Of a DNA stretch of 64,000 nucleotides, positions 1 to 64,000 are shown one piece after another. Below the pieces are notes generated by a model that saw nothing but the letters and a program-made list of their open reading frames with translations, was not told where the DNA came from and did not search any database. Source of the stretch: an uncultured archaeon (lineage in GTDB: Archaea > Asgardarchaeota > Lokiarchaeia > Sigyniarchaeales > SOKP01); contig CAZGJX010000007.1 in the NCBI GenBank assembly GCA_964525635.1, forward strand, positions 1,250 through 65,249. Direction: 5' to 3'. The number at the start of each line of letters is the position of its first letter. Positions within the stretch are counted from its first letter, which is position 1. The position numbers and the translations under genes are program-made.

Positions 1-2
1 AA

Positions 3-2378
3 GAATGGGTAAAAAATCAATTAGGATTAAATCCAGAAACTAATTTATCTGATCTTTTTAAAACGTCCATTGGTGTACCTCAGGGAACCTTTACTCAACC
101 ATTTTTAGAGACTTCTCAAAAAAGAAAGGATTTTTTCAATCCTATTTTAAAGGTTGATGTATATAGAAAAGTTTGGAAGAACTTTTTAAATATTATTAAA
201 GAAATTGATTCTGATATAATTAAATTAAATAATAAAAAGACAGAATTAGAAACTAGGTTAGAACCTTTAGATGAATTAAAAATTAAAAATGAAGAATATA
301 ATTTAGGATTGAAAAATGCTCAAAAGGAATTAAATGATATCAAAAAGGAATTAGATTATCTAAATAGAAAATATAAAGATTATAAGAAATTAGATGATAA
401 TTTAAAAGAAAAAAAAGTATTAAAAGATCAATTATTTAATCAAAAAACGGAATTATTCGAAAATATTAAATCAATTAGGTTAAAAGTTGAAAAAGCTATA
501 AATGCAGAAAAAATTTGTAAAACTGCAATACAAGAATATGAAGAATATGAAAAATCTTTAAAAGAAGTTAGTAAACAAAGAAAATTAAATGAAGAAATAA
601 CAGAATTAAGCAAAAAAATAAATGATTATAATAAAGAATTAACTGAATTAAAAAGTAATAAGGAAATAAAGGAAAAACAAATTAAAGAAATAAAAAATGA
701 ACAAAAAATCTTTCCACAATTGAAGAATAATTATGAATCATATCAAGATCTAAAAGAAAAAATCCAAAATTTAAGAGATAAGATTAGTAAAATTAAAATA
801 TTAGAGGATAATCTTGATACAAAAAAGAAAGAAAATGTTGAAATAACTATAAAAATTAACGAACTGGAGAAACAAACAGAAAACTATTTGAAAATAAAGG
901 AAAAGTTTGATATCTTGGAAAAAAAACAAGAATTAAAGCATAAATTAGAATTAGAAATTAATTCAATAGAAACAAAGATTATGCAAAATGAAAAAAATAA
1001 AATTGAATCTAAAGCCGGTATTTGTCCAATCTTAAATGAAAAATGTCTTAATATTGGTGATAATTCTTTTGAGGATATATTTCAAAAGGAATTAGATAAA
1101 ATAAATATAGAACTCAAATCCAAATTAGAAGAATTGGATGGTATTAATAATGAATTAGCGAAATATGACTCATATAAGCAAGAAATAAATCAAATAGAAA
1201 TTAGTAAAGGAGAATTAAAAATTTTCAAAAAAAGTAAATTGGAGATAGGAAGAAGTATTAAAGAACTTGTTGAAAAGATTAAAGAAAAAGATGTAATTGA
1301 AACAAAACTAAAGGAATATAAAAATAATTTTGAAAAATTGGAGCCAGAAATAGAAAGATATTCTATAATTAAAGAGAAAATTAATAATGATCTTCCTAAA
1401 CTTGTAAAAAATATAGAAGAAATAGAAAATAAGATAATACCAATAAAAAAAAACCTAAAACCATTAAATGAAAGAAAGAAAGAATTAGATGATATTCCCG
1501 AGAAAATAAAAAATCTCAATGAAAGAATGGATAAACTTAAACAAGGTCATGATAAATATCTATCTAATAAAGATGTAGCTGAATCTGCTCAAAATTTGAA
1601 AATAGAACTTAAAAATAATGAGGATAAATATATCAAAGCAGAAAAAGCATATAAATCATATCTAATTGAAATTAAGAAAATAGAAAGTACATTTAGTAAG
1701 GATGAATTCGAAAATCTAGAATTAGATATTTCTCAAAAGAAAGAAAATAAAGGAAAAATACTCAGTTTAATCCAAGAATATGAAAAAAAATTAGATGAGA
1801 TTCTTGATAAATTAGAAAAACTTAAAGAAACTCAAAAGGAATTACAAACTAATTTAGAAAAGATCTCAGCAATAAATTTCATCAAGAATCTTGCTGAGAA
1901 AATCAGATCATATTATAAAATTGCTGGTCCAAAAATAACAGAAGTATTATTGAAAAATATCAATGCTGAAGCTACAAATCATTATAGATCGATTATGGAA
2001 AATCCTAATATAATTCTAACATGGGAGGAAGATTTTTTAATTAAAATCAAAACGAATCAAAATGAAAAAGAATTTTTCCAATTATCTGGGGGAGAACAAA
2101 TGGTAGCAGCTTTAGCAGTAAGGTTAGCAATCTTAAATGTTTTATCTAACGCAGAATTTGCATTTTTTGATGAACCTACAATGAATTTAGATCCTGAAAA
2201 ACGAGAAAATCTATCTAAAATCATACCTAGGATAAAAGGCTTTAAACAACTCTTTCTAATAACCCATGATGATACCTTTGAGGAAAATGTTGATAATGTA
2301 ATCAAATTCACCAAAGATGAAAATGAAACTACACATGTAGAATATTTTAGTAAAACAGAAGGTTCTACATTGATATAA
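3..2378 (+). CDS. rad50: Rad50-like SMC-family double-strand-break repair ATPase, C-terminal ~790 aa (5' end is upstream of the window)
   Basis: The frame is open from base 3 (EWVKNQLGL...GVPQGTFTQPFL), so the listed TTG at 309 is internal. Long K/E-rich coiled coil with a central Cys pair (AGICPILNEKC). ABC signature QLSGGEQMVAALAVRLAIL, Walker B/D-loop FAFFDEPTMNLD, H-loop LITHD. Confidence 0.8.
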   Translation, partial: EWVKNQLGLNPETNLSDLFKTSIGVPQGTFTQPFLETSQKRKDFFNPILKVDVYRKVWKNFLNIIKEIDSDIIKLNNKKTELETRLEPLDELKIKNEEYNLGLKNAQKELNDIKKELDYLNRKYKDYKKLDDNLKEKKVLKDQLFNQKTELFENIKSIRLKVEKAINAEKICKTAIQEYEEYEKSLKEVSKQRKLNEEITELSKKINDYNKELTELKSNKEIKEKQIKEIKNEQKIFPQLKNNYESYQDLKEKIQNLRDKISKIKILEDNLDTKKKENVEITIKINELEKQTENYLKIKEKFDILEKKQELKHKLELEINSIETKIMQNEKNKIESKAGICPILNEKCLNIGDNSFEDIFQKELDKINIELKSKLEELDGINNELAKYDSYKQEINQIEISKGELKIFKKSKLEIGRSIKELVEKIKEKDVIETKLKEYKNNFEKLEPEIERYSIIKEKINNDLPKLVKNIEEIENKIIPIKKNLKPLNERKKELDDIPEKIKNLNERMDKLKQGHDKYLSNKDVAESAQNLKIELKNNEDKYIKAEKAYKSYLIEIKKIESTFSKDEFENLELDISQKKENKGKILSLIQEYEKKLDEILDKLEKLKETQKELQTNLEKISAINFIKNLAEKIRSYYKIAGPKITEVLLKNINAEATNHYRSIMENPNIILTWEEDFLIKIKTNQNEKEFFQLSGGEQMVAALAVRLAILNVLSNAEFAFFDEPTMNLDPEKRENLSKIIPRIKGFKQLFLITHDDTFEENVDNVIKFTKDENETTHVEYFSKTEGSTLI

Positions 2379-2510
2379 AACCATATTATTAATTCAATAT
2401 CTATATATTCTTGAAAAAAGTTTAAATTATCAGAATCCTAACATACCACAAAATATTAATTTTATACTTCATTATTTTCTTTATCTATATTTTAGCTTCA
2501 TTATTGGTGT

Positions 2511-3107
2511 TTGGATATTTTTAAATTAATTACACTAAAAAGTAAAATTGAAATTCCCCCTTTCTTATTTGATCAGGATAAGACAGTTTCAGCTCGGATA
2601 ATATTAAGTGAAGATTATGAAGGAATCATTACAAGAGACTATGGATTTATAATTGCAGTCGTTGATGTTCTTTCTGTATCAAGAGGACAAATTATTCCTG
2701 GTAATGCCAACACTTTTCATGAAGTTGAATTTACAATTTTATCATTCAGACCAACAATTTCTGAAGTAGTTGAAGGAGATGTTGTGGAAATTGTTGATTT
2801 TGGGGCTTTTATCCGTTTAGGTCCTTTAGACGGACTTGTTCATGTAAGTCAAATTACGGATGATTATATTTCTTATGAACAGGTTGGAAATAGATTCATT
2901 GGAAAGGAGACTGGAAAAGTTTTAGAAGTTAATGATACTGTTAGAGCAAAAGTAATTGCTGTATCTTTAGGTGGTGGGAGAAGTGGTAAGCTCGGACTTT
3001 CTATGAGAAGTCCTTTCTTAGGCAAGGAAGAGTGGATAGAAGAAGACATTGAGAAAATGTACACTGAAGATCAAATAATAGAAGGAAATAAAGAAGTTGC
3101 TGAATAA
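2511..3107 (+). CDS. rpoE: DNA-directed RNA polymerase subunit E' (Rpo7) with S1 domain
   Basis: N-terminus DIFKLITLKSKIEIPPF is typical of Rpo7. S1-like motif GDVVEIVDFGAFIRLGPLDGLVHVSQI. TTG start. Conserved neighbourhood with spt4. Confidence 0.85.
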   Translation: MDIFKLITLKSKIEIPPFLFDQDKTVSARIILSEDYEGIITRDYGFIIAVVDVLSVSRGQIIPGNANTFHEVEFTILSFRPTISEVVEGDVVEIVDFGAFIRLGPLDGLVHVSQITDDYISYEQVGNRFIGKETGKVLEVNDTVRAKVIAVSLGGGRSGKLGLSMRSPFLGKEEWIEEDIEKMYTEDQIIEGNKEVAE

Positions 3108-3385
3108 TGAACTTCATAATAAAATAAACCCTTCTTGATAATTCATTAAAATTATTTTTTGTTTATTATTGAATCGTTCTGTATGAATTAATATTATCAT
3201 GAATTTCTTTTAGATTCAACTCTAATCATAACTAATATGAATTTTATTTTTTTTTACAATTTCATATATACATAATATATCAAATATAATGAAAGGACTT
3301 AAATATAATTATTAACATAAAATATATAATAAAATAATAAAAAAGGAAAAAAAAAAATAAAGAAACAAAAAGAAAAAAAGATAAG

Positions 3386-3631
3386 ATGTCAAAAACATTT
3401 CAAGATAAAGATATTTATTATCTTTATATATGGCGTGGTGAAGAAATCGTAGATGAATTAATTTTAAAAGGAAATTACAGTGAAATGTTAATAGAAAAAA
3501 TAATATCTTCCACAAAAACCAATGGATTAATAGAGGTTTATAAAGTGGATAAATTAAATCAAAATTTTAAATTTCATAAAAAAATTACGGTTCTCAATAA
3601 TTTAGAATTGTATAATGAAGTTGATATCTAA
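3386..3631 (+). CDS. hypothetical small protein (81 aa)
   Basis: ORF only, preceded by a long purine-rich tract. No recognisable motif. Confidence 0.3.
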   Translation: MSKTFQDKDIYYLYIWRGEEIVDELILKGNYSEMLIEKIISSTKTNGLIEVYKVDKLNQNFKFHKKITVLNNLELYNEVDI

Positions 3632-3777
3632 ATTTTAATTTATATTCTATATTTTAATTAATTAAATATAATCATTATATCTTTATTTCAAAAAGAAAAA
3701 CTTTTTTCTGAAGAATAATTTTCATATATGAAACTGATTTATTTATTTTAAAAAACAAAATAGTAAGATCAAATAAG

Positions 3778-3975
3778 GTGTTTATATTGAAAGAAAGAGC
3801 ATGTAAATCTTGTCATCTTATAACAAAAAACGATGCAATTTGTCCAAAATGTAAAACTCACACTTTAAGTGAAGATTTTACTGGGGAAGCGATAGTTGTT
3901 AAACCAGAAGCATCTAAAATTGCCGAATATTTAAAAATTCATATTCCTGGAAAATATGCACTTAGAGTTCGTTAA
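3778..3975 (+). CDS. spt4: transcription elongation factor Spt4 (RpoE'')
   Basis: Zn-ribbon ERACKSCHLITKNDAICPKCKT followed by GEAIVVKPEASKIAEYL. The true start may be TTG at 3787, 7 nt after a GGTG Shine-Dalgarno-like site (3776-3779). Confidence 0.85.
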   Translation: MFILKERACKSCHLITKNDAICPKCKTHTLSEDFTGEAIVVKPEASKIAEYLKIHIPGKYALRVR

Positions 3976-4016
3976 TATTTTATTCATTTTTTTATAAGTG
4001 TTTCTTTATATATATT

Positions 4017-4598
4017 ATGAATAGAACTTTAAAAGTTCCTAATGAAAAACGTCATATTTTTGCTCAACCTTTAGGTACCTTGATAGTAGGATCTAGAGAG
4101 GAAACTATTCCTCAGATTGAGGAATTATTAAGGAATTTTCCTTCTAAAATTAATGTTTTTATTGTTGGAGATATTGTTACTCAAGATTTTCTATCTAATG
4201 ATTTTTTAAAATCATATGTTAGAATCTGTATTATTGATGAAAAAACAGATAGGAAAAGAATTAATGTAAACTTAGAAGGAATTTTTGAGGAAATTGTTGA
4301 ATTTCAGAATCCTGCAGGAATTATTCATAAAGATAGTTGGCTTCTAATAAGAAATATAATTAAATCTGGAAAAAAAACACTAATTAAAATAACGAAAGGT
4401 GAAGAAGATTTATTGGTAATACCATTAGTTATGGAACTTTTTATAGAAAAAAATGTTAAAAATTTAATATTTTATGGTCAACCAGCAATGACAGATTCAA
4501 AACATAAAATAGATGAAGGAATCGTTCTTGTTGATGTAAAAAAAAAAATAAAAAATAAGATTTCAAAACTCATTAAACTTATGAATCCACTAAGCTAA
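4017..4598 (+). CDS. DUF359 family protein (GTP-dependent dephospho-CoA kinase type)
   Basis: Motifs PLGTLIVGS, FIVGDIVT and IIDEKTDRK fit the DUF359/COG1909 pattern. Conserved position between spt4 and rps24e. Confidence 0.65.
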   Translation: MNRTLKVPNEKRHIFAQPLGTLIVGSREETIPQIEELLRNFPSKINVFIVGDIVTQDFLSNDFLKSYVRICIIDEKTDRKRINVNLEGIFEEIVEFQNPAGIIHKDSWLLIRNIIKSGKKTLIKITKGEEDLLVIPLVMELFIEKNVKNLIFYGQPAMTDSKHKIDEGIVLVDVKKKIKNKISKLIKLMNPLS

Positions 4599-4686
4599 GA
4601 TCAAAAATTTTATTTGGTATCCTTAAATTAATTTATTATAGAGTTAAATAATATTTATATTAAAATTACTTCAAAGTATATTAAAT

Positions 4687-5040
4687 ATGTCACTTGAAAT
4701 TGATGTTCTGGATAAAAAGAAAAATCCATTAATAGATAGAACAGAAATCGAATTTAAAATAGAACATTTTGCTAAAGGAACGCCAAATCGATTAGAGGTT
4801 AAAAAGAAAATTTCAGATATGGAAAAATCTAAAGAAGAATTGATTATCATTAGAGATATTAGTTCTCACTTCGGAAGTTCATATTCAGTTGGTAAAGCAT
4901 ATGTATATAAAGATATAAATGATTTGAAATTTTTTGAACCTTTTCACATTCGTGTTCGTAACTTACCAAAAGAGAAGAGAACTGAAATTTATAAATTAAA
5001 AAGAAAAAAAGAAGCCTATGAACATCTTTTTGAGTATTAA
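4687..5040 (+). CDS. rps24e: 30S ribosomal protein S24e
   Basis: NPLIDRTEIEFKIEH..GTPNRLEVKKKIS...GKAYVYKDINDLKFFEP matches the S24e pattern. Sits upstream of rps27ae as in most archaea. Confidence 0.9.
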   Translation: MSLEIDVLDKKKNPLIDRTEIEFKIEHFAKGTPNRLEVKKKISDMEKSKEELIIIRDISSHFGSSYSVGKAYVYKDINDLKFFEPFHIRVRNLPKEKRTEIYKLKRKKEAYEHLFEY

Positions 5041-5064
5041 TTAACATAGGAGTGAAAAAAACTT

Positions 5065-5313
5065 ATGACTAATATGTCAAAATATTATAAAATGGAAGGA
5101 AATAAACTCGTTAGAACAAATAGAACGTGTAATAAATGTGGTCCGAGTGTTTTTATGGCCGACCACTATGATTAATTAAGAAAATTATTCTTAATTCATA
5201 AAAGATGGGCCTGTGGAGCATGCGGATACACTATTTTCAAAAGAAAAGGTAAAAAAGTTGATACCACATCAACTCGAAAAAGAACACCTCGAAAAAGAAA
5301 GAAATCAATGTAA
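5065..5313 (+). CDS. rps27ae: 30S ribosomal protein S27ae, interrupted: exon 1 5065-5172, 30-nt intervening segment 5173-5202 (begins with in-frame TAA), exon 2 5203-5313
   Basis: Manual translation gives MTNMSKYYKMEGNKLVRTNRTCNKCGPSVFMADHYD*LRKLFLIHK RWACGACGYTIFKRKGKK...KSM*. Removing 5173-5202 restores the conserved FMADH.DRWACG.CGYT zinc ribbon. GGAGTG Shine-Dalgarno-like site at 5049-5054. Neither half is in the ORF track because each is under 60 aa. Confidence 0.75.
5173..5202 (+). other. candidate bulge-helix-bulge (BHB-like) intron inside rps27ae
   Basis: Upper helix 5174-5182 AATTAAGAA pairs with 5188-5196 TTCTTAATT (9 bp, loop AATTA). Central 4-bp helix 5167-5170 TATG pairs with 5197-5200 CATA. 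It is flanked by 3-nt bulges ATT (5171-5173) and AAA (5201-5203) on opposite strands. The outer helix is weak (C5166-G5204, or CCA 5163-5165 with TGG 5206-5208). Confidence 0.55.
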
Positions 5314-5430
5314 CTTTTTATCAATTTAGTAATACTTCTTAATTTTTTAAATTCTTTCAATTTTTAGTAATTATTTATTTAATTATATCAATTTATTTAA
5401 TTAATAAAGTTAAAGAGGTTAGAAGGAACA

Positions 5431-6435
5431 ATCACCAAAATAGCATTAGGGATAGAAAGTACAGCTCATACTTGGGGTGTGGGGATTATTGATTTTACCG
5501 GCAAAATTCTTAGCCTTATTAATGATATTTTTATTCCTGAAAAGGGTGGACTTCATCCAGTAATGGTAAGAGAACAACATCTTAATAATTTTAAAAAAAC
5601 TATTGAAAAAGCTCTTATGGAAGCTAATTGCTCAATTAATGATGTTGATCTAGTAGTTTTTAGTCAAAGTCCTGGTCTTGGACCAATCTTAAAGATTGGT
5701 GCTATAGTTGCGAGATTATTAAGCCAAATGCTAGAAATTCCCATTGTAGGCGTAAATCACTGCATTGCTCATATAGAAATTGGTAGATTATTGTGTTCTA
5801 TAGATGATCCTCTAACTCTATATGTTTCTGGGGGGAATACCATAGTTAGTGCTTTTGAATCTGGAAAATATCAAATATTTGGCGAAACTCTTGATTTAGC
5901 AATTGGAAATATGATTGATAGTTTTGCCAGAGATGCTGATATATCTCATCCTGGTGGACCAAAAATTGAGAAATTAGCCTTGGAGTCCTCAAATTATATA
6001 CCTTTACCTTATGTTGTAAAAGGAATGGATTTATCATTTTCAGGATTGTATACTGCAGCTAAAAGATTATTAGAATCAAAAGGATTTGAAAACGAATATT
6101 CTTTAAATGATATTGCCTTCTCCTTGCAAGAAACGGCTTTTGCAATGTTGACTGAAGTAACTGAAAGAGCATTAGCTCATACTGAAAAAAATGAAGTACT
6201 ATTAACAGGGGGTGTGGCAGCGAATAAAAGATTACAGGAAATGATTAAAGATATATCTGAAGATCATAATGCACGATTTGAAGTAGTACCTTTAAGATAT
6301 GCTGGAGATAATGGAGCTATGATTGCATGGACTGGTGTTTTAAAATATAAACATAATGGTGGAGATAAAATCGAAGACACAATAATAAAACCTAAAGAAC
6401 GAATGGATAATATAGAAATTCCTTGGAGGTCTTAA
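5431..6435 (+). CDS. kae1: tRNA N6-adenosine threonylcarbamoyltransferase Kae1; start codon uncertain (non-ATG)
   Basis: The conserved N-terminus IALGIESTAHTWGVGII is encoded at 5440-5490, upstream of the listed GTG at 5479. The frame opens at 5401 with no ATG/GTG/TTG before the motif. ATC 5431 lies 10 nt after GAGGT (5416-5420). Other motifs: VNHCIAHIE, GGVAANKRL, GDNGAMIAW. Confidence 0.85.
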   Translation: MTKIALGIESTAHTWGVGIIDFTGKILSLINDIFIPEKGGLHPVMVREQHLNNFKKTIEKALMEANCSINDVDLVVFSQSPGLGPILKIGAIVARLLSQMLEIPIVGVNHCIAHIEIGRLLCSIDDPLTLYVSGGNTIVSAFESGKYQIFGETLDLAIGNMIDSFARDADISHPGGPKIEKLALESSNYIPLPYVVKGMDLSFSGLYTAAKRLLESKGFENEYSLNDIAFSLQETAFAMLTEVTERALAHTEKNEVLLTGGVAANKRLQEMIKDISEDHNARFEVVPLRYAGDNGAMIAWTGVLKYKHNGGDKIEDTIIKPKERMDNIEIPWRS

Positions 6436-6436
6436 T

Positions 6437-7111
6437 ATGAGTTTTGATATTATAAAAAAAGAGGTGATTAGAAAAGGTGCAGAAGCTTCTCTTTATTATG
6501 GATATTGGTTTAAAAAAGAAGCAATTTTTAAACATCGAATTCCAAAAAAATATAGATTAGATGTTTTAGATAGGCAGATTAGGTCCTCCAGAACGATAAA
6601 CGAAACTCGAGCACTTATTAAAATAAAAAATTATGGAATAAATGTTCCTTGTGTTTATGAATTAGACACTGAAAACTCCACAATCATCATGGATTATATA
6701 CATGGTGTAAAATTAAAAGATTTAGTTAAATCTTTGAACATTAAAAAGTTAGAAGTATATTTTAAGAAAGTTGGTGAATTTATTGCGATATTACATAGGA
6801 ATGGCCATATTCATGGAGACATAACAACAAGTAATATTATTATATCCCCAAATGAAGATGTATTCCTTATTGATTTTGGTTTACATGACTATTCAGATTC
6901 AATTGAAGATAAAAGTGTTGATATTCATCTTTTTAAAAGAGTGTTAATGTCTTCTCATGGAAAACATTATGAAATTTGCTATAAAGCTTTTATAAATGGT
7001 TATAAATCGGGTTACGATGAGAATTCCCTTGAAGAATATCAATCCATAATAGCAAATATAAAAGTTATTGAAACTCGTGGAAGATATGTCAAAAAAGAGG
7101 ACCGATTATGA
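6437..7111 (+). CDS. bud32: Kae1-associated kinase Bud32
   Basis: Small RIO-like kinase with GAEASLY, HGDITTSNIII and LIDFGL. ATG lies 1 nt after the kae1 stop, with GGAGGT just upstream. Confidence 0.85.
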   Translation: MSFDIIKKEVIRKGAEASLYYGYWFKKEAIFKHRIPKKYRLDVLDRQIRSSRTINETRALIKIKNYGINVPCVYELDTENSTIIMDYIHGVKLKDLVKSLNIKKLEVYFKKVGEFIAILHRNGHIHGDITTSNIIISPNEDVFLIDFGLHDYSDSIEDKSVDIHLFKRVLMSSHGKHYEICYKAFINGYKSGYDENSLEEYQSIIANIKVIETRGRYVKKEDRL

Positions 7112-7509
7112 TATATTGCTTTAATTTTTTATTAATGGAAATATAATAATTATTTTTATAGTTTTAATAATTTTTAAATTAAACAAGTAAGTAGTTTTAT
7201 TGATAATATGAAATTATATTCGATCTATTATGTATTATATATCATTAATTCTATGTAAAATAACTTCCTTTAAATAACTAAAACTTTTTCAATTATATAT
7301 AAAAATTCTTTATTATTTGTTTAAAAAAATTAAGTGATTTGGACTAATTTATAAGATCATTTGATAGAACGAAATTCTTATAAACAAGTTTAACTTTAAT
7401 TATTATATATTTTATAAAGTGAAATATTGTAGGGGTAAATAATTAAATTATATGATTAATTCAATTAAGGTCATACCTTGAATTTTACTTTAAAATAAAA
7501 TAATAGTAT

Positions 7510-7734
7510 ATGATTTCCATGATTGAAAAAGATAGGAATGATAAAAAAAAACCTCCAATGCATAATATAACCATAAATATTCCTGAAAATTATGATAATA
7601 ATATTCAAAAATTAATTAAAATAGGATTAGTTCCAAGTAGATCTGAGGCTATAAGAACTGCTTTAAGAGAATATTTACAAAAAGAATATAATGTAAATTT
7701 AGATCTATTAGATTTTTTTGAAAAAAAGAAATAG
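7510..7734 (+). CDS. ribbon-helix-helix (CopG-like) small DNA-binding protein
   Basis: HNITINIPENYDNNIQKLIKIGLVPSRSEAIRTALREYL fits a beta-strand/helix/helix RHH pattern. Confidence 0.5.
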   Translation: MISMIEKDRNDKKKPPMHNITINIPENYDNNIQKLIKIGLVPSRSEAIRTALREYLQKEYNVNLDLLDFFEKKK

Positions 7735-7756
7735 TAAAAATATCAAATAAATTAAA

Positions 7757-8020
7757 TTATCGTCTTCTTTTTCTTATTTTTCTGGCTTCACGCTCTACTT
7801 CTCGAAGAAGGATAATATCTTCAACTCTTACTGGACCTTTAACATTTCGGGTGAGAATACGGTTTTTATCTCTACCATCTAAAATACGTACCTTTATCTG
7901 GTTTATTTCCCCTGTCAATCCCGTTTTTCCGACGACCTGAATTACTTCTGCGGGTATTGAGGTATCTTCTTCATAACTACTCTGTTTTTTATCTTTTTTG
8001 TCTTTTTGGGACAATCTCAC
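7757..8020 (-). CDS. rps28e: 30S ribosomal protein S28e
   Basis: [50 protein letters not shown] is an S28e signature. Lies downstream of rpl7ae. Confidence 0.9.
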
Positions 8021-8029
8021 TCACTCATT

Positions 8030-8398
8030 TTATTTTAATTTTTCAAGGTCTTTTACTATAGTGTTTAATATTCCATCATTTCCAGAACCTTCCTTTTCGA
8101 CTGCGATAGCTGAAGAGGAAACATTTATTCTCACGGCATTCCCTAGATCTTTTTTACTAGTTAAATAACCATAAGGAATTCCTTTTTCTTCACAAATTAT
8201 AGGAACATGAAATAAAATCTCTGGAGGAGTGACATCTTCTGCTAAAACAACAAGTTTTGCAGTTCCTCTTTCAATTGATTTTGTAGTTTCATTCATACCT
8301 TTACGAATTTTTGAATCTCTAGTTTCAGCAATTTGGTTTAATGTTGTTTTTAACTTGTTTTGTATTTGTTCAGGTGTTTTAAATTTTACATAACTCAT
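8030..8398 (-). CDS. rpl7ae: 50S ribosomal protein L7Ae (kink-turn binding)
   Basis: KIRKGMNETTKSIERGTAKLVVLAEDVTPPEI...PIICEEKGIPYGYLTSKKDLG. Confidence 0.9.
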   Translation of the reverse strand: MSYVKFKTPEQIQNKLKTTLNQIAETRDSKIRKGMNETTKSIERGTAKLVVLAEDVTPPEILFHVPIICEEKGIPYGYLTSKKDLGNAVRINVSSSAIAVEKEGSGNDGILNTIVKDLEKLK

Positions 8399-8694
8399 TT
8401 ATTTCATCTCATTCAAATATTTTAACTAATATTTTCATTAATCATTGAGTATTTGATAAAGGAAATAGTATTTTATATTAAATAAAATTTTTGATTTAAT
8501 AGATTTCAATTTTTAAAAAGATTCTTTCCATCATATCATTTAGTTCTGTGAATTTCAAAAAAAATCTAAACTTTCCTCTAACATAAAATTAGTTTAAAAT
8601 TGTTAATATATGATAAATTAAAAGAAAAATAGATAAATTTTTTTATGATATATTATTTACTTAATTGTAATTAATTACTTTTTCAACCATAAAA

Positions 8695-8700
8695 GAGGAG
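8695..8700 (+). promoter_or_regulatory. Shine-Dalgarno-like GAGGAG upstream of rpoN
   Basis: GAGGAG lies 7 nt upstream of ATT 8708, the only plausible initiation position for the conserved IIPIRCFSCGK N-terminus. Confidence 0.45.
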
Positions 8701-8707
8701 ATTAACG

Positions 8708-8908
8708 ATTATAATCCCAATACGCTGTTTCTCATGTGGAAAACTTATTGCACATACATATAGACCTTATTTAGAATATTTAGAAAGAGGAGAAAGTTCT
8801 GAGAAAGCTTATGAGGAACTTGGTATAAAAAGATTCTGTTGTAAACGTATGATTGTTGCTCATGTTGATTTAATAGATGATTTACTTAAATTCCCTCGAT
8901 TACAATAA
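8708..8908 (+). CDS. rpoN: DNA-directed RNA polymerase subunit N (Rpo10); apparent ATT start
   Basis: Manual translation gives (ATT)IIPIRCFSCGKLIAHTYRPYLEYLERGESSEKAYEELGIKRFCCKRMIVAHVDLIDDLLKFPRLQ*. An in-frame TAA sits at 8690-8692, and there is no ATG/GTG/TTG before the zinc-binding CFSCG. Not in the ORF track. Confidence 0.85.
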   Translation: MIIPIRCFSCGKLIAHTYRPYLEYLERGESSEKAYEELGIKRFCCKRMIVAHVDLIDDLLKFPRLQ

Positions 8909-9072
8909 AATATAATTAAAAAAAAAACTTCTTTTTTAACTCTTATTGAAAATAAGTTAACTGTATCTTTATTTAATGAATCTAAATTAACTTTATAATA
9001 TATTGAATAAATAACTTAATTTTGAAATCAAATATAAAAGACTTTTAAAAAAAGATAGATTTCAATATTACT

Positions 9073-9255
9073 TTATTGTTTACCATAATGTCTTGTCCAA
9101 CGGGTTTTTCGAGGATTCTTCTTATAATTTAATAAAGATTTTCTACATTTATTTGTGCAGAAATGATAAATTGTGCCATCTCGCTTAATAAACATAACAC
9201 CTCGTCCAATTGGAATACGATATCCGCAGAAAGAACAATCTTTTTCTTTTACCAT
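9073..9255 (-). CDS. rpl24e: 50S ribosomal protein L24e
   Basis: CSFCGYRIPIGRGVMFIKRDGTIYHFCTNKCRKSL is an L24e zinc-ribbon signature. Confidence 0.9.
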   Translation of the reverse strand: MVKEKDCSFCGYRIPIGRGVMFIKRDGTIYHFCTNKCRKSLLNYKKNPRKTRWTRHYGKQ

Positions 9256-9352
9256 TTTTATTCACCTTTAACTAAAATACCTAATACGCAATAATTTCCA
9301 GAGCATCCCATTTTTATTTTTTTCTAATATATATTTATTCTTTTAAAAAAAA

Positions 9353-9760
9353 TTACTCTTCTTTGTTAGCAGTAAAAAGTTCAGCTTCCCCATATTTTAT
9401 AACTTTTAGATTCACTAATGTCATATCTGAAGTAACTTCATTACCACGTACAGTTCTTCTTCTTTTTTCTCCTTTTCTTTGTGGATGATATCCTATTCCT
9501 CTCTTAGAAAGAAAAATTCTCTTTTTTACAGGACCATGTACATCTTTTCTCATGGGAAATCCACTTGAATCTGATCCGCCTGTAATTGCGAATTCATAAT
9601 TAGGAAATCCAATTAATCCACCATTTACAGTATCTCCAATCTTTAATCCTTCTAATCTATGGAATCTTTTTTCATCAATTGATATCTTTTTAGATGAGCC
9701 TTTAGCTAGACCATCTAAAGCGGATATATTTAATTTATAAACTGTTTTTTCTGAAGACAT
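9353..9760 (-). CDS. rps6e: 30S ribosomal protein S6e
   Basis: YEFAITGGSDSSGFPMRKDVHGPVKKRIFLS..GIGYHPQRKGEKRRRTVRGNEV is an S6e signature. Confidence 0.9.
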   Translation of the reverse strand: MSSEKTVYKLNISALDGLAKGSSKKISIDEKRFHRLEGLKIGDTVNGGLIGFPNYEFAITGGSDSSGFPMRKDVHGPVKKRIFLSKRGIGYHPQRKGEKRRRTVRGNEVTSDMTLVNLKVIKYGEAELFTANKEE

Positions 9761-9996
9761 ATTGCTATTTTACCGATCTTTCAAAAGTATAATTAATTTT
9801 GAAAATGTTTAAAAATTTAAATATTTTATTGATTTGAGAGCTAGAATAATTTTTATTCATGAATTTATTGTTTGATTACAATTTCAAAATATTTATTCAA
9901 TTCTTAAGTAATGGTAATTTAATATAAATGAGTATTCGAAGATATATAAAATTAAAAAAATATAAAAATTATTAAATAGATTTTTAAATATATCCT

Positions 9997-10782
9997 ATGC
10001 AAGTTTTTGAAGTTTACGAGTTAAAGGATTTTCCTTATATGATAACTAAGGAAATGATCAATTTACCCGAAAATACAATCGTTGATAATGTCATTAACAA
10101 GGAAAACAGTGAAAATGTTTATATAATAATAGATCACAACTCAAAAAGGATTTGGACTTATAATGGTCAAAAAAGTAGTTTTAAATTGCAAATTTATGGT
10201 GGAATCTTAGCTGGCATGTTTCGAAAACAACTTCGTTTATTTTATAGAATTTATGCACTTAATAAGTATGATCAAAAACATGAAACATTCAAAGAATTAA
10301 TGGCAAAGACTTTATTACCTGGGATAGCGAAGGAGATCACTGAGAAAGATTTTCCTAGTATTTTAAATGAAAATATAATACCCCAAGAATTATCTGTCCA
10401 TCCCGGATTAAAAATCAAGGCTGCTCTTGAGCAAATCAGTGAATTACCAATGCCTAATGATTTTTTTCAAAAATTCTTAATCACAGGAGTAAATATTTAT
10501 ACATATGAAGAAATTATAGATAGTTTTATTCCAGAAGAAAAAAAAATAAATAAACTAATCAAATTGGGTCGTTTAAATGATGGATTTACTATTTTTGATG
10601 ATAATGATTATTCAATAAGATTAGTTATTAATAAGAGAAATATTCAAGGGATTGAGCTTTTTTTACATAAAGAAAAACAAAAACCTGCATTTGATTTGAA
10701 GATTCCTGTTATTTATGATGAAAGGTTCAATAAAAAAAGAAATGTTAATGATCTTTTGAAAGCATTTAAGATCCCCAAATAA
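9997..10782 (+). CDS. hypothetical protein; weak gelsolin-like motif in the N-terminal half
   Basis: ORF of 261 aa. The segment NVYIIIDHNSKRIWTYNGQKSSFKLQIYGGILAGMFRKQL resembles the gelsolin-repeat core pattern (D.yIld....iyvW.G..s...e...a...a). This rests on motif recollection only. Confidence 0.3.
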   Translation: MQVFEVYELKDFPYMITKEMINLPENTIVDNVINKENSENVYIIIDHNSKRIWTYNGQKSSFKLQIYGGILAGMFRKQLRLFYRIYALNKYDQKHETFKELMAKTLLPGIAKEITEKDFPSILNENIIPQELSVHPGLKIKAALEQISELPMPNDFFQKFLITGVNIYTYEEIIDSFIPEEKKINKLIKLGRLNDGFTIFDDNDYSIRLVINKRNIQGIELFLHKEKQKPAFDLKIPVIYDERFNKKRNVNDLLKAFKIPK

Positions 10783-10816
10783 ATTATAAAAGATATATAT
10801 CTATTTTTCTGGAAAG

Positions 10817-12166
10817 ATGGTTTTATTAATTAATCCAAAAACAACAAAAGCTTCTGAATCTAAACGTGTATTTTTTAGGGAACCAAATACAGGTCTACTT
10901 TATCTAGCAGCAATTTTAGACCTTAATGATATTTTCGTAGAGATTATCGATCTTGAGCAATTCTCAGATTTAAATCAAAAAGATATAGAAAAAATTATCG
11001 AAAATATCTCAATTAATCACAAAATTTTTGGAATTACCTCCCTCACTAATACATTTCAAGGAGCAATGGCTATTGCAAAAATTATAAAAAAAATCAATCC
11101 CAATAATTATATAATATTTGGTGGACCACATGTTTCATTTTTATATGAAGATATATTGAAAAAAGATTATTATGAAGAAAAATTAATAGATTTTATTTGC
11201 ATAGGCGAAGCAGAAAGAAATTTTGTACAATTAGTTAAATTAATTTTAAAAAATAATTGTAAAAATATTAAGAACACCTCTAATTTTGTGCATAAAATCA
11301 ATTCTATAGAAGGAATTAGTTATATCAAATCGAAAGGAAAATTTAAATTCACAGGAACTCAAACAGAAATTATTAATTTAACCAATTTACCTCTCCCCGC
11401 ACGTTATAAATTAAATCCTATTAATTATGATTATACTGTGGCGAATGTAATTATTAATAGAGGATGTCCCAATAAATGTTCTTTTTGCTCAAGACAAAAT
11501 TTATTTAAAACAACGAGATTAAGAGAAATAAATTCAATAAAAACAGAAATTAGGGATATAAAATCTTTACAATCTTACAATTTCATCAATTTTTATGATA
11601 ACATAAACATTAATTCTGATTTTTTTGCAGAATTTTGTAATATGTTAAAAAAAGATGAATTTAAAATACCTTGGGGATGTGAAATTCGAATTGATAATCT
11701 TACAGAAAATCACGCGAAATTATTAAAAAATGCTAATTGTCAGATCGTTGCAACTGGTATAGAATCAGCAAATAAAGAAGTTTTAAAAAAGAATTTTAAA
11801 TATCAAAATCCTAACCATGTAAAAAGAGGTATTCATTATATTAAAAAATATAATATACCAGTTCAAGCTTATTTTGTTCTAGGTTTACCTGGTGAAACGG
11901 AGGAATCATTTCAAGAGACGATAGAATTTATCAAAAATTTACCCTTTACTAAATATGATAAAATAAACTATTTCATGGCAACACCCTATCCTGGCTCTAA
12001 ACTATGGAATAAAAGTGATTATTTTGGCATAAAAATTAAGGATTTCAATTTCTTAAATTATGATTGTGAACATATTATATTCGAAACAAATGAATTGAAA
12101 AAAAAAATGTTAGAAAGGATGCTTAAAGAGGCGAAAGAGATAGAATCATATTTCAATAGGAAATGA
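10817..12166 (+). CDS. B12-binding-domain radical SAM protein
   Basis: CX3CX2C cluster INRGCPNKCSFCS. N-terminal Rossmann-like B12-binding-type region (FGITSL...IIFGGPHVSF). Confidence 0.75.
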   Translation: MVLLINPKTTKASESKRVFFREPNTGLLYLAAILDLNDIFVEIIDLEQFSDLNQKDIEKIIENISINHKIFGITSLTNTFQGAMAIAKIIKKINPNNYIIFGGPHVSFLYEDILKKDYYEEKLIDFICIGEAERNFVQLVKLILKNNCKNIKNTSNFVHKINSIEGISYIKSKGKFKFTGTQTEIINLTNLPLPARYKLNPINYDYTVANVIINRGCPNKCSFCSRQNLFKTTRLREINSIKTEIRDIKSLQSYNFINFYDNININSDFFAEFCNMLKKDEFKIPWGCEIRIDNLTENHAKLLKNANCQIVATGIESANKEVLKKNFKYQNPNHVKRGIHYIKKYNIPVQAYFVLGLPGETEESFQETIEFIKNLPFTKYDKINYFMATPYPGSKLWNKSDYFGIKIKDFNFLNYDCEHIIFETNELKKKMLERMLKEAKEIESYFNRK

Positions 12167-12355
12167 TATTCTTGATATTCATGATATCTGTTAGGATATA
12201 AAATCTTTAATTTAAAAAAGCAATTCTTAATCTCTACAAAATTTAAAAAACAATTCTAATTTATATCTAGTGTATTACTAGAAAAATATATCATTTAAAA
12301 TAATCAGAATATAAACTAAAAAATAGTAAAAGTTAAAATTAAAAGTATAAGAATT

Positions 12356-13663
12356 ATGCCAACTAAAACAGATTTTTATATTGGAGAAGCTCTAATTGGT
12401 GAAGCTCCTGATCTTGCTCACCTTGATGTTATGATAGGATCTAAATTTGGACCTGTAGGATATGCATTTTCACAAAGCCTTAGTCAACCTTCAATGGGCC
12501 ACGGAAGTCTTTTAGCTGTTATTAGACCAAATCTCTGTCCAAAACCTCAAACACTTATTATCCCTAAAGTAACTATAAGCAATATGGAACATGCAAATAA
12601 GATCTTTGGTCCTGCACAAGCTGCCGTTGCTAAAGCTGTAGCAGACTGTGTAGAGGAAGGAATAATTCCTATAAATAAAGTAGATGAATGGGTTGTCATT
12701 GTAAATGTTTTTATTCATCCTGAAGCCGATAATTATAGAAGAATCTATCGATATAATTATGGTGCTACTAAATTAGCCATCAGACGAGCTTTAGAAAATT
12801 ATCCTCCAATTAAGAAAATATTTTATGATAAAGATAGAGCTAAACATCCTGTAGCTGGAATAAAGGCCCCTAAATTATGGAGACCGCCCTATTTACAAAT
12901 AGCTCTTGATCATCCATCTAAAGAACATCAAGCTAAAGTTTTAAAAGATTTACCAAAAAGTGATAGAATTATATTAGAAGTCGGTACGCCCTTCCTTAAA
13001 AAGTATGGGATGGAAGCTATCACACAAATTCGCGAACTCGCCCCAAATAAATATATTGTTGCCGATCTTAAAACATTAGATGTGGGTAAGTTAGAAGTAG
13101 ATGATGCATTTAAAGCAACTGCTGATGGAGTTGTTTGCAGTGGATTAGCATCATCAGCATCAATAGATAAATTCCTCTTGGAAGCTGAAAGAATGGGAAT
13201 AGATGGAATTATTGATATGATGGAAGTTGTTGATCCTGTTGAAAAATTAAAAAATTTAAAACAAATACCCCGTGTTGTGATTCTTCATAGAGGAATAGAT
13301 GCTGAACAATCTACTACAATGTCCGGTTCGGATGCTGAACAAAAAAAGAAATGGGGGTTTGTTCCTAGAATTAAAGAACTGTATCATGATAAAAAGTTTG
13401 CAAGTGGAAGAGATAGGGTATTGGTTGCTGTTGCCGGAGGAATCTCCCCTGAGACAGCTAATGATGCAGTAGCAGTGGGAGCAGATATTCTAATAGTTGG
13501 CCGTTTTATTACCTCAAGTAAGGATATAAAGAATTCTACAAGAAGAATGATTAACTTACTACCTGGATTTTCTGATATTGATTTAAAGAGAATTCACGTA
13601 GAAGATGATGATGATAGTGCTTTAACTAAACAAATAAAAGAAGATAATTCTCATCCTTCTTAA
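12356..13663 (+). CDS. fae-hps: bifunctional formaldehyde-activating enzyme / 3-hexulose-6-phosphate synthase (Fae-Hps)
   Basis: N-terminal Fae pattern YIGEALIGEAPDLAHLDVMIGSKFGPVGYAF. C-terminal OMPDC-like HPS region (LQIALDHP, VADLKTLDVG, VAVAGGI, IVGRFIT). Confidence 0.8.
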   Translation: MPTKTDFYIGEALIGEAPDLAHLDVMIGSKFGPVGYAFSQSLSQPSMGHGSLLAVIRPNLCPKPQTLIIPKVTISNMEHANKIFGPAQAAVAKAVADCVEEGIIPINKVDEWVVIVNVFIHPEADNYRRIYRYNYGATKLAIRRALENYPPIKKIFYDKDRAKHPVAGIKAPKLWRPPYLQIALDHPSKEHQAKVLKDLPKSDRIILEVGTPFLKKYGMEAITQIRELAPNKYIVADLKTLDVGKLEVDDAFKATADGVVCSGLASSASIDKFLLEAERMGIDGIIDMMEVVDPVEKLKNLKQIPRVVILHRGIDAEQSTTMSGSDAEQKKKWGFVPRIKELYHDKKFASGRDRVLVAVAGGISPETANDAVAVGADILIVGRFITSSKDIKNSTRRMINLLPGFSDIDLKRIHVEDDDDSALTKQIKEDNSHPS

Positions 13664-13666
13664 TAC

Positions 13667-13677
13667 TTCTTTTTTTT
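13667..13677 (+). terminator. T-tract putative archaeal terminator after fae-hps
   Basis: Run of 8 T (13670-13677) within 15 nt of the stop codon. Confidence 0.35.
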
Positions 13678-14014
13678 AAATCAATACAAATTTGTTTAAT
13701 ATTTAATACTTTTATTTTTACGATAGTTCTATATTTTCATCCTAATATTTTTCTTATTTTATTTTCCTTAATGTTATTTTTTTTAAATTCTAAATTAAAC
13801 GAATCATAACATGAAAGATTTTTATATATTATCGATAAATATAACATAATTACGAATTAAATGAATTTTATTATAAGAATTTAAACAAATCAAAAAACTC
13901 TAATTATGTATAAAATAAGGATATAAAATTACCTTAAAAAAAAAGGATTTATATAATTATTTTCTATTTTAAATCAATATATTCTACAATTAAATAATAT
14001 ACTATTAGGAAGAG

Positions 14015-14401
14015 TTAGGCAAATAATTCTAAAAAATATGCTGTAATCCCGAAGAAATCGCTATCATTGAGATTCTCTGCATTTCCCTCTAATTTTAAAA
14101 CGATACTTCCAAATTCATCATAAATTTCATTCTTATTTTCTGAAAATTTACAGATAAGCGTATCATCGAAAGAAAGAATTTTACCTTCTTTTAAAGTACC
14201 TTGTACTAGGCCCTCTGGCCAAGTAATAACACCATCATCTTTTAGTATAAGTAATAGATTTCCTTTGTTATCCTTATACTCTCTTCCATCCAATTCAGCA
14301 GCTAACTTCTTTTTTTTGTTTAAATACTTTTTACCATCGATATATCCAATTATTTTCTCTTTTTTATATCTATAGTCATATACTTCAATCATGAAATTCA
14401 C
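14015..14401 (-). CDS. hypothetical protein (128 aa)
   Basis: ORF only. Confidence 0.35.
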   Translation of the reverse strand: MNFMIEVYDYRYKKEKIIGYIDGKKYLNKKKKLAAELDGREYKDNKGNLLLILKDDGVITWPEGLVQGTLKEGKILSFDDTLICKFSENKNEIYDEFGSIVLKLEGNAENLNDSDFFGITAYFLELFA

Positions 14402-14468
14402 ATTAAATTATGATAATTAATGGTATGACTTTCTAATATTAAATAATTACTTTTTTTTAATCTTGAAT

Positions 14469-14927
14469 TTATTTTAGAATAACAAGAAGAGAACAGTTAT
14501 TTCCTCCTTGAAGAATTGATTTTTTTAATACTACTTCAACATGTCTTCTTAAAGATTGTTCAAAATTCTCTTTAAGATTAAAAACTGAACAATTACATAA
14601 AACTGGCGAATTAATGAAATCAAGCTTAACTAAATCACATTCACATTTTGAATATGTAACTCTAATTTGTTTATCTCCAATTTTCTCAAATTTGGTTCCT
14701 GGTAATTTCTTCTCTAAATTTTTGAGAAAGGAATCATAATTAGGATTTTCTTTTAGTGCTTCTTGAAATTTTTTCACGGTGTAAGAATTTGCACAAGCTT
14801 TTCCACATTCTTGAAGTATTTTATTCTGTATATCTTTCTTCAAACTTTCAAGACTATCAATAAAGCCTGAATACCAATGTTTGAAAAAATTTTTTAACGT
14901 ATCATTTAATTCTGACATTATTTTCAA
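14469..14927 (-). CDS. hypothetical Cys-rich protein (152 aa)
   Basis: ORF with clustered cysteines (CGKAC, CECD, LCNCS, NNCS) suggesting a metal or Fe-S site. Family not recognised. Confidence 0.4.
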   Translation of the reverse strand: MKIMSELNDTLKNFFKHWYSGFIDSLESLKKDIQNKILQECGKACANSYTVKKFQEALKENPNYDSFLKNLEKKLPGTKFEKIGDKQIRVTYSKCECDLVKLDFINSPVLCNCSVFNLKENFEQSLRRHVEVVLKKSILQGGNNCSLLVILK

Positions 14928-15070
14928 TTTATTTTAAAATTTATTATGCTCTAAACTTAATTATAACATAACACACTTTATGATTTAAAATAATATGAAT
15001 TAATGAATATATTAGATTCAATTTAGAATTAGACTAATAAATTAAATAAAAAAAAAGATTTAAATTGTAG

Positions 15071-15877
15071 TATCGATTAGAAAATGGGATTAAGATATAT
15101 TTTGAAATAATCGGCACTGGAAAACCAATATTAATGATTCATGGAATGATCCCTGATCATCAAGTAATGAAAGGTTGTATGGAATCAATATTTCAAAAAA
15201 GAAACGGATGGAAACGCATTTATTTTGATTTGCTTGGTATGGGCAAGACTAAAGGTAGGTAATGGATACAAACTAATGATGATATTTTGATTATTGTCTT
15301 AGAATTTATTGATGCAATTTTGGGAAAAAACTCAATTTTTTTAATTATTGGAGAATCCTATGGAGGTTATTTAGCTAGGGGAGTGTTAAAAAGGAAATTT
15401 AATTTAGTGGATGGTTTATTGTCAATATGTCCAAATATTGATAATAAAAAAGAAAACCTCTCTAAAAATCAGGTCTTTAAGAGAGCAATATATTTTGAAG
15501 AGTTCATTTCTAAAATTGATAGAGAAAGATTTTAATCCATTTCAGTACTTCATGATAAGCATAATTGGGAACGATTTAATAAAGAAGTGTTATCTGGAAT
15601 AAATGGAGCTGATTTTGAACTAATTGAGAGGTTGAATAAAAAATTTTGTTTTTCATTTGAAATTGATAATGATATTTATGAAAAACCATCTTTATTCATA
15701 TTTGGAAGGCAAGATAATATTGTAGGATATAATAGTGTTTGGAATATTCTTGACAATTATCCTAGAGCTACTTTAGCGATACTTGATGTTGCTGGAAATG
15801 CACTTCAAATAGAACAAGAAGAGTTATTTAATTATCTTTTTTTTGAATGGTTAGATCGTATCGAAAATAAAAAATAA
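15071..15877 (+). pseudogene. alpha/beta-hydrolase gene interrupted by two in-frame TAA codons (15260-15262, 15533-15535)
   Basis: All three pieces are in one frame: NGIKIYFEIIGTGKPILMIHGM...GMGKTKGR*WIQTNDD...IIGESYGGYLA (GxSxG)...IDRERF*SISVLHDKHNWERF...FGRQDNIVG...VAGNALQIEQ. There is no in-frame ATG at the 5' end (ATG 15084 is out of frame). The expected catalytic GH reads GN. Confidence 0.6.
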
Positions 15878-16003
15878 GAAGTGATAGTTTATACTGACCA
15901 ATGATCCTCAATAAAATAGAAAAAGATCTCCTAATTTTAAAGGACCTTGTTTGTACCTATATATATAAAATTAAAAATAAAGGTAAAAAAAAATAGCTAA
16001 TTA

Positions 16004-18271
16004 TTACTTAATTGGTCTGCTATTAGCTTGAAAGATGGGTCCGATAAAACCCGCATATAATTTAGCGTAGAGCATCTGATCACTAACAATACTAATCATT
16101 TCAGACTCTTTATCTGTATGGGGTGCAATAATTACTTCTTCGGCATCTCTTGTAACAGCGAAAAATTCACCTGCTTGTGATAATTGGCGGAATTGAATAT
16201 TTCCTAATAGTTTCATCTTGTTAATGATACCTCCATAAGCATTCATATCCCAATGGCTGGTAAGCATAAATCTTACTGCTTTCTTTTGAAATGCTATTTC
16301 AGAAATAACTTGTAAAATTTCAGGCACAACAACTGGCATTACAATAATAATAGAGGATTTTGTTCTGTATATTGCATCTTTTATACAAGCTACTAATGCT
16401 TTTTTTCCCATTGTATGCCAAGTTGTAACTTTTGAAATTTCAGGAATAGCCCTTGATGCATTGAAAATATCTGTTAGTTTTTCTTCAGTTAATTCCGCTT
16501 TTTCTGTTGCATCATCAATTGAATTCATAAATTCAAGAGTAAAGTCAGCAATTGCATCTTTAGTGCTTTGAGTATTATCATTTATTGTCTGAGTGAGACT
16601 ATTTTGTAATGTAGTTGCATTTAATTTATATTTTGCTTTATGATCTTCAAGCATTTCACTTAGATTTTGATTCATATCCTTAGATTCATTATCCCAGAAA
16701 TTAATACTCCCATTAATTTTATCTGATACATTTCTATTAGCATCATTGAATTTAGTATCTACATCTCTAGTCCATCCTTCATTTTTTCTCTTAATTTCGG
16801 TATCAAAATCGGTATAATGCTTTAAACTACCATCTTTATGGCGATTTATAGCATCATCATATTGAGTATGATGTGTTTTTATGGAGTTTTCCAAAGAATC
16901 TTTAAGTTTAGTAGTAGTATTGGAACAATCATCTACACCCCCTTGAAGAGTATTATCAATTTCTTTTGTTAAGTCAGTTGCTAGATTTTCTAATTGGGCA
17001 TTTAATGTTTCTTGAGCCTCTTGATCCAAATCTTTCGTTTCTGAGGCTAATCCATTATTTTCAGAAGAAATAATTTTACTTAATTCGGATTTGCTTGTAT
17101 TTGTCGTTTCTTTATTTGTTTTTATAAATTCTTCGCTCTCTTTTATGAATTCTTTCTTCATAGGCTTAGAATATTTAAGAATATCTTCTTTTACTTGAGA
17201 ATATCTTGCTTTATACTTTTTATGTTTCCCAAGAAATAGTGACTTAAAAGCAGCACCTCTACCTGAAAGATCATCAGCAAGGTCGCTGAATCTATTAGAT
17301 ATTTCAAGTAAATTATCTATTAATTTTACAGTAGTTTCTTTAAAATTAGTTGTTTGTTTTGCAACAATATCATGACGTTCATCTAACTTAGATTTTAAAT
17401 CTTTTTCCAGCGTATCTGTTGTATTTTTCAAATGATTTATATGCACGCTTAATAATTTTGATATTTTTTCCTTCAATTCTTTTATTATTTTATCCATTCT
17501 CTCAAGATATTTTTCAAGAATCATTTCCATTTTTGGTTTTAGATCACTAGAAATCTTTTCATGCCTTACAACATGTTCGTCTAAATCATTTTTAAGTTCT
17601 GCTTCTAATTTATTTACTCTTTCGGAAAAATCCTTCAATAAATCAGAAATTATTTTTGTTATATCAGTCTTGGTACTGTTAATTTCAGATTCATTTTCAT
17701 TGACAAAACTATTAGAAATCGTTTTTAAATCAGAATTTAGAGTGTTCATTATTTGATGTAGATTTGTTTCAAGGATTTTTTCTGTGTTAGTAAATTTTTG
17801 TCTAGCACTAGTTATTCTTGTTTCTTTATTTTTATTTTTAAGGTCAGAATCTTCAAAGAAATGTTTTATTTGGGAATCTACTGCATCATCTACTTCTTTG
17901 ATGCTCTTAGTTTGAATCCCCTCCAATTTTTCAAATCGACTTGACTGATCCTTTAAAACCCTATCTTTAATATCTGCAATTGCAACTCGAAAAGTCTCAG
18001 ACTCTGTGTTAAATAACTCAAAATAAGGTTCAAGAGGAATATATCTCTTGACTATACCATTAATCTCCTTCAAGAAACCATTATCAACAAATTTATTTGT
18101 GACTTCGACAACCCTTTCATAAGTTATCTCTTTTCCTTCTGCGTCTTCTAAATGATAAAAGACCTCACTTACAGTAGCTCTTGGAACTCTTAAATAAACT
18201 AAATAAACATCAATTTCATCTTCTGTAAGACCATATCTTGTAAAAATCTTTTTTGTAAATTCTTTTAACAT
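16004..18271 (-). CDS. TrmB-family transcriptional regulator with ~500-aa helical/coiled-coil insert
   Basis: N-terminal TrmB wHTH (YGLTEDEIDVYLVYLRVPRATVSEVFYHL). Long low-complexity helical middle. The C-terminal ~140 aa resemble the TrmB C-terminal domain (SSIIIVMPVV...FMLTSHWD...FAVTRDAEEVIIAP). Confidence 0.6.
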   Translation of the reverse strand: MLKEFTKKIFTRYGLTEDEIDVYLVYLRVPRATVSEVFYHLEDAEGKEITYERVVEVTNKFVDNGFLKEINGIVKRYIPLEPYFELFNTESETFRVAIADIKDRVLKDQSSRFEKLEGIQTKSIKEVDDAVDSQIKHFFEDSDLKNKNKETRITSARQKFTNTEKILETNLHQIMNTLNSDLKTISNSFVNENESEINSTKTDITKIISDLLKDFSERVNKLEAELKNDLDEHVVRHEKISSDLKPKMEMILEKYLERMDKIIKELKEKISKLLSVHINHLKNTTDTLEKDLKSKLDERHDIVAKQTTNFKETTVKLIDNLLEISNRFSDLADDLSGRGAAFKSLFLGKHKKYKARYSQVKEDILKYSKPMKKEFIKESEEFIKTNKETTNTSKSELSKIISSENNGLASETKDLDQEAQETLNAQLENLATDLTKEIDNTLQGGVDDCSNTTTKLKDSLENSIKTHHTQYDDAINRHKDGSLKHYTDFDTEIKRKNEGWTRDVDTKFNDANRNVSDKINGSINFWDNESKDMNQNLSEMLEDHKAKYKLNATTLQNSLTQTINDNTQSTKDAIADFTLEFMNSIDDATEKAELTEEKLTDIFNASRAIPEISKVTTWHTMGKKALVACIKDAIYRTKSSIIIVMPVVVPEILQVISEIAFQKKAVRFMLTSHWDMNAYGGIINKMKLLGNIQFRQLSQAGEFFAVTRDAEEVIIAPHTDKESEMISIVSDQMLYAKLYAGFIGPIFQANSRPIK

Positions 18272-18767
18272 AGAAATTACTCCGTATTTCTTATTAAAAA
18301 TTTAAAAATCGAAATTCAATTTTAATTAAAGGTTGAATAGTTAATAATATTTTTAAATTTATCACTTAAAAATTTAAGTTATAGGGTATTTTTTTATGTT
18401 CTCCCTCTAAATTCTATATTTGATTTTAAAAAAAAGAATTTGACTTAAATTTATGGCAATTTCTTAAAAAATCCAAAAAGATTACCTCAGATCTTTTTAA
18501 TTAGATAAATTTTATTAGTTAAATTCATTTTAATAATTGGTATACCCAATATAAAAGAATTATAGGTTTTTATTTACCCTTTTTTTTATTATAGCTATAA
18601 ATGTTAACATAAAGTTGATAATAACCAATGAAATTCTTCAATTTTAAATGTAAAAAAAAAATCTTATTTTATATAAATAGTTGATTTATTAACTTGAAAT
18701 TTATGGGAAAGATTGTCCCTCAATGCTTTAAATATAGAATTGATTTATTTTTATTAAAACAAATGAT

Positions 18768-19454
18768 GTGAATAAAAAAATGAAAAAATTAAACAAACTT
18801 TTAATACCTACAGTAGCAATAGTAAGTATACTATCAATTTTATTGATACCAAACTTTTCAGCTGCATACGGACCTGATTTTGAAAGTACTCAATTCCAAA
18901 TTCAAGCAAATAATGAAATGCAATATCAATTTCTACAACAAACAAGAATTAATATTTCTAGTGCTGTGGATGTTGAGGGTCAAATAAATTGTCAATCATT
19001 ACAAATTTCCAATAAGGAATTTGAACTTGAAATTATCAGTGCTGATGGTGATCTTAATATGAATATGACATGCACAGAAGAACAAGCAGAATTAGGATTA
19101 TTAAATGGAGAGCGACTTACTACTAGAAATAGAAATCGTGTAAGATATCAGGAAGGATTTTGTATAAATATTAGCTGCAACAGCTCACAAATTCAAGCTC
19201 AATTAAAAATCAGAGCAACGAACCAGAATAGACTTGGAAATTGGGCTTATTACGATGAGGCAACTGAAAAATGGGTTACTGTCCCTACTAGTCAAAAAGA
19301 TGGATTTCTCGTTGCTAATACGGATCATTTTTCTGTATGGACAATTTTAATTCCTGTACAAGATAATATATTACTATACGTTGGAATAGGAACAACTGTT
19401 GGAATAATTGCCGCAATTGCTGTTGTTAGTGTGTTATATTATAAGAGAAGATAA
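18768..19454 (+). CDS. secreted/surface protein with C-terminal membrane anchor
   Basis: N-terminal signal-like KKLNKLLIPTVAIVSILSILLIPNFSAA. C-terminal TM plus basic tail VGIGTTVGIIAAIAVVSVLYYKRR. Confidence 0.55.
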   Translation: MNKKMKKLNKLLIPTVAIVSILSILLIPNFSAAYGPDFESTQFQIQANNEMQYQFLQQTRINISSAVDVEGQINCQSLQISNKEFELEIISADGDLNMNMTCTEEQAELGLLNGERLTTRNRNRVRYQEGFCINISCNSSQIQAQLKIRATNQNRLGNWAYYDEATEKWVTVPTSQKDGFLVANTDHFSVWTILIPVQDNILLYVGIGTTVGIIAAIAVVSVLYYKRR

Positions 19455-19481
19455 TTAAACGGTTTTTATTTATTATTTTAA

Positions 19482-19491
19482 TTTTTTTTTT
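19482..19491 (+). terminator. T-tract putative terminator
   Basis: T10 run about 30 nt after the stop of the 18768-19454 ORF. Confidence 0.3.
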
Positions 19492-19525
19492 ATTTTAAAA
19501 AATATTTTAGAGATTATAAGAGAAA

Positions 19526-20779
19526 ATGTCTAATAAAAAACATTTGAACCGAAAAATAACTTTATTGGTTTTTTTTTTATTTCTTTTCCAGTTCAATTTT
19601 CTATTTATAAATAGTCTAGGAGTTACTAAAGATATTTCAGGTAATTATGTTAACAATGATATTATAAATCCTAATCAAACAGTATTTTATAATTTTACTA
19701 ATAATAATGTTCTTTTTGGCATTTCTACAGATTCTTATATGGATACAAACATAGATTTAGATCCTTCTATTTTTAATCGAGAATCTTTGATATTAATAAC
19801 AAACGAAAATAATCCTTTAAGTGTAAATTTTACATTAAAATCAAATATGGAAAAATTTAATTTAAACAAAACTCCAAAACGTCCATCTGATGGGAATTTG
19901 CAATATAGATATAGATTTAATCATATTATTAATATTCGTTCAAACATTTCTATCCAAAATCTCACTATAAGATATAAAAAAAGCATGAATAATGGACTAA
20001 AACCCAATTTTAATTATAAAATTGTATTATATGAAGAAGGAGCAAATTCATGGCAACCCCTCAAAACGGTAGATAAATTAAATGATTCATCCGGAGAGAT
20101 TTATCTTGAAGCTCAGATCTTGACATTAAACGCAGATGAAGGATATTACATTACATTATTTGAAATAAATACCATTAATTATGATTGGATATGGTATTTA
20201 TTGATATTTATGATTGTTGGGGTTTCTGCTTTAACAATATTATTATCCAAAAGGGAATTCTTACAATTTTTAAAGACCCGGACTATTCCAATAGATAAAG
20301 GCGCTCATAATCTCTCATTAGAGGATGTATTAGAAAATGAAAATAGAAATAAGATAATTGATTTAGTATTAGAAGAGCCAGGGATACATTTTAATGAATT
20401 ATTGAGAAAAACAGAATTATCAGCAGGGAATTTAGCATGGCATTTAGATATTTTAGAGACCTATAAAGTAATTGGAAAAAAAAGAATTGAAAGATATCTC
20501 GTCTATTTTCCATATTACCCTAAAAATCCTCTCTCAAATATTGATTTAAAACTCAGAAAGAGTGAATTAACTTTAAAGATATTAGAAATGATTGAAGAGG
20601 AACCAGGGATCTATAATAATAGAATTTCAAAAGATTTACGGGTAGATCATAAAACAATTCATTATCATATCAATAAATTAGTTGATTTAAACTTAATTAA
20701 TATAAAATTGGAAGGGAAAAAAAAGAAATTATATCCCAATTTAGATTCTGAATACTATAATAATCTTAATAATACTTAG
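19526..20779 (+). CDS. membrane-tethered regulator: N-terminal signal/TM, ~200-aa extracytoplasmic domain, TM, two cytoplasmic ArsR-like winged-helix domains
   Basis: Hydrophobic LLVFFLFLFQFNFLFI and WIWYLLIFMIVGVSALTILL. Then NRNKIIDLVLEEPGIHFNELLRKTELSAGNLAWHLDILE and LKILEMIEEEPGIYNNRISKDLRVDHKTIHYHINKLV. Confidence 0.6.
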   Translation: MSNKKHLNRKITLLVFFLFLFQFNFLFINSLGVTKDISGNYVNNDIINPNQTVFYNFTNNNVLFGISTDSYMDTNIDLDPSIFNRESLILITNENNPLSVNFTLKSNMEKFNLNKTPKRPSDGNLQYRYRFNHIINIRSNISIQNLTIRYKKSMNNGLKPNFNYKIVLYEEGANSWQPLKTVDKLNDSSGEIYLEAQILTLNADEGYYITLFEINTINYDWIWYLLIFMIVGVSALTILLSKREFLQFLKTRTIPIDKGAHNLSLEDVLENENRNKIIDLVLEEPGIHFNELLRKTELSAGNLAWHLDILETYKVIGKKRIERYLVYFPYYPKNPLSNIDLKLRKSELTLKILEMIEEEPGIYNNRISKDLRVDHKTIHYHINKLVDLNLINIKLEGKKKKLYPNLDSEYYNNLNNT

Positions 20780-20973
20780 AAATCAATCTCTTTTTTTAAT
20801 AATAAATATCTATTCCTTAATTAATATTTTCTACTCCTAATTATTAGGTTGTACCATTCTATTTATTGCTATACAAAAAAACCTTATATATGAATTTAAC
20901 TAAATTAAATTTAACTTAAATTTTTAAAAAAAAAGTTAAAATTTAATAAAAAATCAAAGAAAAAGTTAAGAAA

Positions 20974-23595
20974 ATGAATAATTCTAAGATTAAAAATTAT
21001 AAAAATTACAAATTTAAATTTTTTTTCGTATTAATAATTACCATCACACTTTTTACAATTCCCAATTTTATTAGCAATTTTATGGACTATAATTATAATA
21101 TTATTGAAAAGGAAAAAGAACCTCACATATTCATTCCTGATTCTCCTAAATCTTCTTATGTTTATAATGTAGATACAACTGATTATGCACTTGATGTTTT
21201 TGTAGAAGGGAATTATGCATATGTAGCAGCTTATGCATCGGGTTTAGCAGTTATTGATATCTCTGATCCAACTAATCCCGGAACTCCTGTGTATGAAGAT
21301 ACAAATGGTGAAGCAATGGGAATTTATGTAAGTGGAGATTATGCTTATGTCGCAGATTATAATGAAGGATTAGCTATTATTGATATCTCAGATCCAACCA
21401 ATCCTGGAGCTCCTATATATATGGATACAACTGGACATGCAGATAATGTAGTTGTGGAAGGGAATTACGCTTATATAGCGGGGAGTTCTTCGGGTCTAGT
21501 AATTATAGATATTTCAGATCCTACCAATCCAGGAACACCTATATATCGTGGTACTACTTCAAACGCTTATGATGTTTATATAGAGGGGAATTATGCATAT
21601 GTAGCAGCTTATGCATCGGGTTTAGCAGTTATTGATATCTCTGATCCAACCAATCCAGGGACTCCAGTTTATGAAGATTTGTTGGGAGATACAAATACTG
21701 TTGTTATATATGGAGATTATGCTTATTTGAGTGACCACATTCATGGTGTAGCAACAATTCATATTTCTGATCCAACCAATCCAGGAACTCCAATATACTC
21801 GGAAGGAGGAACACCAAATGATATTTATATAGATGGAAATTATAGATATACTATTAGTGATTTTATATTAGGTATCAGTGATTTATCCAAGCCTACTAAT
21901 CCAAAAGGTATTGGAGGCGAGGAAACCCAAGGAGATGGCTATGGGGTCTATGTAGATGGTAATTATGCATATGTGGCAGATGGTGTTGAAGGTTTAGCAA
22001 TTATCGATATATCTGAACAAATAGATCCAACAAATCCTATATATCAAGATACAAACGGACTTGCTTTTGGAGTTCAACTTAGTGGTTCTTATGCATATGT
22101 AGCAGATGGAGCATCAGGTTTAGCAGTTATTGATATCTCAGATCCAACCGATCCTGAAGCACCTAATTATGAAAATACTGCTGGAAATGCTCAAAATGTT
22201 TATATATGTGGTGATTATGCATATGTGGCAGATGGTATTGAAGGTTTAGCAGTTATGGATATCTCAAATCCAGGGAATCCATGGTCTCCTGTATATGAAG
22301 ATACAAACGGAACTGCATACGATGTTTATGTGAGTGGAGATTATGCATATGTTGCCGATGGAGAAGAAGGTTTAGCAGTTATTAATATCTCAGATCCAAC
22401 GAATCCCGGAACTCCTGTGTATGAAGATACAAATGGTGAAGCATGGGGAATTTATGTAAGTGGAGATTATGCTTATGTTGCAGATGCAATATCAGGATTA
22501 GCAGTTATTGATATCTCAGATCCAACGAATCCCGGAACTCCTATATATGAGGATACAACTGGAGAAGCATATGGAGTTTATATAGATGGAGATTATGCTT
22601 TTATTGCAGATGGTACTGCTGGATTAGCAGTTATTAATATCTCAGATCCAACGAATCCTGGAACTCCTGTATATGAAAATACTAATGGTGTGACATATAA
22701 TATTCATGTGGAAGGTAATTATGCCTATATGGCTGATGGAACATCTGGTTTGGTCATTATAAACATCTTAGATCCAAACAATCCAGGAAATCCTATATAT
22801 GAGGATACCACAGGAGAAGCATATGGGATTTTTATGAATGGAGATTATGCTTATGTTGCAGATGGACCTTCTGGATTAGCAGTTATTCAGGTTCGAAGGC
22901 GATTTGACATGCGTGATCCAAGCATATATTGGGAACCAAGTGATCAGTATTACGAATTTGGTTATTCTAATAAAACTATTTCATGGGAAGTAAGTGATGA
23001 AAATCCAAGCAATTATACAATTGAACTTCAAGGAACAGGTATTATTGCAGGTCCCACCCCATGGGAAGATGATGTTGAAGTTGTATATAATATTCTTGAA
23101 GGTCTTTCTATAGGTGATCATATATTTACTATTAATTTTAGTGATAATTATGGTCATTTTGATATTGATAGTTTTCATGTTTATGTTGATGAATCTGTAA
23201 TTCCGGTTATAACTGAAATACCGGATGATAGAACTGTTTATGAAGGACATTATTCTGGGGATTATTTTCATTGGGAGGCAACTGATGAACATCCAGAAAC
23301 ATATACAATTGAGCTTCAAGGTACAGGTATTGTAGCAGGACCTATTTCTTGGTATAGTGGTGAACATATTAGTTATCAGATTCCAACTGACCTTTCAGTA
23401 GGTAAATATAATTTTACAATTTACTTTACAGATGGAGGTGGAAATATTGTTTCTGATTCGGCTATTTTTACTGTTAAAAAAAATACTGGAGTATTAAACG
23501 TTGGAATTTCGCTTGAGTATTATTATTTTGTTTCTTTATTAATAGGAATAATAACAATAATGATATTGAAGAAACGAAAAATAATATTTCACTAA
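20974..23595 (+). CDS. LVIVD-repeat beta-propeller surface protein with two Ig-like C-terminal repeats and a C-terminal TM anchor
   Basis: About 14 tandem units of G(D/N)YAYVAD...GLAVIDISDPTNPG.P.YEDT.G.A..VY. Two paralogous ~95-aa modules (W.(V/A)(S/T)DE.P..YTIELQGTGI(I/V)AGP). N-terminal TM/signal, and C-terminal LLIGIITIMILKKRK. Confidence 0.75.
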   Translation: MNNSKIKNYKNYKFKFFFVLIITITLFTIPNFISNFMDYNYNIIEKEKEPHIFIPDSPKSSYVYNVDTTDYALDVFVEGNYAYVAAYASGLAVIDISDPTNPGTPVYEDTNGEAMGIYVSGDYAYVADYNEGLAIIDISDPTNPGAPIYMDTTGHADNVVVEGNYAYIAGSSSGLVIIDISDPTNPGTPIYRGTTSNAYDVYIEGNYAYVAAYASGLAVIDISDPTNPGTPVYEDLLGDTNTVVIYGDYAYLSDHIHGVATIHISDPTNPGTPIYSEGGTPNDIYIDGNYRYTISDFILGISDLSKPTNPKGIGGEETQGDGYGVYVDGNYAYVADGVEGLAIIDISEQIDPTNPIYQDTNGLAFGVQLSGSYAYVADGASGLAVIDISDPTDPEAPNYENTAGNAQNVYICGDYAYVADGIEGLAVMDISNPGNPWSPVYEDTNGTAYDVYVSGDYAYVADGEEGLAVINISDPTNPGTPVYEDTNGEAWGIYVSGDYAYVADAISGLAVIDISDPTNPGTPIYEDTTGEAYGVYIDGDYAFIADGTAGLAVINISDPTNPGTPVYENTNGVTYNIHVEGNYAYMADGTSGLVIINILDPNNPGNPIYEDTTGEAYGIFMNGDYAYVADGPSGLAVIQVRRRFDMRDPSIYWEPSDQYYEFGYSNKTISWEVSDENPSNYTIELQGTGIIAGPTPWEDDVEVVYNILEGLSIGDHIFTINFSDNYGHFDIDSFHVYVDESVIPVITEIPDDRTVYEGHYSGDYFHWEATDEHPETYTIELQGTGIVAGPISWYSGEHISYQIPTDLSVGKYNFTIYFTDGGGNIVSDSAIFTVKKNTGVLNVGISLEYYYFVSLLIGIITIMILKKRKIIFH
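21208..21272 (+). repeat. 65-nt perfect intragenic direct repeat, copy 1 (within the LVIVD gene)
   Basis: GGGAATTATGCATATGTAGCAGCTTATGCATCGGGTTTAGCAGTTATTGATATCTCTGATCCAAC is identical to 21586-21650, offset 378 nt (126 codons). Confidence 0.9.
21586..21650 (+). repeat. 65-nt perfect intragenic direct repeat, copy 2
   Basis: Identical to 21208-21272. Further near-identical ~90-nt units occur, e.g. 21264-21355 vs 22388-22479. Confidence 0.9.
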
Positions 23596-23683
23596 AAATT
23601 AATTAAATCTTTTTTTCTTTTTAATTTAGAATTAATCCAAAAAGGATAAATATTTTACATTCTATTTTCTTTAAACTACAAAT

Positions 23684-24199
23684 GTGAAATTTATGATTGA
23701 ACCAGAAGATTTATTAAATTTTTTAAAGGAAAGAAGGAGTATAAGATCCTTTCAAAATAAAACAATTTCAGATAAAGAAATCAATATGATTCTTGAAGCA
23801 GGACAATGGACTCCTTCAGCTTCTAATCGGCAACCATGGCAGTTTCTAATAATAAAAAATAAAAAGATAATAGAAGATTTATCAAAAATAGCTAGATATG
23901 GTAAATTTATAATAGAAGCTCCATTAATAATTGCGATTGTCGGTAAGGTTAATCAAAATCCAAATTGGTATATTCAGGATACTAGTTTAGCTTCGATGAA
24001 CATGATGTTAATGGCATGGGCCTTAAATATTGGTACTTGTTGGATTGGTAGCTTAGACCGTGAAAAAGCTAAAGAAATTCTGGGTATTAAAAAAGATAAT
24101 TTTCTATTAACCATATTACCTTTAGGTTATATTAAGGGATCTATCCCAAATTCAACAAATAGAAAAGAATTAAAAGATATAATAAAAGAAATTGAATAA
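23684..24199 (+). CDS. nitroreductase-family FMN oxidoreductase
   Basis: RRSIRSFQNKTISDKEINMILEAGQWTPSASNRQPWQFLII is the classic nitroreductase N-terminal motif. Confidence 0.8.
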   Translation: MKFMIEPEDLLNFLKERRSIRSFQNKTISDKEINMILEAGQWTPSASNRQPWQFLIIKNKKIIEDLSKIARYGKFIIEAPLIIAIVGKVNQNPNWYIQDTSLASMNMMLMAWALNIGTCWIGSLDREKAKEILGIKKDNFLLTILPLGYIKGSIPNSTNRKELKDIIKEIE

Positions 24200-24308
24200 G
24201 GATCTCTCTTATTTCTCATAAATCTTAAATTTAATTAATATAATTTAGCCTATATAAATAAATAGATTTTAATAAGGAATTTTTCATAATAGATCTAAAG
24301 TGGATTAA

Positions 24309-25802
24309 ATGGAAGAAAAATATCAAGCTTTAAGTAAACAATTAGAGACTATTATAGATATTATCCCTGGAATGATATATTGCAAAAATAAAGATGATAT
24401 AGTTACTTTAGTAAATCAAAATTTTGCTGATTCCCTTAAATTAGATAAAAAAGATATAATTGGAAAAACAACTTTTGATTTATTTCCAAAAGATCAAGCT
24501 GAATCATTCCGAAAGGATGATTTGAAGATCATTAATTCTGGAAAAGCAAGATTGAATTTTGAGGAGAGTGGGGATTTCCCAGATGGAAAGGTCTATGCCC
24601 TAACAAGTAAAGTTCCTTATAATGATGATAAAGGAGAAATTAGTGGTATTGTTGGTTTATCAATTGATATCACCGAACGGAAACTAATGGAAAAGAAACT
24701 AAAAGAATCTGAAGAAAAATTTATGAAAGCATTTGAGAGCAATGCTATCCCAATGGGAATTGCTGAATATGAGACTGGAAAATTTATTGAAGTTAATAAT
24801 ATTTTGTTAAAAAATTTGGGTTTTAAAAAAGAAGAAGTTATTGGTAAAACTGGCGCTGATCTTAATTTATGGGTTGAGGGAGATTATAAAGGACTTTTAA
24901 ATCTCATTGAAGAAAAAGGAAATATAACTAATATGGAATTAAAAACAAGAACAAAGAATGGAGACATTAGGTTTTCTTTGTTTTCAGTAGTTAAAATTAT
25001 TATTAACAATAAACCTTATATATTAACGATGGCTAATGATATAACTGAGCGTGTAAAAGCTGAAAAGAATTTAAAAGAATCTGAGGAAAAATATAGAAAA
25101 GCTTATGAACATGAGAATTTTTATAAAGATTTATTTGCTCATGATATGAATAATATTCTCCAAAGTATGCTATTATCTTTGGAATTATCTGAAATAAAAA
25201 ATATAGAAAATTCTGAACAGATTAGAAAGTCTCTAAGAGATATTAAAAGACAAATAAAGAGAGCTTCCAATTTAGTCAATAATGTTAATAAATTTTCAGA
25301 AATAGAATCATCAAAAAATAATTTCTCTATTATTGATATTATTGATGTATTAAAACAAGCGATTACAACTGCTGAAAAAATATCTAATGAGAAAAAAGTT
25401 AAGGTATGTATTGATAATAGATGTGAAAGTCCAAAAGTTCTAGCAGATGGTTTTTTATTGGATGTCTTTGAAAATATATTGATAAATGCTATCATACATA
25501 ATAAAAATCCATTAGTAGAAATTAATTTGAAAATTTCAAATATTTATAAAAATCAAGAAAAATTATTAAAAATTGAGTTTAAAGATAATGGAAAAGGTAT
25601 ACCTAATCAAATTAAAAAAGTTTTATTTAATAGAGTTATTTATAATCAAGATAAATCTGTTAGTGGATTAGGTTTGGGTTTATCATTAATTAAAGAAATA
25701 CTAAATAGATATGATGCAAAAATTTGGATTGAAGATAATGATCCAAATGATATTTCAAAAGGTAGCATTTTTATCATAACTTTTCCTCTTAAAACCAACT
25801 AA
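24309..25802 (+). CDS. cytoplasmic PAS-PAS sensor histidine kinase
   Basis: Two PAS-like modules each end with DITERK/DITERV. H-box FAHDMNNILQSM. HATPase_c N, G1 and G2 boxes (NAIIHN, DNGKGIP, GLGLGLSLI). No TM segments. Confidence 0.8.
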   Translation: MEEKYQALSKQLETIIDIIPGMIYCKNKDDIVTLVNQNFADSLKLDKKDIIGKTTFDLFPKDQAESFRKDDLKIINSGKARLNFEESGDFPDGKVYALTSKVPYNDDKGEISGIVGLSIDITERKLMEKKLKESEEKFMKAFESNAIPMGIAEYETGKFIEVNNILLKNLGFKKEEVIGKTGADLNLWVEGDYKGLLNLIEEKGNITNMELKTRTKNGDIRFSLFSVVKIIINNKPYILTMANDITERVKAEKNLKESEEKYRKAYEHENFYKDLFAHDMNNILQSMLLSLELSEIKNIENSEQIRKSLRDIKRQIKRASNLVNNVNKFSEIESSKNNFSIIDIIDVLKQAITTAEKISNEKKVKVCIDNRCESPKVLADGFLLDVFENILINAIIHNKNPLVEINLKISNIYKNQEKLLKIEFKDNGKGIPNQIKKVLFNRVIYNQDKSVSGLGLGLSLIKEILNRYDAKIWIEDNDPNDISKGSIFIITFPLKTN

Positions 25803-25977
25803 TATTAACATTTATTACTTCTTTTAATTCTTAAAGTCTTTTAATCAACTATATTATAATAATAGGATAAATTAACCTATTTATATACTACAATGGTAAA
25901 AATTTAAAAATTAGAAATTCTGTTAGAATTTATAAATTTAAAAAAATAACTAATTATTTCTAATTAGAGGAATTATT

Positions 25978-26607
25978 TTGTCAAATGATCTAATAAATTT
26001 AATAGTAGAATTAGATGAGGATGAAGCTATAGAACTAGTTCATCATAGAATTAAAGAAGGTGAAGATCCCCTTAATATATTAGGAGATGTAAAAGAAGCA
26101 ATGAGTGTTGTAGGTGAAAAATATCAGAAAAATGAGTATTTCTTATCAGAATTAATTATGACTGGTGAGATTTCAAAAGATATAACAGATATAATACAAC
26201 CTCTACTTAAACCTGATACTAATTCAAAAAATCTGGGAAAAATTGTATTAGGAACCGTATTTGGTGATATTCATGATATTGGAAAGGATATTGTAAAATT
26301 TATGCTTGATACAAATGGGTTTAAAGTATTTGACCTTGGTGTAGACGTATCAAAAGAAAAGTTTATTGAGAAAATTAAAGAAGTAAATCCCGATATTATT
26401 GCTCTTAGTGGGTTCCTTACTCTCGCTTATGATGCTATGAAAGAAATTATTACTGAAATTGACAAAGCAGGACTTAGAGAAAATAGGAAGATCATGATAG
26501 GGGGAGGACAAATAGATGATAGTATCCAGATTTATGTAGGTGCAGACGCTTTCGGAAAAGATGCTGTTGAAGCAGTAAAAATTGCAAAAAATTGGGTGAG
26601 TGGTTAA
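25978..26607 (+). CDS. corrinoid (B12-binding) protein of a methyltransferase system
   Basis: B12-binding cap helices followed by the DxHxxG motif GTVFGDIHDIGKDIVKFML and GFLTLA..IMIGGG. TTG start after AGAGGA. Confidence 0.8.
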   Translation: MSNDLINLIVELDEDEAIELVHHRIKEGEDPLNILGDVKEAMSVVGEKYQKNEYFLSELIMTGEISKDITDIIQPLLKPDTNSKNLGKIVLGTVFGDIHDIGKDIVKFMLDTNGFKVFDLGVDVSKEKFIEKIKEVNPDIIALSGFLTLAYDAMKEIITEIDKAGLRENRKIMIGGGQIDDSIQIYVGADAFGKDAVEAVKIAKNWVSG

Positions 26608-26609
26608 AA

Positions 26610-28040
26610 ATGTGGAATAAGATAAAATTTTGGAAAAAATATATAAAGTCTGATAAAGAATCAGAACCAAAAGTAAAAAAAAAGGTTACAGAACCAGTTG
26701 AACAAGATATAGAACTTTCTAGATTAGATGAAAAACAAGAAAAAATGTTTGAAAGATGGCTTTCAGCAGAAAATATTAACTTTATTAGTCCAGAAGCTGA
26801 ACGCCTATATAAGGAAAGAATAATAAGAATTAAAAACGCAATACAATTGAAAAAAATACCAGATAGGGTACCAGTTGTTTTAAGTATAGGATTTTTTCCA
26901 GCATATTATTCTGGATTAACTCCAAAAGAAGTTATGTATGATTATGATAAATTATATGCTTCTTGGAAAAGGTTTGTTTTGGATTTTCAACCTGATGCTC
27001 ACATAGGGTGTTTTGTTCCAGGACCAGGTAAAATATTTGACATTCTAGATTATAGATTATATGCATGGCCAGGGCATGGTACCTCTCCTGAGCACTCATA
27101 TCAGTGTATTGAAAAAGAATATATGAAAAAGGATGAATATGATGCCTTTATTGAAGATCCTTCTGGATTCTTTAGAACTGTATATCTTCCTCGTATTTTT
27201 GGAGCATTAGAACCATTGAAAAACCTTTCTCCTCTGACAAATATACTTGAGATAGTATTCACTGGTGGAAGTATCCTTCCTTATGGGCTTCCTGATGTTC
27301 AAGAAGCATATAAAAAGCTTTTACAAGCAGGATCAGAAGCTTTAAAATGGGGCGGAGTTCTTGGTGCATTTGATAAGGAAATGGCTGAATTGGGATATCC
27401 AAACTTTTTTGGAGGTGCCACAAAGGCTCCTTTTGACACTATTGGTGATACTCTTAGAGGAACTAGAGGAATTATGATGGATATTCATAGACAACCAGAG
27501 AAACTTCTGGAAGCTCTTGATAAAATCACCCCTTTAATGGTCAAATTAGGGGTTGGAGGTGCAAAAATGAGTGGTAATCCTCTTATATTTATACCTTTAC
27601 ATAAAGGTGCAGATGCGTTTCTTTCTGACAAACAATACAGAAAATTCTATTGGCCTTCATTTAAAAACACACTTTTGGGATTAATTGAAGAAGGATGTGT
27701 TCCATTTCCCTATGCAGAAGGAAGTTATAATACACGCTTAAATGTAATTAAGGACTTACCTAAAGGTAAAGTACTTTGGGGCCTTGATTTAACAGATATG
27801 ACAGCTGCAAAGGAAGTTCTTGGTGATTATGCGTGTATAGCAGGAAATGTACCTATTACCCTATTAAATGTGGGAGCTAGTGAACAAGTCAAATTTTATA
27901 CTCAGGCCTTGATTGATAGTGTTAGTCATGGAGGGGGATTTATAATGATGAATGGTACTGTTATTGAAGAAGCTAAACCAGAAAATGTCAAAACTATGAT
28001 CAATACCACTAAAGAATATGGTGTATACAAACAGGATTAA
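26610..28040 (+). CDS. uroporphyrinogen-decarboxylase (URO-D/MtaA/MtvB-like) family methyltransferase
   Basis: URO-D-fold-like sequence (IPDRVPVV, HKGADAFLS, FPYAEGSY, ACIAGNVP). ATG 26610 lies 3 nt after the corrinoid gene stop; the ORF-track TTG 26592 would overlap. Lys-rich ~45-aa N-terminal extension. Confidence 0.65.
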   Translation: MWNKIKFWKKYIKSDKESEPKVKKKVTEPVEQDIELSRLDEKQEKMFERWLSAENINFISPEAERLYKERIIRIKNAIQLKKIPDRVPVVLSIGFFPAYYSGLTPKEVMYDYDKLYASWKRFVLDFQPDAHIGCFVPGPGKIFDILDYRLYAWPGHGTSPEHSYQCIEKEYMKKDEYDAFIEDPSGFFRTVYLPRIFGALEPLKNLSPLTNILEIVFTGGSILPYGLPDVQEAYKKLLQAGSEALKWGGVLGAFDKEMAELGYPNFFGGATKAPFDTIGDTLRGTRGIMMDIHRQPEKLLEALDKITPLMVKLGVGGAKMSGNPLIFIPLHKGADAFLSDKQYRKFYWPSFKNTLLGLIEEGCVPFPYAEGSYNTRLNVIKDLPKGKVLWGLDLTDMTAAKEVLGDYACIAGNVPITLLNVGASEQVKFYTQALIDSVSHGGGFIMMNGTVIEEAKPENVKTMINTTKEYGVYKQD

Positions 28041-28088
28041 AAAACTTAAATTATTTCATGATAATCAGTTGCATTAACACTGAATATC

Positions 28089-28097
28089 TTTTTTTTT
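28089..28097 (+). terminator. T-tract putative terminator after the methyltransferase pair
   Basis: T9 run about 50 nt after the stop at 28040. Confidence 0.35.
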
Positions 28098-28185
28098 AAA
28101 TCTATATTCTTAGCGTAATATGTCATTATATTTATTTTTAGAATTCTATTAAAAAAGAAGGGTAAGAACTATCTTATAAATAGAG

Positions 28186-28215
28186 ACTATTGGTACAAAA
28201 AAAAGTACCAATAGT
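28186..28215. repeat. perfect 11-bp inverted repeat (hairpin) with A8 loop
   Basis: ACTATTGGTAC-AAAAAAAA-GTACCAATAGT in the ORF-poor region. Confidence 0.85.
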
Positions 28216-29376
28216 AATTGCATTTTTTATAAATTTCATAAATTCATTATCTGGGAGAAACAGATTTATATCTTATGAAATTTACTAAATTGATCGTATT
28301 AATTTAAATATTTAAATTTATTTTATTAGATACTTATAATTAATATAAATAAAAGTTCAATTAAAACGGTCATTTCCTGAATTTCAATCAATTAATTAAT
28401 ATTATAATCTATATGAAAGATTTTCAACATTATATCCAATTTTAACTGAAATAGATATATAATTTTTTATTTTTTGAGATTTTTTTGAATTTTAACATTG
28501 AGCTTCTGTAGTGTTTATTTCTGCTTTTTTATCAATTTTATTACCTAAAACAGTTATAGTAATCATATTCAATATATTATGATTTCCTTCTCTAAAAGAG
28601 TTTATCTAAGATAGCTTCACTGTAAAAGTATTTGAGTTCATAATATTATAAATAAAAAGACCTAAAATGGAGTTTCGATACATATGTTTGATATCATACG
28701 CAAGAAGAGGCGATCCCCCAATATAATAAATATATTATCATTTACGTCACTTTTTCTTTCTAATATCAAATCCCTTTTAATTCCCGACTTTTCTATTTTA
28801 TAAGATAATCTTCCAATATTGAATAAGAATGAAGTTTTCTAAATCCATTGTTCTCCTAATATTTTTGGTTCATTAGCTAATTAAAATTCAATAATTTATT
28901 TATTAATTCAAATCTAATAAATCACATTATTTATTAGAATATAGAATTCCTCTTTATTAAATTAAAAAACTAGATTTTCATAAATATTGTCAAATTAGAT
29001 GTGTAGACATTTCTTTGATAAAATTTCGTTTTAAAAGAATATAATCCTTAACAGCAATAGTTCTGATAGCAGTTTGTTTGGATTAAATAATAGCATAATT
29101 TGGATTAAACTAATTATAGAAATATTATAAAAAGCTATAAAGCAATAAGAAAGATTTCTTTTTTAAATTTTAGCTTCAATAAATGGAATTTAATCTCTGA
29201 TAATTTGCAGTTAACTAAAAATAAAAATAATTTCATCCATGTTTATCTTTTCCTCTACAAATACAAGATTTATTTGTAATAGATAGGTTTAAATACACTA
29301 TTTCATATAACAATTACTTGAAAATATAAATTAAGTATAATTAAATAGAATAAATATAATTTGGAGGGATAAATTA

Positions 29377-29556
29377 ATGAATCCAAATTTAAATGAAGGA
29401 CCTAAAAGGAATAAAAAAAAAAGAGATTGGGATGATGATGATGATTTCGATAACGATATTGAATATGACGAAGAAGACTATGGGGATGACAGGGATGATG
29501 ATTTAGATGAGGACAAATGGGATGATGAAGATAATTATAATTACTATGATTTTTAG
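29377..29556 (+). CDS. possible 59-aa hyper-acidic micro-protein
   Basis: ATG lies 8 nt after GGAGGG. Sequence MNPNLNEGPKRNKKKRDWDDDDDFDNDIEYDEEDYGDDRDDDLDEDKWDDEDNYNYYDF*. It is the only coherent ORF in a ~2-kb gap. Not in the ORF track (under 60 aa). Confidence 0.35.
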   Translation: MNPNLNEGPKRNKKKRDWDDDDDFDNDIEYDEEDYGDDRDDDLDEDKWDDEDNYNYYDF

Positions 29557-30042
29557 AAATGGACTTTCTTACGAAAAATACTTAACCAATTCTAAATAAA
29601 GAATAAGATATCATTAAGCTATAAATAATATTTTTTTTGATCATTTGATTAATTTCTAAGATGAAAATTCTAAATTTCAGTATTTATCTATTTATTTTTA
29701 TGATATTATTTTTCGGGTAATATCGATTTTAAAAAGAATTTTATAATAATGTAATTTCTCCAATGGTTAATATCTCCTATTAGATTAATAAATTATAATA
29801 AAAGTATTAAAAAAATTAATTTTTCTTAATTATTTTCTTGGAATTAAGACAAGACTTATCTAACTAATTATAGTAATATAAAATAAGATATATATATGAA
29901 TCTCTAATAGATTTAATTTACAAAATTACGGAACAGAACAGAATTAACATTTTGAAATAGAAGAGTTTATAAATATTATTATACTTAAAATTTCACAAAA
30001 AGATTATAATTTAATTAATATTAAAAAGTTAAATTAAAAAAA

Positions 30043-31992
30043 ATGAAAAGAAGTATAACAAATACAAATTTTGATATATCACACGCTAATTCTAATATAA
30101 ATTCTTCCATATCTTTTGGTCCTATAAAAAACTTGGAATCATATGTTAATTCAGATTGGTGGTGTAATATTTTCAATTCTAATTATTTAAAAACTGATGG
30201 AGATTTAGTTAATAATCTTGATATTACATCACAAGAAATTTCATATTTTACCAAGATTTTGGATCTTAAAAAAGAAGATAAAATACTTGATTTATGTTGT
30301 GGACAAGGTCGTCATGCCTTAGAATTAGCAAGAAGGGGATATAAAAATATCTATGGTTTAGATAAATCTTCTTATCTTATTCGTAAAGCTAGGCAATCAA
30401 CCCTTAAAGAAAATTTAAATATTCAGTTTAGAGAAGGAGATGCTCGCAAACTTATATACCCTACAGATAGTTTTGATTTAGTAATGATATTAGGAAACAG
30501 TTTTGGATATTTTGAATCTATTCAAGATGATCTAAAGATACTTGAGGATATTTCTCGAGTATTAAAACCTTGGGGAAGAATCTTCCTAGATTTAGCCGAT
30601 GGAGATTATTTGAAAAGAGAATTCCAGCCTCGTTCTTGGGAATGGATTGATAAGAAATTATTTGTATGTAGAGAAAGATGTTTATCATTAGATGATGAAC
30701 GTCTAATTTCGCGTGAAGTTATAACAGATGTAAATAAAGGCATTATTGCTGATCAGTTTTATGCTGAAAGACTTTATAATGAAAAAAAGATTACTTCTTT
30801 GTTATTAAAAGCAGGATTCTCTAAGGTTCTATTTCATGGCAAATTAATTTCCCAGTCTGAACGAAATCAAGATTTAGGAATGATGGAAAAAAGAATATTA
30901 GTCTCAGCAATAGTGAAAAAAGAATGGACTCCTGTAAAACCTAAAAAAAATCTCAAAAATATAGGTGTTATTTTGGGTGATCCAAACAAATCTGATATAG
31001 TCAAACCCAATAATGGATTTGATGATGATGATCTTTATACAATTGATCAACTTAAATCAAATTTAAAAAATCTTGATAGCTATAATTTTTATTTTTATAA
31101 TAATCATGATATACTCATTTGGGAATTAATAAAAAATAAAAAAAAGATAGATTATGTTTTCAATTTATGTGATGAAGGTTTTAATAATGATGCAAGGATG
31201 GAATTACACGTTCCAGCGATTTTAGAAATGTTGGGTATACCTTACAGTGGTAGTGGCCCTCAATGTCTTGCATTTTGTTATGATAAATCCTTAGTAAGGG
31301 GGATTGCAAAAGAAATGAATATCCCTATAGCTGATGGAATTTATATTACCCAAGAAGAAACCTCTTTTCAATTTCTTCCTTTTAATTTTCCTGTATTAGT
31401 AAAGCCTAATTTTGGAGATTCAAGCTTTGGTATAACTCAGAGAAGTTATGTAAGAAATGGTGAAGAATTAGTAGAAATAATATCAGATCTTAGAAAAGAA
31501 TTTGGTTATGATAAACCTATATTGATAGAAGAATTTTTAACAGGTCCAGATTTATCTTTAGGAATTATTGGAAATCCTTCAGATTCATATAAAGTTTTAC
31601 CTATTATAGAAGAAGATTATTCAGAATTACCTAATGGTTTACCCAAAATTTGTGGTTATGAAGCTAAATGGCTTCCTGAATCTCCCTATTGGAAACTTAA
31701 ATCGATCCCTTGTAATCTTCCTGAAGATAAAAAGACTTTCATTATTGAATGTTGTCTTAGATTATTTAAAAGATTAGAATGCCGAGACTATTGTAGATTT
31801 GATTGGAGACTAGATGAAGATAATAATCCTAAATTACTTGAAGTTAATCCAAATCCCGGATGGTGTTGGGATGGACATTTGGCAAAAATGGCGAATTTAG
31901 ATGGGATCTCTTATTCAGAAATGATTGAAGAAATATTGCATGCCACAGAAAATAGATTAGAAATTTTTTTAGATAACGCTCAAGATACTTAA
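30043..31992 (+). CDS. fusion protein: class I SAM-dependent methyltransferase (N) + D-Ala-D-Ala-ligase-like ATP-grasp (C)
   Basis: MTase motif I ILDLCCGQGRHALELARRG and post-I/II GDARKL, VMILGNSF. The C-terminal half has Ddl-like pre-ATP-grasp and ATP-grasp patterns (VFNLCDEG, LEMLGIPYSGSG, DKSLVRGIAKEMNIP, VLVKPNFGDSS, LLEVNPNPG). Confidence 0.7.
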   Translation: MKRSITNTNFDISHANSNINSSISFGPIKNLESYVNSDWWCNIFNSNYLKTDGDLVNNLDITSQEISYFTKILDLKKEDKILDLCCGQGRHALELARRGYKNIYGLDKSSYLIRKARQSTLKENLNIQFREGDARKLIYPTDSFDLVMILGNSFGYFESIQDDLKILEDISRVLKPWGRIFLDLADGDYLKREFQPRSWEWIDKKLFVCRERCLSLDDERLISREVITDVNKGIIADQFYAERLYNEKKITSLLLKAGFSKVLFHGKLISQSERNQDLGMMEKRILVSAIVKKEWTPVKPKKNLKNIGVILGDPNKSDIVKPNNGFDDDDLYTIDQLKSNLKNLDSYNFYFYNNHDILIWELIKNKKKIDYVFNLCDEGFNNDARMELHVPAILEMLGIPYSGSGPQCLAFCYDKSLVRGIAKEMNIPIADGIYITQEETSFQFLPFNFPVLVKPNFGDSSFGITQRSYVRNGEELVEIISDLRKEFGYDKPILIEEFLTGPDLSLGIIGNPSDSYKVLPIIEEDYSELPNGLPKICGYEAKWLPESPYWKLKSIPCNLPEDKKTFIIECCLRLFKRLECRDYCRFDWRLDEDNNPKLLEVNPNPGWCWDGHLAKMANLDGISYSEMIEEILHATENRLEIFLDNAQDT

Positions 31993-32112
31993 AAAAATAT
32001 ATTCTTAAAAAAAAAATGTTTTTTTTATTTACTCTAAAAATAAGTGTAAGATAAAGATATAAAGGTTTAAGAATATTATAAACATAGCAAAAGCAAAAAT
32101 AAAGAAAAAAAT

Positions 32113-33327
32113 ATGAATTCTATTCCTGATGACGATAAAAAGCAGAAGAATACTAAGAATAATGAATATTTATCTATTTATATAAATCATCTTGAAAAAA
32201 GAATTAGAGATCTTGAAGTAGAGCAACAAGAAAATAATTCTCTTATTAAAAAATTAAGAAAAAAAATTTCTAATTTAAGATTGGAAATTAATCGATTAAA
32301 AAAACCTCCATTATTCACAGGAATCGTCACGGATATATTAGATGATAATAAAAATCGAGTAATTGTTTCAAGTTCAACAGGTCCAAGTTTAATAGTTGAA
32401 AATATATCTAAAATTAAAAAAAGAGACTTAACTCCTGGAAAAAAAGTCGCATTAAACCAACAGACGATGGCTGTTACTGAATTATTACCTTCAAAAATAG
32501 AACCATTTATACAAAGTATGGAACTAATTGAAAACATTCCAAATATATCTTATGATGATATTGGTGGATTGGCGGATCAAATCCAAGAAGTTAGAGAAAC
32601 AGTTGAATTACCACTCATTAATCCTTCTATATTTGAGAAGGTTGGTATTGACCCTCCTAAAGGTGTATTACTTTATGGACCTCCAGGAAATGGAAAAACT
32701 CTAGTAGCAAAAGCAATAGCACATGAAATAAAAGCCACTTTTATTAGAATAATAGGATCTGAATTAGTTCAAAAGTTCATTGGAGAGGGTGCACGTTATG
32801 TAAGAGAAATTTTCGAATTAGCAAGAAAAAAAGCACCAACAATCCTATTTATTGATGAATTAGATGCTATAGGTGCTGAAAGGTTGGAAGATCCTGCATC
32901 AGGAGATCGAGAAGTTCAAAGGACATTAATGCAATTAATGGCAGAACTCGATGGTTTTAATAAAAGAGGAAATGTAAGAGTTGTTGGAGCAACAAATAGA
33001 GTAGATATTCTAGATCATGCTTTGTTAAGACCAGGAAGATTCGATCGGATTATTTATTTTCCAATACCAGATGATGAAGCGAGAGGAAGAATATTTAAAG
33101 TTCATATCAAAAAGTTAAACATCGTAAATAATATTAACATTAAAATGCTGATAAAAATGTCAGAAGGAGCTACAGGAGCGGATATAAAAGCAATCTGTAC
33201 TGAAGCAGGAATGTTTGCTATTAGGAATAATCAATATTGCATTCGAGAAGAACATTTTGTTAAAGCTATTAACAAAGTTTTAGATAAAAAGAAATTTAAA
33301 TCACTTCAATCCAAAATTTATATCTGA
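32113..33327 (+). CDS. pan: proteasome-activating nucleotidase (PAN, AAA+ ATPase)
   Basis: N-terminal coiled coil, an OB region, Walker A GPPGNGKTL, Walker B ILFIDELD, and second region of homology GATNRVDILDHALLRPGRFDR. Confidence 0.85.
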   Translation: MNSIPDDDKKQKNTKNNEYLSIYINHLEKRIRDLEVEQQENNSLIKKLRKKISNLRLEINRLKKPPLFTGIVTDILDDNKNRVIVSSSTGPSLIVENISKIKKRDLTPGKKVALNQQTMAVTELLPSKIEPFIQSMELIENIPNISYDDIGGLADQIQEVRETVELPLINPSIFEKVGIDPPKGVLLYGPPGNGKTLVAKAIAHEIKATFIRIIGSELVQKFIGEGARYVREIFELARKKAPTILFIDELDAIGAERLEDPASGDREVQRTLMQLMAELDGFNKRGNVRVVGATNRVDILDHALLRPGRFDRIIYFPIPDDEARGRIFKVHIKKLNIVNNINIKMLIKMSEGATGADIKAICTEAGMFAIRNNQYCIREEHFVKAINKVLDKKKFKSLQSKIYI

Positions 33328-33364
33328 ATTCTGTATTTAATTGAGATTAAATATGAAAATAAAA

Positions 33365-33913
33365 TTATAAAATAAAAACTGCAGCAGCTAAAACAGTTGC
33401 CCATTCATTTTCTTCTTTGACAGTTGCATAAGAGGTTATATTTTTTGTTTCAATTATTTTTCCATTCATTCTAAAAATCTCTTGTTTATCATCATAATCT
33501 GCTTCAGAATTAAATGGAACACCAAGGGTTGTAGCTAGCATTTCCGCAGCCAGATCCTCTGCAACATCACCCGCTTTCTCAGGTTTCACTCCATATGTAT
33601 GATGTTCACTTAAATATCCGTATTGTCCTTTATCAGCCGGTTTAGCCGCTCCTATTGATGCACATATCAACCTATTATATTCATTTGAACTTGCTCTAGC
33701 TAATACAGCATAAACAATCTGTCCTGCTCTTAATTGTTTAATCCCATCTTCTTTAGCAATTTCAATACAATATGGTGGAAAAATCGAAGAAACTTGAACT
33801 ATATTGAACTTCTCAATATTGGCATCTCTTAATGCTTGCTCGAAAGAAGAAAGCTTGGATTGATGAAATCCTTTACCCTTTACAAAAAAGATCTTTTTGG
33901 GAACAAGTGACAT
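33365..33913 (-). CDS. pdaD: pyruvoyl-dependent arginine decarboxylase
   Basis: VPKKIFFVKGKGFHQSKLSSFEQALRDANIEKFNIVQVSSIFPP fits the PdaD N-terminus, including the self-cleavage Ser region. Confidence 0.8.
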   Translation of the reverse strand: MSLVPKKIFFVKGKGFHQSKLSSFEQALRDANIEKFNIVQVSSIFPPYCIEIAKEDGIKQLRAGQIVYAVLARASSNEYNRLICASIGAAKPADKGQYGYLSEHHTYGVKPEKAGDVAEDLAAEMLATTLGVPFNSEADYDDKQEIFRMNGKIIETKNITSYATVKEENEWATVLAAAVFIL

Positions 33914-34234
33914 GATTAAAACTTATTTTTTTAATATATCTCTTATTATAATATTGATAAATATTTCTTTAATATAAATTTATCTTATTTCCACTTAAAT
34001 TTATGATCTAATTTAACTAAATTTAATATTCTATAGCGAATTTTAGAAACCCAAATATTATTATTAATTTATTCAATTATATTAGCTGATATTTTAAATA
34101 ATATGTAGATTCTGAAATATCATTTACCAATTTAATGATTAAAATAAAAATATCAATTATATATCGATATATTTAAATTTAAAGGAGTTTTTTCTCTTTT
34201 TAGGAAAATATAAAATAGATATTATAGTTATATA

Positions 34235-35224
34235 ATGATGAATCAAGAAGATAGAGATTATTTAAGCAAAAAAATAATTCCATTTAATGTAAAGAGTATT
34301 AGAAATGTCGAAGATATACTGATTAAATTACAAAATTGTGGATTTCAAGGTAAAAATTTAGGTATTGCATTAGAAATTCTTTATAAAATGGTTTCTAATA
34401 AGGACATTTTAACTGTTTTAACTTTAAGTGGTGCTATGGTTCCCGCAGGTATGGGTGAATTAATCTGTACTCTAATGGAATATAAATTAATTGATGTATT
34501 AGTGGTAACTGGAGCAAATATAATTCATGATTTAGTAGATGTTTTTTCAGATATAGGACATTTTGTAGGTAGTTCCAATGTGGATGATGATGATTTATTT
34601 AAACATAGAATAAATCGAATCTATGATATATTTTTACCTGAGGAAAATTATAAAAACGCAGAAAGAGAAATTTTGGATTTAATTAAAGATATTTTTCCAA
34701 ACAAGGAAGTAAAGACAACTCCTTTCAATTTCCTTAGACAAATTGGGCAAAAAATTGAGAAAAGATGTATAATTTCTATAGCTGCTAAAAATAAGATTCC
34801 TATCTTTATTCCTGCTTTTTCAGATTCAGAATTAGCACTTAATTTAATAAAATACTCTGTTAGAGAAGGATATAATTTTCAATTTGATGATTTGAAAGAT
34901 GTTCAGACATTTGGAGAAATTATTAAAAATTCAAAAGAATATGGAACAATAATCATTGGGGGAGGGGTTCCTCGAAATTGGGCTCAACAAATATTTCCTT
35001 TATTGGATCAACTTGAAGAAATAAAAACTCCGGGATATAATTATTCTGTAAGAATTCATACAGCCACAGAATATGATGGTGGACTATCTGGATGCACTCT
35101 CTCAGAATCCAAATCATGGGGAAAATACTCATTAAATTCAAAATATATAAGTGTTTGGTGTGATGCAACTATAGCATTACCAATATTAATAACTGGATTA
35201 TTACAAAGGCTAAAAATTATATAA
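34235..35224 (+). CDS. dys: deoxyhypusine synthase
   Basis: LSGAMVPAGMG, VVTGANIIHD, IIGGGVPRNWAQQ, GGLSGCTLSESKSWGK are DHS family signatures. Confidence 0.85.
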   Translation: MMNQEDRDYLSKKIIPFNVKSIRNVEDILIKLQNCGFQGKNLGIALEILYKMVSNKDILTVLTLSGAMVPAGMGELICTLMEYKLIDVLVVTGANIIHDLVDVFSDIGHFVGSSNVDDDDLFKHRINRIYDIFLPEENYKNAEREILDLIKDIFPNKEVKTTPFNFLRQIGQKIEKRCIISIAAKNKIPIFIPAFSDSELALNLIKYSVREGYNFQFDDLKDVQTFGEIIKNSKEYGTIIIGGGVPRNWAQQIFPLLDQLEEIKTPGYNYSVRIHTATEYDGGLSGCTLSESKSWGKYSLNSKYISVWCDATIALPILITGLLQRLKII

Positions 35225-35235
35225 AGTATATATCT

Positions 35236-36048
35236 TTAAAGATGTACTTGTTTATCTAATTCATTGTTATCATTTTTCTTTTTTTTAATTAACTTACTCC
35301 AATCAACATACATTATTAGAAATAAAACTATTATTGTTAAAATCCATGTGAATGAACTTATTAGTAATTCTATAGGTGTACTTTGTGGAATTATTCGACT
35401 TTCTGCGGCTTCAAGATTTATACCAAACATACTAAATAAGAAGTCTCCTAACGCTGTATCTGCTAACCATATTGGAAGAGCACTGCAAAGAAAACACAAA
35501 ATAAATTTACCTATAAAACAATAAATTAATGTTTTTATTAAACTATAATTCAAAATTCCTAATACTATTAAAAATACATCATCAGGGAGAGGAGTAGCTG
35601 CAAAAAAGATAATTATTAATGGGGCCCAACCTTTTTCAACGTAGGATTTCATTTTATCAATCCGTTCACTCTTTTTAATCATATTTTTTGAACGGTTCCC
35701 AATTACCCAAGATAATATTTCCCCTATACATGCTCCTAATCCTCCAATTATCCCAATCAAAATTGGATTTACTCCCGGGATAACAGAAATGATAATTAAA
35801 GCCATTAAATATGGCACAGGAAATATAATTGTAAGATTACCAAAAATACTGATTAAAAACACTCCTAAATATATCCCTATATCTCCTGTATTATCATAAA
35901 ACCAAAAAACTATATTTACTAACCATTGACCAAAATTTATTCCCAATAAAGCTACTATTAGAAAAAATAATATAATTAAAGTGATAATTATTATTCCACT
36001 ATATTTTTTTAAAAATTTTATAAAATTATTAAATTCCATGTTTATCAT
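35236..36048 (-). CDS. DedA/VTT(SNARE-associated)-family membrane protein
   Basis: Multi-TM protein with FGNLTIIFPVPYLMALI and GGLGACIGEILSWVIG, typical of the VTT domain. Confidence 0.55.
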   Translation of the reverse strand: MINMEFNNFIKFLKKYSGIIIITLIILFFLIVALLGINFGQWLVNIVFWFYDNTGDIGIYLGVFLISIFGNLTIIFPVPYLMALIIISVIPGVNPILIGIIGGLGACIGEILSWVIGNRSKNMIKKSERIDKMKSYVEKGWAPLIIIFFAATPLPDDVFLIVLGILNYSLIKTLIYCFIGKFILCFLCSALPIWLADTALGDFLFSMFGINLEAAESRIIPQSTPIELLISSFTWILTIIVLFLIMYVDWSKLIKKKKNDNNELDKQVHL

Positions 36049-36156
36049 TACAAATATTGTAAAATATATAAAAAATGAAAAAAGATTTCTAAAATAAATA
36101 TTATATGTTTGAAATACATATTTATAATAATTAAATAATGGAAAATAATAACTTTT

Positions 36157-37293
36157 ATGAACGAGGAAAAAGAAAAGGAATTACGTTCAATTGTTGCAAA
36201 TGAACCTGAGAATGTTCATGCCTGGATTAATTTGGGTATATATTTAGAAAAAATAAAGAAAGACTTTTTTGAAGCAGAAAAAATATATAGAAAAGCTATT
36301 AAGATTAATCCCGATTTCTATGGATCATGGTTAAAACTAGGAATTTTTCTTCTTTATAACGGAAATAATATTGAAGAAGCTATTGTCAAATTAAAAAAAG
36401 CAAATAAATTAAATCCAACTGAAAAAATTGCTTTGTATTTTCTTGGAATAGCTTTTTCAGAAACAAATCAAATTAATAAATCAATAGAAGTATTAAAAAA
36501 AGCTATAGAAATAGATCCTAATTTTGAAAATGCTTGGTATAAACTTGGATCTCTTTTAGAAAATTCAAAAAAAAATATTGATGGAGCAATTAATGCATAT
36601 AATAAGGTGATAAATATAAATCCAATGGATAGTGATACTTGGGAAAAGTTAGGTAATTTATTATATAGAGAAAAAAAGGATTATGAGAATGCAAAATTTG
36701 CATTTGAAAAAGCACTTGAATCCAATCCATCTCACATTCCAACATTATTTTCTTATGGTTTTTTTCTTCTAGAACAAAATAAAAAAGAACAAGCGGAAGA
36801 ATATTTTTTAAAAATATTAAAGAATAATACAGATAATTTTTTGATTAAAGGAATTGTTCAAAAAATAAGAAATTTTTATACTCCTTCGATTGAATCAGCA
36901 AGGAAAAGTCATGAATATGATTTAGGGGATTATAGGGCTATTCTTTTTAGCGATATTATTCAAATTGGCAATATAAAATATAAATATATCATAGAGGTAA
37001 AAAAAAAAGAGGATCCAATCCCTATATCATATATATCATCAGAATATAATAATATGTTTGAAGAATTGGGTGGTGGACAGTTTTTTTTCTGTGCATTTGA
37101 AAAAACTGGACATTTTAATTTTGGTAATTCAGATGATTATGGTGATTTGGAGATATTTCTTAATCTTGCTATTGATTATATTGTTAAAAAATATAAGATA
37201 GATGAATCTCAAATACCAGAATTACCAAAAGTCCCCAAAACAATTGATTTTAAAAAAATTTCTGCTTCATTTCATCCCCAAAATAATGAATAA
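36157..37293 (+). CDS. TPR-repeat protein with non-TPR C-terminal domain
   Basis: At least six 34-aa repeats (W..LG..L......A...Y.KAI.INP). About 130 aa of unrelated C-terminus. Confidence 0.7.
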   Translation: MNEEKEKELRSIVANEPENVHAWINLGIYLEKIKKDFFEAEKIYRKAIKINPDFYGSWLKLGIFLLYNGNNIEEAIVKLKKANKLNPTEKIALYFLGIAFSETNQINKSIEVLKKAIEIDPNFENAWYKLGSLLENSKKNIDGAINAYNKVININPMDSDTWEKLGNLLYREKKDYENAKFAFEKALESNPSHIPTLFSYGFFLLEQNKKEQAEEYFLKILKNNTDNFLIKGIVQKIRNFYTPSIESARKSHEYDLGDYRAILFSDIIQIGNIKYKYIIEVKKKEDPIPISYISSEYNNMFEELGGGQFFFCAFEKTGHFNFGNSDDYGDLEIFLNLAIDYIVKKYKIDESQIPELPKVPKTIDFKKISASFHPQNNE

Positions 37294-37666
37294 TAATATA
37301 AAAATCACTTTAATATATAAAAATATAGTTTAAGCGAATACTTTATTACTCTTTCTTATAAATCTTTAATAATCAATGAGATTTTGTTCGTATTAAATTG
37401 AGTTAATATTGGGAAAAAAAAATATTTTGTTTTTAAAATGTGGAAAAATCAAAAGATAAAATTAAGTTGTATAAAGATAAAATGGCTATTACCCATAAAA
37501 AACCTCATCTTTAATTTTTTACTAAAATTCTCTTTCCTTTCTTTATTAATATATGATGAAATATTAGATTTTTAATAAGTTGTCTAAATTAAGGAAAAGA
37601 AGTAAAAAAAAGCAAATTTATTAATAGAAAATAATGAAATTATTATTTTTTCTTTCTATAAGATAA

Positions 37667-39142
37667 TTAATAACTCTTAGCAATATAAACTGTACAAGTA
37701 GCAGGATTACCACATATTATACAAGTAGCAAATTCATGTTTTTCTTCATCTACTTTCTTTCCTCTAACAAATGCCCCTAATTCTTTTTCAATTTTTTCAG
37801 CACATTGATATGCTTTCATATCTATAGAACAAAAACCACAACAAACTATTTTTCCATTATCAATTGCTTCCTTTGCAGAATCCTGTTCATAACATACTTC
37901 AATTTGCCCTTCAAAATCGAGTAATTTTTTTTCTTTTAATTCCTTAGTATATTTTTTTCTGATTTCATCAATTATATTTTCCAATTCGTTTTCTTTGACA
38001 AATATTTTCTTACCATCATGTCTTTTAACGATAACAACTTGATCTTTTTGGATATCTCTAGGACCTATTTCGATTCTTATAGGAACACCTTTCATTTCCC
38101 ATCGATAATATTTACTACCTGGAGATTCCTCTAAATTATCAAACTTTACAAGATATTTTTCTTTAATTTTATCATAGATTTTTTTACATTTATCCAAAAC
38201 AATATCTTCCTTGCCTTTAATTAATATTGGAATAATAACAATTTGAATAGGTGCTAAATCAAATGGTAAAATTAATCCTTTATCATCTCCCAAATATGCT
38301 ATCATTGCTCCGTAGATTCTACTAATAGCTGGACCATAACATGTCTGATAACAATATTTTTCATTTCCATCCTTATCTAAAAACTTTACATTGAAAGGTT
38401 TTGAGAAATTTTGTCCTAACAAATGAGTGGAAGGTAATTGTAAAACTTTACCAGAACCCATTAAAGCATCCGCAGCAAATGTGAATTCTGCTCCTGAGAA
38501 TTTATCCCATTGGGGTCTTTCAAAAAAGATAATTGGAATACAAAATTCATCTTGAAGCATTTGATATGTCATTTGCATATCTTCCTTAACTTGATCTTTT
38601 GCTTCCTCTTCTGTAGCAAAACAATTATGGGCTTCAATCCAATGAAATTCTCTACCTCTAAAGAATGGTCTCGTCATTTTTCCTTCATATCTCCATACTT
38701 GACAGGATTGATATCTTTTGAATGGTAAATCATTGTAGCTTCTTATCCAATAACTATACATTTTATATAATGCCGTTTCACTTGTTGGACGAAGTGCTAA
38801 TCGCTCTGTGAGTCTCTCACCTTCACTTCCCGCTTCTGAAACCCAAAAAACTTCTGGAGCAAAACCCTTAACATGGTCTGCTTCTAAAGTAAAATTACTT
38901 TCGGGAATTACGGAAGGCATTATTAAAGGCATATGACCTTTTTCGTCAAGCAATTCTTCATATTTTTGGTACATCTTCTTAATTGATATCGTTGCCCAAG
39001 GTCTATATACTACAAATCCTTTTACATTATATCGAATATCTGCTAATTCTGCCTTATTAATAAGTTCAGTGTACCATCCAGAAAAATCTTCTTCTTTTGA
39101 GACGGTTATTCCTGTAATTGGAGTAGTCTTCTTTTCAGCCAT
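37667..39142 (-). CDS. proS: proline--tRNA ligase (archaeal/eukaryotic type)
   Basis: FSGWYTELINKAELADIRYNVKGFVVYRPWA, class II motifs (FRGREFHWIEAH, GAMI), a Cys-rich C-terminal Zn domain and the terminal Tyr typical of this ProRS type. Confidence 0.9.
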   Translation of the reverse strand: MAEKKTTPITGITVSKEEDFSGWYTELINKAELADIRYNVKGFVVYRPWATISIKKMYQKYEELLDEKGHMPLIMPSVIPESNFTLEADHVKGFAPEVFWVSEAGSEGERLTERLALRPTSETALYKMYSYWIRSYNDLPFKRYQSCQVWRYEGKMTRPFFRGREFHWIEAHNCFATEEEAKDQVKEDMQMTYQMLQDEFCIPIIFFERPQWDKFSGAEFTFAADALMGSGKVLQLPSTHLLGQNFSKPFNVKFLDKDGNEKYCYQTCYGPAISRIYGAMIAYLGDDKGLILPFDLAPIQIVIIPILIKGKEDIVLDKCKKIYDKIKEKYLVKFDNLEESPGSKYYRWEMKGVPIRIEIGPRDIQKDQVVIVKRHDGKKIFVKENELENIIDEIRKKYTKELKEKKLLDFEGQIEVCYEQDSAKEAIDNGKIVCCGFCSIDMKAYQCAEKIEKELGAFVRGKKVDEEKHEFATCIICGNPATCTVYIAKSY

Positions 39143-39320
39143 AAATAATCAAAATAAGAAATATTTGAAAAATTATATATTTTATTGGAAATAAAAATCA
39201 ACAACTATTCTTTTTATTCATTAATATTTCAATAATCCTAAATTAATTTTATATTTGGAATTTTGATTTTCCATCATTTGCTATACATAAAAAGACGTTT
39301 GAAAATTAATAAATAAGAGT

Positions 39321-39845
39321 CTATTCATTCCAATTTATAATTTTAGAATTTATTACACATTCATCATCGCCATTTTTAAGACATTTCAAACATTCTTCTT
39401 CCACTTTCAATCCTAAAGCTTTAAACCATCCTGAACGCATTGAAAAACAGCCACATTCATAGAATTTATCAACATTCATATTTTTTACTTGTTCTTGAGT
39501 AATACATTTTTTAATTATTCCAGTTAATTCATTTTCTGACTTGATTTTCAAATTATATTCCATTAAAGGGTAAGGATAATACAGTTCCATTGCTTTATTA
39601 CAAATGGCTAAATGATCTTGTATAGTATTAATTTTCTTTATATCTAAAGCATTCATCAATCTCCGCATCATAATTTTTCCCATATCGAAAATCACTGCTT
39701 TGTTAATCTTATTACCTTTTTTCCATCCAAAATTTTTAACTATGGCCATTTGCCATCTTGCATCATGCGACATCCAATTTTTTCTTAATATTTCTATTTT
39801 TTCTTCACAACTTAATTTTAAGAGTAGTTTGTTTTGTTCTGACAT
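39321..39845 (-). CDS. hypothetical protein with C-terminal Cys cluster (possibly ATC-hydrolase-like family)
   Basis: ORF of 174 aa with C-terminal YECGCF...EECLKCLKNGDDECV. The family assignment is tentative. Confidence 0.35.
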   Translation of the reverse strand: MSEQNKLLLKLSCEEKIEILRKNWMSHDARWQMAIVKNFGWKKGNKINKAVIFDMGKIMMRRLMNALDIKKINTIQDHLAICNKAMELYYPYPLMEYNLKIKSENELTGIIKKCITQEQVKNMNVDKFYECGCFSMRSGWFKALGLKVEEECLKCLKNGDDECVINSKIINWNE

Positions 39846-39905
39846 ATTTATCTGAATTATTTTTTAAAATCATATTTATCTATAAATATAAATTAAAAAC
39901 TTTCG

Positions 39906-40646
39906 TCATTCAAAAAATAATTTAGCATCAGTTAGTAATTTATTTGAAATTATAGTTACATTATATTTTTTAGATTCTAAAAATTTCTTAATCTCATTAC
40001 TTACTTTAGTCAATAAATCTATGTTATTCATATCATTAATATATAAACTTAAAACTGAATTTATATTATTAAATTCTTTTTTCTCTTTATCATTTGGAGC
40101 TCTAAAGAGTATTTTATTAATACCAGAAATTTGAGCTATTTTTTTTATTTCTTCTTCTAAGGAACCAAAATTAAAAAATTGCTTATTATTCATTTTTAAT
40201 TTAAAAGCTAAAATTCTCTCTAATTTTTCTCTTGATTGTTTATCATAAAAACTTGTTAGTTCTCGTGTTGCAATAGCTTTATATTTATTTTCAATGAGAT
40301 TATTTTTACTTTTAATGAATTCTATTAAGGTATTATAGTATTTTTCATCAATTTTTTGATAATTCTCAACTTGTCTTATGAAATCAATTAGGTTATCTAA
40401 TAAATCATAATAAAAATTCATTGTAGATTTGATTTTAAGCTTATCTTCCATAATTTTTATTTCAGGATAATATTTTTTAAGGATGAGATTCATATTTTTA
40501 TTTAAATTAGCACATTCTTTTGCAATTTCATCTACTTTATTTAAAGATTTAAATTTAATGAGATTTAAAATATTATATTCAATTTCTGAAAGATTATTAA
40601 ATGTTTCCTCTATTTTATCAAGATATTTCTTCTCAATATAGGACAT
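39906..40646 (-). CDS. hypothetical helical protein (246 aa)
   Basis: ORF only; K/E/N-rich helical composition. Confidence 0.35.
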   Translation of the reverse strand: MSYIEKKYLDKIEETFNNLSEIEYNILNLIKFKSLNKVDEIAKECANLNKNMNLILKKYYPEIKIMEDKLKIKSTMNFYYDLLDNLIDFIRQVENYQKIDEKYYNTLIEFIKSKNNLIENKYKAIATRELTSFYDKQSREKLERILAFKLKMNNKQFFNFGSLEEEIKKIAQISGINKILFRAPNDKEKKEFNNINSVLSLYINDMNNIDLLTKVSNEIKKFLESKKYNVTIISNKLLTDAKLFFE

Positions 40647-40811
40647 TATTTAATAAATACAATTTTATCTTTTTAATTTTAATTAATTATTTGTTTGGAA
40701 TATTCTAAAGTAAAGAAATTTAGGATTAAATTGTATTTTTTAAAGTCTTTTATTAGAAATAAGAATAATTGAGAAATTAAAAAGAAATTAGAATAGATTA
40801 ATTAATATTTA

Positions 40812-41741
40812 TTATATTAATCTATCTTTGATTTGTTTTGAACGACTTCTAAGAGTAACTTCAGTAACTTTAGCAATTTCACTTACTTCTGCTTGAGTTT
40901 TTCTTTGATTTGTTAGTTTTGCTGCCATATAAATAACTGAAGCAGCTAATCCCTTCGGATCTTTACCTGTTCTTAACAAGCCATTCTTGGAAGCTTTAAC
41001 CAACATGTTAATGGCTCTTTTTTGAGTTCCCATTGGTAATCCTAAATCATTACCAAAACGAAAAACAAGTTGTTCTGCTGTAATTGGTTTGTATTTTAAT
41101 CCCAATTTTGGTAAAACTTCTTTAACAATCATACCTAATGATCTATGGACTGTTCTACGTGGAGTCATAGAAGATTCACATACTTCTTCAAGTAAACGTG
41201 GAAATTCATGTACTCTTATTGCGGCATATAATGCAGCTGCAATAAATCCATCAATTGAGCGTCCCATAGTAAGCTTCTTTTTTGCAACCACACAGTATAC
41301 TTTCCATGCAGTTTCTTTTATATATTCAGGGATACTCATTTTAGAACTAAGCATTTTTAATTTAGGTTTAGCTTCCCAAAAATTCCTTTCTATACTAGAT
41401 ACTAGAGAATTCTGAATTTTGGATAATCGTGAGAAGAGAGTTTTACCCTTGGCACCTATCAATCTACCCTTTGAATCTGTTTTAGTATTGGGTAGCATAG
41501 TTCTTGGACCAAATTCTCTCCATCTTGGCTCAGTTCTTCGTCTTTTATTTATTTCATCAATTGTGTATGCTCTCCTTTCATTACCAACTAAATTTCTCCC
41601 AATAATCATACCACAATTTAAACAGACATGGTCTCCTTTACGACATTCAATATTAGGTATATCACAGCATTTTACGGGTTCTTCTTTTTCTTTTAGACCG
41701 TTCTCTTTCGATCGTAATCGATCTTTATAACTGGTTGTCAT
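40812..41741 (-). CDS. tfb: transcription initiation factor IIB (TFB)
   Basis: N-terminal Zn ribbon CCDIPNIECRKGDHVCLNCG, a B-reader/linker, and two cyclin folds (GRSIDGFIAAALYAAIR, GKDPKGLAASVIYMAAK). Confidence 0.9.
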   Translation of the reverse strand: MTTSYKDRLRSKENGLKEKEEPVKCCDIPNIECRKGDHVCLNCGMIIGRNLVGNERRAYTIDEINKRRRTEPRWREFGPRTMLPNTKTDSKGRLIGAKGKTLFSRLSKIQNSLVSSIERNFWEAKPKLKMLSSKMSIPEYIKETAWKVYCVVAKKKLTMGRSIDGFIAAALYAAIRVHEFPRLLEEVCESSMTPRRTVHRSLGMIVKEVLPKLGLKYKPITAEQLVFRFGNDLGLPMGTQKRAINMLVKASKNGLLRTGKDPKGLAASVIYMAAKLTNQRKTQAEVSEIAKVTEVTLRSRSKQIKDRLI

Positions 41742-42016
41742 AATTTATTCCTTATTATAAGACATTAAAAACTTAGATGAATTCTACAAATTTTCAATAT
41801 ACTTTTGATGTGAAAATAATTAATAGTATTCATAACAAGAATCATACTTAGAAGAAATTATATAAATATGCTAGATTTAGATTATATAATTTTATTATAT
41901 AATAACTTTTTAAGATAAACTATTATTTAAAGCTATATGTCTTTGAAATTATATTTCTTATTTTGGAAAAATAATTATAAAAATCATATTTCTGTTTAAA
42001 TCTTTATTTATTTAAT

Positions 42017-43765
42017 CTATTTATGTAAAATTTCTCTTATTTTTTCAAAAATAGATAATGTATTTACACCTGATGGACATTTTTTTAAACATAAACCACA
42101 TAGAGTGCAAGAATGAATGATATTTGTAATGAAATCATTTATTTTTAAATCACCATATACTAATCCATTTAAAATACTTAATCGCCCTCTAGGGCTGTAT
42201 GCTTCAATGTTATAATGAAGCCATGAAGGACAAGATATAACACAAAAACCGCATCGCATGCAATTGAATTCTAATGATACGCCTCTATAATTTATGAGAT
42301 TTCTAATAGAATTAACTTTTTTTATAGGTTTTTTATCACCTTTACCAATTCCAGGATTTAAAATATTATTTGGATCAAAAATTCTCTTCATTTGAAACAT
42401 AATATCTAAAATATCAATACCATGTTCTAATTCTATAAAGGATCCCTTAACTTTTCCTATTCCATGTTCTCCTGTAATTGAACCTCCGACAGGGATAATT
42501 ATTTTTCTATATAAATAATTAATTGCTTTTGTAAAATATTTTAAATCCTCAGAATTATTTTCATTAAACATAAATTTAGGATGTAAATTTCCTTCCATAT
42601 GACAAGATATAGCTATTTCCAGATTTTCAGCACCAATTTTTTCAGGTATATTTTCAATCTTTTTAATAACTTCAGCAAAATCTGAAATCTTAATAGTGCA
42701 ATCTTCTACACAACAGGTAGGTTTAATTCTTGAAAGAGCTGGTAAACTTGATTTTCTTGCAAATATAAATTTATATCGTTCTTTTTCATCTTGCGCAATC
42801 TTATGATATATCGGACCATATTTAGTTATAATATTGTATAGTTTTGAGAAATCAGTATTTATTTGTTCTTCATGGTCTCCATCAACTTCAGCTAATAATA
42901 CATACCCATTGGGAAATTCTCGGAAATCTCCTCCCAAATAATTTGATAATGCGTCTAAAATAATCTTATCCATAAATTCCAATACATTTGGGATGATCCC
43001 TTCTTTTCTTATATCAAGAACAGCATTTTGAATTTTATCTGGTGTTTCAAAAATAAAAAAACCTAATTTCCTATATTTTGGCAAAGGTCTAATTTTTAGG
43101 CCTATTTTAGTTATAACTCCTAATGTACCTTCAGAGCCAACAAATAAATCCTTAATATTGTATGTTGCAACTGATTTTAGAACTTCTGAACCTAATCGTA
43201 ATATTTTTCCACTTGGAACTACAACTTCTAAATACATTACGTAGTGTTTTGTAACTCCATATTTAAATGCTTGAATTCCCCCGGCATTAGATGCAACCAT
43301 TCCTCCTATCGTAGCGACTGAACTTGAACCAGGATCTGGAGGAAAAAAATATCCATTTTTTTTCAAAACATTATTTAAATCATCACAAATAACTCCAGGC
43401 TCTAATTCGACAAGATTATTTCCTATATCTATACTTATTATTCTATTCATATTAGTTAAATCTAAAACTATTCCCTTATATGGTGTCAGTTGACCTCCCG
43501 ATAAACTTGTTCCTGTTCCTCTTGGTGTTATTGGTATTTTTTCTTTATCTGCTATTCTTAAAATTTCAGAAATTTGTTTTGTTGTTTGAGGTTTTAAAAT
43601 TAAATCAGGAATCCAATGTTTTTGAAAAGTAATACCCCCATAAGCATAGGTCCATCTAATTGCAAAATCATCATAAAAACTATTTTCGCCAACTATAGAT
43701 TTTAATTTGTTTAAGATCGAAGAAGAAAGAACTTTATAACCTTTAACCATGATTTTATTTATCAA
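42017..43765 (-). CDS. FAD-linked oxidase (GlcD/D-lactate dehydrogenase-like) fused to a C-terminal 2x[4Fe-4S] domain
   Basis: FAD-binding PCMH region (PRGTGTSLSGG, GGMVASNAGG). C-terminal CMRCGFCVISCP and CTLCGLCLKKCP. Confidence 0.75.
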   Translation of the reverse strand: MINKIMVKGYKVLSSSILNKLKSIVGENSFYDDFAIRWTYAYGGITFQKHWIPDLILKPQTTKQISEILRIADKEKIPITPRGTGTSLSGGQLTPYKGIVLDLTNMNRIISIDIGNNLVELEPGVICDDLNNVLKKNGYFFPPDPGSSSVATIGGMVASNAGGIQAFKYGVTKHYVMYLEVVVPSGKILRLGSEVLKSVATYNIKDLFVGSEGTLGVITKIGLKIRPLPKYRKLGFFIFETPDKIQNAVLDIRKEGIIPNVLEFMDKIILDALSNYLGGDFREFPNGYVLLAEVDGDHEEQINTDFSKLYNIITKYGPIYHKIAQDEKERYKFIFARKSSLPALSRIKPTCCVEDCTIKISDFAEVIKKIENIPEKIGAENLEIAISCHMEGNLHPKFMFNENNSEDLKYFTKAINYLYRKIIIPVGGSITGEHGIGKVKGSFIELEHGIDILDIMFQMKRIFDPNNILNPGIGKGDKKPIKKVNSIRNLINYRGVSLEFNCMRCGFCVISCPSWLHYNIEAYSPRGRLSILNGLVYGDLKINDFITNIIHSCTLCGLCLKKCPSGVNTLSIFEKIREILHK

Positions 43766-43954
43766 ATAAGTGTTTAAACTAATTATATAATAGAATTACA
43801 TTTAAAAATTTTAGCTATTAATAAACATAATTTAAGAGTATCATTTTAAAAATATTTTAGATCTTTTAAATGGAACATATTAAGAAAATTATTAATATGA
43901 TAAGTTGGTTCTTTTATATTGGGATTAATAATTTTCTTATGATTAAGGGTTAAA

Positions 43955-44350
43955 ATGGGAAAAATTATACAAGATATGTGGATATTAACAAACAGTGGGG
44001 TGACTATATTTAGTCGCATCTTTCATAATCAAATAAATGACCAATTATTCGGAGCACTTATGAGTGCAATAAATCAATTTGCTGAATCAATGGTTGAAGG
44101 AGGAATTTCAAGTTTTGAACTAAGTCACAGAAAATTTACAATTATTAGAAAACATGACTTAATATTTATTGCGAATACTAAAAATAAGGAAAAAGAGAAA
44201 AAAGTAAAAGATGAATTACAGAGAATTTCTGATAAATTTTTTGATTTATATTCTGAAAAATTAATTAATTGGGATTATGATGTTTCTATTTTTTCAGAAT
44301 TTCAAAATTATATATTAGATTCATTAAAAGATGCAGTAAAAAAAATATGA
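43955..44350 (+). CDS. small longin/roadblock-like fold protein (prediction from sequence pattern)
   Basis: Pattern beta-beta (IQDMWILTNSGVTIFSR), helix (DQLFGALMSAINQFAESM), beta x3 (ISSFELSHRKFTIIRKHDLIFIANT), then C-terminal helices. No catalytic motifs. Confidence 0.35.
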   Translation: MGKIIQDMWILTNSGVTIFSRIFHNQINDQLFGALMSAINQFAESMVEGGISSFELSHRKFTIIRKHDLIFIANTKNKEKEKKVKDELQRISDKFFDLYSEKLINWDYDVSIFSEFQNYILDSLKDAVKKI

Positions 44351-44486
44351 AATCTATTCTAATCAAATCATTTATAATTTGAAATAATCCCTTGAGTGAA
44401 ATTTATAATTGTTATCAGTAAAGAATTTAAGAATAGATTACTTTATTTAAATTAAATATATTTCAATTTCTCAAGGATAATTAATA

Positions 44487-44795
44487 ATGGATGAGCGAAA
44501 AAATAATATAGATATTGAAAAAAAAGATAATAATATTCCTCTTAATTCACTCCATTCAAGACAAATGGAAAATTTAATTAAGACGTTATCAAATCCACGT
44601 TTTTTAGGTTCGATTCATCTAAATAAGCAAATAGATAAAAATTTTTCATCAATAGGAAATCTAATGAGAAGTGAATATCAATCAAAATTAGAGAAATCTA
44701 TGAGAAATGTTATTTTCAACCCTTTTACTAAAATTTTAATTATTGTTATAGTAATATTTAATATAATTTGGTTTTCTTTAAACTATATATTTTAA
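44487..44795 (+). CDS. hypothetical tail-anchored membrane protein
   Basis: Single C-terminal TM ILIIVIVIFNIIWFSL. Confidence 0.35.
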   Translation: MDERKNNIDIEKKDNNIPLNSLHSRQMENLIKTLSNPRFLGSIHLNKQIDKNFSSIGNLMRSEYQSKLEKSMRNVIFNPFTKILIIVIVIFNIIWFSLNYIF

Positions 44796-44888
44796 TTTTG
44801 ATGTAATTAGAATTTTTAAATTTTGTTATTCTTTTTTTTTATAAATAATAAAAAAAAAAGAATTTATTAATTATTGATTTTTTACCAT

Positions 44889-45149
44889 TTAACCAAGTAA
44901 ACCAAATCCCGAGAAAAGATCAGCAAAAAATGAAGCAAGGAGCGTTAGCATAAGAATTTGGATAATAAGCGCAATTATTGCACATATTAAACCAACTATA
45001 CCCATTCCTTTTCCGTTATCTTTAGCTATAGCTATGATAGCTAATATCATTGGCAAGATACAAAATAATCCAACAAAAGGAATCCAACATATCGCTAATG
45101 ATATAAGACCTAGAATCATTGCGGCAATACCCATTCCATTACTACCCAT
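44889..45149 (-). CDS. small membrane protein (DUF4190-like)
   Basis: GIAAMILGLISLAICWIPFVG...AIIAIAKDNGKGMGIVGLICAIIALI pattern with two or three TM segments. Confidence 0.45.
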   Translation of the reverse strand: MGSNGMGIAAMILGLISLAICWIPFVGLFCILPMILAIIAIAKDNGKGMGIVGLICAIIALIIQILMLTLLASFFADLFSGFGLLG

Positions 45150-45435
45150 TTAATCACCTTATTTTTATAATTATTTTTATTTTTATCTAGTAGAATGTGA
45201 TTTATATAAACTTTACCAATATAAAAGTATTAAAAAGGTGTTAATTATTCAATAAAAAGGATAGTAGAATAATTATTTTTGATTCTATTCTCACCTTTTC
45301 GACTATATAATAAAAAATCATGAAAAGACCAGCTATTTATTACTTATTAAATAAATTTAAAAGATAGTAGAGTATTTTATAAGTTAATTACATTCATTAA
45401 TAATACGGAAAATGTAGAAAAAGGTCCAAACAAAA

Positions 45436-46929
45436 GTGTCAGCATCAGAAATATATGATATTATCATTATTGGTGGAGGAGTTATTGGTTGTAGCATTGC
45501 TCGAGCGTTATGTAAATATGATTTAAAAGTTTGTTTATTAGAAAAAGAAGCAGATATTGCAATGGGAACAACTAAAGCAAATTCAGGAGTTGTTCATGCG
45601 GGTTATGGTGCAGAAAGGAAATATATCAAAAGAAATTTATGTATTAGGGGAAATAAGCTATATTCTAAAGTAGCGAAAGAATTAAATTTTCCTTTCAAAC
45701 GAATTGGTTCATTTGTTGTAGCTTTAGAAACAGATCAAATAAAATTCTTAGAAGAGATTAGAAAAAAAGGTATAGAGGATGGAATTTTTAATCTTGAACT
45801 TATCTTAGATAAAGAAAAAATAAAAGAACTAGAACCAAATATAACAGATGAGGTTGTAGGTGTATTACATGCTCCATCTGCGGGTATTGTAAGTCCATAT
45901 GAGATGACATTTGCTTTGGCTGAAAATGCTGCTATAAATGGTGTAAAATTCTTCAGAAATCAAGAAGTGATTAAAATAGATCATAGTGACTATACTTTTA
46001 CTGTAACTACAAAAAAGACTGAATTTAAAGGAGAAAATGTAATTAATTGTGCTGGACTTCATGCTGCTAAAATATCTAAGATGTTAGGATTGGATTATTT
46101 TGACATTTTGCTCAGAAAGGGTGAATATGTCTTATTTGATCGTAATATCATTCAATTAAATAAAATTTTATTTCCGGTTCCTACTAAAGTTTCAAAAGGT
46201 ATTCTCGTCTGTCCTACTTTCCATGGTAATGCTTTTGCTGGTCCCAATGCTCAAAATATCACCGATTTAGAAGACACTTCTACAACAACTCCTGGACTGA
46301 AAGAAGTTTTGGAAGGAGGAAGGCTTCTTGTTCCCGACTTACCTCTGAGAGCTTCAATACGGAACTTTGCAGGACTTCGGGCTGTATCTAATACATATGA
46401 TTTTATCATTGATAATACAGATATATATGGTTTTATTAATGTTGCTGGAATCATGTCACCTGGATTAACATCTTGTTATGCAATTGCCGAGAAAGTTATT
46501 GAATTTATTGAACTGCTTGGAGTTCAACTTAAAGAAAAAGAGAATTATAATCCAAATAGAGAAAAACCAAAACGATTTACAGAATTTTCAAAAAAAGAAC
46601 TTGAGAAAAAGATCAAAGAAGATCCTACATGGGGTAGAATTATATGTAGATGTGAAACTATCTCTGAAAAAGAAATATTAGACGCTATTAGAGCTCCAGT
46701 TGGAGCTATTACTATCGATGGAGTGAAATTTCGATGTCGTCCGGGGATGGGAAGATGCCAAGGGGGATTTTGTCGACCACGTGTCATGGAAATCCTTTCG
46801 AGAGAATTAAATCTACCCTATCAAGCTATAACTAAGAAAGGAGAAGATACTAATATATTAGTGGCAAAAACTAAAGATCTTATTTTAAAAGAGATTAAAA
46901 AAAGAGAAATCTATAATGAAAAGGTATAA
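45436..46929 (+). CDS. FAD-dependent glycerol-3-phosphate dehydrogenase-like oxidoreductase with BFD-like [2Fe-2S] domain
   Basis: IIIIGGGVIGCSIARAL dinucleotide fold. C-terminal ICRCETISEKEILDAI...RCRPGMGRCQGGFC. First gene of a three-gene operon. Confidence 0.7.
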   Translation: MSASEIYDIIIIGGGVIGCSIARALCKYDLKVCLLEKEADIAMGTTKANSGVVHAGYGAERKYIKRNLCIRGNKLYSKVAKELNFPFKRIGSFVVALETDQIKFLEEIRKKGIEDGIFNLELILDKEKIKELEPNITDEVVGVLHAPSAGIVSPYEMTFALAENAAINGVKFFRNQEVIKIDHSDYTFTVTTKKTEFKGENVINCAGLHAAKISKMLGLDYFDILLRKGEYVLFDRNIIQLNKILFPVPTKVSKGILVCPTFHGNAFAGPNAQNITDLEDTSTTTPGLKEVLEGGRLLVPDLPLRASIRNFAGLRAVSNTYDFIIDNTDIYGFINVAGIMSPGLTSCYAIAEKVIEFIELLGVQLKEKENYNPNREKPKRFTEFSKKELEKKIKEDPTWGRIICRCETISEKEILDAIRAPVGAITIDGVKFRCRPGMGRCQGGFCRPRVMEILSRELNLPYQAITKKGEDTNILVAKTKDLILKEIKKREIYNEKV

Positions 46930-48208
46930 TATAGATGTGGCTATAATAGGGGGTGGAGCTGCAGGTTTAGCTGCAGCAATAGAAGTAAAAAAAGCTGAAT
47001 TTAACCCTTTAATTATGGAGCGAGATTTAGAATTAGGAGGTATTTTGATGCAATGCATTCATAATGGATTTGGTCTTAAAGAATTTAAGGAAGAATTAAC
47101 GGGTCCAGAATATGCACAAAGATTTATCAACGAAATAAATGAATTAGATATTCCTTATAAATTAGACACAATGGTTATTGAGATTACACCAGATAAAAAA
47201 ATATATGCAGTAAGTAAGAACGAAGGATTAATTGAAATAAATTCTAAAGCTATAATTCTTTCTATGGGTTGTAGAGAAAAAACACGAGGTGCTATTAATG
47301 TTCCTGGTTTTAGACCTTCAGGAATATTTACAGCGGGACAAGCTCAAAGATTTGTAAATATCGAAGGATATTTACCAGGTAAAACAATTGTAATTCTGGG
47401 TAGTGGAGATATTGGTATGATTATGGCGAGAAGATTAACTTGGGAAGGATGTAAAGTTAAAGCTGTAGTTGAAATACAACCATATGTGAGTGGACTATTA
47501 AGAAATCAGGTTCAATGCTTAGAGGATTATAATATTCCTTTGATAACAAGTTATACTTTAACTAAAATCCATGGAAAAGATCGCCTTAAGGGTATTACTA
47601 TATCGAAAGTAGGACGTAATTTTGATCAAATTATAGGTACAGATCGATTTATTGAATGTGATACTTTATTATTATCTGTAGGACTAATTCCTGAAAATGA
47701 ATTGACAAGAATTGCAGGAGCGGAAATATCTCCAATGGGAGGGGCTGTAATCGATAATAATTTAGAAACCACTATTGAAGGGGTGTTTGCTTGTGGAAAT
47801 GTTTTACAAGTACATGATCTTGTAGATCTTGTAACTGCTGAAGCAAAAAGAGCAGGAAAAAATGCGGTTGATTATATTAATGAGAGATTTGGAAAGACAC
47901 AAAAAGAACAGAGAAAAATTCGATTAAATTCTGGAGAGAATGTAACATACATTAAACCTGATTATGTTAATTTTAATGAATTATTAAAGAATTTAATAAT
48001 CAATTTTAGGGTTAAACATCCTGATAGAAGAATCCAAATACAGTTAAAAGACGAAACAAATCGAATAATTTATAAATTAAAAAAACCATATGTAATTCCC
48101 AGTGAAATGAACGAATTAAAAATAAATATAGGGAATCTTGAAATAAATACGGAATGTAATGAATTAATTATTGATGTGATACCTCAACCAGAGCCATTAA
48201 TTGATTAA
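46916..48208 (+). CDS. pyridine-nucleotide-disulfide-family FAD/NAD(P) oxidoreductase
   Basis: VAIIGGGAAGLAAA and IVILGSGDIGMIMA Rossmann motifs, plus FACGNVLQVHDLVD. Overlaps the upstream gene by 14 nt. Confidence 0.7.
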   Translation: MKRYNIDVAIIGGGAAGLAAAIEVKKAEFNPLIMERDLELGGILMQCIHNGFGLKEFKEELTGPEYAQRFINEINELDIPYKLDTMVIEITPDKKIYAVSKNEGLIEINSKAIILSMGCREKTRGAINVPGFRPSGIFTAGQAQRFVNIEGYLPGKTIVILGSGDIGMIMARRLTWEGCKVKAVVEIQPYVSGLLRNQVQCLEDYNIPLITSYTLTKIHGKDRLKGITISKVGRNFDQIIGTDRFIECDTLLLSVGLIPENELTRIAGAEISPMGGAVIDNNLETTIEGVFACGNVLQVHDLVDLVTAEAKRAGKNAVDYINERFGKTQKEQRKIRLNSGENVTYIKPDYVNFNELLKNLIINFRVKHPDRRIQIQLKDETNRIIYKLKKPYVIPSEMNELKINIGNLEINTECNELIIDVIPQPEPLID

Positions 48209-48218
48209 TTAGAGGAGA

Positions 48219-48629
48219 ATGATGAATATGGAAAAAAGTGATGAGAGAGAAGTTATAAAAACAATTAGATGTATTGTATGTCCAACAGGTTGTGAAATAG
48301 AAGTAAAGGAGATTCCTGATGGTGAAATCGTGTTTGAAGGATATACATGCAAACGAGGCTTAGAATATGCTAAACAGGAGTTTTCTGAACCAAAAAGAAT
48401 ATTAACAACCACAATAAGAGTCGATGATGCTCTCCATCCTTTAATTCCTGTAAGAACAGATAAACCTTTAATAAAACAAAAATTAAACGAAGCATTAAAA
48501 ATTATGGCTAGAACTATTGTAAACGCTCCGATTAAGATGGGAGATATTCTTATTGAAAATATAACAAACGAGGAAGTAAATATTATTGCTAGTAGAGATT
48601 TAAAGAAATGTAAAAATATAATTAAATAA
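48219..48629 (+). CDS. DUF1667-domain protein
   Basis: IRCIVCPTGCEIEV...YTCKRGLEYA..EFSEPKRILTTTI. This is the usual third gene after the GlpA-like and NOX-like genes. Confidence 0.65.
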   Translation: MMNMEKSDEREVIKTIRCIVCPTGCEIEVKEIPDGEIVFEGYTCKRGLEYAKQEFSEPKRILTTTIRVDDALHPLIPVRTDKPLIKQKLNEALKIMARTIVNAPIKMGDILIENITNEEVNIIASRDLKKCKNIIK

Positions 48630-48687
48630 TAATGAGATTTTATTACTTGTTGTTAATATTTTAAATCATATATAAATACTATATAAA

Positions 48688-48885
48688 TTAAATCTCTTCT
48701 TTTTTAATTTTAAGGTTTTTATAATAATTATAACTTAAAAATACAGCTATTTCTGAACCTATAACCAATAGGATAAAGACAAGAATTTTATAATATTCAG
48801 GAATAATACTATCAAGAAATAAATATAGAACAAAAGGAATTAATATTCCTAGTATACATAAATATCCTTTTTTTTCATCTACCAT
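48688..48885 (-). CDS. hypothetical small membrane protein
   Basis: Two hydrophobic segments; ORF only. Confidence 0.3.
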   Translation of the reverse strand: MVDEKKGYLCILGILIPFVLYLFLDSIIPEYYKILVFILLVIGSEIAVFLSYNYYKNLKIKKEEI

Positions 48886-49114
48886 CTTAATACATCTAAA
48901 GAATTTAAAATCATAATTTAATATTATCTATAAAGTATTAAATTGTACATTATTAAAAAGATAAACGTTCTGATTTCAAAATAAAATAAAAAGTTAATTA
49001 AAGATTTTTTTGGATTATAATTATTTCAAATATAACTTTTAGTTTAATTTTTCATTGAAATTAAATAAAAAAAAAAACTTATTATTTAGATAATTCTCAT
49101 AATGAATAACAACT

Positions 49115-49330
49115 TTAGCAAGTATAATCTTCTTTCTTTATTTTATCATTTGTAACCTTATTTATGTAAGCTATTTCTTTACTAATTTGATCTTTTGACG
49201 TGTTTAAATCATAATTTTGTAAAACTAATTTAAATATATCTCTTTGAATATTCTTTAAATTTAAAGATTTTTCTCGAATAAATTCCAAATATTTATAATA
49301 ATTTAAATGTTTTTTTAATTCTCTTTTCAT
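49115..49330 (-). CDS. hypothetical small protein
   Basis: ORF only. Confidence 0.25.
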   Translation of the reverse strand: MKRELKKHLNYYKYLEFIREKSLNLKNIQRDIFKLVLQNYDLNTSKDQISKEIAYINKVTNDKIKKEDYTC

Positions 49331-49730
49331 TATATTCCAACCCCAACCTGTTTTTAACTTACTAAGATATTATAAATAATTACGAGTATTAAAGCTTTTA
49401 GGTGCCATTAATTGTTTGTTCTTAAGTAACAATATTATATATAATAAAAATGAATAAATATATATATTAAACCATTTTGAAGAACTTGAAGAAATTTAAT
49501 TTATATTTAAGATTTTATGTTTCTTAATTTAATTTCTGAATAATTCTATAGGTTTTTTTTTAATTGAATTTTTATAAAATAATATTTATAATATCTTAAT
49601 TTAACAGGTCCCCATCTGAAATAGTTTCATATATAAATTTGTCTTTATTAAAATCTTATATATAAAAGATTATTATATTTTTAGGATAAAAACAAATCTA
49701 TATTAAATAATTGTGGGCTTAAAATAAGAA

Positions 49731-50183
49731 ATGAAAGAAGAAAAATTAAAAATTCAATTATTAGAACTGAAACAATATCTTGAATTATTAAAATATCTGA
49801 GAAAAATATGCAAGCATGATGCTTATCTCATTATTCAAGTAATTAATAGTAAATGTTATACACAGTTTGCATATGATAAACGATTATCAAGTTTAAAATG
49901 GGAATTTCCTTCATTAAAAGAATTTAATGAGAAAAAAAAACAGAAATTATTAAACAAAGGTTTTATTCCTCCTAGTTGCACTATACCAAAAGGAGTAAAA
50001 GACTTTACTGAGTATGATTATGGTGGCAATCCAAATTATCATAAAGAAATCAAGTTTAAAAATAATGATGAAGAGTTATTAAATGGGGAATTAGTAAGGA
50101 TAATAAAAGAATCAATTGAAATATTTATGGATATATATGAGGAGAAATTGCCACTAGAATTAGAAATAGAATTATTTGAATAA
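49731..50183 (+). CDS. hypothetical protein (150 aa)
   Basis: ORF only. Confidence 0.3.
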   Translation: MKEEKLKIQLLELKQYLELLKYLRKICKHDAYLIIQVINSKCYTQFAYDKRLSSLKWEFPSLKEFNEKKKQKLLNKGFIPPSCTIPKGVKDFTEYDYGGNPNYHKEIKFKNNDEELLNGELVRIIKESIEIFMDIYEEKLPLELEIELFE

Positions 50184-50289
50184 ATATAATAAAAAATAAG
50201 GTATATATAACTTAAAATCCTTGCTCTCTTTAGAAGAAATTATTTGATTTAAAAATATATATAATTCATTATTAAAATGGTCTTTTTTA

Positions 50290-51921
50290 ATGAGTAAATT
50301 AGACGAATTAAAATATAACACTGTTGTTTTTGTATCATTTGAAAATTCTTATGCTCCATGGGGAGGTTTAGCTAAAGTTATGAAACATCTTCCCCCTATG
50401 ATGTCAAAATCAATTAAAACAATTTTAGTTACACCTCTTTTTTTTAATCATAAAAAGACAAGAAACGCGATTGATACAAAAAAATTAATTAAAACTGAAT
50501 ATCACGGAAATTTATTATATAAAGGATATAAACATTCAATAATTTTATATAAGAGTACTGAATTCTCAAAATTTAAAGATTTAGGGATCTTTTTAGTAAA
50601 ATGTGATAAATTCTTTCTATCAGGTGATAATCCATATGTAGATACTTGGCGTTTCGATTCACTTATCCATGATTCATATTTTTTTTCAAAATCAATCCCA
50701 ATAATACTAAAATTAATTCAAAATGAGTTCCATCCTCCTTATATTATAAATTTGCAAGATTGGGAAACTGCCCTTGTAGCAGATATAATGCCATCGTCTA
50801 TGCAACATAAATGTGTTCTCACAATTCACAATCCTTATGATGAATATCTCATAAATGATCCCCAAGGCCGTACAATTCTCCAACTTACAATTCCAAAAAT
50901 GCACGGATTATCTACAGTGTCTGAACATTTTGCCTATGAATTAATGAATGATGTTTTACTTCGAGATGTTCTTTTCAGAAAACTAAGAGGAGAATTTCAA
51001 TTATTACCTCCAATTGGAATTAATAATGGTAATTTTGTAGAACAGTTATTTACAAAAGATTTTACGGATAGCTCTAAGATTTTAGAAGTAAAATTGAATA
51101 ATCGAAAAATATTTAATTCTTTATTAAATGAGAAAAAAATTTTCACACCAAAATGGGGTAATAGAATAGATTTATTAAAAGAAGATATTCCGCTTTTTTT
51201 AATATTTGGACGTGATGAACCAAAACAAAAGGGATTTGACGTTGGAGCAGCTGCAATATACAAATTCCTGAAAAAAAAAGCAATATCCTCTGCGTATTTT
51301 ATATTCACTCCTATTCCAAGTAGTATTGATTTAGTTAATTTAAGTTATTTAGGTGATTTATGTTATGAATTTGGAAATAACGTAATGGTTTTTCCGTATC
51401 GTTTATCTGCTGGTTATGAGGAATTGCAAAAATCTGCAAATTTTATTTTGATGCCCTCTTATTATGAGCCTTTTGGAGCAGCAAATGAGGGATTTGCAGC
51501 AGGAGTTCCTGTTATAGCAAGAGCTACAGGTGGATTAATACAACAAGTATGTCCCAAGAATTTTCATGATCTCCCTGAATTAGTCCAGAACTATGTAAGA
51601 TTGTATCATAAAGATATCACAAAATCTACAGGATTTTTATATCGAGAAGATCCAAAAGCAGAGACCTCTGATAATTGGAAATATTTATTGTCTACAGATT
51701 TCTCAAAAAGACGATCAATTCAAGAGCCCATAGACTGGAGAAATCCTGTTTTCTGGTCGATGGTTACTGAACTCGAGAAAATAATCGAGGAAGCAGTATT
51801 ATTCTATAAAGAAGAAAAAAATAATTATTGTGAGATGATATTGAATGGAATTGATTTATTTAATAAATATTCATGGGAAAAGTCCACTGAACAGTATAAA
51901 ACATTATTATATGGAATTTAG
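50290..51921 (+). CDS. glycogen/starch-synthase-like GT-B glycosyltransferase
   Basis: N-terminal VVFVSFENSYAPWGGLAKVMKHLP (compare E..P..KtGGLaDV). C-terminal PSYYEPFGAANEGFAAGVPVIARATGGL. Confidence 0.65.
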   Translation: MSKLDELKYNTVVFVSFENSYAPWGGLAKVMKHLPPMMSKSIKTILVTPLFFNHKKTRNAIDTKKLIKTEYHGNLLYKGYKHSIILYKSTEFSKFKDLGIFLVKCDKFFLSGDNPYVDTWRFDSLIHDSYFFSKSIPIILKLIQNEFHPPYIINLQDWETALVADIMPSSMQHKCVLTIHNPYDEYLINDPQGRTILQLTIPKMHGLSTVSEHFAYELMNDVLLRDVLFRKLRGEFQLLPPIGINNGNFVEQLFTKDFTDSSKILEVKLNNRKIFNSLLNEKKIFTPKWGNRIDLLKEDIPLFLIFGRDEPKQKGFDVGAAAIYKFLKKKAISSAYFIFTPIPSSIDLVNLSYLGDLCYEFGNNVMVFPYRLSAGYEELQKSANFILMPSYYEPFGAANEGFAAGVPVIARATGGLIQQVCPKNFHDLPELVQNYVRLYHKDITKSTGFLYREDPKAETSDNWKYLLSTDFSKRRSIQEPIDWRNPVFWSMVTELEKIIEEAVLFYKEEKNNYCEMILNGIDLFNKYSWEKSTEQYKTLLYGI

Positions 51922-51986
51922 GCTTGAATTTAATCCAAATATATCATATTTATCAATTAAAATCATAAAAATAAAAAAAAAGAAAA

Positions 51987-52412
51987 TTATTCTTTTTGAA
52001 CTAGAAATGTGAATAATGCAGTTAAAGGACTCGCAATAACTCCACCGTAAAAGCCTGGTCCAAACCACCAATCAGTTGGATTATCAATTGCTAATTTTAA
52101 CTGAAAGAAAATCCCCCCTAATGCACATATAGTAAATGCAGTTAAAGAAAAATATAGTACAAGTTTTTCCATTATTTCGGGTAGCTTTCCTGGAGCTATA
52201 ATTTGTATTATATATATTGCTGAACAATAAAACAATAATAATGCTACTGGTACTATTAATACACCATAAAATGTATCTGCACCTGCATAATACCAATAAT
52301 CAAAAGGAGGTTCAATCCATTCTCCAAATGGAGTTACTACTAGTAATACTCCTCCAACTAGGCTTAAAATAGCAATTAAGATATAAAAAATCCTTTTCAT
52401 TTGATCATCCAT
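51987..52412 (-). CDS. 4-TM membrane protein, tandem paralog A
   Basis: Aligns along its whole length with the product of 52503-52943 (LLV.TPFG.W, LLLF.C.A..IIQ..AP.KLPEI, WW.G.GFYG). Confidence 0.45.
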   Translation of the reverse strand: MDDQMKRIFYILIAILSLVGGVLLVVTPFGEWIEPPFDYWYYAGADTFYGVLIVPVALLLFYCSAIYIIQIIAPGKLPEIMEKLVLYFSLTAFTICALGGIFFQLKLAIDNPTDWWFGPGFYGGVIASPLTALFTFLVQKE

Positions 52413-52502
52413 TTAAATCACTGCAATTTTATTGAAGTTTTACAAATATGTCATCTTGATTATATATAAATTTTACTTCAAGTTTATATCTCCAGTTTAA
52501 TA

Positions 52503-52943
52503 TTATATATTCCATAATTCTTTTTTTTGAAAAATAAAAACTAATATTGTAGTTGCTGAGCTACTAATAATACAACCATAAAAGCCTGCTCCAAGCCACC
52601 ACATAAGGGGTTTATCAATTACTTGTAATATTTCAAAACTTATTGTACCTAAGATGCATACAATAAAACAAGTTAATGAGAAAGATATTATAAGATTTTT
52701 AGTTATTTCGGGTAGCTTCTCTGGTGCTACAAATTGTATTATAAATACTGCTGCACAAAAAAATAATAATAATGCTCCAGGTATTATCAATAAACCATAA
52801 ATAGTTCCTGCATTTATAGAATGATAATTAGAAGAAGGACCAGTGACCCATGCCCCAAATGGAGTAGCAATAAGTAATACCGCCCCGATAAGATTTATAG
52901 CAGCAAGAATACCATATATAACTTTTTTTTGTTGATTTTCCAT
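52503..52943 (-). CDS. 4-TM membrane protein, tandem paralog B
   Basis: Paralog of 51987-52412. Confidence 0.45.
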   Translation of the reverse strand: MENQQKKVIYGILAAINLIGAVLLIATPFGAWVTGPSSNYHSINAGTIYGLLIIPGALLLFFCAAVFIIQFVAPEKLPEITKNLIISFSLTCFIVCILGTISFEILQVIDKPLMWWLGAGFYGCIISSSATTILVFIFQKKELWNI

Positions 52944-53146
52944 CTAAAACAATTTTATTTTATTAGAATTTTACAATAGGTTCATCTCTATTGCATATAA
53001 ACCTTACCAAATACATTTAATCCAAATCAATAAAAAAATCTTATAATTTTTTCTCCTCAATAATTAATAAATTATCCTTAAGATTCATCTGTCTACTATT
53101 TATTATCCTAACATTTTTGCGTATTAAAAAATATACTATATTAAGT

Positions 53147-55480
53147 ATGAAACAAAGAATCATTAATGTCTTAGTTGCAGGACATAGTCAACATGGGAAA
53201 TCAAGTCTTGTAAGTGTGATTGTGGGTAAATTTCCAGACAATCTTGATTATGAAATAAACCATGGTACAACAGTCTCATTAAAAGTAATCCAATTTTATT
53301 TAAAAGAAAAAAATATATATCTCAATTTTATTGATAGTCCTGGTCATGCTGATCTTAAAGGAGGAATTGCTCTTGGTTTAGAATTCGCTGATCTATTAGT
53401 GTTAGTAATATCAGGAAATGAAGGATTTCAGGCACGTACTTATTGGTTATATGAGAAAGCAATAGAGAAAAATCTTCCTATAATTATTGCTGCAACTAAA
53501 ATGGATTTACGTAATGCACAAATTGAGAGGATAACAAAAGAACTTCAGAAATTAGAGAGTAAAGCATATCCTATTATTAAAACATCTGCAAAAAAAAAAT
53601 TTGGAATTGAAGAACTCATAGACAAAATTCAAATATATCTAAAACATAGAAAAAAATTAGAATCAGACTTAAAATTCATTATTTTAGGATATGATAAGAA
53701 AAAAGGAATTGGAGAATTGTTAACTATAGGTATTCGCTCAGGAAAGATTCAAGCTAATAACTATATTTCAGATAAAATCCGTATAAAAAATATATATTCT
53801 CTCGATGGAGAATTAATTAATGAAGCTTTTGAAGGGGATATTATTAAAATTTCACTAAATATGTATGTTAAATTTGAATTAGGGACAATATATAATAAAG
53901 GAAAGTTTTTATCAGGAAAAATTGTCAATATTTTATCTGAAATTCAACCAAGAAAAGAATTTTATATTCATATTAATGATCCAATTAAATTTAAACATGG
54001 GGTTGAAATTCTAGAAAACCTAAAAAAAGTTATATCCTCATTTGATTTTTATACAGAGAAAAAAGATATTATTATTCAAGTTTTAGGAGATGTACAATTT
54101 GATTTTATTAAAGAAAATTTGGAAAAAATAATAGATTTTAAGATAACTGGTTCTAAGATAAAAGGAATTATAACAATTAATAAAAAAAGTCGAGCTAGAT
54201 ATAACTCTGCTGTAGTAAAAATAGCACCGAGGTTTAAAAAAAAACTAACTATAACAAGAAATGGCAAGATAAATAAGCCAATTTTTGATATATTAGGAGC
54301 TTCCGTAGCTTATGAAGCTTTTCATCTTGATGGACTACATGTAGATATAAAGTCAGGAAAAAATGAGGATGATATTGCACAAGCAATTGCAAAAGCTATT
54401 GAGAAAGTTAAATTAATAAAAATTATTCCACAACAAGATGTTATTGTAAAAGTGGAAAATATTCATGAGATTTTTTCCATAATCGAAAAATACAATATTG
54501 AAGTTTTATATCATGCAGATACTAATATCTTTTTTCTGCAAATAAAAAATGAGCAATTTGAATCATTTTTTAACTCTTTAATGAAAGCTTCTGATGGAAG
54601 GGCCGAAATTAGTCTTTTTAATTTTGAACAAACTGAAAGAATCCTTTCAGTTGATCCTGGAACAAGACATTTTGGATTTTGCCTAATTGAAAAATCAGAA
54701 CTTCCCTCATTATGGTATATGAATTTAAAAAGTGCTATTGACAATTCAAAAACTAGAAAAATGGCTAAAATTCAATTAGAAGAGGAGTTGGATATATTCC
54801 TTGAGGGAGAAAAAGAAATGATTAATAAAATCTTTATCGGAAATGGTCCAGGTTCTGATTTTATAATTGATTTCTTGATTGAATATTTTAACATTCCATG
54901 TGAAAATCAGGAATGTATTATTACAGATTATCCTCAAGCAAAAAAAGATGATATTATTAAGAATACAACTACAATAAAATCACATATTAAACCTCCCGAA
55001 ATATATCTTGTCGACGAGTTTAAGACAACAAAAGAAGCAATTTATCATTTACAAAGGGGAGAAATAGTGAGTGAAGTAAAAAGTAAAGGTTTTGTAGATC
55101 ATGCTATTGCTGCATTACTTATTGCAAAAAGAGGGATTAAAGGAGAAATTATAGAACTTAGACATAAACCATTAAAACAATTATATGATTATGTGGTAGA
55201 AAATTATTCTGGTTCTTATTCTTTCTCTAGTATTCATAATATTAATAGCTTATTAGATATAAAGTCAGGAATGTATTTAAAAATTAAAGATAGTACAAAA
55301 TTAGATTCCAACTTGAACAATGGTGATATTGTTGTTTTTACCGGATTTGGAACATCATATAATGATCTACATGCTAATACTCTTTCGGGAAATAAAATTA
55401 TTATTAAATTTCAAGGAAATATAAAAGTTAAAAAGAATTTTTTCAATATATTTATTCCTGTAAAACAAAGAACTGATTAA
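53147..55480 (+). CDS. translational-GTPase-like protein fused to a YqgF/RuvX-type RNase H-fold domain
   Basis: G1 AGHSQHGKSS, G3 DSPGH, G4 TKMD, G5 SAK, and a domain-II-like barrel. EF-G-like remnants LGDVQFDFIKENLEK and SLMKASDGRAEI. From about 54640: LSVDPGTRHFGFCLIE, IFIGNGPGSD, LVDEFKTTKEA, VDHAIAALLIAKRG. ATG 53147 is preferred over the ORF-track TTG 53117. Confidence 0.6.
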   Translation: MKQRIINVLVAGHSQHGKSSLVSVIVGKFPDNLDYEINHGTTVSLKVIQFYLKEKNIYLNFIDSPGHADLKGGIALGLEFADLLVLVISGNEGFQARTYWLYEKAIEKNLPIIIAATKMDLRNAQIERITKELQKLESKAYPIIKTSAKKKFGIEELIDKIQIYLKHRKKLESDLKFIILGYDKKKGIGELLTIGIRSGKIQANNYISDKIRIKNIYSLDGELINEAFEGDIIKISLNMYVKFELGTIYNKGKFLSGKIVNILSEIQPRKEFYIHINDPIKFKHGVEILENLKKVISSFDFYTEKKDIIIQVLGDVQFDFIKENLEKIIDFKITGSKIKGIITINKKSRARYNSAVVKIAPRFKKKLTITRNGKINKPIFDILGASVAYEAFHLDGLHVDIKSGKNEDDIAQAIAKAIEKVKLIKIIPQQDVIVKVENIHEIFSIIEKYNIEVLYHADTNIFFLQIKNEQFESFFNSLMKASDGRAEISLFNFEQTERILSVDPGTRHFGFCLIEKSELPSLWYMNLKSAIDNSKTRKMAKIQLEEELDIFLEGEKEMINKIFIGNGPGSDFIIDFLIEYFNIPCENQECIITDYPQAKKDDIIKNTTTIKSHIKPPEIYLVDEFKTTKEAIYHLQRGEIVSEVKSKGFVDHAIAALLIAKRGIKGEIIELRHKPLKQLYDYVVENYSGSYSFSSIHNINSLLDIKSGMYLKIKDSTKLDSNLNNGDIVVFTGFGTSYNDLHANTLSGNKIIIKFQGNIKVKKNFFNIFIPVKQRTD

Positions 55481-55618
55481 TAACATTCCAAATATAATAT
55501 ACATTTTCGTTAAAAAATAAGAGAAGGTATATTTTTAGGTTTTACTAAAGTATTTAAGATAATTCTTAGATTAATTAATAAAATCATAAATCTCTCATAA
55601 TAAAGAGGAGAAGTTAAA

Positions 55619-55999
55619 TTGAGTGAATTTGAAGAAAAGGTAATAAAATTACTTGAAACAATTAATGGAAAACTAGATAAATTATTAGGATCACCAACTA
55701 GTACCCCAGCAAAGGCTCCAGAGATTCCTGTAGCACCATCAGCTGCGTCTGAAGCAAAAAGTGATGCATCTGATCCCTCTGGACTAAAACCTTCTGAACT
55801 CATAGAAAAACAAAAAGAAGAAGATCGGACAAAAGTTGCCCCTCCAATAGAGGGAAGAAGAGTATGTCCTGAATGCGGAGGGACTGACTTTGCTGAAAGA
55901 GAAGACCGCTCTCAACCACCAATACATCAAATGGGTGGAATTAAAATATATAAGAAAAAGATAACATGTAAGAAATGCAGCTATGAATTTCCAGTATAA
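55619..55999 (+). CDS. small protein: N-terminal helix, Pro/Ala/Ser-rich linker, C-terminal zinc ribbon
   Basis: CPECGGTDF...CKKCSYEF. TTG start 6 nt after GAGGAG. Locally higher GC content. Confidence 0.45.
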   Translation: MSEFEEKVIKLLETINGKLDKLLGSPTSTPAKAPEIPVAPSAASEAKSDASDPSGLKPSELIEKQKEEDRTKVAPPIEGRRVCPECGGTDFAEREDRSQPPIHQMGGIKIYKKKITCKKCSYEFPV

Positions 56000-56132
56000 C
56001 TTTTAAATTAAAATAATTTAAAGAACAATTAATATCTATAATTTCCCTAATTTTAATACTTAAAACTATTTTATTCTCTTTTTATTTTTTTAAAAATCTA
56101 CCTTATTAGTTATTTGTTGAAATATAATCAGC

Positions 56133-57962
56133 TCACTTTTCTTTTTTAAAAGGATCTTTAAACTGCATATTGAATAAGTGTTTATAAAAACCATCTTTTT
56201 CTATTAATTCATTATGAGAGCCATTTTCTATAATTCTACCTTTATCCAATACTAATATTCTATCGGAACTTACTATGGTTGATAATCTATGTGCAATTGA
56301 AATACTTGTCCGTCCTTTTAAAAGGATTTCTAATGCCTTTTGAATAAGTAATTCACTATATGGATCAACAGCAGAAGTTGCTTCATCTAAGATTAGAATG
56401 GGGGGATCTGAGATCAAAGCTCGTGCAAAAGCAATAAGTTGTCTCTCTCCTTCAGAAAGTTTATTTCCTCTTTCACCTACAACTGTATGATATCCATATT
56501 CTAAATCTACGATAAAATTATGAGCATTAACTTTTTTAGCAACTTCCACTACTTCTTCTTTTGTTGCATTAATTTTACCATATCTAATATTCTCTATAAT
56601 AGTACCTGAAAAAAGAAAATTTTCTTGTGGGACAATCCCGATATTATTTCTTAAACTTTTTAGATTCACATCTTTTAAATTAATACTATCTATAGTAATC
56701 GTCCCCTCTATAGGATCATAAAATCTGTTTAATAATTTTATGATTGTACTTTTTCCAGCTCCAGTATAACCAACTAAAGCTAATCGCTCTTTTTCTTTTA
56801 TATGAAGATTTATTTCAGTAATTACTGGTTTATCTTTTTCATAGTAGAAATTAATATTGTTATATTCGATTTCTCCTCTGATATTTTCAAATCTATATGC
56901 ATTAGTCTTTTGTCTTATCGAGGATTCTAATTCTAACAATTTTATTATTCTTGCTCCCGCTGCTATAGCATTTTGTAATATCGTAAAAAATCCGATCAGG
57001 GCATTTAATGGTTCAAAAAATTGAAATAAATAAAAAATAAAAGAAATAAATGTTCCTATTGTAATATTATCATCTCTTATTAAAATTCCTGCCGTGAAAA
57101 ATAATAATCCTATACCTATTGTTAGGATAAATATTACCAAACCAGGTATGAATGCAAATAATTTAGCAGATTTTAATGTAGTTTCTTTTTCTTGTTTAGT
57201 TGCTTCATTAAATTCCTTATAGTTATCGTCCTCGACAGCAAATGATTTTATTTCTCTCATTCCTAAAATAGATTCATCAAATATACTGGTAACAGAAGAA
57301 ACTTTCTCTCTTAATTCTTTATAATATTTTCTTGCGTTTTTAAATATTAAACCTCCAGCAACACCGAATAACGGAACTATTAAGAAAATAACCAATGTTA
57401 ATTGAGGACTTAGAATTATCATGAATATTAAAGCTCCAAAAAGTAAGAAAAAATTTCCAACGACAATTAATAGTCCACTTTGAATTAATTCTTGAATTGT
57501 ATTAACATCATTTGTAATATAAGATATTTTTTTTCCTGCTGTTGTCTCATGACTATCATGATAGTCTAATCCTAAATATTGAAATTGATGAAATATTTCA
57601 TACCTTAAATTATACATAGTTATTGTTGCAAGTTTTTGAATTATATAACCTTGTGCGATTCTAGTTAATACAGTTAATATTGTTAAAATGAAATAAAAAA
57701 TACCCGCCATTATTATAATTTCGAGGTTTCCTCCAGATCCTTCACTGATTCCCTTCTTACCAATTCCCTCATCTATTAGAAAACGAAATACTAAAGGAGA
57801 AAACAAATTGAAAATAATATTGAATATCATTAAAAAGACTAATGGATAGATAAATTTCCTATTTTTTGAGCCTAAATATTGAATCAATCGTTTTAATACA
57901 TAAAATGCGCTTAAGTTATTATTATCAGTTTCCTCATTTTTTTTCATTTTCTTTGATCTCAT
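56133..57962 (-). CDS. ABC exporter, fused permease/ATPase (type I exporter half-transporter)
   Basis: Six-TM N-terminal domain. Walker A GYTGAGKST, signature LSEGERQ, Walker B ILILDEATSAVD. The start overlaps the upstream stop by 1 nt (TAATG). Confidence 0.85.
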   Translation of the reverse strand: MRSKKMKKNEETDNNNLSAFYVLKRLIQYLGSKNRKFIYPLVFLMIFNIIFNLFSPLVFRFLIDEGIGKKGISEGSGGNLEIIIMAGIFYFILTILTVLTRIAQGYIIQKLATITMYNLRYEIFHQFQYLGLDYHDSHETTAGKKISYITNDVNTIQELIQSGLLIVVGNFFLLFGALIFMIILSPQLTLVIFLIVPLFGVAGGLIFKNARKYYKELREKVSSVTSIFDESILGMREIKSFAVEDDNYKEFNEATKQEKETTLKSAKLFAFIPGLVIFILTIGIGLLFFTAGILIRDDNITIGTFISFIFYLFQFFEPLNALIGFFTILQNAIAAGARIIKLLELESSIRQKTNAYRFENIRGEIEYNNINFYYEKDKPVITEINLHIKEKERLALVGYTGAGKSTIIKLLNRFYDPIEGTITIDSINLKDVNLKSLRNNIGIVPQENFLFSGTIIENIRYGKINATKEEVVEVAKKVNAHNFIVDLEYGYHTVVGERGNKLSEGERQLIAFARALISDPPILILDEATSAVDPYSELLIQKALEILLKGRTSISIAHRLSTIVSSDRILVLDKGRIIENGSHNELIEKDGFYKHLFNMQFKDPFKKEK

Positions 57963-59782
57963 TACGCTCGTTCCTCTATTTTAAGTGTTAAATATAATTT
58001 CTTATAAATCCCATCATCTTGCTCCATTAGTTCTGCATGATTTCCTAATTGCGATATTTTACCCTTATCTAATACTAAAATTCTATCTGCATGTCTAACT
58101 GTACTTAATCTCTGAGTAATTAGAAAGGTAGTTGTATATTTAATTAATTTTTTTAAATGTTTTTGAATCTCAAATTCGGTATCAACATCCACAGAAGAGA
58201 AACAATCATCTAATATTAGAATTTTTGGTTTTACTGCTATTGCTCTTGCTATTGAAATTCTTTGTTTCTGTCCTCCTGATAAAGTCGTACCACGTTCCCC
58301 AACCAAAGTATCATATTTTTTTGGTAATTCATTTTCAATGAAATCATGGATATAAGAAATTTTTGCTGCTTCTTCTATATTTTTAATATCAAGATTTCGT
58401 TCACCAAAATTTATATTATCCTTGATACTTCTAGAAAATAATATCCTATCTTGTGAAACATAGCCAATTTGTTTACGTAAAGATTTAAAGGTTATATCTT
58501 TTATATTAATCCCATCAATAAATATGTCACCTTTGGAAATATCATAAAAACGAGGAATGAGTTTTACTAACGTAGATTTTCCAGATCCCGTTGCACCTAA
58601 TATAGCAATGGTTTCTCCTGGCTTTGTTTTAAAATTTAATTCCTTTAATACATAATGCTTGCTTTCAGTATCAAATTTAAAATAAACATTCTTAAATTCT
58701 ACTTCTCCCTTTATAAAAGGCATCCTTTTAGCATCTTTTTTTTCTTTTACATCAATCTTTGATTTTAAGATATCAACAATTCGATCACTAGTTTCACTTA
58801 TCTGTGGCATATTTGCTAAAAACCGTGATACGTAATAAAGAGGTTCAACAGAAAAATTCATGACTAATATGAATGAAAAAATAGCACCAAAAGATATTTT
58901 TCCTCCATAAACAAAATAGCTTCCGAGCAATAATACAATTAAAAATGCAAGACTATCTATTAAATAAATAATTGGATCAAAAATAGCTTGTAATTTTATT
59001 ATTTTCATAGAATCATCAAAATATTTATCATTTGTTTTGGAAAATCCTTCAATTTCATATTCCTCTCTGGCGAATGATTTAACAACTTTCATTCCTTGAA
59101 TATTTTCTTGTATATCATGTGTTAATTCTGCATATGTTTCTCGGGATTTCTTAAAAATTGGTCTCATTTTCTTTCTAAAAATGAACAAGACGTAAAAGAG
59201 GGCTGGACTTACCATAACTACATAGAGTGCTAGTTCAATATTAATCAGAAAAAGCACAAGAAAACTTAGAATAAAAGTAAAAGACTGTCTTATAAAAACT
59301 TGTAGATTATTTCCTAAGAATTCTTTAAGTAAATTAACATCACTTGTAGTTCTTGATAACAATTCTCCTGTTTTGTGTTTATCTAACCAGCTAAAGCTCA
59401 TAATTTGAATTGTTGAGAATAAGTCATTTCGTAATTTATAGATAATATTAGCTCCTATCCATCTATTAATATAAACTCGAAATCCAAAAATTACAGCAAC
59501 AATTGCTTGAAGCCCTATTATTAATATAAATATTGGATATGCATTTTCAATAGCATTTTCAGTATCAACTAAAATATCTAAAACAGGACCTAATAAGGTT
59601 GGAGCTGTCAAGAATAATGCTGATTGAATAAAGCCCATAATTACAACCAATGAAAAGATCCATTTATATGCCCATAAATAAGATAGAATTAATCTTAAGC
59701 TAGATTTATAATTATGGGAAAGAAATTTTTTTCTTCTATTAAAAAAATTAGTTCGAATTTCCTTATTCATATTATAACACAA
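57962..59782 (-). CDS. ABC exporter, fused permease/ATPase (partner half-transporter)
   Basis: Walker A GATGSGKST, signature LSGGQKQR, Walker B ILILDDCFSSVD. Translationally coupled to 56133-57962. Confidence 0.85.
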   Translation of the reverse strand: MCYNMNKEIRTNFFNRRKKFLSHNYKSSLRLILSYLWAYKWIFSLVVIMGFIQSALFLTAPTLLGPVLDILVDTENAIENAYPIFILIIGLQAIVAVIFGFRVYINRWIGANIIYKLRNDLFSTIQIMSFSWLDKHKTGELLSRTTSDVNLLKEFLGNNLQVFIRQSFTFILSFLVLFLINIELALYVVMVSPALFYVLFIFRKKMRPIFKKSRETYAELTHDIQENIQGMKVVKSFAREEYEIEGFSKTNDKYFDDSMKIIKLQAIFDPIIYLIDSLAFLIVLLLGSYFVYGGKISFGAIFSFILVMNFSVEPLYYVSRFLANMPQISETSDRIVDILKSKIDVKEKKDAKRMPFIKGEVEFKNVYFKFDTESKHYVLKELNFKTKPGETIAILGATGSGKSTLVKLIPRFYDISKGDIFIDGINIKDITFKSLRKQIGYVSQDRILFSRSIKDNINFGERNLDIKNIEEAAKISYIHDFIENELPKKYDTLVGERGTTLSGGQKQRISIARAIAVKPKILILDDCFSSVDVDTEFEIQKHLKKLIKYTTTFLITQRLSTVRHADRILVLDKGKISQLGNHAELMEQDDGIYKKLYLTLKIEERA

Positions 59783-60083
59783 ATCTAAAATAAAAAAAAT
59801 AGTTTTACAATTTCAGAAAATTGAGTTCTTAATAAATACTGATATAATTACAGAATAAAATAATCTTAAAAAACCATAATTCTAAACGTTTAATCGGTAT
59901 TTCTAATTGAGGAGAGAGGATTTTCTCTATATTCATTTTCTATTTATTTAAATTATGATTAAGCAGAAAATAAATTAAATTTTTTAAAAAGAAATTAATA
60001 ATAACCTAAAGACTAATAAAGATTTTAATTTAATTCTAGACATACTAAACTTTTTTATAAATAATTTTTATTGGAGATTTATC

Positions 60084-61142
60084 TTGTGGAAATACGTAAG
60101 AAATTATTTACTTAATACTTTAACGTTCAGGAGAATACCTTATTCTGCTCAAATAGAACTTACGTTAAGATGTAATGCTAAATGTAAATTTTGTGCTATT
60201 CCTGGTATTCCTAATTCTTTGAAAAAAGAAGAAATGAGTACAGATCAAATTAAGAAAATAATTGATCAAATAGCTGAATTAGGAGTGTTATCTCTTTCTT
60301 TTACGGGGGGAGAACCAACTTTAAGAGAAGATCTACCTGAAATAATATATTATACAGGTAAAGTTCACAAATTTGTAACAGGATTAGCTTCAAATGGCTA
60401 TTATTTACCTAAATTACTTGAGGATAATAAATTAGAAGGATTAAATTATATTCTTCTTTCATTAGATTATCCTATAGCAGAATTACATGATAAAATGCGT
60501 GGAATTAAAGTTTTTGATAGAGCAATTGAATCAATTAAATTAGCTAATAAGAGCGGTATTAAAGTCATTATAAGTACAAATGTTATGACAAATAATATGA
60601 AATATTTACCAGAATTATGTAATTTAGCTAAATCTTTTAACTGTTGTATTGAATTATTTCCATGTGAAGATATTATTAGAAAATATAATGGACAGAAATA
60701 TAAGATTGAAAATATGGATGGGCTTGTTCCAAATTTACATTTATGGGCAAAATTTGTAAGAAATTTACAAAAGAAATATAAAAATCTCATTACAGATAGG
60801 TATAGTATTAAAACAATTGAAAGTGGTGGGTTTGGGGGCAATCCAAAATATCAAAAAGTTATTCGTTGCCATGTAGCTGAAGCATATTTATTTATCCGGC
60901 ATGACGGTTATATTGATTATCCATGTAAGATTCATCCAATAAAGAGATATAATGTATTGAATAACTCTATTTATTCGATATATAATTCAAAAGAAGTAAG
61001 AGATATCATGAAAAAATATGATGGATATGATTTCTGCGATAAATGTAGAAATGGCTGTAGTATATTGGCTAGTTTGACAACCAACAGAGCAACATTATAT
61101 GAAAAATATATTAAAAATTTCTTTAAAGGAAATGTTAAATAA
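60084..61142 (+). CDS. radical SAM protein with C-terminal twitch/SPASM-like Cys motifs
   Basis: IELTLRCNAKCKFCAI (CX3CX2C) and SFTGGEPTL. C-terminal CHVAEAYLFIRHDGYIDYPC and FCDKCRNGC. Confidence 0.7.
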   Translation: MWKYVRNYLLNTLTFRRIPYSAQIELTLRCNAKCKFCAIPGIPNSLKKEEMSTDQIKKIIDQIAELGVLSLSFTGGEPTLREDLPEIIYYTGKVHKFVTGLASNGYYLPKLLEDNKLEGLNYILLSLDYPIAELHDKMRGIKVFDRAIESIKLANKSGIKVIISTNVMTNNMKYLPELCNLAKSFNCCIELFPCEDIIRKYNGQKYKIENMDGLVPNLHLWAKFVRNLQKKYKNLITDRYSIKTIESGGFGGNPKYQKVIRCHVAEAYLFIRHDGYIDYPCKIHPIKRYNVLNNSIYSIYNSKEVRDIMKKYDGYDFCDKCRNGCSILASLTTNRATLYEKYIKNFFKGNVK

Positions 61143-61284
61143 TGATATAAATTCTATTATCTTGTCTTATTTTTATAATACTTCTTTATTTTAGGTTTTT
61201 AATAAGTTTAAATTATTTCATTTTAATTAATTTACATCAAAAAATTTAATTTGTATATAGAATTTCTAAAAATAGTGAATTATA

Positions 61285-61911
61285 ATGGCAGATGAAAATA
61301 TAATTGTTATTCTTCAAATTATGTTTATCGCTCTCGCATTAGTTATTTTTGGGAGATTTTTTAATAAATTCTTTGGTTTAACAGCCAAAGGAATGAAAAA
61401 ATATAGAGAAGAAGCCAGAAATCTTCAGGAACGTTTCAATAATGCTCGGATTGTTGGAGATGTTCAGATGTTATTACAGGTACAAACAGATATTAAACTA
61501 TTAACTAAACAGATGATGAAGAGGCAATTCTTACCTATGTGTCTAAGATGTTTTATCTTCCTTGGAATTATTATTGTCTTAATGATTATTTATGCTCCTT
61601 ATGGTTCAGCACTTCTACCATTTCCTTTATTATTTTTTGGGAGTGGTTGGTTCGCTATTTATTTTCTTTTTTCATTGGGATTTTCATTATTGTTTTATGT
61701 TATAAAAAAAATATATAAGAAAATGACAGGAAAAGAGGAAAAATCAGCAAGTTTCTTAAGAGAATTAATGAGTATGATTGTTCCAAGTCAAAATCTTTCA
61801 GATAATATGATCAATATTCAAAATCCTTCAGGAATTCAAATTCCTCAATCAATGAATAATAATAAAGATGAACCTAAAGAATCTTCATGGAAAGATAGGT
61901 TGGATTCTTAA
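61285..61911 (+). CDS. DUF106 / YidC-Oxa1-EMC3-like membrane protein
   Basis: TM1, a basic coiled coil (KKYREEARNLQERFNNAR...KLLTKQMMKRQF), then TM2 and TM3. This topology is typical of archaeal DUF106 proteins. Confidence 0.45.
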   Translation: MADENIIVILQIMFIALALVIFGRFFNKFFGLTAKGMKKYREEARNLQERFNNARIVGDVQMLLQVQTDIKLLTKQMMKRQFLPMCLRCFIFLGIIIVLMIIYAPYGSALLPFPLLFFGSGWFAIYFLFSLGFSLLFYVIKKIYKKMTGKEEKSASFLRELMSMIVPSQNLSDNMINIQNPSGIQIPQSMNNNKDEPKESSWKDRLDS

Positions 61912-62036
61912 TTTTCTCATTCAATATTAAATATAATGATAAAATACCTATAAAAATCAAAAACTAATATATTATTTAACATATCATTATCACTCTAAAA
62001 ATAGATCATTAAAATAATAAGAGTAAATGAATAAAT

Positions 62037-62519
62037 ATGGATGAACAACAAAATAATCTAAAAAAACAGTTGATATTATATCTCTTTTTTGCTATTTTAA
62101 TGATTATTTTGAATTATCTAATGCAAAAAGTAAATCAATTATTTATTGGTGATTGGATTTGCGATAATTGGGGTGATAATGATTTTATATATACCATCTA
62201 TTGTTCTACAAGCCCCTATAATATGCCAGAATTAATGGGATCCATTATTGCTGTTGGAATTACATATATTATCAAATTCTTCCTAGATAAGTTTATAGTC
62301 TTCAAGAGGAAGATATCAAAAATAAAAGAAACATCAATTGAATTTCTAAAATATTTTGGATTTGCTATATTGACAACTATAGAAAATATAGGTATTCAAT
62401 TTATATTTACAAATTTTTTCAATACTCCTTTAGAAATAAGTATGATAATCGCTTTAACGATAGGATATATCACCAAATTCTTCTTAGATAGAAAATATGT
62501 TTTTAATAAAGGATATTAA
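62037..62519 (+). CDS. GtrA-like family membrane protein
   Basis: Four TM segments with the paired motifs KFFLDKFIVF and KFFLDRKYVF characteristic of GtrA-like proteins. Confidence 0.6.
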   Translation: MDEQQNNLKKQLILYLFFAILMIILNYLMQKVNQLFIGDWICDNWGDNDFIYTIYCSTSPYNMPELMGSIIAVGITYIIKFFLDKFIVFKRKISKIKETSIEFLKYFGFAILTTIENIGIQFIFTNFFNTPLEISMIIALTIGYITKFFLDRKYVFNKGY

Positions 62520-62680
62520 AAATAATAATCTTATTAAGATTAAAGATTATGGAAATAATAGATAATGAGCTTAAAGAATGAAAAAAACCTTATTCAGTTG
62601 TTAAAAATCTAAAACATAAGACTAATGTTTTTTGCAAGCCCAAAATTATTCTAAAGGAATTTTCAAGAGGATTATACAAT

Positions 62681-63364
62681 TTAATAGAAATTCTCTTTAA
62701 TTTTTTTTTTAATGGATTGTGTCATTGTTCTTAATAGACTTTCAAACCATTTCTTGCCTTTATCTTTAGTAGCATGGTAAGGATCGCCTAAAATCCCACT
62801 TTTACTGAAATTAATTGTTTGCCAATTTTTTATTTTTTTCTTTTTAGAATTAGGATCTAACACTGGTACATACACAATATCTTCCCTTTTCAACCGATTC
62901 ATTTTTACTAAATCTGGAAATAAATATAACATCATTGATGTTTCAAATTCCCCCCCATGACAAATTCCTCCTAATTCAGAAGTTCTGATTTCATTTAGAT
63001 CTTCTTTAATTAGGGAAAAAGTATTAAATACAATTGAATTATATGGATATTTTTGTTCAATAATATTTAATGCTTGATTATTACCACCGTGAGCATTAAT
63101 AAAAATAAATTTTGAATTCATACCATCTCTATCAATAATTTTTTCGATATTAGTTATGAATTGTTCTTTTGAAATTGATTTTGTCTCTTTAAAATCATAA
63201 TGTTCAGTAGAAATTCCTATTTTAATACCATCAACCATTTCTCCTGAAAAAGAAAAAACTAAAGATTCAGTTATTTTCTTTGCTAATAAATAATCTGTAT
63301 TTGGAGGTAAATGAGGGCCATGTTGTTCATAACTTCCCACAGGGACAAAAATTATTTTATTCAA
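62681..63364 (-). CDS. arfB: creatininase-family amidohydrolase, probably ArfB (FAPy deformylase of archaeal riboflavin/F420 biosynthesis)
   Basis: GSYEQHGPHLP, INAHGGN, CHGGEFETS. Lies directly downstream of GTP cyclohydrolase III. Confidence 0.6.
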   Translation of the reverse strand: MNKIIFVPVGSYEQHGPHLPPNTDYLLAKKITESLVFSFSGEMVDGIKIGISTEHYDFKETKSISKEQFITNIEKIIDRDGMNSKFIFINAHGGNNQALNIIEQKYPYNSIVFNTFSLIKEDLNEIRTSELGGICHGGEFETSMMLYLFPDLVKMNRLKREDIVYVPVLDPNSKKKKIKNWQTINFSKSGILGDPYHATKDKGKKWFESLLRTMTQSIKKKIKENFY

Positions 63365-63409
63365 ATTAAAACACTATTTGAAATTATTAAAAAAAGATAT
63401 ATTATTAAT

Positions 63410-64000
63410 TTAGATACCTAAAATTTTATTTTGATTCTTTCCTTCTCTAATTTTACTTAAATATGCATTTGCTTCTGAGATTGCATTTAATAAATTCTTA
63501 CCTTGTCCAATACCGGCTTTTAATTTCCATGGTTTATGTTTTTTTTCATAAGCATTTAAAATATTTTCTAAGTCAGACCGTATCATATCATTAGGACAAA
63601 TACATATAAAATTATCTCCACCATTAAAAAAACAAAGTGCTTCTATTTCTTGAAAATATTCCATTAATGTTGTATAACTTTTATTCAAAGAAATATAATT
63701 AGAGTAAAAAGGATTAACATCAGTAGCTATTTTTGTATAGAAATTAATATCAATATGTGCTACTTTTACATTTCCATTAATTGGTAAATTATGTCCGTTA
63801 TGGGCTATTATACTTTTTCTTGAAGATTGAGCACTTCCATAAGATTTTAAAACATTTGAGGCCTCAATCTGAGCTTCTAATGGAGTTTTTCCAATACCAA
63901 TTCCCATACTGATTGTAATAGGAAATTTTTTTTTCACTTTATTACTAATTTCTTTATGAATTTCAATAGATATTCCATTTGTAACCGCAACTAAATTATC
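63410..64000 (-). CDS. arfA: GTP cyclohydrolase III (ArfA), N-terminus beyond the window edge
   Basis: The frame stays open to base 64000 (DNLVAVTNGISIEIHKEISNKV...). YGSAQ, VAHIDIN, FFNGGDNFICICP and LKAGIGQG match the archaeal GCH III pattern recalled from Methanocaldococcus. Confidence 0.8.
   Translation of the reverse strand, partial: DNLVAVTNGISIEIHKEISNKVKKKFPITISMGIGIGKTPLEAQIEASNVLKSYGSAQSSRKSIIAHNGHNLPINGNVKVAHIDINFYTKIATDVNPFYSNYISLNKSYTTLMEYFQEIEALCFFNGGDNFICICPNDMIRSDLENILNAYEKKHKPWKLKAGIGQGKNLLNAISEANAYLSKIREGKNQNKILGI

What the first reader, a model, noticed from the sequence alone, without database searches (positions are those of the whole stretch)
5160..5212. Candidate bulge-helix-bulge intron splitting the zinc ribbon of ribosomal protein S27ae
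rps27ae is open from ATG 5065 to GAT 5170-5172 (…CNKCGPSVFMADHYD), then hits TAA at 5173. Exactly 30 nt later, in the same frame, the conserved continuation RWACGACGYT… resumes and runs to TAA 5311-5313. Archaeal S27ae proteins as I recall them read FMADH.DRW.CGKCGYT without a gap. Deleting 5173-5202 therefore restores a normal 72-aa protein whose two CxxC pairs sit on either side of the insert. The insert and its flanks fold as follows. A 9-bp upper helix pairs 5174-5182 with 5188-5196 around the loop AATTA. A 4-bp central helix pairs TATG 5167-5170 with CATA 5197-5200. Two 3-nt bulges, ATT 5171-5173 and AAA 5201-5203, lie on opposite strands. This is the geometry of the BHB motif cut by the archaeal splicing endonuclease. 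Symmetric cuts after the second bulge nucleotide excise exactly 5173-5202 and join GAT|AGA (D-R). The outer helix is weak, so this would be a relaxed hBH form. To my knowledge BHB introns in protein-coding genes are documented almost only for cbf5 in some Crenarchaeota, so one in a ribosomal protein gene would be unusual.
Basis: partly seen in the sequence, partly recalled or inferred. Interest (0 to 1): 0.85.

Follow-up and report, generated by a model that had tools for sequence, protein, structure and literature searches.

The report
Mini-intron inside archaeal ribosomal protein gene
A Lokiarchaeon's gene for ribosomal protein S27ae is broken by a 30-base insert that close relatives lack, and the insert folds into the shape cut by the archaeal tRNA-splicing enzyme at exactly the two points needed to restore the protein, so it is very probably a rare intron in an archaeal protein-coding gene.

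Summary
rps27ae (ATG 5065) stops at TAA 5173. The same frame resumes 30 nt later and runs to TAA 5311. Removing 5173-5202 gives a 72-aa protein that matches Pfam S27a end to end.

Nine orthologous loci from other Promethearchaeota (Lokiarchaeota) species are uninterrupted, and the insert lies exactly between their Asp and Arg codons. The identical insert is present in other metagenome assemblies.

The RNA folds as a 4-bp helix (5167-5170/5197-5200), a 3-nt bulge (5171-5173), a perfect 9-bp helix with a 5-nt loop, and AAA (5201-5203) on the opposite strand. Cutting after the second nucleotide of each bulge gives exactly the junction seen in the relatives. With the boundaries fixed by that comparison, only 0.2% of shuffled inserts fit this register.

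The exon-side helix next to the 3' site is poor, so this is a relaxed HBh'-type motif. Published work assigns cleavage of such motifs to the heterotetrameric EndA reported for Asgard archaea.

Splicing itself is not shown: no transcript data, and no EndA or RtcB in the window. The best reading is a recently gained BHB intron. In the literature I could search it would be only the second gene after crenarchaeal cbf5 with such an intron inside its coding sequence, and the first in Asgard archaea. Confidence about 0.8.

The parts
5049..5054 (+). Shine-Dalgarno-like GGAGTG, 10 nt upstream of the rps27ae ATG
   Evidence: Read directly from the sequence.
5065..5172 (+). rps27ae exon 1: 36 codons, MTNMSKYYKMEGNKLVRTNRTCNKCGPSVFMADHYD, containing the first CxxC pair
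   Evidence: ORF list and translation. On its own it scores 43.2 bits against PF01599. The exact 36-aa ORF is called in NCBI, JGI and Logan assemblies.
5173..5202 (+). 30-nt insert, the proposed BHB intron: TAATTAAGAAAATTATTCTTAATTCATAAA. It begins with the in-frame stop TAA.
   Evidence: Absent from all orthologues compared. The alignment gap falls exactly here, and tblastn shows a 10-residue gap only in the window-type loci. The hairpin occurs nowhere else in the window.
5203..5313 (+). rps27ae exon 2: 36 codons (RWACGACGYTIFKRKGKK..., second CxxC pair) plus the stop TAA 5311-5313
   Evidence: Translation. The first 18 codons are identical in amino-acid sequence to the nearest relative despite 12 synonymous differences.
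5167..5170 (+). Central helix H, 5' strand (UAUG, from the 5' exon). It pairs with 5197-5200.
   Evidence: Pair probabilities 0.85-0.95 in every context tested.
5171..5173 (+). 5' bulge AUU. The predicted cut lies between 5172 and 5173.
   Evidence: Geometry. The cut site equals the orthologue-defined 5' boundary of the insert.
5174..5196 (+). Intron-side helix h': 9 perfect Watson-Crick pairs (5174-5182 with 5188-5196) closed by the loop AAUUA (5183-5187)
   Evidence: Sequence. Pair probabilities are 0.82-1.0, except the first pair at 0.19 because of the alternative register.
5197..5200 (+). Central helix H, 3' strand (CAUA, from the intron)
5201..5203 (+). 3' bulge or loop strand AAA. The predicted cut lies between 5202 and 5203.
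   Evidence: Predicted to sit in a 3x3 internal loop opposite CAC 5164-5166. The cut site equals the orthologue-defined 3' boundary of the insert.
5141..5163 (+). Exon-1 strand of the outer (exon-exon) helices: 5141-5145, 5147-5153, 5157-5160 and 5162-5163
   Evidence: RNAfold minimum-energy fold. The GGCC/GGCC pairs have P about 1.0. Similar exon-exon pairing is predicted when the intron is grafted into the orthologues without the intron, L001 and L003.
5204..5227 (+). Exon-2 strand of the outer helices: 5204, 5206, 5208-5211, 5215-5221 and 5223-5227

Best explanation
The 30 nt at 5173-5202 are a bulge-helix-bulge (BHB) intron of the relaxed HBh' type, gained recently in the rps27ae (eS31) gene of one Lokiarchaeial lineage.

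Proposed mechanism:
1. The gene is transcribed with the insert.
2. The last six nucleotides of exon 1 and the intron fold into a 4-bp helix H (UAUG/CAUA), a 3-nt bulge (AUU) and a 9-bp hairpin h'. AAA lies on the opposite strand. The whole motif is held at the tip of a longer exon-exon helix.
3. The archaeal splicing endonuclease EndA cuts after the second nucleotide of each 3-nt element (5172|5173 and 5202|5203).
4. An RtcB-type ligase joins GAU to AGA.
5. The spliced mRNA encodes a normal 72-aa zinc-ribbon protein, and the 30-nt intron is released, probably as a circle.

Unspliced mRNA can only give a 36-aa fragment with half of the zinc ribbon.

Shown here: the insert, its absence from relatives, the fold, and the exact match between the predicted cut sites and the insert boundaries.
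Inferred: cleavage, ligation, and that the host enzyme accepts this relaxed motif.
For: (1) Excision restores a full-length S27a match: 63.3 bits over profile positions 2-44 of 44, against 52.5 bits unspliced.
(2) Nine orthologous loci from other Promethearchaeota species are uninterrupted, and the gap in the DNA alignment is exactly 5173-5202.
(3) The BHB cut rule applied to the 4-bp register gives the same two positions. With boundaries fixed, 0.2% of shuffled inserts reach H plus h' of at least 4 bp in register and 1.6e-5 reach h' of at least 9 bp. No natural 30-mer from the window reaches h' of 9 bp.
(4) The fold has z = -4.75, and its pair probabilities are the same in contexts from 91 to 794 nt.
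(5) The identical insert occurs in contigs from SRR9707989, SRR9706179 and JGI 3300031624, each 100% identical to the window over 3.0-3.8 kb.
(6) The zinc-knuckle codons of exon 2 carry 12 synonymous differences and no amino-acid difference from the nearest relative. The SD, the ATG and the terminal stop are intact, and there is no second copy in the window.
(7) TAA is an ordinary stop in this genome: it ends rps24e at the orthologous length of 117 aa.
(8) Literature: relaxed HBh'/hBH/BHL motifs are cut only by (alpha-beta)2 or epsilon2 EndAs that carry a specific loop, and Asgard archaea including a Lokiarchaeote encode the (alpha-beta)2 type with the L1 loop (PMC5829648). The same enzyme class was linked to cbf5 pre-mRNA splicing (PMC2738675). 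Some Asgard genomes have introns in 92-95% of their tRNA genes, often at non-canonical positions (PMC11291895).
Against: - There are no transcript data. The exact spliced 72-aa protein is absent from a collection of about 15 billion predicted proteins that includes assemblies of public sequencing runs.
- The thermodynamically preferred register is slipped by one nucleotide (H of 5 bp). Cutting that form by the same rule would remove 29 nt and shift the frame. The canonical register is 1.0 kcal/mol higher.
- The 3' site is not in a clean bulge, and the helix h adjoining it is essentially missing.
- All intron-bearing copies are identical, so no covariation test is possible.
- No other lineage shows an intron at this site.
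- No EndA or RtcB gene lies in the window, and the organism's own enzyme type is not known.
- BHB-like shapes with long h' occur at near-chance frequency in this AT-rich DNA.
- The window's exons support the fold no better than the exons of relatives do.
Confidence: 0.8

Rival explanations
1. The insert is an inactivating insertion that is not repaired at the RNA level. A small palindromic indel or miniature element hit rps27ae recently. The gene is a young pseudogene, and either another copy supplies the function or the organism does without eS31.
For: The insert is lineage-specific and evolutionarily young. All copies are identical, and the nearest relative lacks it. No spliced product is on record. 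Hairpins with BHB-like geometry occur by chance in this AT-rich genome. The rest of the genome could not be searched for a second copy.
Against: A hairpin insert would have to land by accident so that 4 nt of its tail pair with the exon, both 3-nt elements fall in register, and the cut rule restores the exact orthologous junction. That happens for at most 0.2% of composition-matched inserts. The expression signals are intact, as are both exons and all the neighbouring operon genes. The same allele is found in at least two read sets. The hairpin is not a repeated element in the 64-kb window. From general knowledge, S27ae is a universal single-copy archaeal ribosomal protein.
Confidence: 0.1
2. 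The defect is repaired during translation. Either the ribosome reads through UAA 5173 and makes an 82-aa protein with a 10-residue insert (xLRKLFLIHK) in the zinc ribbon, or it hops over the gap as in phage T4 gene 60.
For: The insert is 30 nt, a multiple of three, and contains only one in-frame stop. A stop codon directly after a potential take-off codon (GAU), followed at once by a hairpin, resembles the gene 60 arrangement (sequence; the gene 60 features are from general knowledge).
Against: TAA serves as a normal terminator in neighbouring genes. About 44% of random AT-rich 9-codon stretches lack a stop (my estimate from base composition), so the single stop means little. The only matching landing codon, GAU 5204-5206, would resume in the wrong frame (GGG CCU GUG...) and lose the conserved RWACGACGYT. 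The read-through version scores lower against PF01599 (52.5 against 63.3 bits) and would put 10 residues between the two CxxC pairs.
Confidence: 0.04
3. The insert is an assembly or sequencing artefact.
For: Short palindromes can be created by library or assembly errors. All the supporting contigs come from what look like related samples (neighbouring SRR accessions, and a JGI contig nearly identical to one of the Logan contigs).
Against: The same 30 nt are recovered by three different assembly pipelines (NCBI MAG, JGI, Logan) from at least two read sets, within contigs that are otherwise 100% identical to the window over 3-3.8 kb.
Confidence: 0.02

Closest known systems
BHB intron in cbf5 pre-mRNA of Crenarchaeota (Desulfurococcales and Sulfolobales; Watanabe 2002, Yoshinari 2006, Yokobori 2009, PMC2738675)
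   Same: Both are short introns inside a protein-coding ORF. Both have mostly relaxed ('unconventional') BHB motifs. Both have predicted cuts between the 2nd and 3rd bulge nucleotides that restore the conserved protein. Both show lineage-specific presence or absence, and both occur in hosts with a heterotetrameric, broad-specificity EndA.
   Different: The gene differs (rps27ae/eS31, not cbf5), and so does the phylum (Promethearchaeota/Asgard, not Thermoproteota). Here the intron looks very young and is seen in a single lineage, whereas the cbf5 intron is shared by two orders. Splicing was shown experimentally for cbf5 but not here.
Non-canonical (HBh'/hBH/BHL) tRNA introns of TACK, DPANN and Asgard archaea
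   Same: The structural motif, the size range and the presumed enzymes (EndA with a specific loop, then RtcB) are the same. Asgard genomes can carry very many such introns (PMC11291895).
   Different: The host RNA is an mRNA, with no tRNA body to help the enzyme dock. A long exon-exon helix presents the motif instead.
BHB intron in the 5' UTR of Haloferax volcanii HVO_1309 mRNA (PMC7714728)
   Same: An mRNA is a substrate of EndA.
   Different: That intron lies in the untranslated leader and does not interrupt the coding sequence.
Unconventional HAC1/XBP1 mRNA splicing in eukaryotes (Ire1 endonuclease, with RtcB ligase in metazoa)
   Same: Both are small non-spliceosomal introns in a coding sequence, defined by RNA structure. 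Both are cut by a protein endonuclease that leaves ends for a tRNA-type ligase. In both, the unspliced mRNA gives a different or truncated product.
   Different: The endonuclease and the motif differ (twin 7-nt loops cut by Ire1). That system is regulatory and stress-induced, and no regulation is shown here.
Translational bypassing in phage T4 gene 60
   Same: In both, a stop codon follows the last sense codon directly and a hairpin starts the gap.
   Different: There is no take-off/landing codon pair that keeps the conserved frame. The comparison was tested and rejected.

Membership tests
Archaeal BHB (EndA-dependent) intron | Two 3-nt bulges on opposite strands, separated by a central helix of exactly 4 bp | tested here: met
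   H is UAUG 5167-5170 with CAUA 5197-5200. AUU 5171-5173 lies on the 5' strand and AAA 5201-5203 on the 3' strand. Caveat: this register is 1.0 kcal/mol above the slipped 5-bp register.
Archaeal BHB (EndA-dependent) intron | Strict hBHBh' form: helices of at least 2 bp adjoin both bulges (h on the exon side, h' on the intron side) | tested here: not met
   h' is 9 perfect pairs. Next to the 3' site, h is at most a lone and unfavourable C5166-G5204 pair, and the site is predicted to sit in a 3x3 loop. The motif is therefore the relaxed HBh' type as defined in PMC5829648. Stable exon-exon helices begin 4-7 nt further out.
Archaeal BHB (EndA-dependent) intron | Cutting after the 2nd nucleotide of each bulge and joining the ends yields the functional mature sequence | tested here: met
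   The predicted junction 5172|5203 gives ...HYD-RWACG..., identical to the uninterrupted orthologues and a full-length PF01599 match.
Archaeal BHB (EndA-dependent) intron | The host encodes an EndA able to cut relaxed motifs ((alpha-beta)2 with the L1 loop, or epsilon2) and an RtcB ligase | not testable with these tools
   Neither was found among the roughly 55 ORFs of the window scanned against Pfam, and the rest of the genome is not available. The literature reports (alpha-beta)2 EndA with the L1 loop in Asgard archaea, including a Lokiarchaeote (PMC5829648).
Archaeal BHB (EndA-dependent) intron | The intron is absent from the mature RNA in vivo, or is cleaved in vitro | not testable with these tools
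   No transcript data are available. The exact spliced protein is not in the 15-billion-protein collection.
Archaeal BHB (EndA-dependent) intron | The structure is conserved with compensatory changes among intron-bearing relatives | tested here: inconclusive
   All intron-bearing copies are 100% identical. No other lineage carries an insert at this site.
Crenarchaeal cbf5 intron (as a homologous intron family) | Located in cbf5, at the codon of the catalytic aspartate | tested here: not met
   The host gene is rps27ae. This is the same kind of intron but not a homologue of the cbf5 intron.
Ribosomal protein eS31/S27ae (PF01599) | Full-length match to the family profile, with a four-cysteine zinc ribbon | tested here: met
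   Met only after excision: 63.3 bits over profile positions 2-44 of 44, with CNKC...CGAC. The conserved context is rpoE'-spt4-DUF359-rps24e-rps27ae-kae1-bud32.
Programmed translational bypass (T4 gene 60 type) | Matching take-off and landing codons that flank the gap and resume the conserved frame | tested here: not met
   The take-off codon would be GAU 5170-5172. The only downstream GAU (5204-5206) resumes one nucleotide out of the conserved frame.

The most novel reading that the evidence does not exclude
This is a recently acquired, possibly mobile BHB mini-intron that inserted at the tip of a pre-existing mRNA hairpin in a universal ribosomal-protein gene of an Asgard archaeon. Synthesis of eS31, and with it ribosome production, would now depend on the tRNA-splicing enzymes EndA and RtcB. 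That would be a prokaryotic counterpart of HAC1/XBP1-type splicing. It would also show that protein-coding genes in the closest archaeal relatives of eukaryotes are open to colonisation by introns.
Probability: 0.15. Interest if true: 0.85.

Novelty: new member of a known kind. Interest (0 to 1): 0.7.

Why it matters
Introns removed by the tRNA-splicing endonuclease are common in archaeal tRNAs and rRNAs. Inside a coding sequence, however, the literature I could search reports them for only one gene, cbf5 of some Crenarchaeota, plus one intron in a 5' UTR.

A second case would show that mRNA splicing by this pathway is not a peculiarity of cbf5. It can arise anew wherever a broad-specificity endonuclease exists. 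This case is also in a different phylum (Asgard, the closest archaeal relatives of eukaryotes), in a universal ribosomal-protein gene, and has a sister lineage at 91-96% protein identity without the intron.

The pair with and without the intron gives a natural before-and-after view of intron gain. The small size makes it easy to test with a 91-nt substrate.

There is a practical consequence too. Gene callers report only a 36-aa fragment here, so such introns cause 'missing' or 'truncated' core genes in annotations and completeness estimates of metagenome-assembled genomes.

Tried and rejected
- Mobility or source of the intron. The 23-nt hairpin is unique in the window, even with 3 mismatches allowed. 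After filtering, only the rps27ae contig itself (L135, the same contig as L006) was a true copy and the rest were chance AT-rich palindromes. This scan therefore tells nothing about mobility.
- Other split genes. A permissive scan for BHB motifs that rescue an ORF gave many hits. Only the rps27ae one combines a short intron, a long perfect h' and restoration of a known protein. The strict scan found 7 motifs with h' of at least 9 bp against 1.65 expected, and none of the other six rescued a broken reading frame in the permissive scan. Pfam annotation of about 55 ORFs showed no other broken gene and no EndA or RtcB.
- Co-adaptation of the exons to the intron. I grafted the intron into nine orthologues. 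The closest relatives (L001, L003) are predicted to form as much exon-exon pairing as the window or more, so there is no sign of co-adaptation. The outer helix appears to pre-date the intron.
- Intron at the same site in other lineages. None was found among 7 GTDB species loci retrieved through the neighbouring rps24e gene, the 6 database homologues, or 39 representatives from a full HMMER search of 1.84 billion proteins with exon 1. The two short hits there are N-terminal fragments that stop before the HYD site.
- Spliced product in public data. The exact 72-aa sequence is not in the collection.
- A possible second intron at the kae1 start was rejected. That gene uses a non-canonical AUC/AUU start behind a conserved GAGGT.
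- A 452-aa TolC-like protein in the same 90% cluster as the 36-aa ORF is a clustering artefact.
- There are no tRNA genes and no Rfam hits in the window or the related loci.

Full report
OBSERVATION. The window is AT-rich (about 26% GC). Around the finding it carries the conserved archaeal cluster rpoE'-(small ORF)-spt4-DUF359-rps24e-rps27ae-kae1-bud32. rps27ae starts at ATG 5065, 10 nt after GGAGTG. It reads 36 codons to GAT 5170-5172 and then meets TAA 5173-5175. The same frame continues as *LRKLFLIHK, followed by RWACGACGYTIFKRKGKK... up to TAA 5311-5313. Removing 5173-5202 gives a 72-aa protein that matches Pfam S27a (PF01599) over profile positions 2-44 of 44 at 63.3 bits. Exon 1 alone scores 43.2 bits, and the unspliced read-through version scores 52.5 bits. 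Every coordinate in the finding is correct.

COMPARATIVE EVIDENCE. A database search with the spliced protein returned six proteins, the four that carry a source name being annotated as Lokiarchaeota S27ae. The closest is P0001, at 96% identity in that search and 91% over residues 1-70 by tblastn. It reads ...FMADHYDRWACGACGYT... without a break. I fetched its DNA from three assemblies and the DNA of P0002 from three assemblies (two were used in the DNA alignment). I also fetched six further Promethearchaeota species through the neighbouring rps24e gene. All nine distinct orthologous loci are uninterrupted. In the DNA alignment the gap is exactly the 30 nt 5173-5202, between GAT and the Arg codon. 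The boundaries of the insert are thus defined without reference to any RNA structure. The truncated 36-aa ORF is also on record in contigs from SRR9707989, SRR9706179 and JGI 3300031624. These contigs are 100% identical to the window over 3.0-3.8 kb. The JGI contig and the SRR9706179 contig are almost certainly the same sample. The insert is therefore real in one population seen in at least two read sets, it is absent from the nearest sampled relatives, and it is evolutionarily young.

STRUCTURE. UAUG 5167-5170 pairs with CAUA 5197-5200, forming helix H. AUU 5171-5173 is unpaired. AAUUAAGAA 5174-5182 pairs perfectly with UUCUUAAUU 5188-5196, forming helix h' around the loop AAUUA. AAA 5201-5203 follows H on the 3' strand. 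This is the orientation of a natural BHB: the 5' exon end pairs with the intron's 3' end, the 5' bulge lies between H and h', and the 3' bulge lies between H and the exon-side helix. RNAfold on 5140-5230 recovers this architecture (-30 kcal/mol, z = -4.75, no shuffle as stable). The pair probabilities are identical whether 91, 171, 249, 411 or 794 nt are folded. Cutting after the second nucleotide of each 3-nt element is the rule used for cbf5 and for tRNA introns (PMC2738675). Applied here it gives 5172|5173 and 5202|5203, which are exactly the boundaries defined by the orthologues.

Two imperfections matter. First, A5171 competes with A5174 for U5196. The slipped form (H of 5 bp, bulge UUA) is favoured by 1.0 kcal/mol (-30.0 against -29.0; P = 0.79 against 0.19). 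Only the 4-bp register gives an in-frame product. I assume the enzyme selects it, because its two active sites are a fixed distance apart (general knowledge of EndA-BHB structures). Second, the 3' site is predicted to lie in a 3x3 internal loop (CAC 5164-5166 opposite AAA). A lone C5166-G5204 pair would make a clean bulge but costs about 3 kcal/mol. Beyond the loop the exons pair strongly: GGCC/GGCC with P about 1.0, then 7 bp and 5 bp more.

IS IT MORE THAN CHANCE? On its own the motif is not remarkable in this genome. Strict Watson-Crick H(4) + 3-nt bulges + h' of at least 9 bp occurs 7 times in the window on both strands, against a mean of 1.65 (maximum 5) in 20 dinucleotide shuffles. For h' of at least 8 bp the counts are 14 against 6.95. 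The relevant test is conditional. With the boundaries fixed by the alignment, 0.2% of 10^6 shuffled inserts form H plus h' of at least 4 bp in the required register, and 1.6e-5 reach 9 bp. When all 63,969 natural 30-mers of the window are placed at the site, 60 reach 4 bp and none reaches 9 bp.

CONTEXT AND MACHINERY. No tRNA gene, Rfam family, EndA or RtcB lies in the window, so the organism's own enzymes could not be examined. Published work states three things. Relaxed motifs are cleaved only by (alpha-beta)2 or epsilon2 EndAs that carry a specific loop. Asgard archaea, including a Lokiarchaeote, encode the (alpha-beta)2 type with the L1 loop shared with TACK archaea (PMC5829648). This enzyme class was proposed to have allowed the cbf5 pre-mRNA intron to arise (PMC2738675). 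Some Asgard genomes have introns in 92-95% of their tRNA genes, often at non-canonical positions (PMC11291895).

SELECTION. Over the first 18 codons of exon 2, the window and its nearest relative differ at 12 synonymous positions and at no amino acid. Expression signals and the terminal stop are intact. This fits a functional gene, but it cannot prove selection after the insertion, because the insertion may be much younger than the split from that relative.

RIVALS.
(a) Young pseudogene or accidental hairpin insertion. This cannot be excluded without the whole genome or RNA data. It would require a coincidence of at most 0.2% in a universal ribosomal-protein gene whose operon is otherwise intact. 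I give it 0.1.
(b) Translational recoding. TAA is a normal stop here, since rps24e ends on it at the orthologous length. For a gene 60-type hop, the only matching landing codon (GAU 5204-5206) resumes in the wrong frame. Read-through would place 10 residues between the two CxxC pairs and lowers the family score. I give it 0.04.
(c) Artefact. Three pipelines and at least two read sets agree. I give it 0.02.

COMPARISON WITH WHAT IS KNOWN. It works like the crenarchaeal cbf5 intron and like non-canonical tRNA introns. It is not a homologue of the cbf5 intron, because the gene and the phylum differ. In the searchable literature the only BHB intron reported inside a coding sequence is cbf5, and the only other one in an mRNA is in the 5' UTR of Haloferax HVO_1309 (PMC7714728). 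Seven completed full-text searches (an eighth failed on a formatting error) found no report for Asgard archaea or for a ribosomal-protein gene. A study of Asgard ribosomal-protein clusters mentions no S27ae intron. I therefore class it as a new member of a known kind. The library does not cover subscription journals, so I cannot rule out a prior report.

ORIGIN (inference). When the intron is grafted into the closest orthologues without the intron, the exons on either side of the HYD|R site are predicted to pair with each other as much as in the window or more. The intron therefore seems to sit at the tip of an older mRNA hairpin that now serves as the outer helix. The intron contributes the 3' strand of H (CAUA), which is complementary to the conserved Tyr-Asp codons UAUG. 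That would fit insertion guided by base pairing, but no donor copy was found.

VERDICT. I put about 0.8 on a genuine EndA/RtcB-spliced intron. Interest is high for archaeal RNA biology and moderate in general (0.7). The mechanism is a known one, but the setting is new: the coding sequence of a universal ribosomal-protein gene, in an Asgard lineage, gained recently, with a sister lineage that lacks it. It can be tested directly.

Noticed in passing
window 5415-5445 (start of kae1); L001, L003 and L007 at the same place: The conserved N-terminus of Kae1 (ITKIALGIESTAH...) has no ATG, GTG or TTG upstream of it. A conserved GAGGT is followed about 11 nt later by ATC in the window and by ATT in three relatives, so the gene appears to start on a non-canonical AUY codon. 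The ORF tool therefore lists a version 16 codons shorter, starting at GTG 5479.
   Followed up: partly
window 8708-8908 (+): An unlisted rpoN (RNA polymerase subunit N/Rpb10) gene: PF01194 at 91 bits, covering the whole profile. Between the upstream stop (8690) and the conserved IIPIRCFSCGK there is no ATG, GTG or TTG. GAGGAG 8695-8700 is followed by ATT ATA ATC, so this is a second gene with an apparent AUU or AUA start. Gene callers limited to ATG/GTG/TTG would miss it.
   Followed up: partly
window 28041-30042: About 2 kb with no convincing ORF on either strand, even counting from stop to stop. The one exception is a 59-aa, highly acidic ORF at 29377-29556. There are no Rfam hits at E <= 1 and only a small 10-nt tandem repeat at 29322-29361. 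This is unusually long for non-coding DNA in an otherwise gene-dense window, and it remains unexplained.
   Followed up: partly
L001 and L003, around their HYD|R codons (L001 about 3063-3153): With the intron grafted in, the two halves of the zinc-ribbon coding region are predicted to pair with each other in the close relatives without the intron as well (expected exon-exon pairs 26.5 against 21.1 in the window). The intron seems to occupy the tip of a pre-existing mRNA hairpin.
   Followed up: partly
window 43882-43943 (+); 9812-9896 (-); 10922-11009 (-); 31957-31999 (-); 6973-7063 (+); 20937-21028 (+); 8910-8940 (-): Other BHB-like geometries with long inner helices (up to 14 bp at 43882-43943, which lies between ORFs). 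By the ORF coordinates some are intergenic and some overlap coding sequence, and none rescues a broken reading frame. Their number is only modestly above the shuffle expectation.
   Followed up: partly
window 20974-23595 (+), repeats 21171-22887: An 873-aa protein made of 11 LVIVD repeats (PF08309, 413 bits). At the DNA level this appears as a 126-nt tandem repeat array with higher-order periods of 252 and 378 nt.
   Followed up: no
protein P0008 (not in the window): A 452-aa bacterial TolC-like protein is filed in the same 90%-identity cluster as the 36-aa S27ae exon-1 ORF. This is a clustering artefact in the protein collection and could mislead automated look-ups of very short ORFs.
   Followed up: yes
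window 12356-13663 (+): A fused formaldehyde-activating enzyme (Fae) and OMP-decarboxylase/HUMPS-family protein (probably Fae-Hps). Nearby are B12-binding and URO-D-like methyltransferase genes (25978-28040). This is ordinary Lokiarchaeial C1 metabolism, recorded only for context.
   Followed up: no

Follow-up and report, generated by a model that had tools for sequence, protein, structure and literature searches.

The window analysed here is a 64,000-nucleotide stretch of DNA from an uncultured archaeon, and it carries on its plus strand an intact open reading frame (53117..55480) of 787 amino acids when counted from a TTG at 53117. Because homologues begin at the position of M11 (MKQRIINVL), the true start is probably the ATG at 53147, which would give a GTPase-nuclease fusion gene (53147..55480, plus strand) with a product of 777 amino acids; residues are numbered below along the full ORF. 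The sequence-only reading of this DNA had described the product as a translational GTPase fused to a YqgF/RuvX-type RNase H-fold domain, and Foldseek searches together with a model of the C-terminal part support that description. The data presented below show that this Lokiarchaeal gene encodes an EF-G-like GTPase followed by an apparently active C-terminal YqgF/RuvX-type domain. A search of the whole window against Rfam returned no matches.

Downstream on the same strand, as had been noted earlier, is an ORF for a small, conserved Zn-ribbon protein (55619..55999). Four other Lokiarchaeal loci have a protein with 53–73% identity to it near the GTPase gene, encoded in the same orientation, in the reverse orientation or at a distance of 2.3 kb; next to the Asgardarchaeia and Methanopyrus members of the family it is missing. 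Since position and orientation vary and both genes are missing outside Lokiarchaeia, we rejected the Zn-ribbon gene and an upstream DSPc phosphatase gene as firm partners; the former is a syntenic neighbour that may or may not be tied functionally to the GTPase. Across the nine loci compared, no operon is conserved beyond Lokiarchaeal synteny, and none of the conserved neighbours suggests a role in ribosome biogenesis or rescue.

Homologues of the window protein form about 94 Lokiarchaeal clusters at 58–77% identity to it, and the family as a whole has members in Lokiarchaeia (about 33 species-level MAGs), in Asgardarchaeia/"Odin" MAGs and in Methanopyrus. Across Lokiarchaeia the gene occurs as a single copy in conserved synteny and appears to be passed on by vertical descent. 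Between clades, overall identity is only about 33%, with 48% in the G domain, 42% in the RuvX core and 22–31% in the other domains. An exhaustive profile search of 1.84 billion representative proteins found the C-terminal module confined to this family of ~740–780-amino-acid GTPase-nuclease proteins, and a word-index profile search with the same module recovered fragments of the family only. Short ORFs that might have represented a free-standing C-terminal module were rejected as such, being split or contig-truncated genes that adjoin a GTPase part; the fusion is obligate. So narrow and patchy a distribution speaks against a core function in archaea.

Database annotation calls members of the family merely "GTP-binding protein", and one fragment is labelled 'Holliday junction resolvase RuvX'. 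The earlier impression that the architecture had not been characterised agrees with the literature: searches on GTPase, YqgF/RuvX, archaea, Asgard and Methanopyrus found neither a description of the family nor a characterised function for the fusion. The possibility that the protein is simply the organism's own aEF2 was rejected, as canonical aEF2 is present alongside a family member in at least one genome.

The N-terminal part of the protein is a translation-factor G domain (residues 11–175; 53147..53641, plus strand; pLDDT 81–94), which Pfam GTP_EFTU (PF00009) matches over residues 14–175 with E = 1.5e-27 and a score of 96.8 bits against a cut-off of 26.5 bits. The four motifs picked out from the sequence alone, AGHSQHGKSS, DSPGH, TKMD and SAK, are all present, and the key residues of the GTPase centre are invariant in 86 full-length homologues: firstly, G22, H23, G27, K28 and S29 of the P-loop (G1); secondly, the switch-I threonine T52 (G2); thirdly, D73, G76 and the catalytic histidine H77 (G3); and lastly, K128 and D130 of G4 and T156 and S157 of G5. 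The PGH histidine of translational GTPases is activated by the sarcin-ricin loop. At only ~165 amino acids the domain has no G' insertion, and its P-loop, which varies within the family as AGH(S/A/V)(Q/D)HGKSS, is of the GHxxHGKS type (IF2/SelB/EF-Tu-like), unlike the EF-G consensus AHxDxGKTT. The best partial NCBIfam matches are likewise scattered over TetM-type, LepA, SelB, IF-2 and EF-G models; given this scatter and the type of P-loop, assignment to a subfamily is ambiguous.

The G domain heads what is predicted to be a complete five-domain body (G, II, III, IV, V) of the EF-G/aEF2/LepA kind. With the full-length AlphaFold model (pLDDT 79.7, pTM 0.70) as query, the top 50 Foldseek matches are exclusively EF-G-family five-domain factors with 600–780 aligned columns, led by aEF2 (6u43, E = 2.7e-26), LepA, EF-G, mtEFG1, TetM and Snu114. 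The domain-II-like beta barrel proposed to follow the G domain (residues 180–266; 53654..53914, plus strand) is seen in the model, which is all-beta at model residues 170–256 with pLDDT 84–93, and is spanned by the Foldseek alignments to EF-G-family factors; Pfam EF-G_D2 matches it weakly in two aligned members and is precomputed for Methanopyrus members. Beyond this barrel the sequence-only reading had seen "remnants" resembling EF-G/EF-2. The likeness to EF-G holds, but DSSP and Foldseek indicate complete predicted domains III–V rather than remnants.

Domain III (residues 278–350; 53948..54166, plus strand) contains LGDVQFDFIKENLE and has a predicted beta-alpha-beta-beta-alpha-beta topology by DSSP. 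A profile of the middle region matches domain III of TetM/TetO (E = 0.003), with EF2 and RF3 matched weakly, and Pfam RF3_C gives a weak match to the domain III region of the window protein. The next module (residues 351–431; 54167..54409, plus strand), in which an SGKNEDD loop is conserved, is assigned as domain IV-like on its predicted fold, from the beta3-alpha-beta-alpha topology given by DSSP and from extended Foldseek alignments with EF2/EF-G. It is followed by a domain V-like, ferredoxin-type module (residues 433–502; 54413..54622, plus strand) that is again predicted to be bab-bab by DSSP, is covered by Foldseek, and contains FFNSLMKASDGRAEI. In hhalign this motif lines up, at low probability, with FFDNLKSVSSGFASLD of LepA; across the whole middle region the probability against the LepA alignment is just 3.7%, though the motifs of domains III and V line up. 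Pfam EFG_III, EFG_IV and EFG_C are not reported for the window protein at E <= 1. When the middle-region HMM was compared with an Asgard aEF2 fragment and a TetM-like protein, domain III alone aligned, and Smith-Waterman alignments of either protein with domains IV and V mostly scored no higher than shuffled controls. A single score came out slightly above the shuffled range, but that alignment fell on the G-domain region of the target and is no true match. Domains IV and V are named here from predicted structure, sequence comparisons with aEF2, LepA and the TetM-like protein being non-significant.

Behind domain V lies the YqgF/RuvX-type RNase H-fold domain (residues 505–678; 54629..55150, plus strand). 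The earlier proposal had turned on whether an RNase H/YqgF fold occurs in this C-terminal part, and the structure searches find one. The C-terminal model (pLDDT 81) has the RNase H-like topology b1-b2-b3-a1-b4-a2-b5-a3, with strands at model residues 6–11, 16–23, 29–34, 69–73 and 126–130 and helices at 42–60, 78–88, 135–145 and 159–172. Its Foldseek matches include the YqgF domain of Tex (3bzc), junction-bound RuvC, Spt6 (9hvq_M) and RuvX (7ess), at E-values that are modest for the nuclease domain (1e-4 to 1e-3) and with an ASKHA-type TsaB ranking first; a second run with the same model retrieved viral RuvC-like resolvases. Between alpha2 and beta5 lies a variable insert (IPCENxxC...; 54929..54985, plus strand; pLDDT < 50) that is specific to Lokiarchaeia, being missing in the divergent clade of the family and shortened in several Lokiarchaeal members.

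Sequence profiles connect this domain to RuvX through its relatives. Pfam RuvX (PF03652) matches the window protein itself weakly (E = 0.011 at full length and 0.0013 with the C-terminal part), scoring 19.5 bits against a gathering cut-off of 29.2 and covering profile positions 79–128 only. The same profile matches 14 of 15 aligned members (best 1e-08). In the divergent clade it exceeds the cut-off in three of the four members tested (38.8, 35.4 and 29.8 bits; positions 2–128 of 134), and a Methanopyrus member reaches 24.2 bits against that cut-off. Because the window protein is homologous to family members over its full length (E about 1e-115 to 1e-124), its domain would be placed with RuvX by transitivity. 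Sequence-profile searches of the PDB, one with the C-terminal alignment and one with the divergent-clade RuvX domains, gave nothing significant and did not reach RuvX; their best matches, none of them significant, were RuvC (E = 1.3 and 0.14), glucokinase (0.021) and Pelota (0.11).

The RuvX-like motifs read from the sequence occur in the order proposed, and the putative catalytic acids lie exactly where they had been placed (54653, 55013–55018 and 55097). These are D513 at the end of beta1 (motif VDPG; 54653..54655), E634 at the C-terminal end of beta5 (motif VDEF; 55016..55018) and D661 where the last core helix begins (motif VDHAIAAL; 55097..55099), all on the plus strand; residue 159 of the model, the first of this helix, corresponds to ORF residue 661. 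All three acids are invariant, both in the 86 full-length sequences and in a 57-sequence alignment that includes the Methanopyrus clade, and H662, directly after D661, is invariant as well. The expected conservation of the acids was thus borne out; D633, which precedes E634 within 55013–55018, is sometimes N in homologues. After beta4, where the sequence runs IFIGNGPG, an acid is absent. YqgF proteins have three carboxylates only: beta1 and alpha3 each provide an Asp, and the C-terminal end of beta5 a Glu. The placement of the Glu after beta5 instead of beta4 is the signature that separates YqgF from RuvC (PMC9601230). In the predicted structure D513, E634 and D661 occupy these YqgF-specific positions.

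The protein ends in a small basic beta domain of ~110 amino acids (residues 679–787; 55151..55477, plus strand). A beta-rich tail of ~100 amino acids had been anticipated here, and the C-terminal model contains it, with five to six strands plus helices at pLDDT of about 87–94 over most of its length. The tail is consistently basic in six members (pI 9.5–10, net charge +5 to +10). It has no Pfam or PDB sequence match, and in both Foldseek runs with the C-terminal model the matches were dominated by the RNase H-like part rather than the tail.

With moderate confidence, we propose that the protein is a single-chain, ribosome-directed nuclease in which an EF-G-type GTPase targets and times the action of an effector made up of the YqgF/RuvX-type domain and the basic beta domain. 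From this domain content we infer that it binds the ribosome, that its substrate is RNA rather than DNA, that cleavage is coupled to GTP, and which RNA is cut. In such a scheme, the GTP form would bind, at the factor-binding site, an archaeal ribosome or late pre-ribosome with a vacant A site, and domains II–V would dock as they do in EF-G, LepA and TetM. The C-terminal module, placed after domain V like the extra domains of LepA and BipA, would then be held against ribosome-bound RNA, which would be cut by a metal-dependent Asp/Glu/Asp site. Hydrolysis of GTP, triggered via the conserved DxPGH histidine, would release the factor. By analogy with bacterial YqgF, whose trimming of pre-16S rRNA is confined to 70S ribosomes, the likeliest substrate would be an rRNA end that is defective or still in precursor form, with the mRNA of a stalled ribosome in second place.

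A different account, which we consider unlikely, keeps the protein on the ribosome and takes the RuvX-like domain to be a non-catalytic RNA-binding or scaffold element, making the whole an accessory factor of the LepA/BipA/EF-G2 type that acts in assembly, stress or back-translocation. Tex and Spt6 have YqgF-like domains that are usually regarded as non-catalytic, and precisely these (3bzc and 9hvq_M) are among the best structural matches; LepA and BipA also carry an extra C-terminal domain, and LepA is among the top Foldseek matches of the full model. Moreover, the carboxylate set of YqgF sites is incomplete (PMC9601230). Against this account, the full Asp/Glu/Asp triad and H662 are invariant across clades that share about 33% identity, and only the G domain is better conserved than the nuclease core; an active site would explain this more readily than a binding surface.

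Should the domain be active, its target could in principle be DNA, with the EF-G-like body re-used off the ribosome as a mechanical or regulatory element, as in Snu114, an EF2-like protein of the spliceosome, to give a GTP-regulated nuclease for Holliday junctions or other branched DNA. Some bacterial RuvX proteins do resolve Holliday junctions (PMC9601230), junction-bound RuvC and viral resolvases appear among the Foldseek matches, and the database label of one family fragment names a Holliday junction resolvase. We nevertheless regard such a role as highly improbable: the protein is predicted to keep every ribosome-binding element of a translational GTPase, the catalytic histidine included; its Glu follows beta5 as in YqgF and not beta4 as in RuvC; junction resolution needs a dimer, which would sit awkwardly with a domain embedded in a large fused protein; and DNA-repair genes are absent nearby in the loci compared. 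Least probable of all is a role in defence or as a toxin-like effector, in which cleavage of ribosome-bound rRNA, tRNA or mRNA would halt translation under infection or stress, for although the architecture would suit a ribosome-targeted toxin and the distribution over Asgard archaea plus Methanopyrus is patchy, the protein has no match in PADLOC-DB (E <= 0.01), its context across Lokiarchaeia is stable, syntenic and housekeeping in character with neither an immunity-like partner nor mobile-element neighbours in the loci compared, and its presence in about 33 species-level Lokiarchaeal genomes and the 58–77% identity of its Lokiarchaeal clusters make it look vertically inherited.

A bolder version of the ribosome-directed nuclease reading can be entertained tentatively, at rather less than an even chance: that the family is an unrecognised class of translation factor, in which an EF-G-shaped GTPase carries an active YqgF RNase into the factor/A site for GTP-checked cleavage. 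Such a factor could carry out proofreading-coupled maturation of rRNA ends, as an archaeal, one-polypeptide counterpart of eIF5B-licensed Nob1 or 70S-dependent YqgF; or it could supply the endonuclease that is still missing from no-go decay in archaea. Although few protein families have been studied as well as the translational GTPases, we know of no characterised member with a built-in nuclease, and if the two catalytic centres are coupled, this would be the first case of ribosomal GTP hydrolysis directly gating RNA cleavage by the same polypeptide. The family is a candidate for two archaeal steps, the making of certain rRNA ends and the cutting of mRNA on stalled ribosomes; its narrow distribution means that it cannot be the general archaeal solution to either. 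It is a near-standard component of Lokiarchaeia, a cultivable Asgard lineage related to eukaryotes, and its thermophilic versions (Methanopyrus, Asgardarchaeia) should suit biochemistry and cryo-EM.

Compared with EF-G, aEF2, LepA (EF4) and TetM, the fusion protein has the same G motifs, catalytic histidine, domain II and predicted domains III–V in the same order. It differs in its GHxxHGKS P-loop, in having no G' insertion and in the small size of domain IV (~80 amino acids). LepA and BipA bear an extra C-terminal domain after domain V, whereas the fusion protein alone bears an extra nuclease-plus-beta module of ~280 amino acids. Cleavage of RNA only in the context of the ribosome, in some cases checked by a GTPase, is familiar from Nob1 with eIF5B, Rae1/YacP and RelE. 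In these systems, as with the YqgF of E. coli (EcYqgF), nuclease and GTPase are separate or there is no GTPase, whereas the archaeal protein joins a putative nuclease to its GTPase in one polypeptide.

The nuclease domain itself shares with bacterial YqgF/RuvX the RNase H-like fold, the positions of the triad and the motifs VDE(R/F)xTTxEA and DHAxAAL. EcYqgF acts on pre-16S rRNA only when this is part of a 70S ribosome, DrYqgF is an RNase that depends on Mn, and even for the bacterial proteins it is contested whether they are active and whether they cut RNA or Holliday junctions (PMC9601230). Bacterial YqgF is a free-standing protein of ~140 amino acids, whereas the domain described here is archaeal and always stands behind an EF-G-like body; it is further set apart by the invariant His beside the last Asp, by GxGxG after beta4 and, in Lokiarchaeia, by the variable insert. 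RuvC (PF02075) is recognised by a Glu at the end of beta4, two acidic/His residues on the last helix and an obligate dimer. The fusion protein, with its Glu after beta5 and no acid after beta4, departs from this pattern, and Pfam RuvC gives weak partial matches in three of 15 members.

Among additional GTPases of the EF2 type, Asgard aEF-2p invites comparison, both it and the fusion protein being extra EF2-family-like GTPases that are presumed not to be translocases. Unlike the fusion, aEF-2p is a recognisable EF-2 homologue without a nuclease domain. An EF-2 HMM survey that applied a threshold of 1e-24 listed no additional paralogues (Narrowe et al., 2018; PMC6143161); it therefore did not capture the GTPase-nuclease family, and we rejected aEF-2p as the identity of the window protein. 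The nearest precedent for a GTPase-nuclease fusion is bacterial: the TetM-like-NYN_YacP fusions noted in Clostridia (Matelska et al., 2017; PMC5499597), of which P0113 is an example, follow the same logic of an EF-G-paralogue GTPase with a C-terminal RNase domain. There, the GTPase has Pfam EFG_IV and EFG_C and is plainly of the TetM kind, and the nuclease is a PIN-like NYN domain, whereas that of the archaeal protein is RNase H-like. The two fusions arose independently, which suggests that the GTPase-delivered RNase may be a recurrent design.

The open reading frame at 53117..55480 (+) is intact and encodes 787 amino acids counted from its TTG codon. It is not a chance product, since the low G+C content of the window (~26%) makes stop codons frequent, and its ~94 homologue clusters, at 58–77% identity to the window protein, confirm it as a gene. 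Because M11 (MKQRIINVL) marks the point where the homologues start, the ATG at 53147 is the likely initiation codon, which would give a protein of 777 amino acids; residue numbers used here follow the TTG-based frame, and those of the full-length structural model are 10 lower. Residues 14–175 match Pfam GTP_EFTU (E = 1.5e-27), and the motifs from which a sequence-only reading had recognized a translational GTPase were all found, with residues invariant across 86 full-length homologues in the P-loop (G22, H23, G27, K28, S29), switch-I (T52), DSPGH (D73, G76, H77), TKMD (K128, D130) and SAK (T156, S157). The P-loop is of the GHxxHGKS type and the G' insert is absent, both of which we take to be unlike the EF-G consensus; the best partial NCBIfam matches are scattered among TetM-type, LepA, SelB, IF-2 and EF-G models. 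We describe the protein as EF-G-like in architecture and place it in no named subfamily.

A full-length AlphaFold2 model built from an 87-sequence alignment (pLDDT 79.7, pTM 0.70) places behind the GTPase domain (G domain, model residues 1–165) an all-beta barrel (domain II, 170–256), a beta-alpha-beta-beta-alpha-beta module (domain III, 268–340), a beta3-alpha-beta-alpha module (domain IV, 341–421), a second beta-alpha-beta-beta-alpha-beta module (domain V, 423–492), an alpha/beta nuclease domain (495–668) and a small beta domain forming the tail (669–777). The best 50 Foldseek matches in the PDB are five-domain EF-G-family factors only: aEF2 of Methanoperedens (6u43; E = 2.7e-26 over 678 columns), together with LepA, EF-G, mtEFG1, EF-G2, TetM and Snu114. 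Thus, the EF-G likeness of the middle region proposed in the sequence-only reading stands, but its description as remnants does not, as the predicted III-IV-V scaffold is complete. Domain III is the one member of this scaffold detectable by sequence (middle-region profile against TetM/TetO domain III, E = 0.003), and the putative domains IV and V are identified by predicted fold alone. The same profile matches EF2 and RF3 weakly, and the window protein has a weak match to Pfam RF3_C; hhalign lined up the FFNSLMKxSxGxA motif with LepA FFDNLKSVSSGFA, but at a probability of only 3.7%, and pairwise scores for domains IV and V did not meaningfully exceed those of shuffled controls.

A second model, of ORF residues 503–787 alone (pLDDT 81), has the RNase H-like order b1-b2-b3-a1-b4-a2-b5-a3, with a low-confidence, Lokiarchaeia-specific insert between a2 and b5. 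Foldseek matched this model to YqgF-like domains in Tex (3bzc, 1.8e-4) and in Spt6, as well as to Thermus thermophilus RuvC, RuvX (7ess, 1.4e-3) and TsaB, and in a viral structure library to RuvC-like resolvases. Pfam RuvX matches 14 of the 15 aligned family members; its match to the window's copy is weak (19.5 bits, cut-off 29.2), and in three of the four members tested from the divergent clade it spans the whole domain above the cut-off (38.8, 35.4 and 29.8 bits), with a Methanopyrus member at 24.2 bits. The ~110-aa tail is confidently folded in the model and consistently basic (pI 9.5–10).

In the putative active site, D513 lies at the end of beta1, E634 after beta5 and D661 at the start of the last core helix; beta4 is followed by GNGPG, with no acid; and D513, E634 and D661 are invariant in 86 homologues. 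The three acids named in the sequence-only reading fall at exactly the nucleotides it gave them (54653, 55013–55018 and 55097), and the conservation it asked of them holds except at D633, which is sometimes Asn. Two features set YqgF apart from RuvC: its conserved Glu stands at the C-terminal end of beta5, not of beta4, and alpha3 carries a single acid. In Deinococcus radiodurans YqgF, mutation of the corresponding residues D22, E106 and D122 impaired or abolished RNase activity (PMC9601230). The acid arrangement of the family is exactly that of YqgF by these features, and RuvC identity is excluded by the position of the Glu. Between the Lokiarchaeal and divergent clades, identity is highest in the G domain (48%) and RuvX core (42%), with 22–31% in the other domains, the pattern expected if both were catalytic. 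The RuvX-like domain could instead be a non-catalytic RNA-binding domain, consistent with the matches to Tex and Spt6; given the invariant acids, we regard this as unlikely. A DNA or junction nuclease acting off the ribosome, a role that the resolvase matches might recall, we hold to be very improbable beside the YqgF-type Glu.

An exhaustive HMM search of 1.84 billion representative proteins, with the C-terminal module as query, found the module in 13 proteins, all of them family members or fragments, and always at the C-terminus of a protein of ~735–777 aa. Two apparently free-standing copies were rejected, one being the downstream part of a gene broken in two and the other truncated at a contig end. 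The break, in one MAG (L042:2114-4352), separates a 455-aa GTPase ORF from a 283-aa RuvX-plus-tail ORF by 20 bp; a frameshift might explain it, the gene may be a pseudogene, or it may genuinely be divided close to where domain V meets the nuclease domain. Family members occur in ~33 of the scanned GTDB species representatives of Lokiarchaeia/Promethearchaeota, in one MAG labelled Hermodarchaeota, in Asgardarchaeia and MAGs labelled Odinarchaeota, and in Methanopyrus. Named members are annotated 'GTP-binding protein' throughout, and one fragment 'Holliday junction resolvase RuvX'.

Around the gene, the Lokiarchaeal region is syntenic: a GlpA-like oxidoreductase/DUF1667 cluster lies upstream, joined in some loci by a DSPc (dual-specificity) phosphatase, a Zn-ribbon gene usually lies directly downstream (inverted once, 2.3 kb away once), and an ABC-transporter pair and a radical-SAM gene lie beyond it. 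In the Zn-ribbon protein of the window (55619-55999, +), a variable Pro/Ala/Ser-rich linker connects a conserved helix at the N-terminus to the CxxC...CxxC Zn-ribbon at the C-terminus. This small protein has no significant family match, is 53–73% identical to the products of GTPase-adjacent genes in four aligned Lokiarchaeal loci, and has a similar ORF after the GTPase gene in a fifth. The phosphatase gene ends 23–38 bp before the GTPase gene in two of the Lokiarchaeal loci (L006:4523-4978 and L042:1615-2076) and is upstream at a greater distance in another two; no match to it was found among the ORFs scanned in the window region. None of these neighbours is kept beside the family gene in Asgardarchaeia or Methanopyrus, and we regard the gene as monocistronic and consider the Zn-ribbon protein an unproven partner. 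In one Asgardarchaeia locus, a canonical aEF2 (L002:16208-18232, −; Pfam EFG_III, EFG_IV, EFG_C) is encoded ~6 kb from the family member; the proximity is probably coincidental, and its presence on the same contig makes the family an extra factor, not the translocase.

Directly upstream in the window, 51987-52412 (−) and 52503-52943 (−) encode two small hydrophobic proteins alike in sequence, apparently multi-pass membrane proteins and probably paralogues; the latter has a weak PADLOC match to KwaA (E = 0.0017), and the closest related loci (L004, L005) carry a heliorhodopsin gene in their place. Elsewhere, the window encodes an 873-aa protein (20974-23595, +) whose 12 LVIVD repeats (Pfam E = 4.9e-127) are accompanied by an Ig-like domain at the C-terminus, a Fae-Hps-type fusion of formaldehyde-activating enzyme (Fae) and an OMP-decarboxylase/HUMPS-family domain (12356-13663, +), a 649-aa protein with N-terminal SAM-methyltransferase and C-terminal ATP-grasp (D-Ala-D-Ala-ligase type) domains (30043-31992, +), and a 689-aa ORF with no Pfam match at E ≤ 0.001 (309-2378, +).

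The family joins two conserved predicted catalytic centres in an obligate fusion, and almost every relative of its scaffold works on the ribosome, the exception being Snu114. In translational GTPases the histidine of PGH is activated by the sarcin-ricin loop and domains II–V dock in the factor site and A site, and the extra C-terminal domains of LepA and BipA, which likewise follow domain V, are placed in the intersubunit space. From these features we infer a cycle in which the GTP form would bind a ribosome, or a pre-ribosome at a late stage, that has an empty A site, bringing the YqgF domain and basic tail onto ribosome-bound RNA, which would be cut, with GTP hydrolysis releasing the factor. 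We lean modestly towards this general mechanism, a ribosome-bound GTPase carrying an RNase. Because E. coli YqgF trims pre-16S rRNA within 70S ribosomes only (PMC9601230), our first choice of substrate would be an rRNA end or quality-control target, followed by mRNA on stalled ribosomes. A defence or toxin effector, an idea also raised in the sequence-only reading, is the least probable alternative, the protein having no PADLOC match.

Together, these studies bear out a translational GTPase joined to a YqgF/RuvX-type domain as a real finding: the family is conserved, uncharacterised and confined to a few archaeal lineages, a translational GTPase with a built-in, predicted YqgF nuclease. Its main value lies in the hypothesis that it offers for testing, namely that RNA cleavage on the ribosome is gated by GTP. 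The architecture had not been recognized as characterised, and we likewise found no description of it in the literature. Asgard aEF-2p identity is excluded, and the EF-2 HMM survey of Narrowe et al. found no additional paralogues. By analogy, the protein may combine the workings of an EF-G-family factor with those of YqgF: it has the testable features of translational GTPases and, in predicted fold and acidic residues, those of YqgF, and lacks the sequence-level features of the EF-G subfamily. The nearest design precedent is the TetM-like-NYN_YacP fusion of Clostridia, mentioned in one paragraph by Matelska et al. (2017; PMC5499597). Among our G-domain matches, an 828-aa bacterial TetM/EF-G-like GTPase (P0113; Pfam EFG_IV, EFG_C) ends in an NYN_YacP (Rae1-like) RNase domain and is an independent fusion of an EF-G-like GTPase with an RNase.
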